Source of the DNA: Cirrosporium novae-zelandiae | Lineage: Eukaryota | DNA: 64,000 nucleotides | Reading direction: 5' to 3' | Assembly: GCA_026023565.1 (NCBI GenBank) | Contig: JAPETS010000033.1 | Coordinates: 124,001 to 188,000 of the forward strand | In this document: positions 1 through 64,000 of the stretch, one piece after another | How the letters are laid out: each line of letters starts with the position of its first letter | Position numbering within the stretch: position 1 is the first letter of the stretch | The notes under the pieces: generated by a model | Seen by the model: the letters and a program-made list of their open reading frames with translations, nothing else | What the model was told of the DNA's origin: nothing | Database searches by the model: none | Made by a program: the position numbers and the translations under genes

Positions 1-400
1 GACAAAAATAACCATTTAGGAACATAATGAATCTAGCGAATGGGTTTGATATGCAGATTTCAAGAGTTTTCAAGGTTCCATTGAGAGTTAAATACCTAGG
101 TAGCCCGCCGAGGAGCCAAAACCCGTTCCTCATTCCTAGGTCTGTTCCGCGGAGACATCAACATCAACACCCCTCACCGTCAAGCCTCGTCCGTTCCACA
201 ATAAACATTATCCATATCTACCACCTAAATTGTAATATTATTGAGTAATCTAGTACGTAAAAATTTGGTATTCACAGGGCTCGTTTCATGCAGAATGATT
301 CAATAAATGCAGTGGCCCTCAATCCCGCCAGAACGCCTCTTTCAAATCCCCTTTAACCCCGATCAACCCCGTGTTCCCCTCTTTCTCCTAGAAAAACAAA

Positions 401-2168
401 CTAAACAGCTTTCTCCGCGGTCCTCATTTGAACCCTTTGCTCTAGATCCCTCAAGCAAGGCGCCACGAGCGCTGTCCCAACAACCAATCCATGTATTGTT
501 CTAATACTGACAAGCAACCAAAGCAGCACCACGCAAACTGTCGCAACTATCCCCACAACATCAAACACCTTGCTGGGGAAATCCTTTCCTAGCTGCGTTG
601 TACATGTGGTAAATACGCCAATGGGGAATACAAAGCCCCACCATCCCATATTGAATGGGAAAGGACGGGAGTGGTAGATGGAGGCGAGGGCGAAGAAGAA
701 CCACACGAGGGCGAAACCCCAGCACATGAGGCCCAGAAACCAACCTATAATGTAAAGGATGTCGCCTGCAGCGTTGGAGGCGTTGATGGGGAGGTTAGAG
801 GTTTGGGAGAAAACTTCCTTGGAGACAAGACCGAGTTTCTGGATACTGTGGGCATGATTAGTTGGGTGTACCATTTTGGATGCGAGGAGGGCTTACCCGA
901 AGCCTCCTTGACCGAGGGGCCCAATGGGGAGGAAGACCGAGACAATTACTTCTCGTGGAGGGATTTTGTGTACGGTAAGTCTGTGGAAATATACCGCAAG
1001 AGTCATCATAGCCAAGGGCATGCCAATTGCCCATAGAATGTATGAAACGACAACAGTCCAGACAGCTTGGGCTGGGTTTGTCTTTGCGAGTGCACCAGCA
1101 ACGATGGCACCGCAGGAGCTAGCGACAATGGGCGCGACAACCGGTAAGAGAAAGGCCCCCGTGACGTGGGATAGATGGTTGATATTGGTGTTGTACATTC
1201 TGTGGACCAGTTAGAGGTAGAAGTGGGTGTGATAAGAATGAAGACTTGCATGATAAAAGGAAGAAATAAGCAGACAGCAATCGAAATTATTGCATCAATC
1301 CACCAAAGTGCCCATGCAAAGGTGATTATCCATTGTCCCCAGTGATCCGCACAAGCGAGTATCATCATGTTAATAATTGTTGCAAAGCCCATTGGGAAGG
1401 TACCCATGAATAGGGCTTGAGTTGGATGCTTTATCATGACAAGCCAAATCTCAGGATACAAAGTATATCTGAGAATGGTGATAATAAGGAAAATGGTGAA
1501 TAGGACAATATTGAGGCACCATATTATAACAGACAGCCAGTAAAGCCAGGCTCCGTTGTAAGGTAACCCATTAAGAAGTATAGATACGATTCCAGTACCC
1601 ATGTTAACTGCGAACCATCTGTGTTTATGAGGTTAGCTCCTCGTTCCGACGAACATGATTTTTGTACATACGAAGGGGTAAAATTTCGAATAATCCACCT
1701 CCAATCATGTTTGTCCTTCGGGAGCTCTTCATAGGATGCTTGTGACTCAGGAGCAGGTGATGGTTGCGCAAGGAACTTGGGGTCACATCCAAAGGCTAGT
1801 TCGACATCGTGTTTTATAGGCGTTGAACCGTTGATCTTTTCACTAATTTGAGCTGGTTGACCTCCATGGAAAATGGTAGAACATTGGAGCTTGATCGTCT
1901 TGAGGTTATTTGTCAAAGTGGGGTATTCTCCATCATCCCCGAAATCTATGTCTTCATTCTCTTCAGCCTTGGGGTCCGGACATGGATTTGTAAATGCTTC
2001 GTCGTGTGATAGCGACTTCTTTTCTTGTCCACGTATAGAGTTCGGGGTCGCATCATTGCTGGGCTGTTGGGAACTTGATACCTGGACATTCCTTTCAACA
2101 TCGTCCCCAGAAGAAGTGAGTGTCCAAGTGTCACTGTCGTTTTTGAGTTGAAGGCTTCCAGAGTCCAT
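401..2168 (-). CDS. SLAC1/TDT-family C4-dicarboxylate/sulfite efflux transporter (SSU1/MAE1-like), 4 exons
   Basis: Motifs RNFTPSW, MGTGIVS, LFMGTFPMGFATI, FLPIGPLGQG and FNMGWWGFVFPIG in consecutive ORFs; introns about 1620-1670, 1200-1249 (GC-AG) and about 847-896; long hydrophilic N-terminus. Confidence 0.88.
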
Positions 2169-3672
2169 GATGAAGGTCAAGATAGTTATGATGAAAGAGT
2201 AAAACTTGAGAGTAACGAGCAATAAGTGATTAAAGGACGTAGAGAAGCATTTTTATATGCACGATCAAGATGGGACCCGATCTAACGGAAACCCTTTAGA
2301 AACAAATCTTACGTTGGCGTACCACTACCAACCACTACCAATCCTAAGCTAGCCTTTTGATCTTTGGTGATGAATGTGATAGTGGAGAGGAATATTGCAT
2401 AGCCGCGGAGATCTATAATACCATTGTCGGTGATTCAAGATGAAAGCTTCAAATGTCGGATATAGGTCATTTGTCATGAACTCTAGGGAACCGGTGGCTA
2501 CAAGCTTCGGGTGAGGGGCATCACTAGACATGTATATCCTCATCAAAGTCTATCGAGGGTCCGCCATATTTTATTTAGTGTCTCATTCTTTCAGCGTAAA
2601 AATCTGGAACAAGACAATCAGTCTGCTCTAATGTCTTTCAAATTCTCTTTGATGTTGCATTTGAAACCTCATCCGCTGGAATACAAATGTTCCGATTGAT
2701 ACTGTGGGCAGAAACCTTGGGCGGTGAGAGAAAATGTAAATTTTTTGAGCCGGGAACCGGGAGGCGGATAGCGGAAAGTAGAAGCGGAAGAGGTACCTTG
2801 TCGGATAATGCCTCTGACGTACGTTCACTAGGACCTTTTAATATTTCTCATCAAACTACCAAGGCTGAATCATTGCTCAGACTCCGAGTGCAGCTATCAG
2901 ACAGTCGAGCAGGTCGCACACGTTGCTCAACCTAGTACAACTTATTCTGGTAACATCCACCGGACACGATGAACGCTGAGGCCATAAATATTTAATGGAT
3001 GGATCAGCCACTCATTCTGCTGAGAAGTGTCCCGAATTTACTCAAAGACAAAAGCGAAATTGTCTCTACAATTGATTTAAACTAGAATTCCTCCTTGAGT
3101 GGAAGGCCTCCCTGTTCTAGATTGGTGCATATTGCAGGTTTGAAACTTGCCAATGTTCTGGATGACTAAATGTGGCAGAAGAAACCTGAATACCAATGGC
3201 CCAGTTACGCCATCACATTTCCAACCCATATGCTGCTAATTATATGAACACTTGAAATATATGAACTATATACCTCGATATTCAAGCGAACTGACTTGTG
3301 TATTGATTCTGAGGCTTGTGCCTGAAGGTAATGAAAGAATATATATATTTTGTGTCCAGCAGATGACATTAAGGTTGTCGTCTAAGCCGTGGACCATCCT
3401 CCATTGAAAAAATCTCATACCGTGACTTACAAATAAATCCTGAATATCTGCAAACATAACCAAAGAAAAAAAAAGAAAATGAGCACAGCCACGACATAAA
3501 CAATATCAATAGAAAGCTTTCCGTCAAATATAGACATTACACACTAGGTGCCAAGAAGAGAACAAATCTAAATATTCACAGAACTTTAAGAAAAAAATAT
3601 TGTCTAGAAGGGTATAAAACTCCAACAGTGCACATCAAGAACAAGCTGATAGTGGAAAATAGCCATCGTTGA

Positions 3673-6060
3673 TCACATCATCATTAACCTGGTTGTTCTC
3701 CGCTCCGGGAATTTACGTCCTGGACCCAGCATGGCTGATTGTTTACCAGCATGTGCAGAGCAATATACTTTGTTGTTCACTTCAAAGTAATCATTTTGCA
3801 ATGAAGTGTGGCAATCCTGCATTCACATTACTTGATTGTCACCCATTGGAAAATATAAAGAGTTGGAACTTACCTCGCATTTAAAGCAGTTGGGATGATA
3901 TTTCTTGTTGCTGTGTGTCTGGATATACGGCCCTTCAATTCCATGATCGCATCCTCCGCATAATGATCCGTTCAGCTCATGATAATGTCGTTCACAGTAA
4001 GGTTGATTCTCCAAAACATAAAAATCAGATGTTTGGAAGGGAGACTTGCAGGTCTTGCAAACGAAACATTGCTTGTGATATCTTCCCGTCAATCTTCCGT
4101 CAGCAGAACTTATGGATTTTCCTGTGATAAGCACGCCACAGCCTTTGCAATTTCCTCTATTACCTAGCGTCTTTCGTCTACCTGGAGGTGCAGTTCCCGG
4201 CCTATTAGGAGGAGGCGCCATTGGCACTCGATTATTTGCAGGAGGAAGTGGGGAAAGACGCCCATGCTGAATTGCTGGATCTATTGGAGATTCTGGAGAC
4301 GCAAAGAAGGGCATTCTAGGCTGCTGTAGCTCCCCTGGTGGTGCTGTATTTGATCGATTCAATGGCATACGCCCACCTGGAGGGCCCATAGGAGACGTTG
4401 CAGAACGTGCCAGTGAGGTTTGGGTTTGAGGGTCGTCTATTGGACTTTCGCTATCCTTGACACTCGAAGGTTGGGACCCTTGTGAGATCATGGATACTGG
4501 TGGGCTAGATCTTGAACTGATAGTTCTACCATCATATGCAGAGGAGCCACTGGACGAGGTTGAGAGCATTGTCATATGGTTGGGGCCCCGCTGAAGCGGC
4601 ACTGGAGGAGCATCCCCTAGCCTTGGATCTTGTCGGTATCCGTTGCGGCTCGCGTTGCGCGGAGGATGCATGGGGATTGCTTGTCCAGGTTGTAGAGGGA
4701 CTTCGGGGATAGTCCCTTCGATAACCAGGGTTGGTCTCCGAGCTCGAGATGGACCCGACGTGATCGAAGCAGCTTCCGATGGCCTTCTTGGTCGCATCGG
4801 CGGAGGTCCTGCAGGAAGAGGGCCTGTAGGAAATGACCCTCCGGGGCCGGGACCAATCGGAATACGATCATCTTGTGGAAAAGGCTGATACTTTTCTTGG
4901 TTAGTTTCCTCGCCTAGTTTCAACGGCATGGTCTGCGACCTATTTGGTGATTTCAAGGGCGCGATGTTGTCGTTGAGCGGGAATGTTTTGGATCTACTTT
5001 GAATGTTTATATGATCATCAGGATGCGGAGAGTTTGCCGGTTGATGTTCATCCAAATCAGACATGTCATCGGAGTCAGGTGTTACTATCTCGGCTTGAGA
5101 CGGCTCTGGAATTTTATGAAGCAAAAGTTGTGGTGTCACACTACCTGGAAGCTGAGGCGCATTGCTTTGACCCAAAGGTTTTGGTACCAGATTACTTGGC
5201 AAAGAAGGTCTACGTTGACGCGCTAGCACAGGATTTGAAGGATTTGGTGTCTGCGATCTCTTCACCTCAGGGCTAGCCGGCCTCGAGGGTCCTCTGGTGG
5301 TCCCGGACGCTCCATCGGGCTGAGTACCGCTCGGCTTGAATTGATCCCTATGGGAAGGATGATCCCTTGAACCGGCATGTCGCAAATCAAAAGGACCTGG
5401 AGCCATTTTGTTCATTCGTTGTGATACCGCATTTCCTCCATTTAGAGACGGACTGAGTGGCGCCTGATTTAAATTCGGACTTGGTTCAGCATGCATTCGG
5501 GCGAAATTATTGGGTGGTGGATTAAATTTAGGAGCCTTGGTCCTCGTCGGAGTGGCAGTCCTGGATATCGGAAAGGGTGGAAATGCACAATCGAGGTTCG
5601 AAAGTTCCGGTGATGGGGGGTTTGCCGTCAGAGGTGTCGTCATGCTTCTCGGAGGCATACGCATTCTTGGCGTTCTCCCAGGAGCGGGAGATATGGGAGA
5701 TGCGCTTCGGCTGCTTCCTCTGGATGCCTGACCTGGTCCTAGGAATGGCCGATCTAATCATGTCAATACTGAGGACGCTAAATGAGATAAGTTATAGCAT
5801 ACTTGCGGCATTTGTATCCAATCTCGAAGGGGGCATCCTTTGATTCCGTGCCGAGGGCGGTTGTCTGCTGCTACTCCGCGGCGGGGAAGAGACTTTTAAG
5901 ATGGCTATTCAAAATTAGCAGATTGGTCTGTATTGAGGAAATTCAACGCACGCTGAGAGGTAGAAGAGCAGACATGATCTCCCATCATTGAAATTTCGAC
6001 ATTGTTGCCGCAATTCGAACACTTTATCGAGGGCAACATAGCCCCCGCCGAAGTGGCCAT
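3673..6060 (-). CDS. Proline-rich LIM-domain protein (paxillin-like), spliced
   Basis: Exon 1 reads MATSAGAMLPSIKCSNCGNNVEISMMGDHVC from ATG 6060; C-terminal LIM domains CKGC..HKQCFVCKTC..YCERHYH and CGGC..HPNCFKC; last exon ends PERRTTRLMM* at 3673. Confidence 0.85.
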
Positions 6061-7360
6061 TTTTGCTCACAGATCTGAGCGCCGTACAGAATTATTAATG
6101 AAACCTCAATGCGCCGCCAACCTTCTCAACCTCGACGGTGAAATTTACCACCATGCGATCGTCTTATCGGATTGGAACCTTATTGTTCCCTGGGGTGTGG
6201 CTATCGCAAACGAGGATATCAACGGGATTTTCGAAATGCTGAGTTCTGCAGCGGCGCGACGAGGATTTGACATGGGAAGGTTATAGTTGAAGTTGGAATT
6301 ATTTAGAGATAATGGTGGTTGACAGGTTCTTGAAGCTTCTGAGACGGCCACAGGGAAATTAGACTCTGGAGGATCGACAGAATAGAAGATATGAACATGG
6401 AAAATATGTGATTGGAATTGGCGCACACGACTCTGCTGGAGAGATTAGTATGGCAGTTTGAGAAGAAGCTGTCTCCAGCTGTCTCAAACAATAAGTGAGG
6501 GTTCAATTGTCGCAGATTAGTACAAGATTAGAATTATTGTTGTATCATGTCGGGGAATTATCTATGTACAAGTACAAAGGGTTGTCAAGGACTTGAAAGA
6601 GAGTCTGAAATGTGAAATGACCAAGGCCATGAGGAATCGATTGAGGAGTATGAGAGAAGGGCTCAGAAGGCACTAAGAATCAAGGAGCCCCTGTTGGAAT
6701 TGAGGCCTAAGTTCGGGTCTAAATGGGCCTAAAAGATTCTAAAAGATGCCAAAGCTTGGCTAAACCTGGCTAAGGTGACCCTAGAACTTAGGCCTCTGTC
6801 ATGTCTAACCAAGACCTTTTGAAGCTCCATCAACGGGCCCGGTAGCGGCACTGGAGATTTTGGGGGTTGCTTTTTTGTTGCTTTGGGGGCTTGAAGCTTG
6901 GGGCTTTGGGGCTTGAGAGCTACTGAGCTTCTTGCAGGTATGGACTTGAATCTGTGCATCATCGACTTGTTTATTTCACAGCACCTAATGTTTGAATCAA
7001 GAGAGGGCTGATTGATTAAAAACCATTTAAGCTGTTCAGCTGTTCAAGTTGAAAAAAAAGATTTCTGTCATCTAAATGAGGTAATTGTTAATCATTTCAC
7101 GTTAGAGGTTTTTTATCAAATGGACAAATGACATGGCAATGTCAATATCAACCAAGCTGATTGGGTGATGTCGGCGGTTGATCGGAAATTTCCCCAAGGA
7201 GCTTCGGTCCAGTTAGAGTAAGACTTAGCACTGCTACTGTATTATTTGTCAACTTGTCCCCCTCATTATCCCTTAAAGTACTTAAGGTCAAGGTCACTAG
7301 AATGCCACTAACTAATAAAGTACTGGGAATGGAAGCAAGAGAAGCATGTCATTCGATTAT

Positions 7361-7392
7361 AGGTAGTGAGGTAGTGAGGTAGTGAGGTAGTG
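7361..7392. repeat. Tandem repeat (AGGTAGTG)x4
   Basis: Read directly; a second short tandem (TGCAGAAATA)x3 lies at 7525-7554. Confidence 0.9.
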
Positions 7393-8159
7393 ACTGCTAG
7401 TGATGTGATTGATTGTTTGCCTCAGGAGGAAGGCCGGGGGAAAATAGGAAAATATATTATCCTTTTGGAAATTGTCCGAGTAATACAATCACATACTAAT
7501 TAGCCTATTTGACTCTCGGACACTTGCAGAAATATGCAGAAATATGCAGAAATATGTAACATGTGGACCCTTTTTTCCCTTACACAAGACAACTGGGGCA
7601 ACATTTACATAAGGATAACAGCAACTAGAAAAGGACGGATGATGGATTCTTCCCGGGTCCGAAGTCCCAATCAGCGGTCAAGAGGACGCTAAACCATTAT
7701 CAGCCTATCAATCCTCACCGCTTTGCCATTTTGGGTAATGCTAGACCTTTCCGACCGGCACTTTGCACATGTGTCATGCCCGATATGATGAATTTGGATG
7801 AATTTGGATAAATTCTGCCCGTCTTTTTTCTCATTTGCTTCCTCGTACTTTGGAGCAATTGAACAAACACACTTACTCCTCCAACACTCTAACTGCTCAA
7901 GTGCTCAAGTGCTCACTGTTTTTCTCAACAACCTCCGAATTCTTCCTTTTAGGCCCCACAAATTCTCACAATACCCACCAACATTTATCCCACTATCCGA
8001 TAGATAAGGACCACCCATCCCTCCCCTCTCCCATTTCTTCTTTCTTCTCTTCTTCTCACACTTAACAAAGTATCCAAGCTCTTTTTTCTTACCTTGCTCA
8101 AAGATCTACTTCGCAGAGAACCTGTCTCTGCAAAGAAGTCTTTGTTCAACACCGCCAAA

Positions 8160-8371
8160 ACGTTTTCCACACTACTAAACTCGTAAGTCTCACCTTTCTC
8201 CCCCTCACATTTCACCACTCCTGAGGATCTTCATAAAATACCTTGCAATATGATTCCCAGTAGAAAACATCCGTTAACATCATATCCTTCTCCAGGGTCC
8301 ACCACCCGCACAACGGGACCCGACGCTCTTCTGCTCGTGGAGGGGCATCGGATTACTGTCAAAGCGAATAA
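8160..8371 (+). CDS. Non-AUG (ACG) spliced uORF in the INO1 5' leader, 32 aa: (M)FSTLLNSVHHPHNGTRRSSARGGASDYCQSE
   Basis: ACG at 8160 in context GCCAAA-ACG; intron 8183-8295 (GTAAGT..GTTAAC..CCAG); TAA at 8369-8371, 31 nt before the INO1 ATG. Confidence 0.7.
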
Positions 8372-8402
8372 AAAGTTATCTCGCTTTTAGCATCATATAA
8401 CA

Positions 8403-10128
8403 ATGGCACCACACGCTGATATTGGCGATGGTTATTCTAATGGAGTGGGGAATGGCACTAATGGGTCATCTCCTTCCAAGGAACTCTTCACCGTAAACTC
8501 TCCCAACGTCGTGTACACAGACAATGAGATCAAAAGCAAATATGTGTACCGGACTACCGATATTACGGAGACTGAAGGCGGAAAGTTTATCGCCACACCC
8601 AAGGAAACGGTCTATGACTTCAAAGTTGATCGTAACGTTGGGAAGGTCGGCATGATGCTTGTCGGGTGGGGTGGGAACAATGGTTCAACAGTTACTGCTG
8701 GGATCATTGCAAACCGCCGGGGACTGGTGTGGGAGACTCGTGAAGGAAAGCGCACTGCCAATTACTATGGCTCGGTCATCATGGGATCCACCGTCAAACT
8801 TGGAACCAATTCCAACACTGGAAAAGAGATTAATATTCCATTCCATGACCTGCTCCCCATGGTCCATCCAAATGACCTAGTCATTAGTGGCTGGGACATT
8901 AGCGGAATGAACCTTGCAGATGCCATGGACAGAGCAGCTGTGCTGGAACCTAGTTTGAAAGGGCTCGTCAGAGAAGAGATGGCCGCAATGAAACCTCTTC
9001 GTAGCATCTACTATCCTGATTTCATTGCCGCCAATCAGGAAGATCGTGCGGACAATGTCCTCAAAGGTTCCAAGGCCTCCATGGAACATGTAGAACAAAT
9101 CCGCAAAGATATCCGGTATATTCTAGCATTTCCTACCTTGCATTACACAATGCTAACGAGAAATTTAGTGATTTTAAATCCAGCCAGGGGTTGGATAAAG
9201 TCATCGTTTTGTGGACCGCCAACACCGAACGTTATGCCGATATTCTTTCGGGAGTCAATGACACTGCTGACAACCTTCTCAAGTCCATCAAAGATGGTCA
9301 TGAGGAAGTTGCTCCTTCCACCGTCTTCGCCGTGGCTTGCATTCTCGAAAATGTGCCGTTCATTAATGGCTCTCCTCAGAACACATTTGTTCCCGGAGCA
9401 ATTGAACTTGCGGAGAAGCACGGCGCTTTCATTGGCGGAGATGACTTCAAGTCTGGCCAAACCAAGATGAAATCTGCTCTTGCGGATTTCTTGATCAATG
9501 CCGGAATCAAGCTTACTTCCATTGCGAGCTACAACCATCTCGGCAACAATGACGGAAAGAATTTGAGCTCCCAAAGACAATTTAGATCCAAGGAAATCTC
9601 TAAATCCAACGTCGTTGATGATATGGTTGAGACCAACTCGGTCCTTTACAAGAAGGGCGAACACCCCGATCATACCGTTGTGATCAAGTACATGCCAGCC
9701 GTTGGAGATAACAAACGAGCTCTGGATGAATACTATGCTGAAATTTTCATGGGTGGTCACCAGACTATCAGCATCTTTAACGTTTGCGAGGACTCTCTTT
9801 TGGCATCTCCCTTGATCATTGATTTGATTGTGGTTTCTGAGATGATGACTCGTATCCAATGGAAGGCGCATGCCAGCGGAGGAGTAGCCACCAAGGACTA
9901 CAGGGGTTTCAATAGTGTATTGAGCATTCTCAGTTACATGCTTAAGGTACGTACATCCTCGAGAGGTTTGATGAACGAAACTAATCTTTTAAGGCTCCTT
10001 TGACACCAACTGGAACCCCAGTGGTTAATGCTCTTGCTAAGCAACGCAGTGCCTTGACAAACATATTCCGTGCATGTGTTGGCTTGGAACCGGAATCGGA
10101 TATGACCTTGGAGCATAAGCTTTTCTAA
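8403..10128 (+). CDS. INO1: Myo-inositol-1-phosphate synthase
   Basis: MIPS motifs [27 protein letters not shown] and [10 protein letters not shown]; introns about 9116-9168 and 9947-9993; ends LEHKLF*. Confidence 0.97.
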
Positions 10129-10578
10129 GCGTTGAACTTGACGGGTCCTGAATTCAACATCAGCCTCCAGATAAGTCTTGATATCTTCAACAATTCCAAG
10201 CCGAGGGCTTAGGCAAACATCCACTGGTGACTTCAAATGTGTCTAAATGGCGTTGATTCTGTTTTGTTTCACTTCCAGACACTCTTTAACAAATTGACAA
10301 CCTATCTCAAATCCAACCCAAACTAGTAGAAATCCCCCGTATAGTACAGTAAGGCCAAGCTCATTTCCAAAGAATTCCATGTAGCCTATATTGATTAACT
10401 TGGTTATTCTAGAAACATGACATTCTAGGGTTCGTTCTAAAATCTGCTAACATCTGGGTTCGGCTATGCTTTGGATGCCTTGCTACGGGCTTTTTGAGGG
10501 AGTGACTTAGCCACAACCAGACCTACTTTACAGTCATATCTACCATATCAAAAGTTCATACATCCCCAGGTCGTCAAA

Positions 10579-12348
10579 ATGGCTCCAAAATACCCTTCCA
10601 TAGAATCCTTCATGCATCCTAGGCCCTCTCCACAGAAGACAACATCACCCTCAACCCTTACGCCTGGAGATGGTTTTACAGCTGAAGAAATCGAGATGAG
10701 CTTAAACCCAACCACTTTACCATGGAATCCGAATCAAGAATATGATGATACAGATATCATCGATCTAACTTCCGGTTGGAAAAATGTCACCTTCATGGGC
10801 CGAGTAGTCAACTTTCATTCTTTTCCGATACCCGACAGAGGCCCTCAATCAGCCAAAGGCTGCACCAAGATCGTCGTGAAAGATGATACTGGTATCATTG
10901 TAGTCAAGCTACTATACGCACACGAGGCTTTCGGTTCGAATCGTCCTTTAACTCTTGGATATCTCGTCTCGATTTGGACCACTCGGATAGAAAATGAGCA
11001 CAATCCGGGCAACGTTCAAGAGAAGTTCCTATCTACTACCATCTTCCCAGAACGGGACCGCACGTGCTATTTCATGATACAAGATCAGAGCGATGGGAAA
11101 GTTCTCTGCAAAAGCCCTCTCGAGTACACGGAAAACCGTCCTTTGGCTGGCCTGATGACGTTAAAAAACTTTAAGGAAGGTGGACACGAGGTTCCTGAAG
11201 TCAAGGTTCTCGTATGCATTAAGAGCATCGGGGTGAAGAAAACTAGTAAATATCTAGATCGTCCTTGAATCTTGATGATTTGACTAACTGATGCTCTTCA
11301 AGTTTCCACTAGGAATGGCACCTCCTTTGACAAGATTGACCTTCTTGTCTTTGATGATACCAGTACCGCTACATTATCTCTGTACAACGATAAGATAGCC
11401 TCCTCTCTCTCCTGGCAGCCTTCTGTGACAACGCTTCTCATTACCAAACCACATTCAAGGATGGACTTTAAAGAGGGGATTGAACTCTCCATAAAGTCAT
11501 ACACGCGTGTGGATATCGACCCTGACTTTGTGGACGCACAATGGTTAAGGTCTTATGCTCAAAGGTTAACAAAACGGCAGCACATCAATCCTCCATTCCA
11601 GGAAGGAGGTAATAAAATCCGAATGTGTGTGTGCTGCGTGCGGACTTTTACTAATAGCTATTTTTGTAGTCTTCGACCTTGACCAATTCGAAATGGCAGA
11701 ATCAAAGCTTCTTTTTCGATTAAGTGATATCGACTCGTTTGTTCGATCCAAACCTAACGGTGAGATAGATTTGAGATCTCCCTTCCCCCAATATACGCCC
11801 ACCTCATCAAGAAAAAAAAAACTTATTTTCCATAGAAATTTACATGGGCTACCTAAGCATTCTGATAACCGAGCTCAACCTTGTGACACTCAGCATTGAT
11901 GGAAGGCTCCTTTGCAACGAATGCTGTGGAATGCCCATCTACGCCAACGCAACTTCTGCTAAATGCAAAACCTGCAATACCGAAGTCTCTTTGAGAATTA
12001 ATCCTCGTCTGGTACGTACTGACCCTACCCTACCCTAGCCTCCCTTACCTCACCTCCCTCTTTCACCTTGCCTTACCTTTACATCCAACCAGAACACTCA
12101 TCTCAACAACAATAAACAAATAGGTCGGAACGATACTCGACGAAACCGGTTGCATCTCGCCAGGAAAGTGTATCTGGTCCCCAACAGCCTGGGAACAACT
12201 TCTCGGGAGAACTGATAAACAGTTATTGACAATGACGACGAGGGAGCTGAGAGGGCTGGAGTGTAGGATGCTTTATCTGAGATATCATTTGTTGTTTGGA
12301 TGGTCGGGGGATGTTGGGAAGTTGGCTATTTGCGGGGTTAGGCAGTGA
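10579..12348 (+). CDS. Multi-OB-fold nucleic-acid-binding protein with a C-terminal Cys zinc ribbon (RPA1/MEIOB-like), about 5 exons
   Basis: OB-like strands VTFMGRVVN, IVVKDDTG, LVFDDTS and GTILDETG; CNECCG..CKTC zinc ribbon; splice sites join the track ORFs; TGA at 12346-12348. Confidence 0.72.
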
Positions 12349-12429
12349 ATGAGATTAGATTTCTGGGTGTTTGTTTTTTGGGGGGAAGGAGGTGGGGGAT
12401 TAGTCATATATCATTACCTTGTTTACTAA

Positions 12430-13440
12430 TATGAGTTTGCTATAGATGTCTAAGTAGCTAAGGATATTTACTTTTTCAAGTAAATAAAATAAAATAAATT
12501 CAAGCCCCTCCTGAGGCTAGATAATAAGGTGGATTAATTAATAAAAAAGGGGAACAAACTACATTTAATTAGCTTATCAGACAAACCATATCCAATCCAT
12601 CTTCAAGTCTTATTCTTATTCTTATTCTTATTCTTATCCCCTATTCTTTACCCAACAAACGGATCAACTAACTAGCTAACTAGCTAGCCAAGACAAGTCA
12701 CAAAAGATAAAAAAATCTTCACAAACCCCCCCCTCCCCATTATTTTTTCCTGTGTAGAGGAGGAGGAGGAGTTGATGAAAAGGTCTATCCCTCTTTCTCT
12801 CTTTCTTTCTTTCTCTCTCTCTCTTCTTAGGAACCAACTTTTAACTTTTCTATATCTCTGATACCCCTTTTCTTAGGCAAGTAAGTATCTTGGGCTTTGG
12901 GGGAGGGGGGGGGAGGGAAACACCTTTTATAAACCCCCACTCCCCCATATTTCTAGGATTCCTTTACTCCTACTCTACTCACCTACCTAGTCAGTTATTT
13001 ATTTATTTATTTAATATAAAATTTCTTAGTTTAGTTTAGTTTATTTAGTTAGTTCTTTAGTGCCTTTAGGGCTTGGGGAGGGAAGACTCAGTTTACCTAG
13101 GTAGTTAACTATTAGGGGTGAAAATAATAACCCTCACTCTTACTCTTTTTACTCCAGTTCCCAGGGCTAGGGCTAGGGCCAGGGGGAAAGGGATATTCTA
13201 CTGTAGAATTCTCACTCTCTAGAAATACTCTACCCCACCCCACCCCACCCAACTTATATTTCAGTCGTTCAAATCCTGAATTAGTACTGTACAAACCCTC
13301 ACTTAACAGAATCCTCAATCAATATAACCCTCACCCATTCAACTCCCTCTATTACCCCCCCTTCAAAAGAAAAAAAAAGAAAAAAAACGTGAATAGAAAT
13401 AGAAAATCTTTAATATAAAATAAAGGTTTGAAAAAGTTCA
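12430..13440. repeat. AT-rich low-complexity tract with microsatellites ((TTATTC)n, (TTTA)n, (TTTAG)n); probable RIP-degraded repeat relic
   Basis: Visibly TpA-rich, homopolymer runs, no convincing ORF. Confidence 0.5.
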
Positions 13441-13616
13441 ATTTGATATTCGCTCAAGACTAGTAACTTATACCTAATTTCTACTTGGCGGCACTCCCCA
13501 ACCTAACGAATTCTATCCCCAGTTACTGTATCCCATACATTATAGCTGAACGAGCATCCCACTAATTATCCAGTCCCGTACCTCGACAAAAAAAAACGTT
13601 TCCAACTTTACCCTAG

Positions 13617-15261
13617 TTACAATGCATCATCCCCCCCCCGCTTCCTCTTCTTCAGCCTACACATCAAATCCGGTTTCTCCCACAGAATATACGTCTTGTG
13701 CTTTTCCCAGTTTAAACTTTCCTCACAAAGCTCCAGATCAAAATTCCACAGCAGCCGTGCAAGGATGACGCGCATTTCATTGAATGCCAGGTTGCGCCCG
13801 ATGCAATTTCGGGGCCCCACGCTGAAAGGCTGGACCACGGCGCGGTTGTCGTTGTAGAATGGGGAGGAGGGGTCGGTGGATGCGGGTGGGAGCCAGCGCT
13901 CTGGAAGGAATGATCGTGGTTTGTGGAAATTTAGGGAGGACCAGTATGCTGCTGAGTGGTGGACTGATAGGAGTGTCTTGAGGAGAAAAAGTTAGGATGT
14001 GGATTTGAGGTGGCTGGAATTGTGGGGGGATGCTTTTTTTTTTTTTTCACGGATCACTTACTCCTGGTGGAATTTCCAACCCGTCTACCCGTACGGAGAC
14101 TCCTGGCGGACACCGCCGTGGGATATTCGTAGGTACCGGTGGATATATACGGAGTGCTTCGTTCAAGCAGGCAAGCATATATGGCAACTTGGCCGTTGCG
14201 CTGCGGAAATCAATCTCGTCTTCGCTTTTGAATGCCGAACAGACTTCGTCGGTAACCTTTGCGAGCGCCTCTGGGGTTTTCAACAGCCAGAACGTGACCC
14301 CGGAGAGTAGGGTAGCTGTTGTTTCGGATCCGGCGATGATGAGCACGTTTGCATTTGAAACGAGCTCGCTGTCGCTCAAGCCGTCCTTGTCGTTCCGGTG
14401 CTTGAGCATCGAGTCCATAAAATCGCCACGCCCGTGTAGCTCCGTCCTATTCACTCTCCCCATTGCCGTCTTACGAGCAAACTCTTGCTGCTGGATCCGT
14501 CCCTCCTTCAAGTTCTTGGGCATAAATGCCTCGACAATCTTTGCCAGTAGTTGATACTGTTGCATAAATTGAAGAAAAGGAATGAATTTGAGGGCGCTGA
14601 ACGTGTTCTTGAACCAGCTGTGATAGTCTGACATCTTCAAGCCGCCAAATGGCTCACCGAAAGCCAAATCTCCAATGATATCAAACGTCGTTAGGTTGTA
14701 CCATTTGACCATATCTGTCGGAGCGCCCGACGTAGCAAAGTCGTCTAGTTTTGCCATTAGGAGGTCGATGTGGACTTTGATGAGAGGCTCCTGCTCTCGG
14801 AGCCCCCTGTCGGAAAACGCATGCGACAGCGCCTTTCGAAATCGGGAATGGTCTGGGCCATCTGCGTTCAGGATATCGGGCGTTTGCTCGGGGTCGAGGA
14901 CAAGAGCTTTGGGGAGGTCATGATGCCCGTGGCCGTAGATATCCTTCCAGGCGGTCGATGTGATGAAGGACACCTCGGCTGGTGCATATCGAACCGCTTT
15001 GCCGTACCTGTTATGAAACTCTCGCATTCTTATGTCGTAGTTTCCTGTACATGCCGATATGTTGCGTAACAGGGGGAAAGCAATCCACGCTTTCGGTCCG
15101 GGAATCCCCCTAAGGGGGTGAAAGTAGACATTGTAAATCGCACTCGGAATATAATACAAAAGTAAAGCGGACAAGACTGCAGCAAGAATAAAAGGTATGT
15201 TTAAAGATATTGGGACGAGGCGGATTTGTATAGTATTCTGGGTTTGAAGTGGTACCGCCAT
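13617..15261 (-). CDS. Cytochrome P450 (CYP65/Tri11-like), 2 exons
   Basis: I-helix AGSETT, K-helix EALR, PERW and heme motif FSVGPRNCIG; N-terminal membrane anchor; intron about 13978-14059. Confidence 0.93.
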
Positions 15262-15535
15262 GGGGTTGTCAAATATGTCAATGAAATCTGTTTGGACATG
15301 ATGAACAAAACATTATGGAGACCCCCCCCAATATATAACAACATGAATTGTGTATTTTTGCAAGCTGATCCACTTTCTTTGAGAAGAAGAATGATTGTTT
15401 CATTTCGTACAACCTAGCAAAACGTGGGGCTTCAAGACGAAATGCTTGTGTAAAAAAGGTTAATGGGAATCGGAGGTTGTGGACGCTCCGTGCTAGGGGT
15501 ATTTTCATCAAGGGAGGGCTAAGCTGGCCTTGAAC

Positions 15536-15547
15536 CGGAGCAAAAGG
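15536..15547 (+). promoter_or_regulatory. Candidate Zn2Cys6 site CGGAGCAAAAGG upstream of the P450
   Basis: Resembles motifs at 21675 and 26312; followed by an inverted repeat at 15550-15584. Confidence 0.4.
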
Positions 15548-16432
15548 GATTCCTCTGCCTCCGCGTTGATCGGCGGCAGAGGAACTATCTACCTAGGAGA
15601 ATCCATAGAAATTAGGAACCTTGAAATATAGCCCCACCGGAGCCATCTTGTACCCGAGCGAACCTATGGACTATGTTAGTTCGCATCCCCCTGAGTACTA
15701 ATCTTGGTACTTGAGCTATGTTGAAGACGTTGAATTTGGGGGATCTTGGTGGCCTGAAGGTTCTCTATCTAAAGGCGTGGCGCACGGGCTACATAGGGTT
15801 GGAACCCTAGCTTTATGGTCCTAATGACCGTCCTCGTCAATAGATAGTATGTTGATATATATTCTGGGTGTCTGGATTATAACATTTTATGCTAATGAAC
15901 TTGTTATAGAATATAAAATCTGTGTTTATTTACCACATAGTGAGGGTTTTAGAATTTAAGATTAGTCCCATCTACTCCAGCTTGCATCTCTATGCAATCT
16001 CATGCTATTTACCAGCCCTAGCCTGGCCATCAAGGTGAATCTTTGGATTAAAAGTTGTGAGACAAATCTATGGAAATGATTCAGAGGGGTAAACATTAGT
16101 GAACAGGTACATAGGAATACTAGCACACTGATGAGCCGAATTCGAGTTGTAGAGTTTTCTCTTCTCGTTGCGCGTGTGACTAACACCCTCCTCAACAGAA
16201 TATTGAGCGCATTTAAGAATAAATACACAAGAAACGCTCAGATGTCTAAATTAGAAAATAATTAAAGCAGACAAGATAGGAAACGTCGATAGGAAACGTC
16301 GATAGGCATGAATGAACGAAACCACTAAAAGACCTCCAAAATACTATGTACCCCATGAGAACCAGCATTATTAGATTCGTCGGGGTTCAACAACTTTCTC
16401 TACCATGTTTCCCGAATGCCTCTGATAAATTT

Positions 16433-19400
16433 TCAAGGACTCTTGGCAGGACGGCCAAAGCTGAACTGTTTGACACGAAATATATAGTAAATAAAGCAAG
16501 TGGCAACGATGTTGAAGATGATGTAGGCCCAGAGAAGCCCAAAGTTGCGCCAGGCCTCAGACGCGTAAATCCTTGAAGCGGCGAGGAATTGTGCACCAGT
16601 GCTCAAGCTGCAGTATTCGCAGCTAGAGCTTGCGGAAGGATTGTATAAGTTTCCAGTTGCACCCATCTGGAAATATTTCTCAAGGTATTCTCCGCAGGTC
16701 TGTCCAGATGGAGGATCGAAAATAGCAAGCTCGTTTTTGGCGCATCGTACGATTCGATCGGATAGGGAAGTTCCTGCCCAGCCACCGATAAGGTAAGTCA
16801 GAGGCGAGACTCGATACATGAATATCCAGAATCCTGAATGTGAGTAACGTTAGCCCAATGTTTCAGAATTTCCTCCTAATCTCGAATTTCTGCGACCGGA
16901 GAAAGTAGCTACTGTGTATGTGAGAAAAGGTAATCTACTTACTTGGTAATGCATCAGGTGTCTGTAAGACACCGTTGAAGGTTAGCGTAAGACTAAAAAA
17001 CAAGGTTGCAATATTTCCAGCCGTTTCTGCATCTGGAAGTGCTGCAATAACCATCTGGGCAAATGTCGCTGCAAATACCATGAATTCAATGACAAAAAGC
17101 AGCATGAGACCGCTCTCTTCAGAGGAATTATTATCCCCGAACACGGTATAATACCAGCCGGCCCACGCTAGAATGGCTAGGAAGGTTTGATACGGGATTT
17201 CTACGACGATGTTTGCGAATATAAATGCTACCCATGAGTATGCTTTTGATGGCCTCTCGCGTACCTCATAGAGGGATCGCTGTATGACGAAGTGTGGCAT
17301 GATCTAATACAGTTTTAGTAGAACGATCTCGACTGCATCAGGGACATTCACAGAATCGCGCAAAGATTAAGAAATGGTACAATAAGACTTGACGTTCGAA
17401 CGTACCTGCTGAGCCAGAGCGGAGAAAATAGCTGTAAGCATGAAAATGGCGAATAATGCATTTTGAAGACCAGCTTTTGTAGATCCCTGTTTATAGAAAG
17501 TGAACCCGATGAACAGTGATGTCGCAATTACTAGATTGAATTTTCCATGGATATATTTTGGAGTCCTCCAATATTGACTGAACACGCGTTGGGTGACATA
17601 GTAGACTTGCCAGGCCAAAGGCATAGCAAATTCTCCTGATAAGGCTTGTTCAGCAACAGGCTCTTCTTTCTTTTCCGTATGAATGCGATTCAACTCATTC
17701 TTAACTTCCACGAATTCTGGACTGCCATTCCATGTCACAGCCCAATCGTGCTTTTCATTCTGACCAACAACCTCAAGAATATATTCCCTGCCTCAATTAG
17801 TATGCATCAACCAAACACTGTGGACCCCACTTACGCAGGATTTTCTTCGTCTCCACAGCGTGGCGCTCCATTCCGTTCAAAGTAATTGAGAACCGTACGA
17901 GACTGCTCGCCAATATCGCCAAAGTAGACCGTTTTGCCGCCTTTTGCTAGAAACAATAACCGATCGAACTGTTGGAATAAAAGGGCGGAAGGCTGATGTA
18001 TGGTGCACAGAATCGCCTGCCCGTTATCTGCCAACCTACGAAGCATCGAAACAATAGACCATGAGCTCTGCGAATCGAGGCCGGATGTGGGTTCGTCAAG
18101 GACTAGTACCTAAGTTAGACCTCTAATGCCACAAAATATTCACGAAGGCGACTTACAAAGTAATAACGCAGGCTTGGCAACCATTTCAACCCCTATACTT
18201 AGAAGCTTTCTCTGTTCCACATTCAAACCTTCACCAGGTACTCCAACTACAGCTTCAGCAAATCCCTCCATTCTGAGGAGTTTGATCATCTGCTCGACAT
18301 ACTCGAACTTCTCCTTCTTGGAGGTCGATTTCGGCTGGCGGAGTAGGGCCGAGAATCGCAAGGCCTCGCGCACAGTAGTTGTTTCGAGGTGTAGGTCCTG
18401 TTGCTGAACGTAACCAATTTTACGCTGAAAAGATGCATCGAGCGACTTTCCATTCACAAGCATATCACCTCTGATCACCCCAATAGAAATTCTCCGCGAA
18501 AGAGCATCGAGTAATGTCGTCTTTCCTGCGCCACTGGTACCCATCAATGCTGTAAGGGAGCCTGGCTTAATCCATCCGGAGACACCGTCAAGCAATCGTC
18601 GAGTCTCGTTCTTGAGCTTAATATCCAATGTGATATTTCTCCAAGTGAAGATGTCCTTTTGAGTAGCAATGACAACTCCTTCGAGGTCTTCATCTTTGTC
18701 GTCATGAACACTTGCCAGCACGACATCCTTTGCATTGGAAGCAGAAGCACTCTCTGCGTCGCTTCGGGTCCCGTCTTGCATATATTTTGGCAATTTTCCT
18801 CTTCGGAAAACAAGCACTTCTGCGGTAGCGTCTGTGCCAGAATTCATTTCAGTAGCCGTCAGATAGAGAGCCATGAAGAAGCCCAAGAACACGAAGAGAA
18901 ACCCGAGATTTCGCCAGATGTGTGAATATGAGTACCCATAGGCTGCAAGAACCCATGCATCTCCCGAAACGGTTAACTTACCAGGGACGGCACCAGGGAC
19001 AGCACACCCGAAATTGTTTCCTGTGCCGTAAGGGGGTATGAGTTCTGAGGTCGCGCATGGAATTCTTCGTCCATGTACCTCGTTAACCAAGAGTGCTTCA
19101 TATGCGTAGGCTACAGGGTTGATCCAACTTGACCACTTGAACCAAGGTTTCATATATGATCTCTGAATAGCGAATCCGGTATAGACGGCAATCCACAGAA
19201 CTAAAACGCCAGCAATAGCAAATGCTTGTGAGACGGACTTCGTCGCAGCTGCTGTAGTTCGGAAAATCATGCTCATTGTCAACATGGCCACAAAGCAGAA
19301 GAGGAAAAAGACAAAAAATCGCGCTGCCTCAGCTTTTAGTCCTGCAAAGAAATACAAGATGATAAGGAAGCACCCAGTTGCTAGGAGTTTGATAGGTATA

Positions 19401-21157
19401 TCTGCCATGATTCCACCAGCGGCTTCGGTCCATGGATGATAAAATGCGTAGCTGCGATGTTTTGAGACAATGGGTCTCTGTTCGTAAAGACCATTAATTT
19501 CGATGATGGACTGCAATGCACTAAGTAGTATAGCAAAGAATAAAGCGGAACCTCTAGAATAGAAGCTGGCCGTGGTGTCCGCTGTGCCGTAGAAAATGGA
19601 GCCAACGATTAAGGCTTGGGCAACCTGTCCCCCGATGGTAGAAATAGTTGAAGCTTTGTCATTCCAGATTCTCTGATACGCGCGTCTAAAGCACAATTTA
19701 ATCTGCATGGGTATGCTGATAATATAGGGCGATTGATTTCGTGTAAGCTTTGCCTGCATCTCGCGATGAGTTTGCCGGAACGAGTGCAGGTTTTGATGCC
19801 CTTCACCGAATTTCTCATCCGTGTCCATAATCTCTTGCATGCACATCTTGTATTCCTCGGACTGTTGCCAATATCTCTCAAATTCATCGGGCATTCGAGG
19901 CACAAGGATTTCGAAGCCCTCACGGGTAATACGTTCTAGAGGATTCGTGACGGCGGTGAGGAAGTCTGCCGTTGTCTGTCTGGGAGTAGACTGGTAGCCC
20001 ATACGCTCAAAGTATTCTCGAGCCTTTTCTGCGGGACCGAAATAGATCTGGCGACCTTCGTAGAGGAGAAGAGCCTTGTCGAATAGGTCGTAGATGCTTT
20101 GTGAAGCCTGGTAAATTGCCACTGCCTGTGTAATGCCGGAGACGTCGGAGCAAGTGCGTAAATATTTGACAAACTCAAGTGCTGTGGCAGAGTCCAGGCC
20201 ACGGCTAGAATTGTCCCACGCAGCTATCGATGGGCCGGCCAATGCCATCTCCGCAATACTCACGCGCTTCCTTTCACCACCGCTAACTCCTCGAACGTAG
20301 TCATTCCCGACTTTTGTGTTCCTCGTATGGGTCAATCCGAAAACCTTCATGATCACGGCTGTTGTGTGCTCAGCGAACTGTTTTCTGGAAGCATTAAGAA
20401 GTCGATTCGAAGGGGTACGACAAGCAGCAGCGAATTCCAAAGTCTGGCCAACTGTGAGATGTGGAAAATGTTTCTCGGTCTCTTGATTATAAACCACTTC
20501 TCCTTTGAACTCCTTGAGGAAGGGTTCCCGAGGAACACCATCGTAGGTAATCTTTGCCGAATCATCCAACCTGAGGCCCCCAAGCTCCCCACAGATGCTC
20601 TTCAGGAACGTAGAGCAGCCAGCCCCGGGCCTTCCAAGGACAATAAGCATTTCACCGCTTTGAATGCTGCCATTCAGAGCCCTAAGAATATGTTTTTTGT
20701 GTTGATGTTCGACTAATTTTCGGGGCCGGAAGAGTGCTGCGAAATTTGGCATGACTGTCGTTTGGGTCTTTAGGGAGGCACCGGTGCCAAAAACATTTAA
20801 ATCCTTGAAGCAGAAGCCTGATTTTCGAGGACAATGGCCTTCTCGCTCCAGCAGTTTCATAAATTGCCGTATCCATAGGAGGAAATTAAATGATGGGTTT
20901 GAGGGATCGATGAGAGGGTCATTGGGCTTTACACTTGTAAGGGTTTGTTGCAGCATAAGTGAATTCTGACGTGTGGGCTGGGGTACTACCATATCTGATA
21001 TAGCGGTGGCAACGCGAGTCAGTTCAGCTTCGTCGATTGACTGATGAACCTCATCACCGTCCGAGGCTTGCGTCAGCTCGGAATGAATCCACATGGCCTG
21101 TGAACTTTCTGTAGAACCTGGACACTCTGGCTGGTCATCTCTGTGCTGATCATACAT
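16433..21157 (-). CDS. Full-length PDR/ABCG multidrug ABC transporter
   Basis: NBD1 [22 protein letters not shown] and [12 protein letters not shown]2 [15 protein letters not shown] and TIHQPS; two TMDs; introns in the 3' part. Confidence 0.96.
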
Positions 21158-21674
21158 CTTGTCTCTAAGGGCTAAGAGCTTCGGAAGGAAAAGGACCTCG
21201 GAGCGTACACTATAGTTTGTTATTAGGGGTTCGAGTCAACGAGTAGAGGTGTATATTTTCGGGTATTATATAGAGTCAACACGAGGAGAGAAGGAATTAA
21301 CTCAAGCATCCATTCAAGTTTGGAGCTCGACTCCAAGAGCATGGGGGTCTGACTACTTAAATATTGGTGAACGAGCACGCAGTTGGAACTCTTTATTATT
21401 CAAGATTGGAATAAAAGAAAAACTAGTAAAGGTAAATGAAGGATGGGCTAGTTAATACTTACTAAAAAGTTGATACTGTAAGCTATACGACCTATGGCCT
21501 CCATCGCCTGTTTCATTTGGTTGGCCATGGTCAGCAAGTAGGGTTCGATATCAGGCAAACCAGCTCGCCGGGACTCATCGTCAAGACACCTACAGAAGAT
21601 TGCATGAATCTACGTAGACTGTGGTGGCTGCTGGGTATTGGGTAGAGCTCGCTACTGCTTGGAGGGCGGAGGGG

Positions 21675-21693
21675 CGGAAACAAAAGTCCTCCG
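21675..21693 (+). promoter_or_regulatory. Candidate Zn2Cys6 site CGGAAACAAAAGTCCTCCG upstream of the ABC transporter
   Basis: CGG triplets; shares CAAAAGTCC with the motif at 26312. Confidence 0.4.
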
Positions 21694-23237
21694 GTTGGTC
21701 TGTGCGCGAGCGTCATTTAGAATTCCTCCACTTGTATTGCGGTGGTGTCAACTCGTGTAAACTACAGCCCCACCACGAACGCAAAGCTTGTTCCTTAATA
21801 GTCATATCCCAACAGATTGTATCGATGAGACAAAAGAGTAATGAACCTGCCTCCTGTTGTCCAGATGTCCAGATTTAAAACGGAGCGACGGATAATAATG
21901 GCCACCGTTGCTAGTATCTTCCTAGGCTACATGCAATGCATGACCCCTGTAGCCAACTACCCATGGTTATTGTTATGACTTCGTTGTAGCAATTACCTTT
22001 ACTCACCAGTCGTAATTATGTTAATGCTACCTATCCCAACCACAGTCAATGCCTCGTAAATATCTGGTGTCCCACAAGGACAGCTTCATCGATCTCCGCA
22101 TCTATATTCTCTGACAATATGATTTAGAGGTTGCAATTCGCCATATGACACCCAGTTATAATCCTCAGACGGTGCCTTCCATATAATATCGTCATATGAG
22201 CACCATATTATCCCATTGGGGACTATAGTACCTTCCACTATAGAGTAGGGTAGCGATCTTGCACCATGGAAGGGGGCAAGGGACGGAGACACAAAAATCC
22301 CGATAAAGGAATTTTAGAATAAGGCCGCCAGTACATGAACCATAGCTATGGTGATATAAGACCGATTGAAGTAGAATGTGTTCGGAGAGTTTGGGGTGTT
22401 GTGCCAGACGATGGTCAACGTTCAAATTACTCGCCGAGCCCATCACTATCGTGTTACCGATAGGACAGTCAAGCTGGATGGGCATGTTATTCGCCCTTTC
22501 TTCCTAGGTATGACCGAGTTGAAACATTAAAGGATAGCGCTCTCTTCGTATTGCAACCATCCCCTTTTATTTGATTTCTTTTCAAACCTTCATATCCCCT
22601 ATAGTAGCCATGACACCCTTAACGGTGCTTCTCTGTTATTAGCCGTCGGTAACTTCCATTCAAGGAATAGGCTGGGTGTATCAGACTAAGACTAGCCATG
22701 TTTAAACCTTTATCATGTAACGAGTATGCCAAGGGGCGAAGTAGGTAGTGAGTTTTGGTCCAAGCAAATATAGACAGCACATCGTATTGAACGGTTCAGA
22801 AATCAAGTTGACTAAATGTGTCCTAATGCATATGGAATCTCGTTTCTTGTTGCGGTATCGTTCTTCACGTATATAATCGAAGTTCAACTGAAATTGAAAC
22901 CCTCTTATGCCCTCTCGATATAAAACTGGTGTCAAATGGCTAATAATCTTCTATAGCTGACCCCTCAAGACCTTGACCTAAGACATGATTCACGTCCCTC
23001 CGCTGAACAGAACCAAAATCCGCTTAGGAAGTTGCAATCCTATTAAGACCCATTATTGAGCCAGGCCTAAGTGATTGTTCGGGCACTCTCGTTATTCTGA
23101 GAACACACCCAAGCGCTTTAAACTTGACTGATATCGAATGCACAATCCATCCAAGGCATACTTATGGAGACCTCCAAATCTTATTCATTGCAAGTTGCAT
23201 CCTTTTTAACGGCCCTGTGCCCTTCTACCAATGCCTT

Positions 23238-26014
23238 CTATGTTTGTCCAGAGCCCTGATCCCAACGCCCCTGGAAATTGATATCAGGTTCAATGTTCCA
23301 ATAATCTATTAGATCATATTGAAAATTGTTGGAGTTAAACGGCATGTAAGGGTAACTCGGTATCGCTAGGTTGCCGAGGATGTTGTTGGGCTGGTTTGGT
23401 GGGAAATCGAATGTAATATCTGGACTAAACGTATCATAGGATGATGCGGTCTGACCTTGGGGAATTAAAGGCTCAGGGTAGTTATCGTTGTAAGAATCGG
23501 GTTCGATGAGTGGATTTGAAGCGGCTGAGAAAGTCTGCCTAGGCTCTGCACTGGCCATGTCTAATATATTGGGCGAAAGAGCTGAACTCATACTGGAGTT
23601 TATATCAGGGCTCACTGGCTGATGTATTGACATAAGAGTGCTAGAATTTTCATAATCTCGTTTTGAAGCCTTATTCTGGGATGAGACTTTGCTAAGAAAT
23701 CGCACGATGATGCTCCTGAGCTTTTCAAACACTTTCCTAGCCAGTGCTTTGATACTGTCGTTGGCCTCGTTAGGCAGTGGTAAGAATAATCTTGCGATTG
23801 CATCCATCAGCTCGTTATCGGATTCAACATGCGAGTCTTGCGGATTCTGAATTATGTGGGCGAAAAGGGTAATGAATGCACTGAATGGGCAGTACAACCC
23901 TAAGCTAATGGAGAGAAGTTAGTCAACCGTAATTCGTATTTATACAGACCTACTAAAAGAATCAAGCGATCTATGAAATAAAGACAAGCTAAGGGACTAA
24001 ACTAGAGAAAAATTCTGGAGACTTACTGTACTAAAACGGATCGAGAAGGCCCGTCTGGTTGATCAAAGTAGCTTAGAAGTTGCGCAGTGCTTCGCGCTGC
24101 ATTTATACAATGCAAATGACTAGCGTAAACACGGTGGTGGACTCGAGAATCAGACTGGACAATATTTTTTCCAGCGTTGGAGTTCATTGTCCACAATGCA
24201 CAATGCGCGGGTGCGCGATGGACGGTTGTGATGCAGTTGTAATACGCAAAATGCAATATTACAACTTGAGCAATCTGGTTAGGAGGACATGTAATTGGCT
24301 GACCAGGCCGAATCATGAGTGGTAGTTCTTCTTGCCATTCCTGAAGCTCCTTGTCAAGCAGGGCAATTGACCTCAATCGGTCACCCATCGCTCTCCTTTG
24401 TGACCGCACAGAGTAAAGCTCGGTATAAATTTTACTCTCGATACGACTTAGCATGACCTGGTGGTAAAAGATGTTGAGGTTATCTTCAGGATTTGAAGTT
24501 CGATCCCAGAGATCGCCGAGTTCTGGTAATGGAACGTCGATGTCGTCGTCATTTATAACCGCTGGGCGGCCGAGGCGTAGAGTCAAAGTCTTTTCCACGA
24601 CGTAGAGAATCCAAAACACATTACGGCGCTGTCTATTCTCCATGGGCGAGAGGTCATAGTCTTGAGGATTCGTCATCTTTCTATGAAGGCCAATTCCATA
24701 AGCAATGCGCGTCGCGGCAGCAACCACTATGTAGGCGGACTGAGCATCTAATATGCTTTCGAGAAGAAAAGCCTATTCCCTAGGTTATGACGTCTGACCA
24801 GTATACAGTGACGGCCAACTTACCATTCCAAGTAAAGCTTGCACAGCGAGCATATTATGAGAGGTGAAAAGTAACTCCGTGAAGACGCTGTAAGCATTTC
24901 TACAGTACTCCCAAAAGCTCCAAGGCTCAATTTGATCCTGCGCCACTGGCTCGGGCGTCGAGCCTTGCTCGCCAAGAGCCAAAGCCATGCTTCCAATGGC
25001 GAAAACGATGTTTAGGGAGGCATACCAGGCAGCGCCACGAGGAGGGTCAGAGGAGTACTGTTTTTCGTATAGCTGGAGGAAACTAGCCTGATCAAACAAG
25101 GGAATCGCGGTGTTTATGGATCCAAAAAAGCCTAAATATTAGAATTAGTTGAGGATTACAATGGAAAGGCGAGTGTAACTTTCGTCTTATATATCTGTCA
25201 GCAATTTCACGGGGAGGGAGAGAAGCGCGTCTGGCGAATATAGGATTGCATAGCTGAGCGAATCCCGTGGACACAACAGTTGACTGGGAGTTTGCAAGCT
25301 CAGCTATAAATCCTTGCAGTTCATCCGTTCCAGTCTTCTCTGCGATCCACTGAAGACCCTGGGGCGAGAATATGGAAAACCCAGATGAAGGGCCTAGAAA
25401 AGGAACCAAATATTAGACAGTGCCTTCGACAAGGGAGGAGATGAGATAGCCTTGGAATACCCCAAAAGTGCGAAGTTCCAGGTTCATCACCGATAATCAG
25501 GGTGGTTAGCCTGTCAGACAGCTTTTCCTGCTCAGTTGGGGATGTATCATCAGTATTTGATGATGAAGCTGGGACGTCTAGGCCAGAAGCAGCAAGCAGA
25601 GATTCCATGCGTTCGATACGATTAGCCATCTCAAGAAGTGTTTCATCCCTATGTACATTAGTAATATAATACATGCAACAATATCTCAAGGCATCAGACC
25701 TATCAAGCCTACTCCTTTTCGCTTGCAACTTCTTCTGCACTGTTGCCGTGATACATGATACACCCCGGGCCGTGCATCGCTCACAGCTACTTTGTAAATC
25801 TTGTCTCCCGCATTTTATCTATATGGTAAGCAAGGGTTCTTAGCACTTGACACCTCTTTCGATATATCGAAGAAATGTAACTAGCTCATGGTAGAGGAGG
25901 GGAAGTATTCACCTTCAAGCGCCTACATTCCTCGCACGAGCTTCGCAATGTGGCAGTTCCCGGTGACGAATGAGAAGCTGTCTTCGGCTGCTCATTCGAC
26001 TCCCTAGGCTCCAT
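23238..26014 (-). CDS. Zn(II)2Cys6 transcription factor with Fungal_trans domain (drug-resistance regulator type)
   Basis: Exon 1 MEPRES..SCEECRRLK, exon 2 IKCGRQDLQSSCERCTARGVSC; GPSSGFSIFSPQGLQWI; GLHR..RRNVFWILY..RLGRP. Confidence 0.9.
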
Positions 26015-26311
26015 GTCAAGTGGTTGCAAGTTGCAGCAAGTGTGAATAGCATAAGAATCAAATCAAGCGAGATACTTTAAGGTTTCCCTAAATGGCTTGG
26101 TGGGGGGATATGGACGCTATTAGCAAATATCCCTTGTTAAGTATGTAAAGACCGCAGCAAATAAGGAACAATCCACCTCATTTATAAGATGTTAAATCAT
26201 GGATAAAGTTTTACACAGTATGTAAGGAGATAGCTTAGATGTTTTTCCAAAGTTGTTGATATATCTAGTTGAGTGCTTGAGTGGCAGAAAGTAACTTGGA
26301 TCATCGGCTCC

Positions 26312-26327
26312 CGGAGGCAAAAGTCCG
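26312..26327 (+). promoter_or_regulatory. Candidate autoregulatory site CGG-N10-CCG (CGGAGGCAAAAGTCCG) upstream of the TF
   Basis: Inverted CGG half-sites about 300 bp upstream of the TF ATG. Confidence 0.4.
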
Positions 26328-26853
26328 AACCCCAACAACACTTGGAAACCACGAAATAAGCAGAACTCAGAAAAATGTTTTTAGGGAGGCCTTCATGATC
26401 AGTTTTCAGTAACAATTTAATTTAAAGGCCTCCCAAAGCCGAAAATGTAAAAATTAATTTTGTTTGAAGGCCTCCCCAGGAAAAAAAAAAATGAATGTGA
26501 GTCCCGCTTATTATGGGACACGCGTGGAAACTCACTAAACTCATCTCTTGAAAAGACGTAATTACCATTTCCCCTACGTATTCCATACAGGGGACATTGT
26601 CAACTTCCCTGCTTTCTGATTCCAGCCTTGATTCATGTTGACACAGTTGGCATTTCCATCAAATCAAAGCCAGGGGAAAGAAAGCTATGCCATGCTTTGC
26701 ATGTGGTTGCGATGTCATCCTGATAAGATCTGTAAACAGTCGTAACAGTATAAACTACAAAGGTATGTCCTAATGATATGAAAGGACGTCAACCCCTCAT
26801 AATTCTTCTCAATTCTAACATATTGCACGAATATCAAATTAATTCCTGCAATC

Positions 26854-28601
26854 ATGTCCCCCTCTGGTAAGTAATCACCCTCCCCCTTTCCTTGCTCCTT
26901 TGCAGCAACTGACAATGCCGCATCGTCACTTAGACAAAAAGCCCACTGCGGAGAATGCCACACTTCTCCAAGGATTTGAATGGAACGTTCCAGCGGACAA
27001 GAAGCACTGGCAGCGCTTACGGCATGCGATTCCAGGGTTAAAAGCGACCGGAATAGACAACCTCTGGCTACCTCCAGCCTGCAAGGCCAGCAGCCCCGAG
27101 GGCAATGGCTATGATATCTACGATTTGTATGATCTTGGAGAGTTCGACCAGAAGGGTGGGAAAGCTACAAAATGGGGTACCAAGGAAGAGCTAATGGAAT
27201 TGGTGAAGAAAGCCGATAGTGAAGGGGTAGGCATTTACTGGGATGCCGTCTTGAATCATAAAGCAGGAGCAGACAAGACGGAGAAGTGCAAAGCGACTGA
27301 GGTCGATAGCAATGGTAAATCATAATTTACTTTCAACTACAGCTGTCTGAAGTTGGTTAACAGGCTGACCATCTACCTCCTAGATCGGACCAAGGTAATT
27401 ACAGATCCCTACGACATTGAAGCTTGGGTGGGATTTGACTTCCCCGGCCGCGGTGACAAATACAGTAGCCAGAAATACCACTGGTACCACTTCACCGGCA
27501 CCGACTTCAATGCGGAGAACAAGAAGAAGGCGGTCTACAAGATATGTGGTGACGGTAAACACTGGTCTGCCTCAGTCGACAAAGAACAAGGCAATGATGA
27601 TTATATGATGTTTGCCGACCTGGACTACTCACACCCTGAGGTCCAAGAAGATGTCAAGCACTGGGCGGAATGGATAGTCCAAGAGTGCCATCTCAAAGGT
27701 ATTCGCTTCGACGCTGTGCAGCACTACTCACAGCGCTTCTCGAACGATCTTATCAATCATCTACAAGAGAAATTTGGCCCAGGCTCTGTCTTTCTTGTTG
27801 GCGAGTTCTGGGTCGGCGACGTCCAAAAGCTTACCAAGTTTCTCGAAGACATGGAACACAAATACTCCCTTTTCGACACACCGCTCCTAAACAACTTCTC
27901 TCGCCTCTCCACCACCGAAAACGCTGATCTCCGCACAGTGTTTGACAACACCCTCGTTAAGGTCGAGCCATACAATGCTGTCACCCTCGTCATGAATCAC
28001 GATACTCAGCCTGGCCAAACAGTCGCCACCCCTATCGAAGGGTTCTTTAAACCCCTTGCCTATTCTCTGATTCTCCTCCGCCAGGAGGGATACCCAGAAG
28101 TTTTCTACGGCGACCTATACGGCATGAAGGGCGAACATGCTGAACCCCCCTCTTGCGGCAATAAGCTCCCAGATCTTGTTCTTGCCCGTAAGCTCTACGC
28201 CTACGGCGATCAAGATGACTATTTCGATGCCCAAACCTGCATCGGGTTCGTCCGCAGAGGCACGTGGGATAAGAAAGACGGGCTCGCCTGTGTGATGAGC
28301 AACGCAGGTCCTGGAGAGAAGAAGATGTACGTCGGTGAAATGCACTCGGGGGAAACATGGACAGACATCTTGGGATGGGAGAAGGGTGAGATCAAGATCG
28401 GTGAGGATGGATTTGGGCTGTTTCCATGTCCCGGAACATCTGTGGCCGTATGGGTGAATAAGCATGCAGAAGGGAGAGACCGATTTGGCAAATTGTGAGT
28501 GCTTTTGATTTATTTTTATATCTCTCCACCCTCAAACACCTTGGCGGATCTGTGGACCAATTGGCTAATACTTTGGCAGTGACTCGGACATTTATAAATG
28601 A
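26854..28601 (+). CDS. Intracellular alpha-amylase, GH13_5 type
   Basis: Spliced start MSPSDKKPTAENATLLQGFEW; GYDIYDLYDLGEFDQKG, DAVLNHK, RFDAVQH, VGEFW and NHDTQ; no signal peptide; ends FDSDIYK*. Confidence 0.93.
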
Positions 28602-29572
28602 GTGGCTTATGTCGTCCTACCTCCTTGTAACTGTACGATACAACAACTTGACATAATACCAGGCCTGTAACTTTATTGAATGAACCTTGGTCAAACTATG
28701 TCGGTTCGTCCCGAAAGCTGTGAGAATCGACGCTCTCAAGCCTTCGGATACATACCTAGGTACTTAATTGCCCTTACCCTTTACCGGGTATATACATGTA
28801 CTTTATGTATAGCTTCCTTGAAAGAATAATGTGTAGTTAGTCATTACTTGAAATAATGCAACCAAGTCTATTTTTGAACCGAAAATCAAACGAAAATGAC
28901 GAGCTTTTCTTCAAGGGTCAGTTCTAACAAGTAAACGGGAGACGGCGGTGGGAGGGGAAAGAGCAAAAGTGGCTGGCTTAGCGCATTGTGGCGTTCCAAA
29001 CAGTTAAAACAAGGTTAAACGGTGTAATTAACCTAAACAAGCCGGCCGAACCCAACCATTTATCTGCATATGTACTGTAATTAGAAACGGTACCGAGATG
29101 CCCGTTCCCTCGTACCTGACTTGAGATCAGCCGATTAGAATGAAGCTTACCTAAACTTCATTCAGTACGATACGATACGATATGATTCAAAACAAAAATC
29201 CTTTATGAATCCTTCCTCGTATTTTCCCATATGAATAGTGGATCAATCAATACGAACTTCTTATGTGTGTGTGTGTATGTGTGTGTGTGTCAAATGAATC
29301 CTTCCATTTCCATCTCGTGTCTATGACTTAAGTCGGTCAGTCCTATATATATATATAGATATCACTCTGTCTCAGGTGCTTGTAGCAATGGTCTAGGTAA
29401 TCCAGTCATTGCAAAAAAAAAAAACTATAAACAAATAACTACACCCCATCCATCTGTTTTTCTTGCCTGTGCTCCTCTTAAACCATCAAACTCCACCACC
29501 ACTATTTTGATTGATAGCCTTACCTCACCTCTATCCAAAATACCAACACCAACATCCAAACAACCATCCACG

Positions 29573-30022
29573 ATGCGCACCTCACTACTCTCAGTCTTCT
29601 ATTCCATAGCTGTCCTCTCCCCTATTACCCTCTCCCAAAACACCTCCACCACCACCCCCGACATAATGGTCGGCAACGTAATCGGGTGCGGCCAAGGGGT
29701 CCCCTCCTGGAAAGTCTGGTTCGCCCCCAACGACGGCTGCACCACCTCCACCGACGGCGGCCAAACCCCCTACTACGGAAACAGCCTCTGCAACAAATCC
29801 CTCTCCATTTCGGGCGTCGACGACATTGTCTTTACGGGCTGCCCGGCCAAGTATGAGGGGTATGGGAGGTACTATTGGGGGGAACCGACGGGGGTTAATA
29901 TTAGTGGGGTTCCGAGCATGACTTGTACGGGGTTGACCCCGATTCAGACGCAGAAATGTTTGGCGGATTGTTCAAGTGGGCCTTATAATCTTTCGCTTGT
30001 GGTGAGTTCGAGATGTTCGTAA
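29573..30022 (+). CDS. Small secreted cysteine-rich protein (149 aa, 8 Cys), effector-like
   Basis: Signal-peptide-like MRTSLLSVFYSIAVLSPITLS; 8 Cys; intronless; TATA-like elements upstream. Confidence 0.78.
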   Translation: MRTSLLSVFYSIAVLSPITLSQNTSTTTPDIMVGNVIGCGQGVPSWKVWFAPNDGCTTSTDGGQTPYYGNSLCNKSLSISGVDDIVFTGCPAKYEGYGRYYWGEPTGVNISGVPSMTCTGLTPIQTQKCLADCSSGPYNLSLVVSSRCS

Positions 30023-30459
30023 GGGAGTGGGGGGAAGGAGGGGGGATGGGATTGTCAGGAGGGGCATGAAATATCTGGGGGATTGGAGGATATGTTTCGT
30101 ATGAGAGGGGGGAAGGGGGAAGAGGGGGGGGGGCGGCGGCATTCGAAAGCATTAAAGGTATTTTAAAGAATGAATGAATATCCAACGTTGAGACATGAAC
30201 CCAAACCCAGACCCCAGACCCATCCTACCAGCCCTTATCCTTTCCTAATCTAAACCAACTCCCTAGGTAGTCTAGAATGAATAAAAAAACCCCCATCTAC
30301 TCAATCAATATCAAAGTTAACTTGTCCCTCATTTTTTTTTACTACTATACATTGTATATTTACCAGTGACGGTGAAAAAGGAAAAAGGAAAAAAGGAATA
30401 TGATTGCACTTTTCTATTGAGAAAAGAGTTTCGAATTTCCAACCTGCTTGAGGCAATCA

Positions 30460-31050
30460 TCAGCCCTACACAGTCCAGTCTAAGGCCTTAAGCTTTAAGC
30501 TAAACTACTGTATCCTTTATTAAGCTCTCGCCTGAGCCTTACAGCCTTATATATAACTATATAAACTCGTGGCTAAAAGCTAGGTCTGGCTAAAAACCCG
30601 ACCAGTCTCTCTCTATATAATATAAATATAAAAATCTAAAATATATTATTTATTCCAAATTATTTAATTTATCGTTTTTATTATAACGGTCGTCGTCTTC
30701 TACACTCTTTTTTTTTTAAAAGGATTTTTCGGCGAAATTATTATTATTTTTATTATTCTCGCTATTATTACTCGTATAAAACGTATTAAAACCCCGATTT
30801 TTTTTATTTATATTTTATAGTATGGTGGAGTATGTCTGTACGCTCATGGACTATACGTACTATCAAGTCATAGGAACAGCAAATGAACCAAACCATAAGG
30901 TAATACTTATAGCCATAGTAGTCGTATATAGGTGCGAGCGCTATTTCTGTAGTAGTAACCGTATAGGAATATAATAATAGGTATTTTATTTATTTATTGT
31001 TTCCTAGGTAGTAAACATGGAAAGCCTCCAAAAATCAAGAAGGAAAAAAA
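30460..31050. repeat. AT-rich, RIP-like degenerate repeat relic
   Basis: Strongly TpA-rich, no ORF. Confidence 0.45.
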
Positions 31051-32885
31051 AAATGATGAAGAACATGTCCCTGAATCTTCGATATTCGCTTGCCCTTATA
31101 TCCCTTAGAAAAAGAAACCAAACCACATTGCTTTTTAGGGAGGAGGTTATATAGGGGTAAGTGGGCATACCCACTTACTCCACCATAATAGCTTTATTAT
31201 CACGAACAGAATTTTGGTAGGCGGAGGTAGGGGTAGGGATGGCAGGCGAATCGCGACGGAAAGGGATAGAGGACCTCTGAATTCTTTCGGTCTGACTCTA
31301 TCTAGGCCAGACAGGAGAAGGAAGGTTATGCTATGGATATTAGAGACATGAGTATAGCAGGAAAAAAGTATACTTACCACAGTATGATAAGCGTTAACCC
31401 CCACACGAATAGTATGAACTAATTCTGCTAAAGTTGCTTCACTAGTCTACCGCACTGCCTGTATCAAGCGCTGCCTTCACACATTTTTATTGCGACGGGG
31501 TGGTTCATTACCCCCACCACCAGCGGTCGCGGCAGCGCTTTTTTGAGGAGTGCTGGGTGTTCTACCTGCGGTTGTCTACCGTGGAGGCGCCAGTCTTTGG
31601 CGCATTCTGCATATCCAGGTCAAGAGTATGTGCATGCTCTGCGAAAGTGGCTAAGGCTTCGGAGCTAGGAACGGCCAAATACTGCGCAGATTCGAGTTAA
31701 ATTGAGGGCAGCATTCTTGAGAGAATTTCAAATCTATATGGGCGTCACTGCTGCGTCAAGCGCATGAAAGACATGCGAATATTTACGGCCATGCAAAGGG
31801 TGCTTTAGGCGTGTACAATAGTTGCACTTACTGCATCCAGGTTTCGTAACACACGCGGGATTTTTTTTATTCTTTTTACTTTCACGAGTTGGCACCAGCG
31901 GTGGACACTCTTGCGGCCCGGCTTTGTGACCCGATGAGAAGACTCTAGCACATTGTTATTGTACTAAGCGCTGCTTTCATACCTCCCTAATAAAACCCAA
32001 AAGGTTTAGGCTTCCCTAACAGTTAGTAAATAGATATTTGTTATCCTGTTTCTATAATTTAATTTTTATTAACGAAAAAATGGTAAGGGCCTAAAACGTC
32101 TGTCTTCACAGAAGATCTGAAATCGATTCGGAATCAATCGGAATGGGCTGTTTTGAATTCATCCAGCTTGAATCGATTGTTGCACAATTTTATTAGATTG
32201 TCGCCTAGTTGTTTGCCGCTTAGGTGTTTGATTCGAAACCTAACCTTTGAGGCCAAGGCTTGTAGGTGTTTGGCGTGGTTTTTTAGGTGGTTGCCTACTG
32301 CCTGAATTAGGCGCTGCCCTTACATACAGGCGTGATGTACTGGCTGGCAATGCGTATATTGCCGCAATCTAAACCTGGTAGTGTATTTAAAGTTCCCTTC
32401 TGGTTTTTTTAATATAGGCCTTTAGGTATTTTTAGTACGATTCCAGTCTTCTGGCCCTGGTATTCTTCGAAACCCGATGTTCAGCCTTAGGTAACTGTCG
32501 TGGTTTCTCAGGTGGTTGTCCACTGTATTCGTGATAGATCTTTTGTTGGTTGACTAAAAATAACAATAAACATAGTGTGAAAGAGTTGTGGGTTTGAGCG
32601 TTTAGATAGGGCTATGGGGGTTTCGCAGGCGTTGCACTTCCTCGACGGCGTTGTGAAGCGCGACCTCATCTTCACTGTCGAACTCATCACCGTCTATTTT
32701 ATCTTCTTGTGCAAAGTCAACGCACTTTCAATCACCTGAGCCCGCATGAGCGGCTCCTGGTCAGCTCTAAGCGCGGCACTTTCCCAATGCAGGTTCTCGA
32801 CTGCATTCCTAAGGTGAGGGGGAACCTAGATCCTCGTTTAGCATGCGCCTCGCGTACGAAAAACCAGAGTATACATACAGGAAGG

Positions 32886-33055
32886 CAAGGGTTCGATTAT
32901 CCTGTTAAGGCAAGGCATTAGGCTAACCTTACTAACTGAGCCAAAAGACCACAATAATCGAACCCTTGGTTCGATTACGCCTAATACCGCTTATCAAGAT
33001 AAGAGCAATGCGAGGCGCCCGCGCCTACGTCACCTAGGCTTAGCACGCCGTAACA
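32886..33055. mobile_element. Probable solo-LTR-like or MITE relic
   Basis: TGTTAAGGC (32903) and GCCGTAACA (ending 33055) form imperfect TG..CA inverted ends; perfect 15-bp inverted repeat at 32886-32900/32954-32968; no clear TSD. Confidence 0.4.
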
Positions 33056-36000
33056 GTATAGGATAAAGGGGCCTAGGACAGCGATAGACACCGTGTCCTA
33101 TACGAGACCTAAATAAATGAACAATTACACAACTTTTGAAACAGACAAATAAATAAACGAGCAAACAAATATAAATAATAAAGATCACAAGACAAAAAGT
33201 GCATTAGTATCTAAATCTATCTGGGCGTAAGCTACCTATCTATATAGGTAGCTTTACCCCATGTCCAGGACTAGTACTAATGAATAAGAACACCAGGCCC
33301 GGGGTTCCGGAGTGCCGTTTCCTGTTCTCGCTTACCTGAGACTCTTCCAAATAGAGGTTAGCCCCTCATTTGGTGCCCTAGGCAGCAAAAAACAGGCAAC
33401 TCTTTCACAATAGGATGGTTATACTTCTTCTCTGTGAAACCCTCTTCCAGCTCCCTTAGGATTTCGTTCGTGGTATCCATTGGGGTGTATTTCTAGGGTC
33501 CTTTCGTCTTTGTTTCTGTTTTGGTTTCTTGGACCCTTGGATGAAGCCGGCTATTTACCTTTAACGTTTTATTATGATGAGTTATGTCGTTGTGGGCAGG
33601 GCCTTTTAACCTCCATTTTGTCATTGTTGGAAGACTAGACAGCCCGGCCGCACTCCACCACAATATGTTTCTCTGAGAGTCGGGATTCGATCCTTCGGGT
33701 ATTTCTACGCTGTGTGCTAGCGAGGAGTTGCTTCGAATAAGTTTTCAGTTCGCTGTTCAATTGTTCCAAGGCCTGGGGTATCACTGTTCCTGGGACCTTG
33801 GTTTCGTTTGGTTGCCCTAAAGTATCTGTTGAGGTTGTTGACCTGCAGTTGTATTCTTCTATCTAAGAGTCTATAGTGGGAGAATTCTAGGTGGTCTGTG
33901 CGTGGTTAGGGTTTATACCCTACCCTCAACAGTATCTTGGTATCCTCTTTCGATTGTCATATCGTTGGCAATCAAGACTTTAGGAGTCTAGGTTGAGTGG
34001 TAGTCATTGGTGAATAGCTGGAGGGGGTGGAGGGATTGCATGTATACAAGGTCGTGTGTGGGTAAGATAATATATAGCTATCTTCAATGAAGGGATAGCT
34101 TTATGGTAGATTAAAATTAGGTGATGTCGCACCTTTTATAAGTTCGATTGAACGCATGTAGATGTATGGTATCGTGTATAGAGACTGAAAATGGAATCTG
34201 ATTTGGAGTATACTGGTAAGACGAAGTCACAATATTCCGTTAATGGCACTGCGGAGTGAGGGGGTTCTCCTATGGGCATGTAGGTCATCTGAGATAACTC
34301 CTGGAGGAGTCAGAGCCGGAAGTAAACATCTTGAAGATAATGGTCATGCTGTAAGTACCGGGAAGATTTAAAAGAGCGATTGGAGGAATCGAAAGTAATC
34401 CCCCCAAGTTGAGGAAAAATTGGCTGAAGTGGGGGCGCTAAGGCAAGCTGCTCTATGGGTAGGCATGATGAGAGAGATTGTTGTTCTTGGTTCGCCACAA
34501 ATTAAAAAGGATTTTGGCTGATAGGAAGCCCTAGGGTATCTCTGGAGGATGGGTATTGAAACCTCGACTACTAAGAAATCAACATCATGTTAGAAATTAG
34601 AATTGACAACTAGAAGACCCCTTGGAGTGAACGCATCCTATAACTAACCTGTAGCTCGGCAATATATCGAAAGATCCTGAGATTTTCCCTAAAACACGGA
34701 AGCCTTGGCGACTGGGAAAAGAAATGTAACAAAGTCCAGCTGCTCTCTCCATAGAACCGCCTAGATGTGGGATTGATCACTCAATTTATGCAAATCCGAA
34801 TACAATACCGTATTCTCGTTGTCGTCCACCTCCCGGTATAACCCGCGGTGATTTAGTATACACCCAATTCCAGAAAAATCAAATTCGTCCACCGAAGTAA
34901 CTGTAAGGCGAGGATCGGTAAGTAACCCACGTAAGTAAAATCAAACATATGCAAGAAGGAATAAACTGCTTAAATCCGAAAGCAAACCATGCCCTTTCAA
35001 AATCCGCCACTCATGACAATAATAAGTCAAACTTAGCTAAACCATCGACTCGCATTCTCGGAAAACCAAAAAAAAAAGTTCAAGGAAAAATATCGAGTTG
35101 TAATATTTATTGTTGATTATCATCCCCGATGCTGATTTCTATGCTAAGGATGCGGGATATATCATGTTGCGGGAGACAACAAGTTTGTGGTTGTCTTGTG
35201 TAGCGAGTCCAAGGGATCCGTGGAGGAAATATGACGTGGTAAGGAATAAACTCTAGTTATATCCTCTGGTAGGTGTGGTTTGATAAAGTTGAGCGAGGGT
35301 GAAATATTAGGGGTAACCTCTAAGAATTTCGGTTAGGACTCTGGCTTTGGTAGAGGATCTAGAGGAATGGAAAGAGAAGAGGTTAGAGGTTTGTTGTAGC
35401 ATGAAGCGGCTACGGTAAGCTTCCCTTGAAAAACGTGAAGGGATAGAAAGGGATCTTAACTAGATGGTCCATACTTAATCACTCCTTGCTTCTAAATTCA
35501 AAACCTCCTTTGCTTTCAACTACCTAGCGTATTGCGATATGACACCTTCAATTGGCTGGGAAGCTTATAGAGCCAAAGTCTTTTCGATTTCGATCTCTTC
35601 GTTAGATGCCATATTATGCTCTCTGCCTAAAAGGGGGAGTGTTTGAAGTATGTAGCATAGCAATGAGGGGTAGATGGATGATATACTACTAGCATACTAA
35701 CAGAACGGAAGGAAGGAAGAAGGGAAAGGATTATAGACATAGTTTGATGGAAGAAAGAGTAATGAAAAAATGCTGGGGGATACCGCTATATTTATGCCCA
35801 AAAACAAACTCTCAAAAGTGAATGAATGGTTCCATTCACAGCATGCGATGGTGCTTGATGAGACATCTAAGATGATCTGGACCATATATGATTGATACAC
35901 GCACGATAGCACGGACATCAAACTTGTACGATGAAGGGAAGGAAGACAGAGTTTTCATGCCATGACGTGGAATTTGTTAGGGCAGGAGTGAAAGAAAGAT

Positions 36001-36766
36001 AAACATTTGTAGTGAATTGGGGTTTGGGCATCGTGCATCATGGAGAGGTACATACACACACAAACGTGCTTACATGCGAGAGGTTTGCATGGCAATATAC
36101 GCACAAGGTAGAAATTTTCATAGGAGTGAAGGAGGGGTTTCATCATCTGAGAAGAGCGGAAAGGATTCCGTAATTACTAAGGAGAGAAATGGAGATGGAT
36201 GCATCTTAATCCCATGATTCACATTGTTGATATTTTTCTAGATCATTGATCTAAATTCTTCTCTGCAGTAATTGTAGCAGAGAAAGAAAGCCCATAGTAT
36301 AATACTAGGAAACTCCAAAGAAGAATTAGGGAAGTCAGGATTTGCAGAATGTGGTGTGGCAGAGTAACCAACACAAGTTTCGAGGAGGCCAGCCTCGGAA
36401 TTTGGTTGGGTTGACATTTTTCAGGACGTTTCTCTGATAGATTCTTTACCAAAGACACTAGCTTTTGAGATAAGCCTCCGAGCTGGAACCTTTGATTGTT
36501 CACTATCATCGTTGAAAACCTCTGCGGCCATTAGTATTCCGGATGAATAAGTGCAAGAAGTCCATTCTAGGAACTGAACGATCCTTATATATCCAGGAAG
36601 AGCCGCTTTTCTTCATGGATGACGTGGTAGATACCAGATATATGCTAACTTGGGAAGGTTGGATTGAATTCTCGATGACCTTGTATACCCAATGATTGGA
36701 TAGAGAAATATCTCCAAGCCATATAATATCCGTTATGAGAAAAGTTTCAAGGAACATTATACCATC

Positions 36767-37975
36767 TCAGGTTTCCGGCTCCTTTTTTATTTCACTTCTA
36801 TGAACCTCATTTTTGACCTCGACTTCGATCTTGGCCTTCTTTTCCTTCTTCACCTTCGCTGCAGTGGTCGTCTCTTTCACCTTCCCCGGACATAAACCCA
36901 TTTTACCAACTTCACATCCTTCGCATCCTCTCCCCTGGGCCTTTCTCCCACTCAGGCTGACATCACAAACGCTTTGTCCCCAGCCCACTAAAAGCTCATT
37001 GATTTCCGCCCAATACTCTTTAGGTAGCCAACCCTCAAGCCACATCCTCGTTTCCTCTGGGGTCTTTGTCTTATGCCAGCCCCACAAATTGGTGATTCTG
37101 TGGACATGTGTATCAACTCCAATGCCATCAACGATTCCCCAAGCAGCGCCAAGCGTTAAATATGCCATCTTAGGTCCTACGCCTGGAAGCGCTATTAACT
37201 CCTTGGCATTATTCGGTACGTCACCACCATGCTTATCCCTTAATATAACTGCCGTTTTCTTGATATATTTTGCCTTATTATTGTGAAACCCTACACTTCT
37301 GATCAACGCATTCAATTCATTTTCCTCAACGGCAAGGATATTCTCAAGACTGAGACCTTTCTCTCCATCGGCTTCTGCCGCCGGCAATTCTGTCTGAAGC
37401 CTCCGCATAGCAGCAGCCGTTACTTCATCTTTGGTTTGCGAACTAAGCATCAACGCTATGAGGGTCTGAAAGCGGCGATCAAGAGGGGAGGCTTTAGGAT
37501 GAGCGAGGTGTGCACAGCCAACCGTATCGACGGGGGCGGGAGTGCGCAAACGTTGAGTCTTCATGGTGGTGTAGGTGGCCAGCCAATTGGAAGGTGGGGT
37601 GTATTTGTATGTGCCATCGGATAGAAGGGTTCGTTTTGCTGGTTGACGGCGTTGATTAGAATTATGCGTAGATGGAGAAGGAGAGCGCTTTCGTTTTAGG
37701 GGGCGTGCCGGAAGAGTGTCTTCAATGTCGGCCAGGGGCTCGTCTTTTGTAGAAATCGAGCTTAAGCTGGAAGAATCACTTTCGCAATCATATTCCTTCT
37801 TAATAATATCCCCGCCATCTCCACAAACACCCAGAGGCTTAGATCCCCTCGCCCTCGTCCGCCGACCGACCGTAGAGACAGAACTAGCAATCCTCGAAGC
37901 CCTTGACCTGCTCGGCGGAGAATAGAGAGCAGACAAAATATTATTTGTTTCCCGAGAGCGGAGAGAGGTGCGCAT
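36767..37975 (-). CDS. NTH1: Endonuclease III homolog (DNA glycosylase/AP lyase)
   Basis: LMLSSQTKD, VGFHNNKA, HhH motif LPGVGPKMA, GVDTHVHR and C-terminal 4-Cys cluster; likely start MRTS at 37975. Confidence 0.93.
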   Translation of the reverse strand: MRTSLRSRETNNILSALYSPPSRSRASRIASSVSTVGRRTRARGSKPLGVCGDGGDIIKKEYDCESDSSSLSSISTKDEPLADIEDTLPARPLKRKRSPSPSTHNSNQRRQPAKRTLLSDGTYKYTPPSNWLATYTTMKTQRLRTPAPVDTVGCAHLAHPKASPLDRRFQTLIALMLSSQTKDEVTAAAMRRLQTELPAAEADGEKGLSLENILAVEENELNALIRSVGFHNNKAKYIKKTAVILRDKHGGDVPNNAKELIALPGVGPKMAYLTLGAAWGIVDGIGVDTHVHRITNLWGWHKTKTPEETRMWLEGWLPKEYWAEINELLVGWGQSVCDVSLSGRKAQGRGCEGCEVGKMGLCPGKVKETTTAAKVKKEKKAKIEVEVKNEVHRSEIKKEPET

Positions 37976-38186
37976 TTTGTTAACGAGTGGAGATATACAT
38001 AGTATCAATTGACATTTGTAGTCAACTGGTGGTGCTTGAAGGGGCATAAATGACGGAAAGCAATCGTAAGGCTGAAACAAAGTTCAGGAAAGCTACCCCT
38101 GCAAACTCTATTCTCTCCCGCAACCACCGACCTCCAAGATCCTCATCAAACCTCCATCCACTCCACACTTATCCACCCACCAAACT

Positions 38187-38777
38187 ATGCCACCCTCAGA
38201 CTACACAGCCCCAACCCGCGGGGCCCTCAAGCTCAAAGGCGTCAAAGATTCTAAAATAAAAAAACACAAGAAGAAAAAAGAAAAGAAAGAGCGATCTGAA
38301 TCTGCTGCCGCCACATCTGGAGGGGAAGAGGAGAAAGCCGAGGCATCTAGGAACAATCAGAAAAAACTTCATGATGCGCTAAGGGATGAGGATGATAAGA
38401 GGGAGGAGGAGGATGGGGATGAGGGATATGAGCCCGGGAGGCAAAAGACTGAGACTGAGAAACATTACGAAGAGATGAGGAGGAAGAGGGTGAGTTTTCT
38501 TTTTATGGGAGGAGCTCTATCTATTAATTTGGCTTTGATTTATGGGTGTTCGCCTTACTAAAGACTTAATGACTGACTTTTGTTTCTTTGTCTAGCTCAA
38601 CGAAAGGTTAAAGCGCGAAGGCATCAAGACCCACAAGGAGCGAGTGGAGGAATTAAATCGCTATCTCAGCAACTTGAGCGAGCATCACGACATGTATGGT
38701 TTTCTTCTCTTGTCGGATATCTATGGACGGCCCCAGACTAACCAAATATTTTTAGGCCGAGAATCGGTCCCGGATAA
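38187..38777 (+). CDS. FAM32A/DUF1754-like small basic nuclear protein, 3 exons
   Basis: GALKLKG + Lys run; KTETEKHYEE..KTHKERVEELNRYLSNLSEHHDMPRIGPG* after introns 38490-38596 and about 38694-38755. Confidence 0.88.
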
Positions 38778-39014
38778 CACCCGTGGTTTGGTTTTCGTAT
38801 TGTGTGGGTATTTGGCGTATTGTATATATTATGGAAAGAAACTCGGATGTTGGGATTTGGAACTTGCAGGTCATTTGAGAGGTCGAATCATGAATACAAT
38901 CTCTATTGTGACTATCCAGAAAAGTCACGTTGCGGATCATTATCTCATTAAATACCCTGTCATCCACGAATTTGGAAACGCCAATTGCACTTTAGGTCTG
39001 AAAATTTCCTCCAT

Positions 39015-40827
39015 TTATGATGCCTCGGCTTTGCCCTCCTCCTTCCCAGCATCCGGGTTCAAATAATCTTCCTTCTCCGCAGCTTCATATTCATTAATCA
39101 AATCTGTGACTACATTTCTCGCCTCATAGAATTCCCCTAGTCCGTCGGCAAATGCCGCCTCCTTTTTATAGCCATCCAAGAAAGCATTTCGCTTTATCAG
39201 TCGATCATATTGTTGAACGATTCTACGGAAAAGAGTGGCCACAGAGGTATTGTTGGCTAGCATAAGACCACTGACTCGGTGGGTGTTTGGGAGGTAGGGT
39301 GACTTTTTGGTCAAGGCAACTTGGATGGATGCAGGACCCCAAGGTATGAAGGTTGCTAGGCGCCTTTCACGAATACGAAGGAGCGATTTATGAACCTAGA
39401 GCGATTAGCAAGTGACTTATTAAAGAACTTTACTACTTACATCCGTTGGGTCTGCCTCGCCTTGTATTATATTCAAGATACTAATGTAACAACTATTCTT
39501 TCCAGGACTGGTAGATACCATACGATTTTTCGGTTGAAGAAGTCGCCTCATAACATCTAGAACGGTTGTTTTTCGAATAGTCTTGGCTTGCTCGACACTA
39601 TCTCCGGTGAATGGTGTGTACGACGTCATTAAGAAGTGACAACGAGGAGTAGGGATCAGAGAAGCAATTATGCCCACAAGATCATTGTGCATATATCCGG
39701 GATATCTTAGAGTTGTTGTAGAAGCTGACATGACAGTTGAAACCTAAACGAGATGAGAAAGACTAAAGGGAGTAAATGATGAGAGTGCATACTAGTTGAT
39801 TCGTTTGCTGGAACGATGGTTCTTGAACATGCAACCTATCTGCAGCAATTCGAGATAGAGCTCCGTTATCGAGAACAACCTATAACTTATCAGAATATTC
39901 CTTAGACTTGATATAAATAGTACATACCACAGAATCGGCATTCTGAGTCAATCTCCGCAGAGTAAGCAAGCTATTGTATGGATTGACAACAACATCTCCT
40001 CCAGTTTGTGTGTCTGGAAATACAGAATATGTCTGTATAAGCTTCTTCGGAAATCGATCGTTCATATTCTCTAACAAAAAGCTTCCTAGCCCTGATCCGG
40101 TGCCACCAGCGATCGAGTGTAAAAGCATAAACCCCTGGAAGGATCATCAGTACTTTCTCTCGATAAATTGTAAATATATTCCTACCTCAAACATATCACT
40201 TCCATCAGCTTCTCGGTCAATCATATCGAAAACCTCCTCTTTAACAGAATCCCCTGCAGCATATCCAGCGGCCCAGTTATTTCCTGCGCCAATGCCTTGT
40301 TTGCCAATGTAGTAATTTTCGGGATTGTATATGTTTTTGTAAGGGCCGGTTTGAATTCCATTAATCACCTGTACTCCTCCATTAGACACCGGGCTAAGTG
40401 AGGGGGTTGGAAGTCCGTACTCGAGGTTCAAGGTCTATAAGAATCGCTCTTGGGATATATCGTGTGTCATCGCTCTGCGTGCTTCATTAATTTTCCGTGG
40501 GCCTGTACTATTGTGCTTTCTCATACCTGATAGAAAAATACGTCCTTGCGATCGCCACCTTCTGTCGCAAAGTCCTCCAGATTACCATCTTGATTAATTC
40601 CATGTTCCTGGCACAACTGTTGCCAAAATGAACTGCCCACTATAAGACCAAGCAAATTAGCGGCTTCTCCTATCCAGTATTCCTACAAAAATGGATGAGT
40701 ATGGTTTGGGGTTGCGCCGAGTTCGTACCGCTATTGCCGCATTGGCCTGCTTGAATAGTAATGATTTCTCTATCCGATATTTAGCATAAGTAATGAGGTT
40801 GTAATAAATCTAGGCTTACCTGGGCAT
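39015..40827 (-). CDS. TUB4: Gamma-tubulin, multi-intron
   Basis: [35 protein letters not shown] and [13 protein letters not shown]. Confidence 0.97.
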
Positions 40828-40897
40828 TGTCAAAGCATGTCTTGGATTGTTGGATAATTAAACTGGTTTCAAGGAACCGAGACATAGAAACACAGAA

Positions 40898-40925
40898 ACG
40901 CGTCAAGAAATCACTTGAGTCGCGT
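40898..40925. promoter_or_regulatory. MCB-like cell-cycle boxes (ACGCGT, TCGCGT) upstream of gamma-tubulin
   Basis: Two CGCG cores 70-100 bp upstream of the ATG. Confidence 0.55.
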
Positions 40926-41601
40926 AACTTTGACATTGATGCTAGATGCACATACAATCATTTCATAACACGATAAATTATTTGACTAAATACTATCATG
41001 AAAGTGCTTGGTAAACTTCTACATTAATTTCTTAATTACACATCTCCTCAACCCGTTCTTTGTTCCATTCCTTGTTAATTTCTCCCTAACTATTACTCCA
41101 GCTTAATCCTTTGACCAGCTGTGTTTCAATCTAGCTGGTACTAGGTTGGGTTCGATTCCAAGAGCGCTGGTGATTGGTCACACTGGTATCAGTGTTCTTC
41201 TGTTGGATCTCGAATGAACATTCGTACCTACTATGTACTATGATCCTAGATACTCACGCCATTGATCTCTGGTACACAAATCTAGTAGACCATTATAATC
41301 ATCTTCAAACCCATTCATGTTGTCGGTACATTGGCCGATGTTATGAAAGTTTCTTGACTGAAGAGTGTTGCGTTAGTTGACGTCGGGATTGTTCAATGCC
41401 TGCATCAGGTATGAAACCACAACAGCTTTAGTCAAGAAAGCGATCTTGTAAATGAGACCCTTCTGAGATAAGGTGGTATTGGGGAGCTTGTCGAAGCGGA
41501 GGCTGTTCATGCGGAGTTATTAAGGTATGATACAGCAATCAACCAGTCAAAAGCGTTACGTTATAACCAAAAATTTTATCATTACGTCAAGTCATTGCTA
41601 T

Positions 41602-43515
41602 TTATTCGCAAACATAACTGGTCCAGTCCTCCGAATCTCCACTTGTATATACTGCTGTCTTTGGCCATGGGCACAACTTCCGGGTTCGATTGGAGCCATC
41701 TTCTGGATTCGACGACTCGACATCCTCGGGTACTTCTCCATCTTCCACCCATGAAGTTAACCGTTCAAGAACATGATATGTTGCCGGTGCCTGGGTGACA
41801 TAAGGTGCTGTGCCACAATGTCCTCCGCCTATGAAGATGTTAGAAAGGGACAACGAAAAAGGAGTAAAGAACTCACCTGGAATCATGAATATATTAAAAA
41901 AGTCTGAAACATCACCCTCAAAATAATCCTGCAACTGATGCAGATGTTCAATGGGCCAAGTCGCAGCATTATATGGGTCTGCCCAACCTGAAGTAGATAG
42001 TATTGTTAGCAGGGATCCTTCAAAATATTTCTGTTCATGAATGGCTTGGTTGATTCATCCATCTGCTGTGATGTGAAGGCTAGAAAACTTTGGCTACAGG
42101 CCTGAATGCAGCTAACGACAAGTGATTGGTGTGAATTATTTACTGAATACATACCTTGAGTCACAATCATCTTACCCCCATTCTTCTTGAATGCTGACAG
42201 ATTTGCGGTGATTTCGTCGATTTTGGGGCTTGCGGTGCTATCCACGGTGTCGACGTCGGCTCCAAAGTCGAATGTAGATACATTGTAGGTTAAATCATTG
42301 AAAACTAGGTTCTGTAAGATCGGTGTTGAGTAATTAACATACAAAGTCGACTCTTGATATATCCAGGAGCTCTCGGAGCCGAAGTTGAATCCCGGATAGA
42401 CTTGTGTGCCGTTCCGTGGATCTTTAGGACCAGCATAAATAGCTTTCGCGGTCGCAACCTGGGCGGCAGTGAGGCAACTACTTGAATTTGTTGTGCTGTC
42501 GGCACACTGCAAAGATGTGATATTGAAGTCGCATTCCAGCGGGTTTTCAATTAATCGATCATAAACACCATCATTGCCATCGCACTGGTCAATTGTTGCA
42601 TTACCGATCAAATCGAGAGCATCTTGGCTGAGATATCCGTCTCCCTAGATAAAGATTGTTCAGAATATCGTTTTGGAGAAGACATGGATCAAATAACCTT
42701 TGCATGCAGACCATTCCAAAGGAAAGATAAGATCAGGTGAGAATACCAGTTTCCAGGACATCCAGCATAGATCCCATCAAATAGGTCTGGATGATATTGT
42801 GCAAGCGCAAATCCCTGGGCGCCTCCCGTGGAACAACCCTTGTAGTAGTGGTGCTTTGGCTTTTTGGAGTAATATCGTTTAGTGAATTCTCGGGTAGGCA
42901 CTGTAAATGTCGCAATAGAATTCTGAATCCATGATCGAGTCTGGTATTCATTGTGCATAAATGGGATATATTGCCCAGGCTCTGTTGTACCATTGCCATT
43001 GAGGGACAGCAGATGTCCTGAATCACCACTAATTAGGTAAATGATTAGCAAGCGCTCAATAGGCTGTAAATAATTTATAGAGCTCACCCAGCAACAGCAT
43101 ATCCCTCGTTCGCACTCAATATCAGATTCCACGTGTCAATAGCTCCAGCCAACCCGCTATTACCTAGATATAATTAGTCCATAATAGCCAATACTTCTAC
43201 GATAGAATCCAGCTTACCGACAGCAAGGTAACGACCATTATAATTGGAGGTCTCGGGCAACCACAACTCCCAATTGACGGTATTTCCACCTGCATATGAA
43301 GTGCTACCAATCACACGGCACAGAGTGTAATTATTCCAGTAACCAGAAGATATAATTTCCCCGGGAGCTACCACAGACGAGTTGGTGACGGTGGTGCCGT
43401 TGATGACATCCTTGATCTGATCTGCAAAAATTGCACAACCAACATGTCGTTTCAATGTGGCTGCATGAGCAGCATAACCAAAAGTAAGTAACCAAAGGGT
43501 AGATGGCAGCATCAT
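41602..43515 (-). CDS. Secreted tannase/feruloyl esterase family protein
   Basis: Signal peptide MMLPSTLWLLTFGYAAHAA; WLP..YNGRYLAVGN, nucleophile GCSTGG, GWAD, GHC and RKLCPWP. Confidence 0.92.
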
Positions 43516-44176
43516 GGCATCAACGGGGTCGATCAACCAGTAGTCTAAAAGGGCAGATGAACATAGACATGGTTGCAATACAAGCAGCGTAGTAATGTTA
43601 TATAACAGAAGAGAAAGCAAAGTGAACGATAACGTGGTTCGGGGCATAAATGAATATTCTACATAATTAATATGATAAGTTGGGGAAACTCCGCAAAGTA
43701 GTGGAGGCTCCACAAAGTAGCTCCGCAAACAACTCCACATTGTTATACGAGGAAATACATAAAGTACGTAATTAGGGTTTCTAGTCTGTGGAGAAATATC
43801 CTTGTCTGGTTTGGTAACATACCGACCAGACATGTGACCTTATTTTCTTTACTGAAATCTCACTTGCCGATATTTAGCCATTACTACTACTCTATGTATT
43901 CATCAAATCATTCCACTTCCGATTCTATCGTCGTTCATCATGTCCTTCTTCATTGGGTCTACTTTCAACCCTAAGGGTTGCCGACCTTTTAAGTCCTTTT
44001 TCAACGTCGGTAAATATTCCCAATGAGCCTATGTGGTATCCTATCACCACGTTCATGGTGAGATTCCCAAGACATGTTCCAGGATCCAGATAGCAAATTA
44101 CCAACATGGTGGACACAGAATCTTATGATCTATCGAATGTAACGTCGTTTTTTAAAGCTCCGTTCACTACCTTGAC

Positions 44177-46123
44177 TTATTTTAGTATTATATCCTCAAC
44201 AGTCAGGTACTCGGATTCCATTGCCTCTCCATCCATGAATCCATCGACATAGCACTCTCCAATTAGTGCATATTCTTTCCCTTCTTTTCGGATAACCCAT
44301 GGTACACATCCACCGAGAAAAACGCATATTAAATCGCCTGGCTGCATCCTTGAAGAGCCTATGCCCATGTAACCACCAAGGGTAGCGAAAAATCTCCGAT
44401 CCAATGATGTCAAGGCTAATGATTCCGCAAACTTCGTGAATCCCTCAATATGAGGTTGAAGCGCGATAGAAAAGTTAGCGAAGTCGGCCCCGTTGGGTAC
44501 TCTATTGGGGCAAATGATGGCCAAGTACTGTCGAAAGTGCCAATAGTGCTTTGAGTATTCGCTGATAGGTATCTCCTTGTAGTGGTTGAAATGCTCATTG
44601 CAATGTTTTGCGCTTCCATTTGCAAGGAGGGTGCGCCAATAGGTCTTTTCGCGAGCTTCAAAGTCCAATGTATTATACTGTCCACATTGGGCCGCAATGA
44701 AGCTTGTTTCGTAAATCCAATAGCTCAAAGGAAGACGGCTGAACGCAAGTATTTCTTCTGCTTGCTTGGTACGCATTCCTTTCTTCACGAATCTAGGATC
44801 CAAACTGTCCACCTCAGGAGGAGCGATGTTGCTGGCCAGCTGAACCGCATCGACAATCTTCCCAGCAATGCATATATGGTTTGGATCCTTGCACCAACTC
44901 AATCTAATCGCAGAGTCCCCGGCAGCCTTGTAACCAAGACTACCATGCCTACACCAAAAACTATCTCTTGAATTTGCAGTCCAATCAGGAACCCAAGAAG
45001 GTAAGTCCAACTTCCACTCCGAACGGTCGACTTCGGCTAGAAGGGACATGGCCTCATGTCCGCGGCCAGCAACTGGACATTTATCGGAATGCATAAAAAG
45101 AACGTTGGCGGCAACCTTGCGATAAATTTCATCAACATTCTTAGTATAGTCGGGAAATATACCATGATTTGCCGGAGTAAGACCCAGGAGAGCGAACACC
45201 TTGTCACGGGGATCAGAAGCTTCGAACCATCGCGAGCCCAGGAGCAATCTTTTCATACTCATGGAGTGATTCCCCTCGTAGTTTAACTTAAACTCGGTTA
45301 TATGCCGAAGACGGGATCGCAGAAAGTCAGCCGATGTACCCTGAGGCCTGTGAACTTTGAAGAGATTGTCCCAGGTACCAGCAGTCGACATCCTTAGGAT
45401 CAGATCCCGCAGAACGTTCCACGAAACCTGCTGCTTTCCACATAAAATAGTTGCCGAGGAGGATACGGCTAGCTCCTGGAGAACCCACATGCGTCCGAAC
45501 CACGGCCGACTTAGCAAAGCAGACAGTGCTCTCCATTCCCGCGCATGAAACGGGGGCAGACTCTTATCCTGCAACTGGCTTTCCGAAAGTTGCTTCTGAC
45601 AACTCTCCAAAACCTTGACTACCCGATGCAGAAACTCATACGCCAATTTGCTATCGTCGGCCTCCTCCCCAAGCCACACGACAACCTTCTCCGCACATCG
45701 ATAAATATCTCTCATCAGCTGTACTTGCTTCCCACGCTCTCCAACATTCTTTTGATTAATGCAAATTTGATCAACCCAAATAGTCACAACTTCATCTCTA
45801 CTCCGAAGGTGGCGAAGAGCGCCGAGTAAATCTTCCGTAATTTCTAGCCGTTGTCCGTTACATGTAATTGATGTCTTTCTGCTAGATTGGCCCCAGCAAT
45901 ATGAGAGCGCTTTATAGCTTTGTAGACCGTGATCTAACTGAACCTCCTGCAACTCACAGACTACTGGCCTCGAGGGGGCCCGGGAAGGTAGAATATTCGC
46001 GAGCCTTATCGCTCGAGCACTTTCAACGGGCTTGTAAACCAGAGAACCCGCTGTTGATGGGGATGAGGACGAGGAGGAAAAAGACAGCTGGCTAGAATTC
46101 CAGAGCGAGGAGAATTTCATCAT
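44177..46123 (-). CDS. HET-domain heterokaryon incompatibility protein (HET-6-like), intronless
   Basis: YKALSYCWG, IWVDQICINQ..E..QV..M..IY, WFGRMWVLQE, DPRDKVFALLG, LPSWVPDW and LIGECYVDGFMDGE. Confidence 0.93.
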   Translation of the reverse strand: MMKFSSLWNSSQLSFSSSSSSPSTAGSLVYKPVESARAIRLANILPSRAPSRPVVCELQEVQLDHGLQSYKALSYCWGQSSRKTSITCNGQRLEITEDLLGALRHLRSRDEVVTIWVDQICINQKNVGERGKQVQLMRDIYRCAEKVVVWLGEEADDSKLAYEFLHRVVKVLESCQKQLSESQLQDKSLPPFHAREWRALSALLSRPWFGRMWVLQELAVSSSATILCGKQQVSWNVLRDLILRMSTAGTWDNLFKVHRPQGTSADFLRSRLRHITEFKLNYEGNHSMSMKRLLLGSRWFEASDPRDKVFALLGLTPANHGIFPDYTKNVDEIYRKVAANVLFMHSDKCPVAGRGHEAMSLLAEVDRSEWKLDLPSWVPDWTANSRDSFWCRHGSLGYKAAGDSAIRLSWCKDPNHICIAGKIVDAVQLASNIAPPEVDSLDPRFVKKGMRTKQAEEILAFSRLPLSYWIYETSFIAAQCGQYNTLDFEAREKTYWRTLLANGSAKHCNEHFNHYKEIPISEYSKHYWHFRQYLAIICPNRVPNGADFANFSIALQPHIEGFTKFAESLALTSLDRRFFATLGGYMGIGSSRMQPGDLICVFLGGCVPWVIRKEGKEYALIGECYVDGFMDGEAMESEYLTVEDIILK

Positions 46124-48326
46124 AAAAAAATGAGTAGAAAGTTGTGCTAAGGAACACAGAGAAAGCCTCACCCGCTCCTTGCATTTCCATTTAGGTAGGC
46201 GAGCGCAAGAAACCTCTATGGCTCATAAACACACAGTATAAGAGAAAAATGGAATCTCAATATCCGCAAACAAAGGAAATCACTCGTTAATATAAAGTAC
46301 GCCGCACGAAAAGAGTTGAGTAGAGCTGTCGTGGCTGTGTGAAATTCTATAAATAGAACATTTCATCAGATGGATCAATCCTAGACTGTTGGGGGCCAGT
46401 TGTTGTATGAAATAAGGACGATTCATTTTCAAAGAAGCGACAACGCATATATAAATAATGCCAACATCTGAATGCTAGAATTACGTTTTATAAACCTTGA
46501 ATCTACAATAATATACTTGTATTATAACAAAAAGAATGATTGTTACGGATCAATTGTTATAGATGCCAAGTTATATTCATGCCTCAGGTTTAAATACACG
46601 TGATTTAAGTCACATGACCGAGCCTTATATAGATTCTAGACCTTAAGCATACATATCCACACCAGTTATACACCTAAATGTGAGCTTTATAAGAGCTACA
46701 TCCTGGATGTTGTAACACTACTGAATATCTTACAAAATGACTTTTTCAATTTGAAAATTTACTAATTAATTCTACCAGGTATCTAAAAGTCTAAATTTGG
46801 AGGAGTTCGAGAATTAAAGATAATGAACAGCAAAATACTACATATCGATTAGACTAACCTTTCTCGTCTATGCTTGATCAACTAGATTAAAGAGGCCGGT
46901 TTGGTCTATTCCCTTCCTTGGCTATAGTTGCCTAGTAATCATGTGATGTCGCAAGGCTGGATCGCGAAGGGCACTTTTCCAGAGGAATTGTCGATGAGCT
47001 CCCACTGCCTCTCATCTATAGCCCAATCAATCCGGTTATGACGATATGCTAGGCAATAATGTACCGCTTAGCCCATAGCACCCCTTCCCTCAAGAACGTG
47101 GTATTTGCGAACGGAGGGTACTACTGCATGGCTTACACGCATTTTTAGCTAGCTAACCGCCATGAACTTTGAGAACATTTGCTGCCCAAGCGGGGTCGCA
47201 CGAGAGAATATGAGTGGAACACGTCAACATCCCCACGATTCTGCAAGATAAGAAATACCCTGTGATGGCGCTATTTTCTGCATGCACTCTATCAAAGCTT
47301 ATAAAGCCAATTAGTTCTTGCTGACTGTTTTTGTATTTGGGATTAAGTAATTCTCTACGCTCAGACCCATCGCTGCATTTCTCGACATCGAAGATCTTAT
47401 GCTCTGCTTCGCTCCTTGCGATAGGGAGTTGCTGCGAATCAGCAGAATTTGGAGAATGTGATGATCACCTTTCCGAGGTCCCTGCTCTCGGACATCTTTT
47501 CACCTACAACGGGATGATATGAATGAGTTGTTTTGTGACTATGCCCTAGATGCCCCCCTCTACAGCTTTCTATACAATCTGCATGCGATTTATAATTTTG
47601 ATATTACTATATTCTAAGCTTGATTCTTAATTGCCCAGCAACTGGATTGATCCTGACCCCGCTTCCTAAAGACCCAAGGGTTTCATTAGTGATTGGTTTA
47701 ACAATTATACCTTTTATATTGTGGCTTGTAGTATATTTCCTTGCTTCCTAAGAAATTGATACATACGATATTAGTTCATGCACGGCATGTCCCCATTGTA
47801 TCACACAAGTCGGCTAGAGAAGAAGGCGAGTTGACAAATAATTTGGACGCATGGGGTCAATTGGAAGTGCGTGCAGGACTAAATGCCATCGACTTGATAA
47901 GGCATAAAGAACCAAGGGAAAGGCGAGAGGGGGGAGGGTCATAGCACATATAACAAGGTAACAAATCCAAACGAAGCAAATGAAATCTTTTTACATCAGT
48001 CCGAACTCTAGTCAGCTGAAGATTCACTTACCCAAGTGGCATGCGACATAGCTGAAAAGAATTCAACCTGCAGAGTATGACCGCCACAGGTCGCTCTTGC
48101 TCGTCTTTTACACCAGATCCATAAAACAGAAAAAAACTATAAAGGAAACGCTACAGTCGGAAGATTTTGGAATATAGACAACTGCCTACACACCCACCTT
48201 TAACCGTAATACAAAATACTTTGCCTACCACCATCCACAATATTCCAACATAATAATATTCCTCTTTTTTAGAACCGAAAAAAAACCACAACAGCTTCAT
48301 AATTGGCCTTCATATAATAAATAAAT

Positions 48327-48595
48327 ATGCCGGGCCGTACTCCCCAACCCGAACGCTTCAAAAATTATCAGAGACTACCCACCGGAATCTGCAAAGAGTG
48401 TAATTGCCTAGAGTATGTAGACCGTTCTAGACCGAACGGCAGATGCCGTATGTGCGGGCATAAAGAGTCAGGGCACTACTGTAAGTTCCTCCCTATTAGA
48501 GCAGATTTTAGATGCGAAAAAAACAAACTTTTATAAATGTTTTATATGTGTTTATATGTGAATTACTAACTAAATTTTAAGGGCCTATAAATTAA
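48327..48595 (+). CDS. Cys/His-motif microprotein A (55 aa if spliced)
   Basis: TATAAA about 190 bp upstream; AAAT-ATG; intron 48481-48581 (GTAAGT..ACTAAC..AAG); product ends GICKECNCLEYVDRSRPNGRCRMCGHKESGHYWPIN*. Confidence 0.62.
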
Positions 48596-50085
48596 GCTGC
48601 TGTGTTACTTGCACGTCGGTCGGCCGGGTCTGGGCTAGGGAATTTTGGCTCAGAAAAATAAAGCAAATTGTTGGAATTTTTTTGTATATTACTATAGGGA
48701 GTCGTTTCTAAGCTATCAATCATTGCTACTTGTGTCTCGTATGTGAATGGAATATCTATTATATTCCACTACTACTGGTACTCAAGTTGTATATATAGTT
48801 ATGCCCTATTGGCACTGGCTGAGATCAAGGGTGTCCACCTTTAACATGCTAGGATTTGTTCAACTGGTAGTAGATCCTATCTTGGTGGTGCGCTACATAG
48901 ATTACCCCATATAGGAAATAACCACATTTTACAAAAGAGCACACACTTTATTCTCTCTTTAATAAAGCATATCTACATGCTAGATATGAATGAATGCTAA
49001 AGAGGGTGATGTAGGGATAGATTGAAAAGGGTTCAGCAAGCTCTCGGAGAGAGCAGAGAAGTAGAGCTAGCTCTAAGTGAAATTATATATATCTTTATAT
49101 TATCTACGACTGACTAACTCTCAATATATTTATTCGCCCAAATTTATACAAATCTATAATCTCCCATCCTTCGTTTTGCGAATTTATTTGTATTAAGTTG
49201 GAAGTGTAAGGTGTAACGATACATACCTATTGTCCGTGCACATGTACAGTACAGTCAGTATAAACAGGACTTGTGTCTCCCCTCCCAAATGTAAGACTTG
49301 ATGCAAACGGATCTTCACATACCAGCTAGCTGGCTTCCCATTAACTACCTACCTATTTAAAAAACTATTTATTGTTCCTTTTTACTCATCGAAATAGAAA
49401 TGCTATTACTCTATATATGTTAGGTTAGGTATGGCATACTGTTCTTTCTATAGCACTGGTGAGGGAGGACGAAGATTAAGTAAGTAAGAACGGGGCTTTA
49501 TAAAGGGGTTGGTGTTGGGTTTGATGGAGATGGGGTTCGGAATAGGGGGTAGAAATAGAAGGATTAGTGATTGGGGGATTGATTGGTTGGTTGTTGGAGG
49601 AGTGATTCCGCTCTCCCTGATATTCTAGAGTAATGTGGTTATTTGAGGTCTGGTTTAACATCTGAAGGACGCGGTATTAATGTGCCCCTCTCTAGCAGTA
49701 GTTCAATAAGGTGAGATCTTGAAAGCCAAATATAATAATAATAATATGAGCAAGTAGTGAGTGTGATGGTTCCTTAGCACATTCCCTAGCGTCCACCTTC
49801 TTAAGCTGGGTTCTCCCCTTCTTAGATTCTAGACCTCAGTCAACAATATCCCCCCCCCCCATACCAATTACACCCCTAACTAGTAGATAGAGGCTTCGTA
49901 ACAAGTAATGAGCGAACGAAATAACACACCCAGTACAACCCAAAAATCCATTCATCTCATCCCCATCGAAAAGAAAAAAAAAAGATACCAATCCATCAAT
50001 CTATTAGCAACTCTTTAGAATGAAAAAAACCATCTCCTATTCATTCATTCTTCTCTCCCCTCCCCGGTTCTCCGTAATTCCAAAA

Positions 50086-50370
50086 TCAAAGAATCTCATG
50101 ATTTTTATACGCATGCTCACAAGTAGAAACCCCCGACCCGTTCTTCCTACGGCAGACATCATCCTTGGCTGGATTATTGTTGCCGACGAAACCCGAGCAA
50201 CTGCATTCATCGCAGGCGCCCTTTCCGTGCTGGATGGGAGTGGTTTGGCCGATCGTGCTGAAGGCAGATAGAGAGGTGATTGCGGTGTTATCGTCTTGTG
50301 GAAAGTGGGGTGTGCGGTTGATGGAGGAGGTGGAGGAGGAGCGGGAGAATGTGGGGGTTTGGAATGACAT
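50086..50370 (-). CDS. Cys/His-motif microprotein B (94 aa)
   Basis: ACAAAA-ATG context; TATATAA about 145 bp upstream; ends GACDECSCSGFVGNNNPAKDDVCRRKNGSGVSTCEHAYKNHEIL*. Confidence 0.65.
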   Translation of the reverse strand: MSFQTPTFSRSSSTSSINRTPHFPQDDNTAITSLSAFSTIGQTTPIQHGKGACDECSCSGFVGNNNPAKDDVCRRKNGSGVSTCEHAYKNHEIL

Positions 50371-51561
50371 TTTTGTTTGTTTTTTTTTTGTGTGTGAGGT
50401 ATGTTGGTTGTTGTTGTTGTGGTGGGGGTTGGGAGGATGGGATTGTGCTGGAACGGCTTTGGAGGTTTGTTCGCTGGTGAAGATGTGTGAGGGTCGCATC
50501 CATAGTCGTTCTTATATAACATTGTGCAGAGGACTGTCATGCTGTAGTAAAGTCGGGTATTAGATAGTTGAGGTATCATGCGCGCAGTTGAAATGGGAAA
50601 TTATTACTCTCACGCTCACGATATCATCCTTAGTCTATGGTCGTTAGAATCCGAGTTGCCTATCTCAGTATTTTATTGAGAGTTGAGGAAGGTATAAGGG
50701 GAAGTCTGATGTAAGAGGGAGCACATCTGACCTTTTTACCATACTATTTAAAGTTATTTCTCAGATGTGAAAGCTACTAAGCAAGCTTCATCTCACTTTG
50801 CTTCTAACAAGTGAGCAGGGCGACTGTTCTTGGGGTGATATGGGGAGCTTAAAGATGTAGCCCAATTGACGTGTCCCCGGTGTCAAACACGACATTAACT
50901 CGCATAGAGAGACGATATACAGTCTCATACGCTGTAGTCGACTTTTATAGATGATAAGCAACACGATACTCGACGACCTTTTTAAAGCTCCTCAGTCACA
51001 GCCAAGTCGGTCCCAGCGAATCACCACTAAGAGCAGCCTCTCCATATGTTCCTTTACTTCACCTCATTCATGAGGCCTGTTGACGTATTTCGCTTGCGCA
51101 TTCAGCGGATCCAAACCCACAGTCTTCCCCAATAAAGCTCAGAGCCAGTCTTTCATCTGATAATGATAAGCTTAGAAATAGCCACCAGCTGCTGGACCAC
51201 CCCCTCAACATCCGTTAAATATACCCCATCCCTTGGCCTAGATATTTTCCTGAATAACTGACTGACAGACGTGATGCTGTCTCTCGAGCCTTACTCTGAA
51301 TGCGCTTCGACCTTGACTCGTCACCCTCGTTTCCAGAGACACCATAGACTATCGAAATCTTTTGGAAAGACCCTGATACTGACACTGCCCGTAGAGAGTT
51401 CCTCATCATCATCAAATGACACGTCGCATGACATTGGAAAAATTTCCCGGGGAATCGAATGAATAAGACTGATATTTTTTAGTACAATTCAATAGAAGAC
51501 ACAGCCGATGCCAGTCCATTCGTTGTGAGGAACTATACCCAATTCGGGGTCATACTATATT

Positions 51562-51834
51562 CTAGCTAGCGCGTGCGTACTGAGGGTGGATAGTCCTGCC
51601 TAAGAACTTGCGGAAGATGCTGCTCCAAAACCCGTCTTCTTTCTTGTATATGACAGCAAACGCTGCTCGTTTAGTGCTGACCAATGCACTATACTTTCTT
51701 ACGCTTAAACGTCTTTGCTCATCATCATCACTACTAAGATCAAGATTACTATCACTTAAATCATTGTCATCATTGCTGATTGACAGTTCCGCCTGTTCCG
51801 ATACAAGTAGTCCTAGTGCCAACGCCCTCGCCAT
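51562..51834 (-). pseudogene. Frameshifted Myb/SANT-like domain relic
   Basis: Stitching frames gives WSALNEQRLLSY/KKEDGFWSSIFRKFLGRT/PSVRTR* (TAG where Trp is expected), after an acidic Ser/Asp tract. Confidence 0.55.
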
Positions 51835-53128
51835 AAGAACACTTACCGAGTCACCATAGAATACGGCTTACTTCTAGAGAGGGAGTCGTCTCCTCCCACC
51901 ATGCTTAAGCCGAGATGAAACCATGCAAGCTAAAAGGGAGTTAATAGGAACAAACAAACAAATATTACGGCTGCGACTTGACGGTGAAGGAGGTTACAAT
52001 AAAGCTAACAAGTTGTCCGAAAGGACGATTTGCACCTCTTGCGATCGGCCCGAATCACCGCTGTAGTCGTTGCATCAAGTCACAAAGAGCCCGACACCGA
52101 AATTTCATGTTCGGTAGCAAGCCGGAAGAGCTAGGCTGTACTCCTAAGTTACCGAGTCTATGGCCTAGAGAAAATACTATATTCACAGCTCGTAAAAAAA
52201 ATATCTAGGCTATACAACCCACAACCTAGTAGGCCTTAAAAACCTCTTAACCGACATCTTCTGTTCTAGCCATCCCAAAGGATCACATATACAATCAAAC
52301 ACCCAAATAAAAACGAATAATCATCATCATGCCTACCATTACCATTAGGACCTAGACCCGAGGCTAGGGCCAGCAATCGCGGTTAATTAATTCCATAATT
52401 ACATACCTAAGTAATAAGTCATAAACCATAAATCATATAAAAAAACACATACTGTAATTACTTAGGCAATTATTTCTATAAAGTAAAGAGGGAAGGGGGG
52501 GGTATATTGGTTGTGATGCTTTTTGGATAAAACGTGCTATAGTAGGGCTAGGGAGGGGGTTGGATGGATGGATGATAGATAGATAGATAATGGGACCTGG
52601 TTGGATGTGTCCATGTGCGTGTGGATTTATACTATAGATAGTAATGTATCTCGAAATATAGAATTAAACTAACTTGTTAACAACGACTACCCCTATATGT
52701 TACAAAGTACATGTAAATATTTTTTGGAATGGGTTAGGGGGATTGTTTGTTTGTGGGTAGTATGGGCAGTGTATAAATTGATCTTGAAGGTATGGATAGT
52801 TTGATTTTGGTGTGGAGGGGATATAGGATAGGAGAGGATAGGATATGGAGATGGAGGTAATGTGAGAAAGATGAGATGAATGTTGGTTGAGATGTAAGGG
52901 GCTAGGAATCTTAATGATTATCTACTGGTTTATATGGATTGATGTAGGGATACTATATAGGAAGGGGGTGGAGCTAGGTATAACCGATTAGATTGTCTCT
53001 TGAAAATATCTTTATTCACGTAGGTGTATATATATTACCACCCCTCCTCCCTCCAAAAAAAAAATAACAGCGAACAAATACCACTACCCAACCCCCCCAA
53101 CATCCAACCCCATCCACCCACCTAGTCC

Positions 53129-56100
53129 TCAACCCCACCTCCTCAACCAAGCCCCAACAAACCTTCCCACATACCCCTCCCCCAAAACATCAACCCCACC
53201 CCTCAGCGCTCCACTCTCCCTCTCCGCCATGCCCGTTTCAAAAACCAACCCCTTCCTCCTCCCCGGCTCCTCAATCTCATATTTCTGAACAAAAAAATCC
53301 AGGAGTTTGATGGGTGGGTTGACAGTGGGGTCCTGGGGACCCGAACGTAGGCGGGAAATCCATTCATGCTGGGATACAGGGGTGAATTTGAGACCGGCGG
53401 CGTGGAGGGCGGGGAGGAGGTCGTGGGTCCAGGAGAAGCAGGTTGGGTTTGTGAGGTTGTAGATTTGGGGGAAGTGGGAGTGGGAGGGGGTGGGGGTTTC
53501 TTTGTTGTTATTAGGAGGAGAGGATGACGAGGAAGAAATACAAGCAAGCTCGAGGATCGAAGTCGCGAGGACATCCACAGGAAGCCACGAGGGATTTTCA
53601 TCCAGCATAGGTAGACACCCCAACGTGACGGCCGTTCTGATCATCAGGGGAATAGCCTCCGTATCATTCCACAGACCTGCCGTTCCATCCCCCACGATCT
53701 GTCCGATCCGGAAGATTTTGCTTGCCGCTCCAGCCTTCTGGGCTGCGTTTAGAACAATGTGTTCCGTGACCAGTTTGGATCGCGCGTAGCCCATATTCTG
53801 CGCGTGGGTGAGGTCAGTGATGGGGGCTTCGGGGATCTTGGTTGGGAGTGGGGTTCCTGCGGCGGCGGAGATGGATGAACAAAAATAGAAGCGGGGTGGG
53901 GTTGGGAGGTGGGAGGATAGGGAGAGGTTCAGGAGGTGAAACGTTCCTGCGATGTGGTGGGATTCGAATGATTGGACGCCTAGGTTGAAGTTTACGGCCC
54001 ATGCCGAGTGGATGATGCAGGTGGCTTCGTTTCTGATTGCTTCGAGAATTGTGGGGGATAGGCCAAGGGTTTCGTTGCTGAAGTCGGATGCGAGGGCAAT
54101 GATTTTGGATTGGTTTTGGTTGGGGACGTAGAGCTCACGCTCGAATAAGGCGGCTAGAACACGGTCGCGCGCGGCATGAGAGTTGGGGGCTCGAACGAGG
54201 CAATATACTTTGGAGACAGAGGAATTGAGGAGGGATTGGGCTAGGATGTGGGCGCCTAGAGAGCCAGTTGTGCCGGTGATGATCTAGAATGGTTGTTAAT
54301 ATTTCAGCCGATAAAAAGGGTATCAATGATAACGTGATTTCTTACCATTACTTGGCTTTTAGGCATAGGTATGCCCGTAGGTTCGTGCTTCGTGAATGTC
54401 GAATACTTTTCTATAAGATCGCGCATCACGGAAATCTCATCCCTTTTATCCATCTCAATTCCCATTCGCAATGCATATAGATATCTAGCCAGCTGTGAAA
54501 CATTCTGTTGTTCAAACACAGCATTCTGGGTCATCTTCGCTCCATTTCCACCCAGAGAAAGCTCTCTTTTGAGAAGACTCCACATCTTGATGGCTTGTAG
54601 GCTATCAACACCAGCAGAGAAGAAATCGGATTCTGTAGTTGGCAGATGGATCCCCAAGTGCGATGAGAATTTCTCCAGTAGCCATGCTTCGAGTTGGGCT
54701 TGATCAAGCTCGAGGCTTCCTTCTCGACCAGTCTCAAAATTATTGTAGGCCAGGTCAATCTGAGGGGCAAAGAGTTCATACATCTGAGCGCGGATGAAAG
54801 TTCCTTTGTCCGTCCTTGGATATAAGGTTCCTGTAGGTATGGAGACAATCATTTCTTTATCAATTCGTGAGAATGCCTCGGCTTTAGAATTTGCCTCCTC
54901 GACGGCCGGCCAGATTTGAGAAATGAAATCTTCATCTGATAAGTTTTTCGCTTTCTCGCTGCGGATGACAAGTAAACCTGGAACCGCTTTGCCAATTCCA
55001 AAGACCAACGCTTCCTGAACCGTGTCTTCTTCCTTGATGCGACCTTCAATTGTTAATGGTAGAACTTTCTCGCCATTCATCAAAGTCACTCGATCGTCAA
55101 TGCGGCCCATGTGTTTCCAGGCATCTGGTATTGTGGGATGTTTGATAAACAAATCTCTAGTTCTGAAGGATTTTGGTGGATTATCGGAATTGCTCGTAGT
55201 TTTTGACTTCAAACCATCGAGAACAACACACTCATAACTTCCTGGAGCGATTTCGTCCATCAGCACATACGGTTTTACTTTAGGTAGAATGCGATTGTAG
55301 TCCCATGCATCATCGCCCGCGGGGCGGAAGGACGTCATGAGTTGGCCTGTCTCCGTACTAATATTGATAAGCGTGTAGCTCGGGATTATCCTTAAGGTGT
55401 AGCTATCTTGACTTACGATCCATAATGCGACACCAAATTAACCCCCTGACTCACCAGTCGATGTCCAAGTTCATCTGGACATCCACTCCCACCAAAGAGT
55501 ACAATTTTGCATGACTTTAAGACCTCAGCTCCCTGCTCATGCTCTCCAAGTAGCTTCAAGGCATATGGAACGCCATAAAAAATCTCAGGTTTAACAAACT
55601 GAAAGACATCCACAAGATTTCCCCCTGTCAATGGAAGGTTTGCATTGTAGAAGAATATTTCGTTCCTTGAGTACATGGATCTGTAAAAGCAGCAAAGTCC
55701 GTGGTTATGATAGAGGGGCAAGGTAATAAACCCACGCATTGGGAAACCAGTGGAGTAATTGCCAATATTAGCCCCATGAGTTTGGAAAATTGGTTTTGGG
55801 AGCCCAGTTGAACCTGAAGAGTGGATAATGAAAGAGAGTCTTTTGCTTGACTCAGGCGTACTAGCTGGAGGAATATATCGAGGCTCGGTTAGGTTGTGAA
55901 AGTCGTAGTCATGGCGGGAGAGCATTGGAAATTGCTCTACTTTCCTTTGCTGTTGAATTTCTGACAAGGTTTTTGCGAATTGGGGTGTATGAACCAACAT
56001 ACTGCACGACGCCTTTTCTAACAGAGAAACATAGGCTATAACAGAGAGTCTAGTTGATAAAAAGAAAACAGTATATCCTAATCTAACAAGACCAAACATT

Positions 56101-56502
56101 GAAACAAGGTAATTCAAATCCGAAGGTCCCAATAAAGCTACAACACAAGGAGTTTTCTGGACCTATATTAGAATTTCATTTATTCAAAAATGACTTGGTT
56201 GAACTCACCGTTGGAGCAATTCCATTCTGCATGAGCTTCTTAGCACTATGGTCCGTAAATCTATCCAGATCCTTTGGTGTGAAATGCTCATAGTCTATAA
56301 GGCCATGTTTAGATTTTGGATAGGCTACTAGTGGAACCTGTTCTTCATCAGAAGCGCGATCGCATAGAAGATCATCGATCGTATATATTGGCTTCTTTTC
56401 AATTGCATGGACCTCAAAGGTTGGTTTGATGGAGGACGCGGAAGAAGAAAGCCGATCTTCCGGAACTGGGAGAACAGGACGCTGAGTCTCAACAACGAGC
56501 AT
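53129..56502 (-). CDS. NRPS-like A-T-R enzyme (carboxylic acid reductase type)
   Basis: A domain HSSGSTGLPKP, YGS-TETG, RTRDLF and GRIDD; T domain DFFSAGVDSL; R domain ITGTTGSLG and GYARSK; 3 introns. Confidence 0.93.
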
Positions 56503-57089
56503 GGTAGCACAATAAAACAATAATTAGAGATGAAAATACAATGCTAAAGCCAAGACGAAGGTGATTTCTTTTCTCTTATAAATGAGTGGATATAGGTAAC
56601 TGAAAATAGGATTCCTGGGGAAATCCGGTAATCGATTATTCCGTAAACCCAGAGTGGGGCCAGGAACAATTTCATAATGATGAATTGCATTGGCTCTAAA
56701 CTGTTTGATCTCAAAGAGTCTATAGAGGCTATAGCAGGGAGAGCATAGTTGCCGGGAAATCTAAGATGCCTTGGATTGAAGCATTGTTCGGCAATCATAT
56801 CTGAATATTTCCGCCCTCGGATAAGCAAGAAACGGAAAAGCAAAAGCACCCCCACACCTACCTGGATGTCGTACATCCAACCACAAGGTCTTCTCCGGAG
56901 TAACTGAGGGGAAATCGATGAGTTACACAACTGTCGGGAGAAAATGACCAGTAACTAGAAACTGGCATAGAAAGTAAAATCATAAAACTTCTTGCCCAGG
57001 ACATCTCCATCTTACTTGAAGGGTTATATCTCGCATATATGTTCAGCAATTGGACTTTTAACCAATAATTTCTGTAAAGGTTGCTCAAA

Positions 57090-58434
57090 ATGGCCATGGG
57101 AAGAACTTTCAAGCTCAATTCGGGCTACGAGATACCAGCTATTGGATTAGGAACATGGGTTTGTTTCGAAATACATCCTTTCACTATAGTACGATTATCT
57201 GATACTCCAGCTATAGCAATCTAAACCACACGAGGTTGAAAAGGCCGTGGAAACCGCTCTGCGAGTAGGATATCGACATATCGATGGTGCAGCAATATAT
57301 CAGAACGAAACCGAAGTAGGGCAAGGGTGGAAGAACTCTGGAGCTCCGAGGGAAGACATATTTGTAACGAAAGCCTTGAGAACAATGAGGAATCATATAT
57401 TAACCGCAGAATTGGTAGATAACCAGCAAGCTTTGGAATACTCATCATCTCCCCGAAAACGTGGAGAAGGCTGTCAACAAAACTCTCAAGGACTTACAAA
57501 CGGATTATCTGGACCTATATCTGGTAAGGATGGTCCGAATCCCACAATTGCTTCATGGGATGACTAATTAGCATAAGATTCATTGGCCTGTCTCCTTTGT
57601 GTACAGCGAAAATAACCCCTTCCCGACGGACCCCGAAACAGGTCTCATAGCCTTGGCTGATGTACCTATATGCGATACTTGGAGTGCCATGGAGAAATTA
57701 GTAGAGTCAGGCAAGATTCGAAGCATTGGAATCAGTAACTTTTCCGTAGAAAAGACAAAAGAATTGTTGAAGACTGCCAAGATTGTACCAGCTGTCAACC
57801 AGATCGAAGCGCATCCATGGATACAACAACCTGAGTTTATGGATTATATGAAGGAATTAGTAAGTAGTTAGGCTGTTCGATGGCCTCAGGTCAGATATCA
57901 GGATCGATAAGTAGACTGACACCACACAGAATATTCTGGTTACTGCATACAGTCCCTTGGGTAACAACATCTATGGTCTGCCCCGGTATGCTCTTCTCCA
58001 AAATCCTTTAATGTCGCTCGTATAGTCGTAGCTAAGCTGATACGTCATGAGTGACAAGAGTTGTTGACGACCCTGAGATCCATGAAATTGCAACCCGGTT
58101 GCAAAAGGATCCGGCACAGGTGCTCATCGCCTGGGCTGTGCAGCGGGGCACAGTTGTTTTGCCTAAGAGTGTAACTGAATCGCGAATTCAGAGCAACTTC
58201 CAAGGTAACTATCTGTTTCATTATCATTCAAAGGAAAGAAAGATATGTTAACAAGTCGTAGACTTTGTTCTTTCGGATCCAGATTTTCAGAAACTCAACT
58301 CCATGGACCAACACAAGAGATACAATTTCCCATCGCGATGGGGTTATGATGTTTTTGGAGAAGCTGGAGAAGAATTTGTAAAGAAGGCTGCCAAGGATTT
58401 TGCAGAACAGCAAAAGGCAATAAAAGTCAATTGA
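57090..58434 (+). CDS. NADPH-dependent aldo-keto reductase (GCY1/aldehyde reductase-like), multi-intron
   Basis: [53 protein letters not shown] and LPKS. Confidence 0.93.
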
Positions 58435-59118
58435 TAGTATAAGTGTACAGCAGTCGAAGCACCGAAGGGGTTTGCCGGCATTGGACATCGAGGAATACAT
58501 CCAAGGGAATCACAGTGACAGATCTAGATAGCCTCTAGTTAGTAATTGAATAAAAAGACGATGTCAATCATAGCAGTTTGCGATGGAAAATACCAATAAA
58601 ACATAGCAACCAACCCATCCGAAATATGTAATAGTTGAAGATACTCGGCAACAAATGCATGATAGCTAAAGTTATGTTTTAGGGCGCCTTGGGCGGTGAT
58701 AAGCCTGAAGAACAACAAACACCCCCAAACTTCAATGACTCTAAATGATATCCAACATTTCCAGAATAGCCCTTAAGCCATCAAATATCATAGATGATTT
58801 TAAGATCGAAACTATCTTTCAACAAGGAATACTGAATCTGCTAGCTTCGTTATAGGGCTGACTTCTATAGAAGCTTGTACTTATTTCCCCGCATTTCGCT
58901 ATTTACTTTAACTCCTCTTTCATTTAGTCAAGCACTACATTCAAGTATACATAGTACGGACTATGTTGGGCTTATTTTACCACGGTCTTTTTAGCCCATT
59001 CTTTTCATGTCATTCAGAAAATTTATCCGATATCTCACTTTGTGGTTTATAACGTTTTCATCATTTGCTCATTCCCCTTCTCCTTGTGGAAGAACTGCCA
59101 TTAAGACTTGGGTTCACC

Positions 59119-61632
59119 ATGACCGAGGCCCCCGAAAATGTAGGGAGGAGAGCTCAAAGAGGTGGACGCAGACACAGTGTACCTCATACAAGTCCTAGGC
59201 AGCGAGATGAGCATGAAAACTCGTCAGCCCAGAAACAAAAACAGCAACGAAGAGCAACAAAAGAACGGCAGAGGGTGAGCCGAGCTTGTGATATCTGCAA
59301 AAGAAAGAAATCTAGATGCAGTGGTACATATCCATGTGTCTCTTGCGTCGATTCAGGACTTACTTGCGAATTCAATGCTCAGTATAATCGTGGACGATTA
59401 CCACCTACACCTCCTGCTAACCCGGCTGGTGACTTGAGTTCTAGACCATCATCACATCCCGATTCTGGGTATATAAATGATGAATGCTCACAACAAGAGA
59501 CTATTGAAGATAACGAAGACCATAGTCAAACTCCGACAACAACAGAAGCTCCAGGAGAAGATGCTTCCCTGCTTCCTGACCCAGAAGATTCCAGTCTTTA
59601 TCAGCCCCAAGAAAGTTCTACAGGACTAGAATCTCGTAACTCGCCCGAACCGTCCCATACTGATCTTCAAGGTCATTATGTGGGATCGTCATCTGGCATC
59701 TCGTTTCTAATTCGAGCTCAAAGGCGACTGCGGCGGAACCTGTCTCTACCTTCAGAGCTAAATCAAGTCTCTTCATCGTCAATATTTACTTTTGGTGATG
59801 TCCCACTGCCGGATTTTGATATCGCAAGTTTTATACTCCCTTCAAAACAGGAAGCATGGACTTTTATTGCAAGATACTTTGACTTCGGGATGCCGACCTA
59901 TCGTTTTCTACATCGTCCTACGATTGAATCATGGACCAATCAATTCTACGATGATCCACAGAATGCCTTACAAGACGATGGCGTACGTGGAAAAAATGCT
60001 GTTCTTTTCATGGTGTTTGCGATTGCCTCTAATAGAGACAGTGAAAAAGGAGACCAAGGGTAGGTCATATTATCTCTGATTTAATCCCGTCAAAACTAAA
60101 TCCACAGGGCTCGATATTTCCAAGCCGCAGAAAGGCAGTTGGGTGCGGAGAAGGGACGAACTCGGCTTGAAAGCGTCCAAGCTCGTTTATGCCAATGCTT
60201 CTATCTTCTTTCCCATTCTAATGTCAACCATTGCTGGAGTCTATTTGGAACAACGTCTCGACTCATACAGGCTCTAGGCCTTCATAGGAAACGACCACCG
60301 GTAACAGATCAGACCAATGCGGGGATGGCCGGAAATTTCGTCGATCAAGAGTCGCGGAAGAGAGTCTTTTGGTGCGCCTATATACTTGATCGATATTTAA
60401 GCTCAATACTTGGAAGGCCATGTACCTTTCATGATGAAGATTTGGATCAGGTAAGTTGAAGGTATGAATCTTGAGGTAAGTTAATGGAGTTACTGATCTT
60501 ACTTTTCATAGGTCCTACCTGAAGCAATAGACGATAGTGATTTCACAGCAACATCATTTTTTCGATCCAATAAACTTCAATGTCAGACGCTTGCCTGCAT
60601 ACAACACATCAAACTGGGTCGAATAGTATCAAAAATACTCAAAAGCCTCTACGGGCTTCGGGTGGTTAGGGAACCCTCCCGGATCGAATTGGTGACGGCT
60701 TATACTCGTGAACTAGATGAATGGAAAACAAGTCTACCTCCATTCCTCGACCCTTCTCGGGTAGACCCAGCACTGCTGCTTCCAATCTTTCAAAGGCAAA
60801 GCACAATGCTTAGCTTTGCGCTATCCCATGCACGGATTTTGGTCCATCGTCCATTTCTCCTACGAGAAGATCGACAGCATGGCCAAAGTCCATCAGATCT
60901 TGTCATCCAGAGGTTTAGGCGAGAGTGTGTCGATGCAGCTTCGACGGTGGTGGATATGGTAGATACCCTGATGGAGAGAAAACAAGTGACGCGAGCTTTT
61001 TGGTTCACACAATATGTCACCTTTTCAGCCGTTGTGGTTCTCTATGTTTACTCTATCCAGTATTGTTCTCAGGACGGCGTACAGAGGATGAGGTATTTTG
61101 ACGCTGCTAATAAATGTGCCAATCATTTGAAAAGCCTGGCCACCAAACATTCACTTGCACAGAGATATGTCGTGGTCATTGAGGCTTTACGACTTGAAGC
61201 TATGTCTATATTGCCTAACAACGAGCAAAGCTTTGGCAAAGAAGTCGAAGGCAACAGGACTAGTGGAAATAAGAGTGAGATGGCCATACCAATGCACCAA
61301 GAATCGATTCAACATAAAAGTCCCCACTTAGGAGCAGAGCAAAGGATAACCCCTGAATCCATGAATTTGGCTATAAATATGGAGACGTCATTGATAAATC
61401 AAGAGTTCTCATCTCATGCACAATACGAAGAGGGCAATTGGGATGCACTTCTTGATGGTAACGGAAGCTCAATTTTGTCTCCAGATGGTATTGTTCAAGG
61501 AGCTGGTTGGACAGACTTTGATTCTCTGGTATAGTACATTAATTCACTGACTTATTAGGTATAATTACTTACTGTTTGCAGGTAATGGGCCAGCTGGATG
61601 ATATAGGTTACCTTGAATCATTTACCTCCTAG
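59119..61632 (+). CDS. Zn(II)2Cys6 transcription factor with Fungal_trans domain
   Basis: ACDICKRKKSRCSGTYPCVSCVDSGLTC; DLQGHYVGSSSG; LGLHR..RKRVFWCAYILD..GRP; 3 introns. Confidence 0.93.
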
Positions 61633-62580
61633 GATACAATATGTCATATCAAGCTATGCTTCACCAACAATCTGATCCCTATCAGATGCGCAGTGACCTC
61701 AAAGCCTATATAAACCATCAAGCTATTCTCAAAGGGGATCTCAAGTTCTAGTCTCTGCATAGACTTCCATACCAACTATCATATGAATCCAAACCCTATA
61801 GACAGTCAACCCGTCCAACCAAAGAAAGATCCCCACAACTGACTCTCTTCAAACAAAAGTCGCATTCTTAAAACCTCCAGACAGGTTTCCCAACAAACTC
61901 ACGACAAAGCTTTATCCAATTTGGCCTCATACAATCACCCTCGAGCCAGCAACCTACAAAATCACCACAGCACTTCTCGGTCAAAACCCACACCATCCAA
62001 CACACCCAACTAGCCCCCCCCCCCAAAAGAAAACACCGACTCACCATACCCAGCTCTTGAAGCCCCTCTCCAATTTACAGTACATGTCCAATATCTAAAA
62101 AGACCATAACCCTCCCCAACTTTCCTTCCTTCCTTCCTTACTCTGAACTCCTAGCTTTGTTTTTGGGTTAGTTAGGGAGTTAGACTCCGATAGTATTTTT
62201 TCTATATAACTGGGGATGGCATTGGAGGAGAAGTAGGGATGTGGGTTTGGGATTAGTGATTGGGAATTTGTGGGGTTTTCGTTAAAGGAAGGGGGGTGTG
62301 GTACTTGGAATTGGAATTTGGAATTTGGAATGGATGTTAAGATGGATGGTTCTTATACTACTGCAACTACTCAATCTTCATCTCAAACCCCTCCTCATTG
62401 GTACCCGATGCGATAGGAAATTTTGTACATGTACATGTACAGTATAGTGAACCTACCAACCCCAAAAGGGAAAATAAATAAATAAAGAAAAGGAATTGAA
62501 ATTCTAGTACTCCGGTAGATGTCTAGATACATATCCATATATATTACACATAATACACACAACGTCAAGTACCCAAACAC

Positions 62581-64000
62581 TCAAATCAACAAAACCCTCA
62601 TCCTCAACCCCTCCATCGCCCTCCTCCAATCCCACAGCCCCCCCTCCTCCTCCCCACCTATCCCACCCATCCCCCCACTTACCCTCCTCCTATCCCAACA
62701 CATCTCCATAACCCTCAAAACCGTCGATAAGTTCCCAAACTCCCTCGCCTCCTGTCCCACCTCTTCAATCAAATTTCTAAAAAACCCTTTCAGGGGCTCT
62801 TCGGCCATGCATCCGGCGATACAGACGGGCCAGACGAGACCGCGGATGGCTTGGGGGTCGGAGCAGAGGTGGCGGAGTTCTTGGAGGTGGGAGACGGTGG
62901 AGCGGACGCTGGTGCGGATTTCGGGGAGGGTGGGGGAGGGGCCGGATATTACGGTGTGGAGGTATACTTGGGCGGCGTGGGCGTAGATGAGGGTTATGGA
63001 TTTTCGGATTTGGGTGGTTATAGAGGTGGTGTTGGGTTCTGAGGGGGATGTATGAGGGTCTTGAAGGACTTGGGTGATGCCATCTGCGAGATGTTGGTGG
63101 ATTACACGACCCCTCTCTACTAGGTCCCACACGCTGAGGGAATTTTGACTTTGGGTTTCGAGCTTCCAGCCGTTTAGGGAGGCCGTTTGGGCGATCTGGA
63201 TTAGGACCCAAGAGTCACAGCCACAGATGTTCTGGAGATCGATACGGTTGGAGCGGAGGAGTGTGTGATGGTGGTGTAGTAGATGAGGTGCACGGCCTGT
63301 GGAGGCACAAGCGCAGACGTCCATCCAGAGGACTACTCCGGTAAGGAAGCGCAGAGCTGTTTCCTCAAGGGCGTCGGGCTCATCCTTTTCTGCCTCTTCT
63401 TCTATCCAGGTTGTGTGGGTTGGAGAATTTTGAGTTGAGCAGGCACTTGAGGATGAAGATGAGGTGTGAGATTGGGTTTGGCGGCTCTCTTCCATGGTTG
63501 ATACTAGAGCTGTGGCGGCGTCTAGGTGCATTTGCCATTCGCTGATACCACCTCGGAAAAGCTTTCCAATAAAAATTGTCAGCAAGAGGAAAAGTATTTG
63601 GGGTTTATATATTGATGGAATTGTAACTGACCTCGAAACTAATCAGCTGCACTCCACACGCCAAAACCTCGATTTGTTTTCTCTTATCTGCCTCTCCTCC
63701 ACTTCCATAACTATTCTGTACACAGACCTGCAGCTCCTGTAGCGCACGGTTGTGATGCTCGTTTAATTCTTGTAAGGTGTCGTTGAACCCTCTAGATTTT
63801 CTGGTACGTCCGTCTTTGTTTAGGAGAGAGTGTTGATGTAAAGCGCTGAGACTGAGAGCTGCATGGTAGAGTGGTTTTGTTGTAGTCAAAAGCCAGAGCA
63901 ACCAGCCACGTCCTCCAGATTGAACTGAGGGGATATGGAAACGCCATTGGAGAGTGAAAACATAGTCGAGGTAGTGCATTAGTAGCTCGGCTTCACGATG
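62581..64000 (-). CDS. Fungal-specific transcription factor (Fungal_trans_2/DUF3468-type), 5' end outside the window
   Basis: MHYLDYVF, GGRGWLLWLL, WQMHLDAA, CGCDSWV and LVWPVCIAGCMA; intron about 63567-63632. Confidence 0.85.

What the first reader, a model, noticed from the sequence alone, without database searches (positions are those of the whole stretch)
8109..8402. Spliced ACG-initiated uORF peptide in the INO1 leader: candidate inositol-sensing translational control
Seen: the spliced leader (about 8040-8402) has no exonic AUG but carries ACG in a strong initiation context (GCCAAA-ACG, 8160). Removing the canonical intron 8183-8295 gives a 32-codon frame, (M)FSTLLNSVHHPHNGTRRSSARGGASDYCQSE*, ending 31 nt before the INO1 AUG. 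A hairpin (CTTCGCAGAGA/TCTCTGCAAAG, 8109-8135) lies just upstream. The frame is absent from the ORF track. Established: fungal metabolite-responsive uORF peptides exist, e.g. the arginine attenuator peptide of arg-2/CPA1. I recall reports of a conserved non-AUG uORF in filamentous-fungal INO1 leaders but cannot verify that here, so it may be known. Inference: the nascent peptide stalls or queues ribosomes in response to inositol, repressing INO1.
Basis: partly seen in the sequence, partly recalled or inferred. Interest (0 to 1): 0.85.

Follow-up and report, generated by a model that had tools for sequence, protein, structure and literature searches.

The report
Conserved non-AUG leader peptide before INO1
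The messenger RNA for the fungal inositol-making enzyme INO1 carries, ahead of the enzyme's own start, a tiny 32-codon reading frame that starts at ACG instead of AUG, is split by an intron and has been kept almost unchanged in dozens of distantly related fungi, which marks it as a likely translational brake on inositol synthesis.

Summary

Of 80 fungal INO1 loci from metagenomes, 70 hold the same spliced uORF (50 distinct sequences with the window).
- It is always 31-32 codons.
- pN is below pS in 1223 of 1225 pairs; shifted frames lose this.
- The start position holds only ACG (38), CUG (4), AUU (4) or AUG (4). All 46 non-AUG starts have A at -3 and all 4 AUG starts have U.
- Exonic leader holds 1 ATG in 7,724 nt (82.7 expected); introns are not depleted.
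- Exons are fused in frame in 3 mRNA-sized contigs and in 22 of 34 hits in a 1.84-billion-protein library.
- A covarying hairpin ends 9-16 nt before the start.

Translation, stalling and inositol sensing remain untested; no RNA run was listed. Nine literature searches found no report of it. My verdict: a new conserved-peptide, near-cognate-start uORF family, built like plant GGP and AZIN1 uORFs.

The parts
8100..8143 (+). Stem-loop in the leader. The core is 7 bp (8113-8119 with 8125-8131). Its 3' end lies 16 nt before the ACG.
   Evidence: MFE -16.7, z -3.07. A hairpin at the same position occurs in 46 of 50 distinct leaders, with compensatory changes.
8150..8159 (+). Conserved initiation context (CACCGCCAAA; A at -3) in front of the near-cognate start.
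   Evidence: A at -3 in 46 of 46 distinct non-AUG leaders. This context is replaced, with U at -3, in all 4 AUG-start leaders.
8160..8162 (+). ACG, the inferred uORF start codon.
   Evidence: this position holds only ACG (38), CTG (4), ATT (4) or ATG (4) in 50 distinct leaders, and never ACA, ACC or ACT. Amino-acid conservation begins here. Upstream in-frame stops lie 0-9 codons away in 11 distinct leaders.
8160..8182 (+). uORF exon 1: the start codon, six codons and 2 nt of the Ser-8 codon.
   Evidence: conserved as F/Y-S-N-L-L-N-S, with free synonymous variation.
8183..8295 (+). Leader intron of 113 nt, phase 2, with GTAAGT donor, TTAAC and CAG acceptor. It contains the only ATG of the leader (8250).
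   Evidence: same position and phase in 47 of 50 distinct leaders, length 48-168 nt. Introns are not ATG-depleted. Exons are fused in frame in intron-free sequences.
8296..8371 (+). uORF exon 2: the last base of codon 8, codons 9-32 and the TAA stop at 8369-8371.
   Evidence: The peptide HMM gives a single hit in the 64-kb window here (29.9 bits).
8372..8402 (+). Spacer of 31 nt between the uORF stop and the INO1 AUG. It is ATG-free and not conserved in sequence.
   Evidence: spacers are 31-82 nt in 47 of 50 distinct leaders and are not held to multiples of three.
8403..9115 (+). INO1 (myo-inositol-1-phosphate synthase) coding exon 1.
   Evidence: PF07994, E 4e-63; 65-78% identity to 80 fungal loci. 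The exon end is read from the sequence.

Best explanation
The INO1 mRNA leader encodes a cis-acting regulatory uORF of the conserved-peptide type. After removal of a 113-nt leader intron, scanning 43S complexes meet an ACG in an optimal context, 16 nt behind a small hairpin. Most complexes leak past it and start at the INO1 AUG. A minority initiate and make a 32-residue peptide. I infer that this nascent peptide slows or arrests its own ribosome inside the uORF or at its stop codon when a pathway signal is high. The most likely signal is myo-inositol or a close derivative. The arrested ribosome would block the leader. Because the stop lies about 31 codons (three ribosome lengths) after the ACG, it would also queue following complexes over the weak start, raising uORF initiation and lowering INO1 translation. 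This is end-product feedback at the level of translation. Shown here: the anatomy, peptide-level purifying selection, the near-cognate start signature, compensation between start codon and context, the AUG-free exonic leader, the conserved intron and the conserved hairpin. Inferred: translation itself, arrest, queuing, and the identity of the signal.
For: 1. Conservation. 70 of 80 fungal INO1 loci carry the complete spliced uORF: 50 distinct sequences counting the window. INO1 N-terminal identity among them falls to 62%. In the window the two exons, with the start context and the splice-site flanks, are the only leader blocks that align with most loci; blastn outside them gives only scattered short matches of 11-40 nt at E 0.002 or worse.

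2. Coding signature. pN is below pS in 1223 of 1225 pairs. Median dN/dS is 0.28 over the 930 pairs with finite dS. Differences per codon position are 0.32, 0.28 and 0.55. The same alignment read in the two shifted frames gives pN/pS of 1.23 and 1.42. Invariant L6 and S8 each use four codons.

3. Length is fixed at 31 codons (22 sequences) or 32 codons (28 sequences), while intron length runs 48-168 nt and the spacer 31-202 nt.

4. The start position holds only AUG-like codons: ACG 38, CTG 4, ATT 4, ATG 4. ACG is never replaced by a synonymous Thr codon. The INO1 tree needs 6 changes of start codon.

5. A at -3 in 46 of 46 non-AUG starts; U at -3 in 4 of 4 AUG starts, which the tree places as 3 changes (starred branches force at least 2). 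This fits selection for weak, leaky initiation.

6. One ATG in 7,724 nt of exonic uORF plus spacer (82.7 expected from shuffles). Introns hold 98 in 5,126 nt (68.5 expected).

7. Exon 1 and exon 2 are fused exactly in frame in 3 mRNA-sized contigs with uninterrupted INO1 ORFs. They are also fused in 22 of 34 hits from a 1.84-billion-protein library. In 33 of those 34 hits the motif sits at the C-terminus of the called ORF.

8. The peptide HMM hits only INO1 leaders: one hit in the 64-kb window and none on minus strands.

9. Hairpin. Mean MFE is -9.8 against -2.6 kcal/mol for a control stretch. 28 of 50 leaders against 3 of 49 controls reach p<=0.05. 4 of the 5 outer pairs show double changes, and 0 of 500 shuffles reach the covariation score.

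10. Precedents. The GGP uORF starts at ACG and is linked to ascorbate feedback (PMC11066809, passages). The AZIN1 uORF starts at AUU, with a stall about 30 codons downstream that raises initiation (PMC9082881, passages).
Against: No expression or ribosome data exist for this organism or any relative. No RNA run could be listed, so translation of the uORF, the transcription start and splicing in the window's organism are all unshown.

Nothing here links the peptide to inositol or to ribosome arrest. That part is analogy.

The strongest conservation is in the N-terminal half. The last five residues vary, and in the window they depart from the common S-P-aromatic-T-R/K ending. This does not look like a classical C-terminal arrest motif such as PPW.

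The window's own peptide deviates at two otherwise conserved positions: T for N at 4, and H for F/Y at 13.

One locus with ample upstream DNA lacks the uORF (L080). One keeps only an exon-2-like frame (L003). One has a shorter variant by hand parse only (L029).

The hairpin ends used for the covariation count were chosen by folding, which favours pairing.
Confidence: 0.6

Rival explanations
1. Same cis-acting arrest or queuing uORF, but the signal is not inositol. It could be another pathway or lipid metabolite (inositol phosphates, phosphatidylinositol or phosphatidic-acid status, glucose-6-phosphate, NAD). It could also be a general translation state, such as eIF5A or polyamine level, eIF2 phosphorylation, or eIF1/eIF5-set start-codon stringency.
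For: All the structural evidence for a regulatory uORF is silent about the ligand. A weak start kept weak by context compensation would make INO1 sensitive to start-codon stringency in general. For the plant GGP uORF, the review passages state that direct sensing of ascorbate is still unproven (PMC11066809).
Against: The peptide occurs only in front of INO1 in everything searched. Known conserved-peptide uORFs in front of biosynthetic enzymes usually report that pathway's product; this is established for arg-2/CPA1 and SAM decarboxylase, and I cite it from recall. A purely stringency-sensing uORF would not need a conserved peptide.
Confidence: 0.2
2. The uORF is translated, but its product is a free 32-residue micropeptide that acts in trans, for example on INO1 enzyme or on lipid metabolism. 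Repression of INO1 translation would then be incidental.
For: Peptide-level selection over the whole length fits any functional peptide.
Against: A product wanted in quantity would not be held at a near-cognate start, nor would its AUG variants be weakened by U at -3. The strict 31-32-codon length and the strict linkage to the INO1 leader are typical of cis-acting nascent peptides. The peptide is hydrophilic and rich in low-complexity residues (S, G, A, R), with no obvious fold; this is read from the alignment.
Confidence: 0.07
3. The conserved blocks are not translated. They would be RNA or DNA elements, such as splicing signals, a protein-binding site or a promoter element, that happen to be open in one frame.
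For: The conserved hairpin and context upstream of the ACG show that non-coding constraints exist in this leader. Exon 1 abuts a splice donor.
Against: Several results argue against it:
- Variation is three-periodic, with dN/dS of 0.28 against more than 1 in the shifted frames.
- Leu and Ser codons change by two-base synonymous switches.
- The stop codon and length are conserved, and the start position is restricted to AUG-like codons.
- ATG is depleted in exons only.
- There is no Rfam match.
Confidence: 0.03
4. The frame is an alternative 5' coding exon that extends the INO1 protein at its N-terminus in some isoform.
For: It lies in the same transcript and on the same strand as INO1.
Against: An in-frame stop ends the frame in all 50 distinct leaders. 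The spacer to the AUG takes lengths that are not multiples of three and is not conserved. All 33 related library ORFs end at this stop.
Confidence: 0.01

Closest known systems
Plant GDP-L-galactose phosphorylase (GGP/VTC2) uORF
   Same: It is a conserved-peptide uORF in the leader of the committed enzyme of a small-molecule pathway. It starts at a non-canonical ACG. Changing that ACG to AUG strongly represses the main ORF, and it is proposed to give end-product (ascorbate) feedback by ribosome stalling (PMC11066809, passages).
   Different: No peptide alignment with GGP was made here (no sequence was in hand), so a distant sequence relation is untested. It belongs to a different kingdom and pathway. 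The INO1 uORF is shorter and always split by an intron 23 nt after the start. It also has a hairpin 9-16 nt upstream. No functional data exist for INO1.
AZIN1 / ornithine decarboxylase-homologue uORF ('uCC'), polyamine-responsive ribosome queuing
   Same: It has a near-cognate start (AUU) in good context and a conserved peptide. Its pause site lies about 30 codons downstream of the weak start, so that queued complexes raise initiation there (PMC9082881, passages). The primary paper is not held. The INO1 uORF has the same geometry: a stop 31-32 codons after the start, invariant in 50 distinct sequences.
   Different: The AZIN1 stall depends on a C-terminal PPW motif and on polyamines. The INO1 peptide has no PPW, and its C-terminus is its least conserved part. 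The effector is unknown.
Fungal arginine attenuator peptide (arg-2 / CPA1 uORF)
   Same: It is a fungal, peptide-sequence-dependent uORF in front of a biosynthetic enzyme. It stalls ribosomes in response to the pathway's product. I cite this from recall of established knowledge; no paper was read for it.
   Different: The arginine attenuator peptide is AUG-initiated, about 24 residues long, not split by an intron and lies before a different gene. The INO1 uORF fails these family features, so it is an analogue and not a member.
Yeast INO1 control by Ino2/Ino4 and Opi1 through UAS-INO (ICRE)
   Same: It has the same target gene and the same presumed purpose: shutting down inositol synthesis when inositol is plentiful (recalled textbook knowledge).
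   Different: It is transcriptional, not translational. The yeast-type extended motif CATGTGAA is present in only 4 of 40 of these promoters (0.7 expected), and no promoter 8-mer is shared by more than 8 of 40. The uORF, by contrast, is nearly universal in this set.

Membership tests
Conserved-peptide uORF (CPuORF) | Short ORF wholly within the 5' leader, ending before the main start codon | tested here: met
   The stop at 8369-8371 lies 31 nt before AUG 8403. A stop and a spacer of 31-202 nt are present in all 50 distinct leaders.
Conserved-peptide uORF (CPuORF) | Amino-acid-level conservation across distant species (purifying selection on the peptide) | tested here: met
   pN is below pS in 1223 of 1225 pairs and median dN/dS is 0.28. 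Shifted frames give ratios of 1.23 and 1.42. INO1 identity among the loci falls to 62%.
Conserved-peptide uORF (CPuORF) | The uORF is actually translated | not testable with these tools
   No RNA or ribosome-profiling run was listed. Support is indirect only: the start-codon pattern and ATG depletion.
Conserved-peptide uORF (CPuORF) | Peptide-sequence-dependent repression of the main ORF in cis | not testable with these tools
   This needs reporters or toeprinting.
Near-cognate-start regulatory uORF (GGP / AZIN1 type) | Conserved non-AUG start codon in strong context, with substitutions only to other AUG-like codons | tested here: met
   Distinct leaders: ACG 38, CTG 4, ATT 4, ATG 4. No synonymous Thr codon occurs. 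A at -3 in 46 of 46 non-AUG starts. In the fused library ORFs the residue at this position is T 15, I 6, V 1.
Near-cognate-start regulatory uORF (GGP / AZIN1 type) | Pause site at a fixed distance (about 30 codons) downstream of the weak start, allowing queuing | tested here: inconclusive
   The distance from start to stop is fixed at 31-32 codons, matching the roughly 30 codons quoted for AZIN1. No pause has been observed.
Near-cognate-start regulatory uORF (GGP / AZIN1 type) | Response to the pathway's metabolite | not testable with these tools
   No data exist. The claim is inferred from the identity of the downstream gene.
Arginine attenuator peptide family | AUG-initiated uORF of about 24 codons in front of the small subunit of arginine-specific carbamoyl-phosphate synthetase | tested here: not met
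   The downstream gene is INO1. The start is ACG and the length is 32 codons. The family features are recalled, not looked up.
Known structured RNA family (Rfam) | Match to a curated covariance model | tested here: not met
   In 7900-8450 the only match is RF02706 at 15.8 bits against a gathering score of 86, E 0.3.

The most novel reading that the evidence does not exclude
The INO1 leader peptide, still inside the ribosome tunnel, would be a direct sensor of myo-inositol or an inositol phosphate. That would be the first inositol-responsive arrest peptide, and the main feedback loop on inositol synthesis in filamentous ascomycetes, in place of the yeast Ino2/Ino4/Opi1 transcriptional circuit. 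Three co-evolving devices would set its gain. The first is a near-cognate start held weak by context compensation. The second is a hairpin parked at the 40S exit channel that helps capture the scanning complex on the ACG. The third is an obligatory intron 23 nt after the start, whose splicing mark or regulated retention gates the system. This intron is retained even where every coding intron of INO1 has been lost.
Probability: 0.3. Interest if true: 0.88.

Novelty: new member of a known kind. Interest (0 to 1): 0.76.

Why it matters
INO1 is the textbook example of transcriptional control of lipid-precursor synthesis in yeast. How filamentous fungi regulate it is much less clear.

In every lineage sampled here, a deeply conserved non-AUG peptide uORF is by far the most conserved feature upstream of INO1. 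That points to translational feedback as an old and general layer of control.

It would add a new, independently evolved case to the very short list of near-cognate-start, metabolite-linked uORFs (GGP, AZIN1). The natural variation is unusually informative:
- four start codons;
- context compensation between start codon and the -3 base;
- leaders with and without the hairpin;
- a fixed 31-32-codon length.

These variants make the ribosome-queuing model directly testable in tractable fungi and in fungal cell-free extracts. Editing the uORF would be an obvious handle for raising inositol output, as editing of the GGP uORF has been for ascorbate.

Tried and rejected
**Searches that returned nothing**
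- RNA evidence: the look-up of sequencing runs on 7900-9200 listed no RNA holder, so read laying could not be used.
- The window's own genome is not held.
- Earlier findings of this scan: three look-ups (by sequence, words and place) returned nothing.
- Rfam: no meaningful match.

- The primary AZIN1 queuing paper (PMC5916843) is not held.

**Literature**
- Nine full-text searches gave no paper on an INO1/MIPS uORF in fungi.
- Term look-ups in Ivanov et al. 2017 (PMC5487733), a 2024 microbial uORF review (PMC11550727) and the A. fumigatus UTR map (PMC12810187) found no mention of inositol or INO1.
- Subscription journals and supplements were not seen, so an earlier report cannot be excluded.

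**Analyses that led nowhere**
- The MAFFT alignment of the 58 nt before the start (A1) was too poor for a structure count. I used alignment-free folding statistics and an end-anchored alignment of 27 hairpins instead.
- The promoter motif hunt found no shared k-mer. The yeast-type ICRE is at most weakly enriched.

**Readings considered and rejected**
- N-terminal extension of INO1.
- A non-coding element.
- Membership of the arginine attenuator peptide family.

The taxonomic range beyond 'Ascomycota' (an atlas lead only) could not be established, because the loci are unnamed metagenome contigs.

Full report
**What is in the window**

The ORF starting at 8403 is myo-inositol-1-phosphate synthase, INO1 (Pfam PF07994, E 4e-63). 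An atlas lead places it in Ascomycota.

- ACG at 8160-8162 after GCCAAA.
- Exon 1 at 8160-8182.
- Intron at 8183-8295, with a GTAAGT donor, TTAAC at 8274-8278 and a CAG acceptor.
- Exon 2 up to TAA at 8369-8371.
- 32 sense codons in all, and 31 nt to the INO1 AUG.

From 7801 to 8402 the only ATG is at 8250, inside the intron. Its MFE is -16.7 kcal/mol with z -3.07, and 1 of 200 shuffles folds as well. Its 3' end lies 16 nt before the ACG.

The upstream neighbour is a 613-codon ORF on the other strand (3823-5664). INO1 therefore sits behind a 2.7-kb divergent intergenic region.

**Comparative material**

No RNA run was listed and no genome is held for the window. I therefore fetched relatives of the INO1 N-terminus from metagenome contigs. 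Of 212 pattern matches, 105 encode a relative, and the best 80 were kept (65-78% identity).

blastn of the window's leader against their upstream regions aligns mainly two blocks: the start context plus exon 1 plus the donor, and the acceptor plus exon 2; matches elsewhere in the leader are short (11-40 nt) and weak (E 0.002 or worse). tblastn with the spliced peptide finds both exons in most loci.

**How general the uORF is**

An automatic parse looked for an exon-1 pattern, a GT donor, the nearest in-frame AG acceptor, an H-H-P motif and a stop. It recovered a complete uORF in 70 of the 80 loci. The L003 parse was dropped as doubtful. With the window this gives 71 sequences, of which 50 are distinct.

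The ten loci without a complete parse are:
- Seven that hold 0-203 nt upstream of the AUG. Three of them (L002, L008, L045) still show the exon-2 peptide, or the end of exon 1, at the contig edge.
- L003, which keeps an exon-2-like frame with a stop but has no recognisable exon 1.
- L029, which has a shorter variant by hand parse only.
- L080, the most distant locus, which has nothing.

**Evidence that the frame codes for a peptide**

- Length is 31 codons (22 sequences) or 32 codons (28 sequences), and nothing else. Intron length meanwhile runs from 48 to 168 nt and the spacer from 31 to 202 nt.
- pN is below pS in 1223 of 1225 pairs. Mean pN is 0.288 and mean pS 0.641.
- Median dN/dS is 0.28 over the 930 pairs with finite dS; 293 pairs are saturated.
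- Differences per codon position are 0.32, 0.28 and 0.55.
- The same nucleotide alignment read in the two other frames gives pN/pS of 1.23 and 1.42.
- L6, S8 and H10 are invariant. L6 and S8 each use four codons.

The common pattern is F/Y-S-N-L-L-N-S, then x-H-H-P-F/Y-N/A-G, then R-R-S, then G-G-A-S-D, and a looser tail. The window's copy is a somewhat divergent member. It has T at position 4, H at position 13 (unique among the 50) and an atypical tail.

A profile of the peptide hits the six-frame translation of the window once. It hits no minus strand of any locus, and no locus holds more than two hits.

**Evidence that ACG is the start**

- In the 50 distinct sequences the position holds ACG (38), CTG (4), ATT (4) or ATG (4). 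It never holds ACA, ACC or ACT, although other four-fold codons in the uORF vary freely.
- On a tree of the INO1 N-termini these states need six changes. Minimum origins are ATG two to three, CTG two and ATT one.
- Amino-acid conservation stops at this codon. Upstream translations differ, and in-frame stops lie 0-9 codons upstream in eleven distinct leaders.
- All 46 non-AUG starts have A at -3 within a conserved C-A-A-R context.
- All four AUG starts have lost that context and have U at -3.

This reciprocal pattern is what selection for a weak, leaky start would produce.

**Evidence that the exons are scanned leader and the intron is removed**

- Exonic uORF plus spacer holds 1 ATG in 7,724 nt, against 82.7 expected from shuffles. 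The single case is a tandem main start.
- Introns hold 98 ATGs in 5,126 nt, against 68.5 expected.
- Per leader, 49 of 50 have no exonic ATG, 44 of 50 have none in the 120 nt upstream, and 41 of 47 introns have at least one.
- The intron is always in phase 2 of codon 8, 23 nt after the first base of the start.
- Nine distinct lineages have an INO1 coding region with no intron at all, yet still keep this leader intron.
- Three contigs (L021, L061, L063) are 1.9-2.2 kb long. Each holds an uninterrupted INO1 ORF and 100-162 nt upstream of the uORF start. In each, exon 1 and exon 2 are fused exactly in frame. They look like transcripts, but I could not verify that.

An exhaustive profile search of 1.84 billion representative proteins gave independent support:
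- It returned 34 hits; one is an unrelated repeat protein.
- In the other 33 the motif lies at the C-terminus of a called ORF; in 32 of them the frame reaches the last residue.
- In 22 of these, exon 1 and exon 2 are fused. They lie 30-32 residues from the start position, which reads T (15), I (6) or V (1).
- Their origin could not be looked up.

**The hairpin**

- Mean MFE of the 42 nt ending 7 nt before the start is -9.8 kcal/mol, against -2.6 for a control stretch 62 nt further upstream.
- 28 of 50 leaders beat 95% of dinucleotide shuffles, against 3 of 49 controls.
- A single hairpin of -5 kcal/mol or better is present in 46 of 50. That is 45 of 46 non-AUG leaders and 1 of 4 AUG leaders.
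- In 39 of those 46 the hairpin ends 9-16 nt before the start.
- For 27 hairpins of the commonest class, aligned by their ends, the five outer pairs are 100% paired. Four of the five show changes on both sides (13 cells). None of 500 shuffles reaches the covariation score. One caveat applies: the ends were chosen by folding.
- No Rfam family matches.
- A 2026 preprint places mRNA positions -9 to -14 and -17 to -20 in contact with the 40S exit channel and eIF3 in the closed 48S complex (passages). The hairpin therefore sits where it could influence capture of the complex on the weak start. This is inference only.

**Mechanism**

The architecture has four elements:
- a near-cognate start kept weak;
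- a conserved peptide;
- a fixed 31-32 codons from start to stop;
- an AUG-free leader in front of a committed biosynthetic enzyme.

This is the architecture of the plant GGP uORF, which starts at ACG and is linked to ascorbate (PMC11066809, passages). It is also that of the AZIN1 uORF, which starts at AUU and has a polyamine-dependent pause about 30 codons downstream that raises initiation by queuing (PMC9082881, passages).

I therefore favour a cis-acting nascent-peptide brake with queuing, most likely reporting inositol status. Only the anatomy and its selective maintenance are shown. Translation, arrest and the ligand are inferred.

Two points count against a simple C-terminal arrest motif. 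The most conserved residues are N-terminal, and the tail varies.

**Novelty**

Nine full-text searches and term look-ups in three likely papers found no report of an INO1/MIPS uORF in fungi. Subscription literature and supplements were not seen.

No conserved promoter motif emerged. The yeast-type ICRE is in 4 of 40 promoters, and no 8-mer is shared by more than 8 of 40. The uORF is thus the dominant conserved feature upstream of INO1 in these fungi.

I rate it a new member of a known kind. Two features have no described counterpart that I know of: the obligatory intron and the exit-side hairpin.

Noticed in passing
L053, L054, L067, L068, L070, L073, L075, L076, L078 (whole loci): In nine distinct lineages the INO1 coding region is one uninterrupted ORF of 531-542 codons. 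The leader intron inside the uORF is nevertheless retained, at 48-168 nt. That suggests the intron itself is under selection.
   Followed up: partly
window 8250-8390: The only ATG of the leader lies in the intron. It opens a 46-codon frame ending 12 nt before the INO1 AUG. An intron-retaining transcript would therefore carry a strong AUG uORF, so splicing could be a second control point.
   Followed up: no
window 7527-7556, 7786-7808, 7897-7916: Short tandem direct repeats lie in the INO1 promoter region: three copies of a 10-mer, two copies of a 10-mer, and a doubled 8-mer. They were read and not analysed.
   Followed up: no
window 7767-7772; promoters of 40 loci: A CATGTG E-box lies about 390 nt upstream of the ACG. 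Across 40 promoters CATGTG occurs in 15 (9.3 expected) and the extended yeast-like CATGTGAA in 4 (0.7 expected). The yeast UAS-INO type site is therefore at most sporadic here. The motif itself is recalled.
   Followed up: partly
window 8011-8060: A pyrimidine-rich (CT) tract lies just upstream of the stem-loop. Such tracts often lie near fungal transcription starts (recalled). This would fit a start upstream of 8100, as do the 100-162 nt held upstream of the uORF start in the three mRNA-sized contigs.
   Followed up: no
L016-L020, L022-L024, L027: A clade with an AUG-initiated uORF has a poor context and no upstream hairpin. Eight of its nine loci share one uORF sequence. In seven of the nine, the INO1 start is a tandem ATGATG.
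   Followed up: partly
L003, L008; L080; L029: One lineage (L003, L008) keeps an exon-2-like peptide but has no recognisable exon 1. The most distant locus (L080, 65% identity) has no uORF. L029 has a shorter variant with the intron in the same phase. These are possible cases of decay or remodelling.
   Followed up: partly
P0030 (library hit): A 375-residue protein with four tandem repeats resembling the G-R-H-S-S-A-S-G-G-A-T stretch scored 39 bits. I judge it an unrelated low-complexity match.
   Followed up: no
window 3823-5664 (- strand): A 613-codon ORF is transcribed divergently from INO1. The two genes share a 2.7-kb intergenic region. It was not identified.
   Followed up: no

Follow-up and report, generated by a model that had tools for sequence, protein, structure and literature searches.

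Two facing short open reading frames with a common Cys/His motif beside a HET-domain gene of Cirrosporium novae-zelandiae: candidate zinc-binding microgenes or chance frames

Background

Are two short open reading frames (ORFs) that face each other beside a HET-domain gene of Cirrosporium novae-zelandiae a pair of related genes, or have they arisen by chance? The question was raised by a preliminary description of a 64,000-nucleotide stretch of contig JAPETS010000033.1 (assembly GCA_026023565.1, positions 124,001 to 188,000 of the forward strand; hereafter the window, within which all coordinates are given). It noted that the two ORFs carry a similar arrangement of cysteine and histidine residues near their C-termini, and proposed a family of metal-binding microproteins. 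A comparable small class may be the zinc-finger micro-proteins of the C(P)XCG type known from the archaeon Haloferax (PMC10716476, PMC11241148). Here we examine the gene-like signals at both ORFs, the likeness between them and their possible relatives, and weigh the explanations that these observations allow.

Results and discussion

The region around the two ORFs

The HET-domain gene (PF06985, E 2.6e-37) occupies 44177 to 46222 on the minus strand and is divergent from the first ORF (ORF1), from which its 5' end is separated by some 2.1 kb. Its 647-aa product is the window's own entry in the protein collection searched, where the closest of the other relatives share about 45% identity with it. 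ORF1 and the second ORF (ORF2) are set in a 7-kb gene-poor spacer, which is partly AT-rich and partly strand-skewed and has mildly RIP-like indices at 48-50 kb. Among the 81 stop-to-stop segments of at least 38 aa between 46.2 and 53.1 kb, no Myb domain was found and, at E up to 0.05, no transposon relic or transposase; the scan returned two below-cutoff chance rows only (LcrR and DUF4605). A search of 46200-53200 against Rfam at E up to 1 gave no match. The setting had been described as lying between a HET gene and a Myb relic; the former is confirmed and the latter is not. We claim no functional tie between the two ORFs and the HET gene, the observation being one of adjacency in a single window.

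Gene-like signals at the two loci

ORF1 begins with an ATG at 48327 on the plus strand, with A at position -3, and its exon 1 (48327-48480) comprises 51 codons and one additional nucleotide. The motif, from G20 to H50, spans 48384-48476 and contains C-x2-C-x14-C-x2-C. Exon 1 is followed by a putative intron of 101 nt (48481-48581) with a GTAAGT donor, TACTAAC at 48563-48569 and an AAG end, the acceptor AG (48580-48581) being the first AG 3' of TACTAAC. The coding part of the putative exon 2 (48582-48595) finishes a Trp codon, adds Pro-Ile-Asn and ends with TAA at 48593-48595, giving a predicted spliced product of 55 aa as read from the sequence; translation without splicing would stop at 48536 after 69 aa. 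AATAAA is present at 48657-48662, 3' of exon 2. The position of ORF1 and its canonical intron were found as previously described, the splicing itself being a prediction.

The strict pattern GTAAGT...TACTAAC...AG has one match in 64 kb when both strands are considered (0.22 expected from 100 shuffles). This match is the ORF1 intron, and it is placed exactly where the motif ends. Neither component is enriched window-wide in comparison with shuffled sequences (GTAAGT, 38 vs 36.8 expected; TACTAAC, 5 vs 10.4). In the GC profile, exon 1 (about 0.44-0.52) stands between AT-rich flanks, with 25-33% GC in the leader directly 5' of the ATG and 21-28% in the putative intron. Another GC-rich stretch, at 48575-48674 past the acceptor, has no long frame.

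Upstream of ORF1, its putative promoter and leader (48080-48326, plus strand) consist of 247 nt that are free of ATG in all frames, a gap that places the ORF1 start in the top 1.25% of the 2,409 ATGs in the window. TATAAAG is found at 48138-48144, 189 nt 5' of the ATG. A TATA-like run at 48313-48326 abuts the ATG and is too near to it to serve ORF1. The codon-usage score of ORF1 is neutral (-0.004 bits per codon), and codon statistics cannot reject coding here because 51 codons are too few. This short region is AT-rich and has RIP-like dinucleotide indices (TpA/ApT 1.27).

ORF2 lies on the minus strand and faces ORF1, as the preliminary description had it. It occupies 50086-50370 (ATG at 50370, stop at 50086-50088; 94 codons plus stop), its N-terminal half is rich in Ser, Thr and Pro, and its motif, from G51 to H91, corresponds to 50098-50220. 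The putative promoter and leader (50371-50518, minus strand) have TATATAAG at 50518-50511, 148 nt 5' of the ATG, are C/A-rich and G-poor, and end in the start context ACAAAAATGTC. TATA boxes had been proposed for both ORFs; that of ORF2 may be placed at this site, and for ORF1 the TATAAAG further upstream is a candidate in place of the ATG-abutting run. The region from 50496 to 50371 is free of ATG, a 126-nt gap that falls in the top 9.4% of the same 2,409 ATGs. Of the 277 ATG-initiated ORFs of 50-150 codons, nine have A at -3 as well as a leader that is 126 nt long or longer, and both ORFs are included in these nine.

ORF2 reaches a codon-usage score of 0.236 bits per codon, which corresponds to the 99th percentile among 354 short ORFs clear of long ORFs. 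Its GC3 is 0.62 and its TpA/ApT index of 0.35 resembles that of the genes of the window. Three long ORFs overlap across both strands at this site, and an antisense ORF of 87 aa also scores high in codon usage (0.211); the length of ORF2 owes much to strand composition. The observations at the two loci support the presence of gene-like signals that are independent of the motif, namely the leaders, the intron pattern, the GC contrast and the codon usage of ORF2.

The common Cys/His motif

Both ORFs contain G-x-C-x-E-C-x-C-x2-[YF]-V ... C-R ... C-x-H-x4-H near the C-terminus, in agreement with the pattern first noticed there. Their likeness consists of a 12-residue ungapped block and of Cys and His residues of loose spacing. 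The distance between the fourth and the fifth Cys differs by eight residues between the two, and ORF2 lacks the second C-x2-C because these residues stand 10 positions apart in it. Different codons are used at 7 of the 12 identical residues, as expected of old protein-level conservation. The two loci are not connected by any repeat at the DNA level, consistent with the lack of obvious DNA similarity noted before, and no inverted or direct repeats mark the ends of an element.

When only the two sequences are compared, BLASTP gave E 7e-4 in this single comparison (17 residues covered), and the Smith-Waterman score of 47 was reached by 2 of 5,000 composition-preserving shuffles. In the scan of all 739 window ORFs of 40-150 aa, the alignment score of the pair ranked 198 among 271,358 non-overlapping pairs. 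A colinear chain of at least seven Cys/His, with the spacing slack of the preliminary description, was found in 272 of 31,199 pairs, and ORF1 formed chains of nine and eight with two out-of-frame ORFs. Stretches with at least five Cys and at least two His inside 45 residues occur in 23 of the 739 ORFs. Nine pairs passed on alignment score and on Cys/His chain alike, among which only ORF1/ORF2 lie within 3 kb of each other. A phmmer search against all 2,667 segments returned ORF1 and ORF2 as reciprocal best non-self hits (E 0.12-0.34). The motif expressed as a regular expression was observed twice vs 0 in 100 shuffles, a post hoc count because the pattern was derived from these very sequences.

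Neither the profile nor the regular expression found a third copy of the motif inside the 64-kb window. The likeness of ORF1 and ORF2 is weak, is not significant window-wide and is in the range of chance ORF pairs, so similarity alone does not establish that they would be related more than by chance. The word 'family' used earlier is not borne out, there being two sequences only, alike at the level of chance pairs in the window and with no third member found.

Comparison with known domains

The pattern C-x2-C-x(8-25)-C-x2-C occurs seven times in the window vs 0.84 in shuffles, and ORF1 is one of the seven. At least three of these matches fall in real zinc domains, two in a single gene that we take to be LIM-type and one in the Zn(2)-Cys(6) gene (PF00172) at 59053-60063 of the same window. 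Zinc ribbon mini-domains (TFIIB, Rpb9/TFIIS) resemble the two ORFs in small size and in C-x2-C knuckles, and ORF1, unlike ORF2, has two such knuckles at the spacing of the pattern. On the other hand, both ORFs have a further C-x-C as well as the C-x-H-x4-H tail, and show no sequence match to solved chains or to a Pfam ribbon family.

Structure prediction with AlphaFold2 gave a pLDDT of 58.6 for ORF1 alone and 43.1 for the ORF2 domain with a two-row alignment. Foldseek found no match to the ORF1 model at E up to 0.001; the best was the N-terminal ribbon of TFIIB (E 1.2, TM 0.39), and the weak matches of this low-confidence model were mostly zinc ribbons (1pft, which is TFIIB, and Rpb9 chains). 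The fold of ORF1 is not established by these matches because they have E of at least 1.2 on a model of pLDDT 58.6. The structure prediction suggested as a check thus returned low-confidence models, together with a weak resemblance of the ORF1 model to zinc ribbons.

The SWIM zinc finger (PF04434) has the signature C-x-C-x(n)-C-x-H, and ORF1 and ORF2 share with it C-x-C-x2-[FY]-x(n)-C-x-H. They differ from it by the Cys two residues before C-x-C and by the second His. The SWIM-like expression C.C..[FYW].{5,25}C.H, which is a post hoc pattern, matched ORF1 and ORF2 alone when all six frames were scanned (expectation from shuffles 0.11; two matches reached in 1 of 100). With Pfam-A searched up to E 10, neither ORF gave a row for the SWIM profile, and the 81 segments between 46.2 and 53.1 kb contained none of the SWIM host families (MuDR-type transposase, SNF2 ATPase, MEKK) at E up to 0.05.

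The classical C2H2 finger has the spacing C-x(2-4)-C-x12-H-x(3-5)-H. It was rejected, as the second Cys of the knuckle is separated from the first His by 19 residues in ORF1 and 29 in ORF2, with no Pfam match. The Zn(2)-Cys(6) cluster (PF00172) is likewise a fungal, Cys-rich, short metal-binding module, and by analogy the seven conserved ligands of ORF1 and ORF2 might in principle accommodate two zinc ions bridged by a single Cys. However, the ORFs differ from it in Cys spacing, in having His ligands, in the lack of a DNA-binding/dimerisation region and in their total length of 55-94 aa. Metallothioneins and the copper-fist/Mac1-type motifs are alike in small size and in Cys clusters including C-x-C, and metallothionein papers mention strings of the form C-x2-C-x-C. 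Unlike these, the two ORFs have only 5-6 Cys per 55-94 residues, with aromatic and charged residues between them. The Zn(2)-Cys(6), metallothionein and copper-fist profiles of Pfam gave no row at E up to 10 with ORF1 or ORF2. A pheromone/CaaX precursor was discarded because neither ORF has a C-terminal CaaX, and a secreted effector because the N-termini are not hydrophobic; inspection by eye found no hydrophobic stretch at either N-terminus, in line with the reported lack of a signal peptide.

Searches for homologues

The searches for relatives covered predicted proteins, structures, family profiles, metagenome contigs and prokaryote genomes; a relative as remote as ORF1 is from ORF2 would score under the listing level. 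A profile search of 1.84 billion protein representatives returned two hits with E 3e-4 and 8e-4, which are spurious: a bacterial protein that matched through DnaJ-like C-x2-C-x-G-S-G repeats, and a 3,055-aa repeat protein that matched through N-G-S-G strings. A word-indexed protein collection queried with ORF2 and with the two-row alignment yielded no relatives, and exact look-up showed that ORF2 (in its 94-aa and 137-aa forms) and unspliced ORF1 are absent from the protein collection. The expectation that these ORFs were missed by annotation therefore holds for this large collection, in which the HET protein of the same contig is included.

No PDB chain matched the profile at E up to 10, and a Pfam-A scan with hmmscan under the same limit assigned no family to either ORF, the only row being a below-cutoff Spt5 CTD row on the low-complexity N-terminus of ORF2. 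NCBIfam gave a DnaJ row only (E 0.1), far under its cutoff. In the JGI metagenome contigs, one locus was found, an unrelated phage/bacterial protein; in its 177-aa ORF, C-P-K-C comes after G-I-C-D-E-C-N-C but C-x-H-x4-H is lacking, and we regard it as an artefact of the search pattern. The prokaryote genome scan gave 46 pattern matches, of which none was confirmed, and in a protein atlas the best values were 0.82 for ORF2 and 0.89 for ORF1, to small archaeal clusters, both under the lead level of 0.9. A literature search yielded no publication that describes a fungal motif of this kind. In the collections covered, the searches with the two peptides recovered no homologue with conserved Cys/His, and no characterised domain family was matched in Pfam, NCBIfam or PDB.

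Competing explanations

The explanation that we tentatively prefer, and which is quite possible, is that ORF1 (55 aa) and ORF2 (94 aa) are real, lineage-restricted zinc-binding microgenes that arose by an old inverted duplication. We infer from the sequence signals that both may be transcribed and translated, that ORF1 would be spliced, and that the products may be homologous and may bind metal. A serious rival to such a pair of microgenes is that both are chance ORFs, the motif an after-the-fact coincidence and the gene-like signals accidents of composition, which we consider conceivable, if somewhat doubtful. It would account for a pair similarity within the chance range of a window-wide scan, for Cys/His-dense stretches as common as 23 in 739 ORFs, for the neutral codon usage of ORF1 and for the low-confidence structure models; the pyrimidine-rich strand, which holds several frames open at ORF2, and the lack of a homologue in the collections covered or of a Pfam family fit it as well. 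However, several independent signals must then coincide: the ATG-free leaders (28 of 277 each, about 1% jointly), the location within ORF1 of the sole strict intron pattern of the window (128,000 strand positions would give about 0.22), the exon/intron GC step at ORF1, the codon score of ORF2 at the 99th percentile and the adjacency of two look-alikes.

It is unlikely, in our estimate, that ORF2 alone is coding, as an orphan whose N-terminus is disordered and which ends in a small Cys/His tail. ORF1 would then have no functional protein, its intron and leader being part of a transcript that is non-coding or read in another frame, or ORF1 being a decaying copy. The coding signals are indeed better in ORF2 (0.236 vs -0.004 in codon usage, 0.35 vs 1.27 in TpA/ApT, GC3 of 0.62), as is the placement of its TATA box; an intron marks splicing signals and not translation, and the GC-rich 48575-48674 after the acceptor has no long frame. 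Nevertheless, the longest ATG-free leader belongs to ORF1, which also shows the regular Cys arrangement of a zinc ribbon, enriched in the real genes of the window, and gave the better AlphaFold2 model, and its 51 codons are insufficient for codon statistics to argue against coding. We judge it very improbable that the motifs are worn remnants of transposase zinc fingers, either SWIM (Mutator-like) or BED (hAT), left by two old inverted insertions. The occurrence of C-x-C-x2-[FY]...C-x-H, which is SWIM-type, in both ORFs and the gene-poor region with mild RIP-like indices at 48-50 kb would agree with such an origin. Against it, neither ORF has a SWIM, BED or transposase domain (Pfam, E up to 10), none of the 81 segments in 46.2-53.1 kb matched at E up to 0.05 apart from the LcrR and DUF4605 chance rows, element ends are not marked by inverted or direct repeats, and the motif is located inside ATG-initiated ORFs that have leaders and stop soon after it.

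A proposed function

If ORF1 and ORF2 are a pair of microgenes, both products would be intracellular mini-proteins whose C-terminal 30-40 residues may fold around zinc. The common C-x2-C knuckle and the C-terminal C-x-H (in ORF1 also C-x2-C) would bind one Zn(II), held in a zinc-ribbon or treble-clef-like hairpin, and the remaining conserved Cys, Cys and His might support the fold or provide a second site. Such a domain could act as a small binding module for protein or nucleic acid, with the Ser/Thr-rich N-terminus of ORF2 as a putatively disordered tail. A bolder proposal is that the pair founds an unrecognised fungal micro-protein family of about 50-95 aa, with seven invariant ligands (five Cys, two His) and a conserved Glu that would build an undescribed two-zinc cluster, a size that makes it invisible to annotation and a place in fast-evolving accessory regions beside HET genes; we think this improbable.

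Conclusions

The observation from which this study started is, as a whole, partly confirmed, and its interpretation is partly supported. Cys/His patterns of flexible spacing readily arise by chance among random ORFs. If the two ORFs are real genes, they would add to fungi a pair of microgenes that annotation has passed over and whose ligand pattern is foreign to all profile libraries, and small metal-binding proteins may hide in the gene-poor gaps of fungal accessory regions.

Similarity between the two ORFs

The Cys/His motif noted in the preliminary description was present in both short ORFs: near the C-terminus of ORF1 (start at 48327, plus strand) and of ORF2 (50370 to 50086, minus strand, 94 aa), G-x-C-x-E-C-x-C-x2-[YF]-V is followed by C-R and then by C-x-H-x4-H. 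The second half of the motif is out of register, C-x2-C-x14-C-x2-C being regular in ORF1 and missing in ORF2. As one comparison the likeness was good (BLASTP, E 7e-4 over just 17 residues; Smith-Waterman score 47, equalled by 2 of 5,000 composition-preserving shuffles). The full pattern, with x7-9 before C-R and x1 or x9 after it, occurred twice in the six frames of the window and never in 100 shuffles, a count that is post hoc because the pattern was derived from these ORFs themselves.

In a window-wide scan the likeness was unremarkable. The 739 ORFs of 40-150 aa form 271,358 pairs that do not overlap; ORF1-ORF2 came 198th, many of the higher-ranked pairs being of low complexity, and a colinear chain of seven matched Cys/His with the same spacing slack was found in 272 of 31,199 pairs. 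Two out-of-frame ORFs gave chains of 9 and 8 with ORF1, and 23 of the 739 ORFs equalled ORF1 and ORF2 in Cys/His richness. Nine pairs combined the score with the chain, ORF1-ORF2 being the sole one within 3 kb, and phmmer against 2,667 stop-to-stop segments returned the two as reciprocal best non-self matches (E 0.12-0.34). Different codons were used at 7 of the 12 identical residues, and, as described at the outset, no DNA-level repeat was found joining the two loci; together these would argue in favour of protein-level conservation. The similarity suggests homology without proving it.

Putative gene structure

Leader, intron, GC, codon and dinucleotide tests provided features outside the motif argument. 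In ORF1, GTAAGT at 48481 is followed by TACTAAC at 48563-48569 and the next AG at 48580-48581; the putative splicing appends Trp-Pro-Ile-Asn before a stop at 48593-48595 (55 aa in total), and the unspliced frame reaches 48536 (69 aa). The strict intron pattern occurred only here on both strands of the window (0.22 expected); GTAAGT and TACTAAC showed no overall enrichment, and neither did a relaxed pattern (7 observed versus 5.45 expected). The leader and the putative intron are GC-poor (0.25-0.33 and 0.21-0.28), whereas exon 1 and the sequence past the acceptor are each at about 0.5. The ATG-free leader of 247 nt lies in the top 1.25% among 2,409 ATGs. The codon-usage score was -0.004 bits per codon, and this short region is AT-rich with RIP-like dinucleotide indices.

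The ATG-free leader of ORF2 is 126 nt (top 9.4% of the same ATGs). An additional in-frame ATG at 50499 is just 12-19 nt past the TATA box, and transcription thus probably begins downstream of it. Among the 277 ATG-ORFs of 50-150 codons, 9 share an A at -3 and a leader of 126 nt or more, ORF1 and ORF2 being two of them. For codon usage ORF2 scores 0.236 bits per codon, which places it at the 99th percentile among 354 short ORFs and at a level seen in long ORFs of the window; its dinucleotide indices are gene-like. These signals call for caution, as the antisense ORF also scores 0.211 and the locus is strand-skewed. Three long frames overlap there (50008-50600; 141-187 codons, different frames, both strands), and they stay open owing to a minus strand very rich in pyrimidines (plus-strand GC skew as high as +0.6).

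Genomic neighbourhood

The HET gene described as a neighbour was confirmed (44177-46222, minus strand; PF06985, E 2.6e-37), with a tannase fragment at 42006-42644. On the other side lie an NRPS-like reductase of carboxylic-acid-reductase type (53129-56162, minus strand; AMP-binding, AMP-binding_C_3, PP-binding, NAD_binding_4) and a Zn2Cys6 factor (59053-60063). The reductase gene is spread over three adjoining frames, which implies that introns or frameshifts interrupt it near 54290 and 55420, and its GC content increases sharply to 0.55-0.58 in the final part. Short ORFs with high codon-usage scores at 39018-40682 (minus strand) resemble exons of a conserved gene, which by eye may be tubulin-like.

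From the HET gene to the reductase there is a gap of 6.9 kb (46223-53128), long by fungal intergenic standards and devoid of any long ORF. Its 81 stop-to-stop segments of at least 38 aa gave no credible Pfam match, only two below-cutoff rows, and neither Myb nor transposase was among them, so the Myb relic proposed earlier was not detected. Rfam gave no matches across the gap, and no repeat structure was found in it. Dinucleotide indices are mildly RIP-like at 48000-50000 and 51500-53000 (TpA/ApT 1.03-1.16, (CpA+TpG)/(ApC+GpT) about 1.0-1.08; the window's genes, 0.55-0.7 and 1.3-1.4). The tie of the two ORFs to the HET gene is adjacency alone, and nothing further supports a joint role.

Search for relatives and fold

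The searches covered protein collections, PDB, Pfam, NCBIfam, a protein atlas, and metagenome and prokaryote DNA, fungal genomic DNA being outside their scope. The supposed family gained no third member: PDB, Pfam and NCBIfam held no true relative, the prokaryote genome scan confirmed none, and a word-indexed collection of 5.8 billion clusters returned nothing for ORF2 or the two-row ORF1/ORF2 alignment. Best protein atlas scores were 0.82 (ORF2) and 0.89 (ORF1). Two matches (E 3e-4 and 8e-4) came from a profile search across 1.84 billion representatives, one to a DnaJ-like C-x2-C-x-G-x-G repeat and one to a protein with N-G-S-G repeats, neither a relative; the sole locus from the metagenome scan was an unrelated prokaryote or phage one. 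For all of these negatives, a relative as distant as the two ORFs are from each other (8-10 bits, phmmer) would score well under the listing threshold of the large search.

The protein collection includes the window's HET protein, whose closest relatives are only about 45% identical, and lacks ORF1 and ORF2 in the forms looked up, with no form of 28-97 aa sharing words with either. The lineage is therefore poorly sampled and, as far as this collection goes, the ORFs had not been called as genes, in keeping with the expectation that annotation had missed them.

AlphaFold2 modelled ORF1 alone with a pLDDT of 58.6 and the ORF2 domain, given the two-row alignment, with one of 43.1. Foldseek with the ORF1 model gave no match at E <=0.001, its weak rows being mostly zinc ribbons (best E 1.2). 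C-x2-C-x(8-25)-C-x2-C occurred seven times in the window versus 0.84 in shuffles; the Zn2Cys6 gene and a putative LIM-type gene together account for three of these, and out-of-frame ORFs for two. A long ORF at 3826-5757 (minus strand) has several C-x2-C...C-x2-C and C-x2-C...C-x-H patterns, presumably typical of LIM-type double zinc fingers, and a zinc-ribbon-type string, C-x2-C-C-x14-C-x2-C, at 11913-11975 (plus strand) may belong to a real gene.

Interpretation

The C-x-C...C-x-H embedded in both motifs resembles the SWIM zinc finger signature, and the ORFs might be relics of transposase fingers; however, the SWIM profile matched neither ORF and the segments of the surrounding gap yielded no transposase, which makes this origin very improbable, and we term the domain zinc-ribbon-like or treble-clef-like, in no named family. 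That ORF2 alone is a gene, as the codon scores of the two ORFs might suggest, is unlikely. A chance origin of both, for which the ranking of the pair would speak, is a rather more serious alternative, still doubtful beside the leaders, the intron pattern and the codon score of ORF2. Our tentative preference is that ORF1 and ORF2 are genuine microgenes, restricted to this lineage and descended from an old inverted duplication; each is predicted to bind zinc, which would be held by the C-x2-C knuckle together with the C-terminal C-x-H or C-x2-C.
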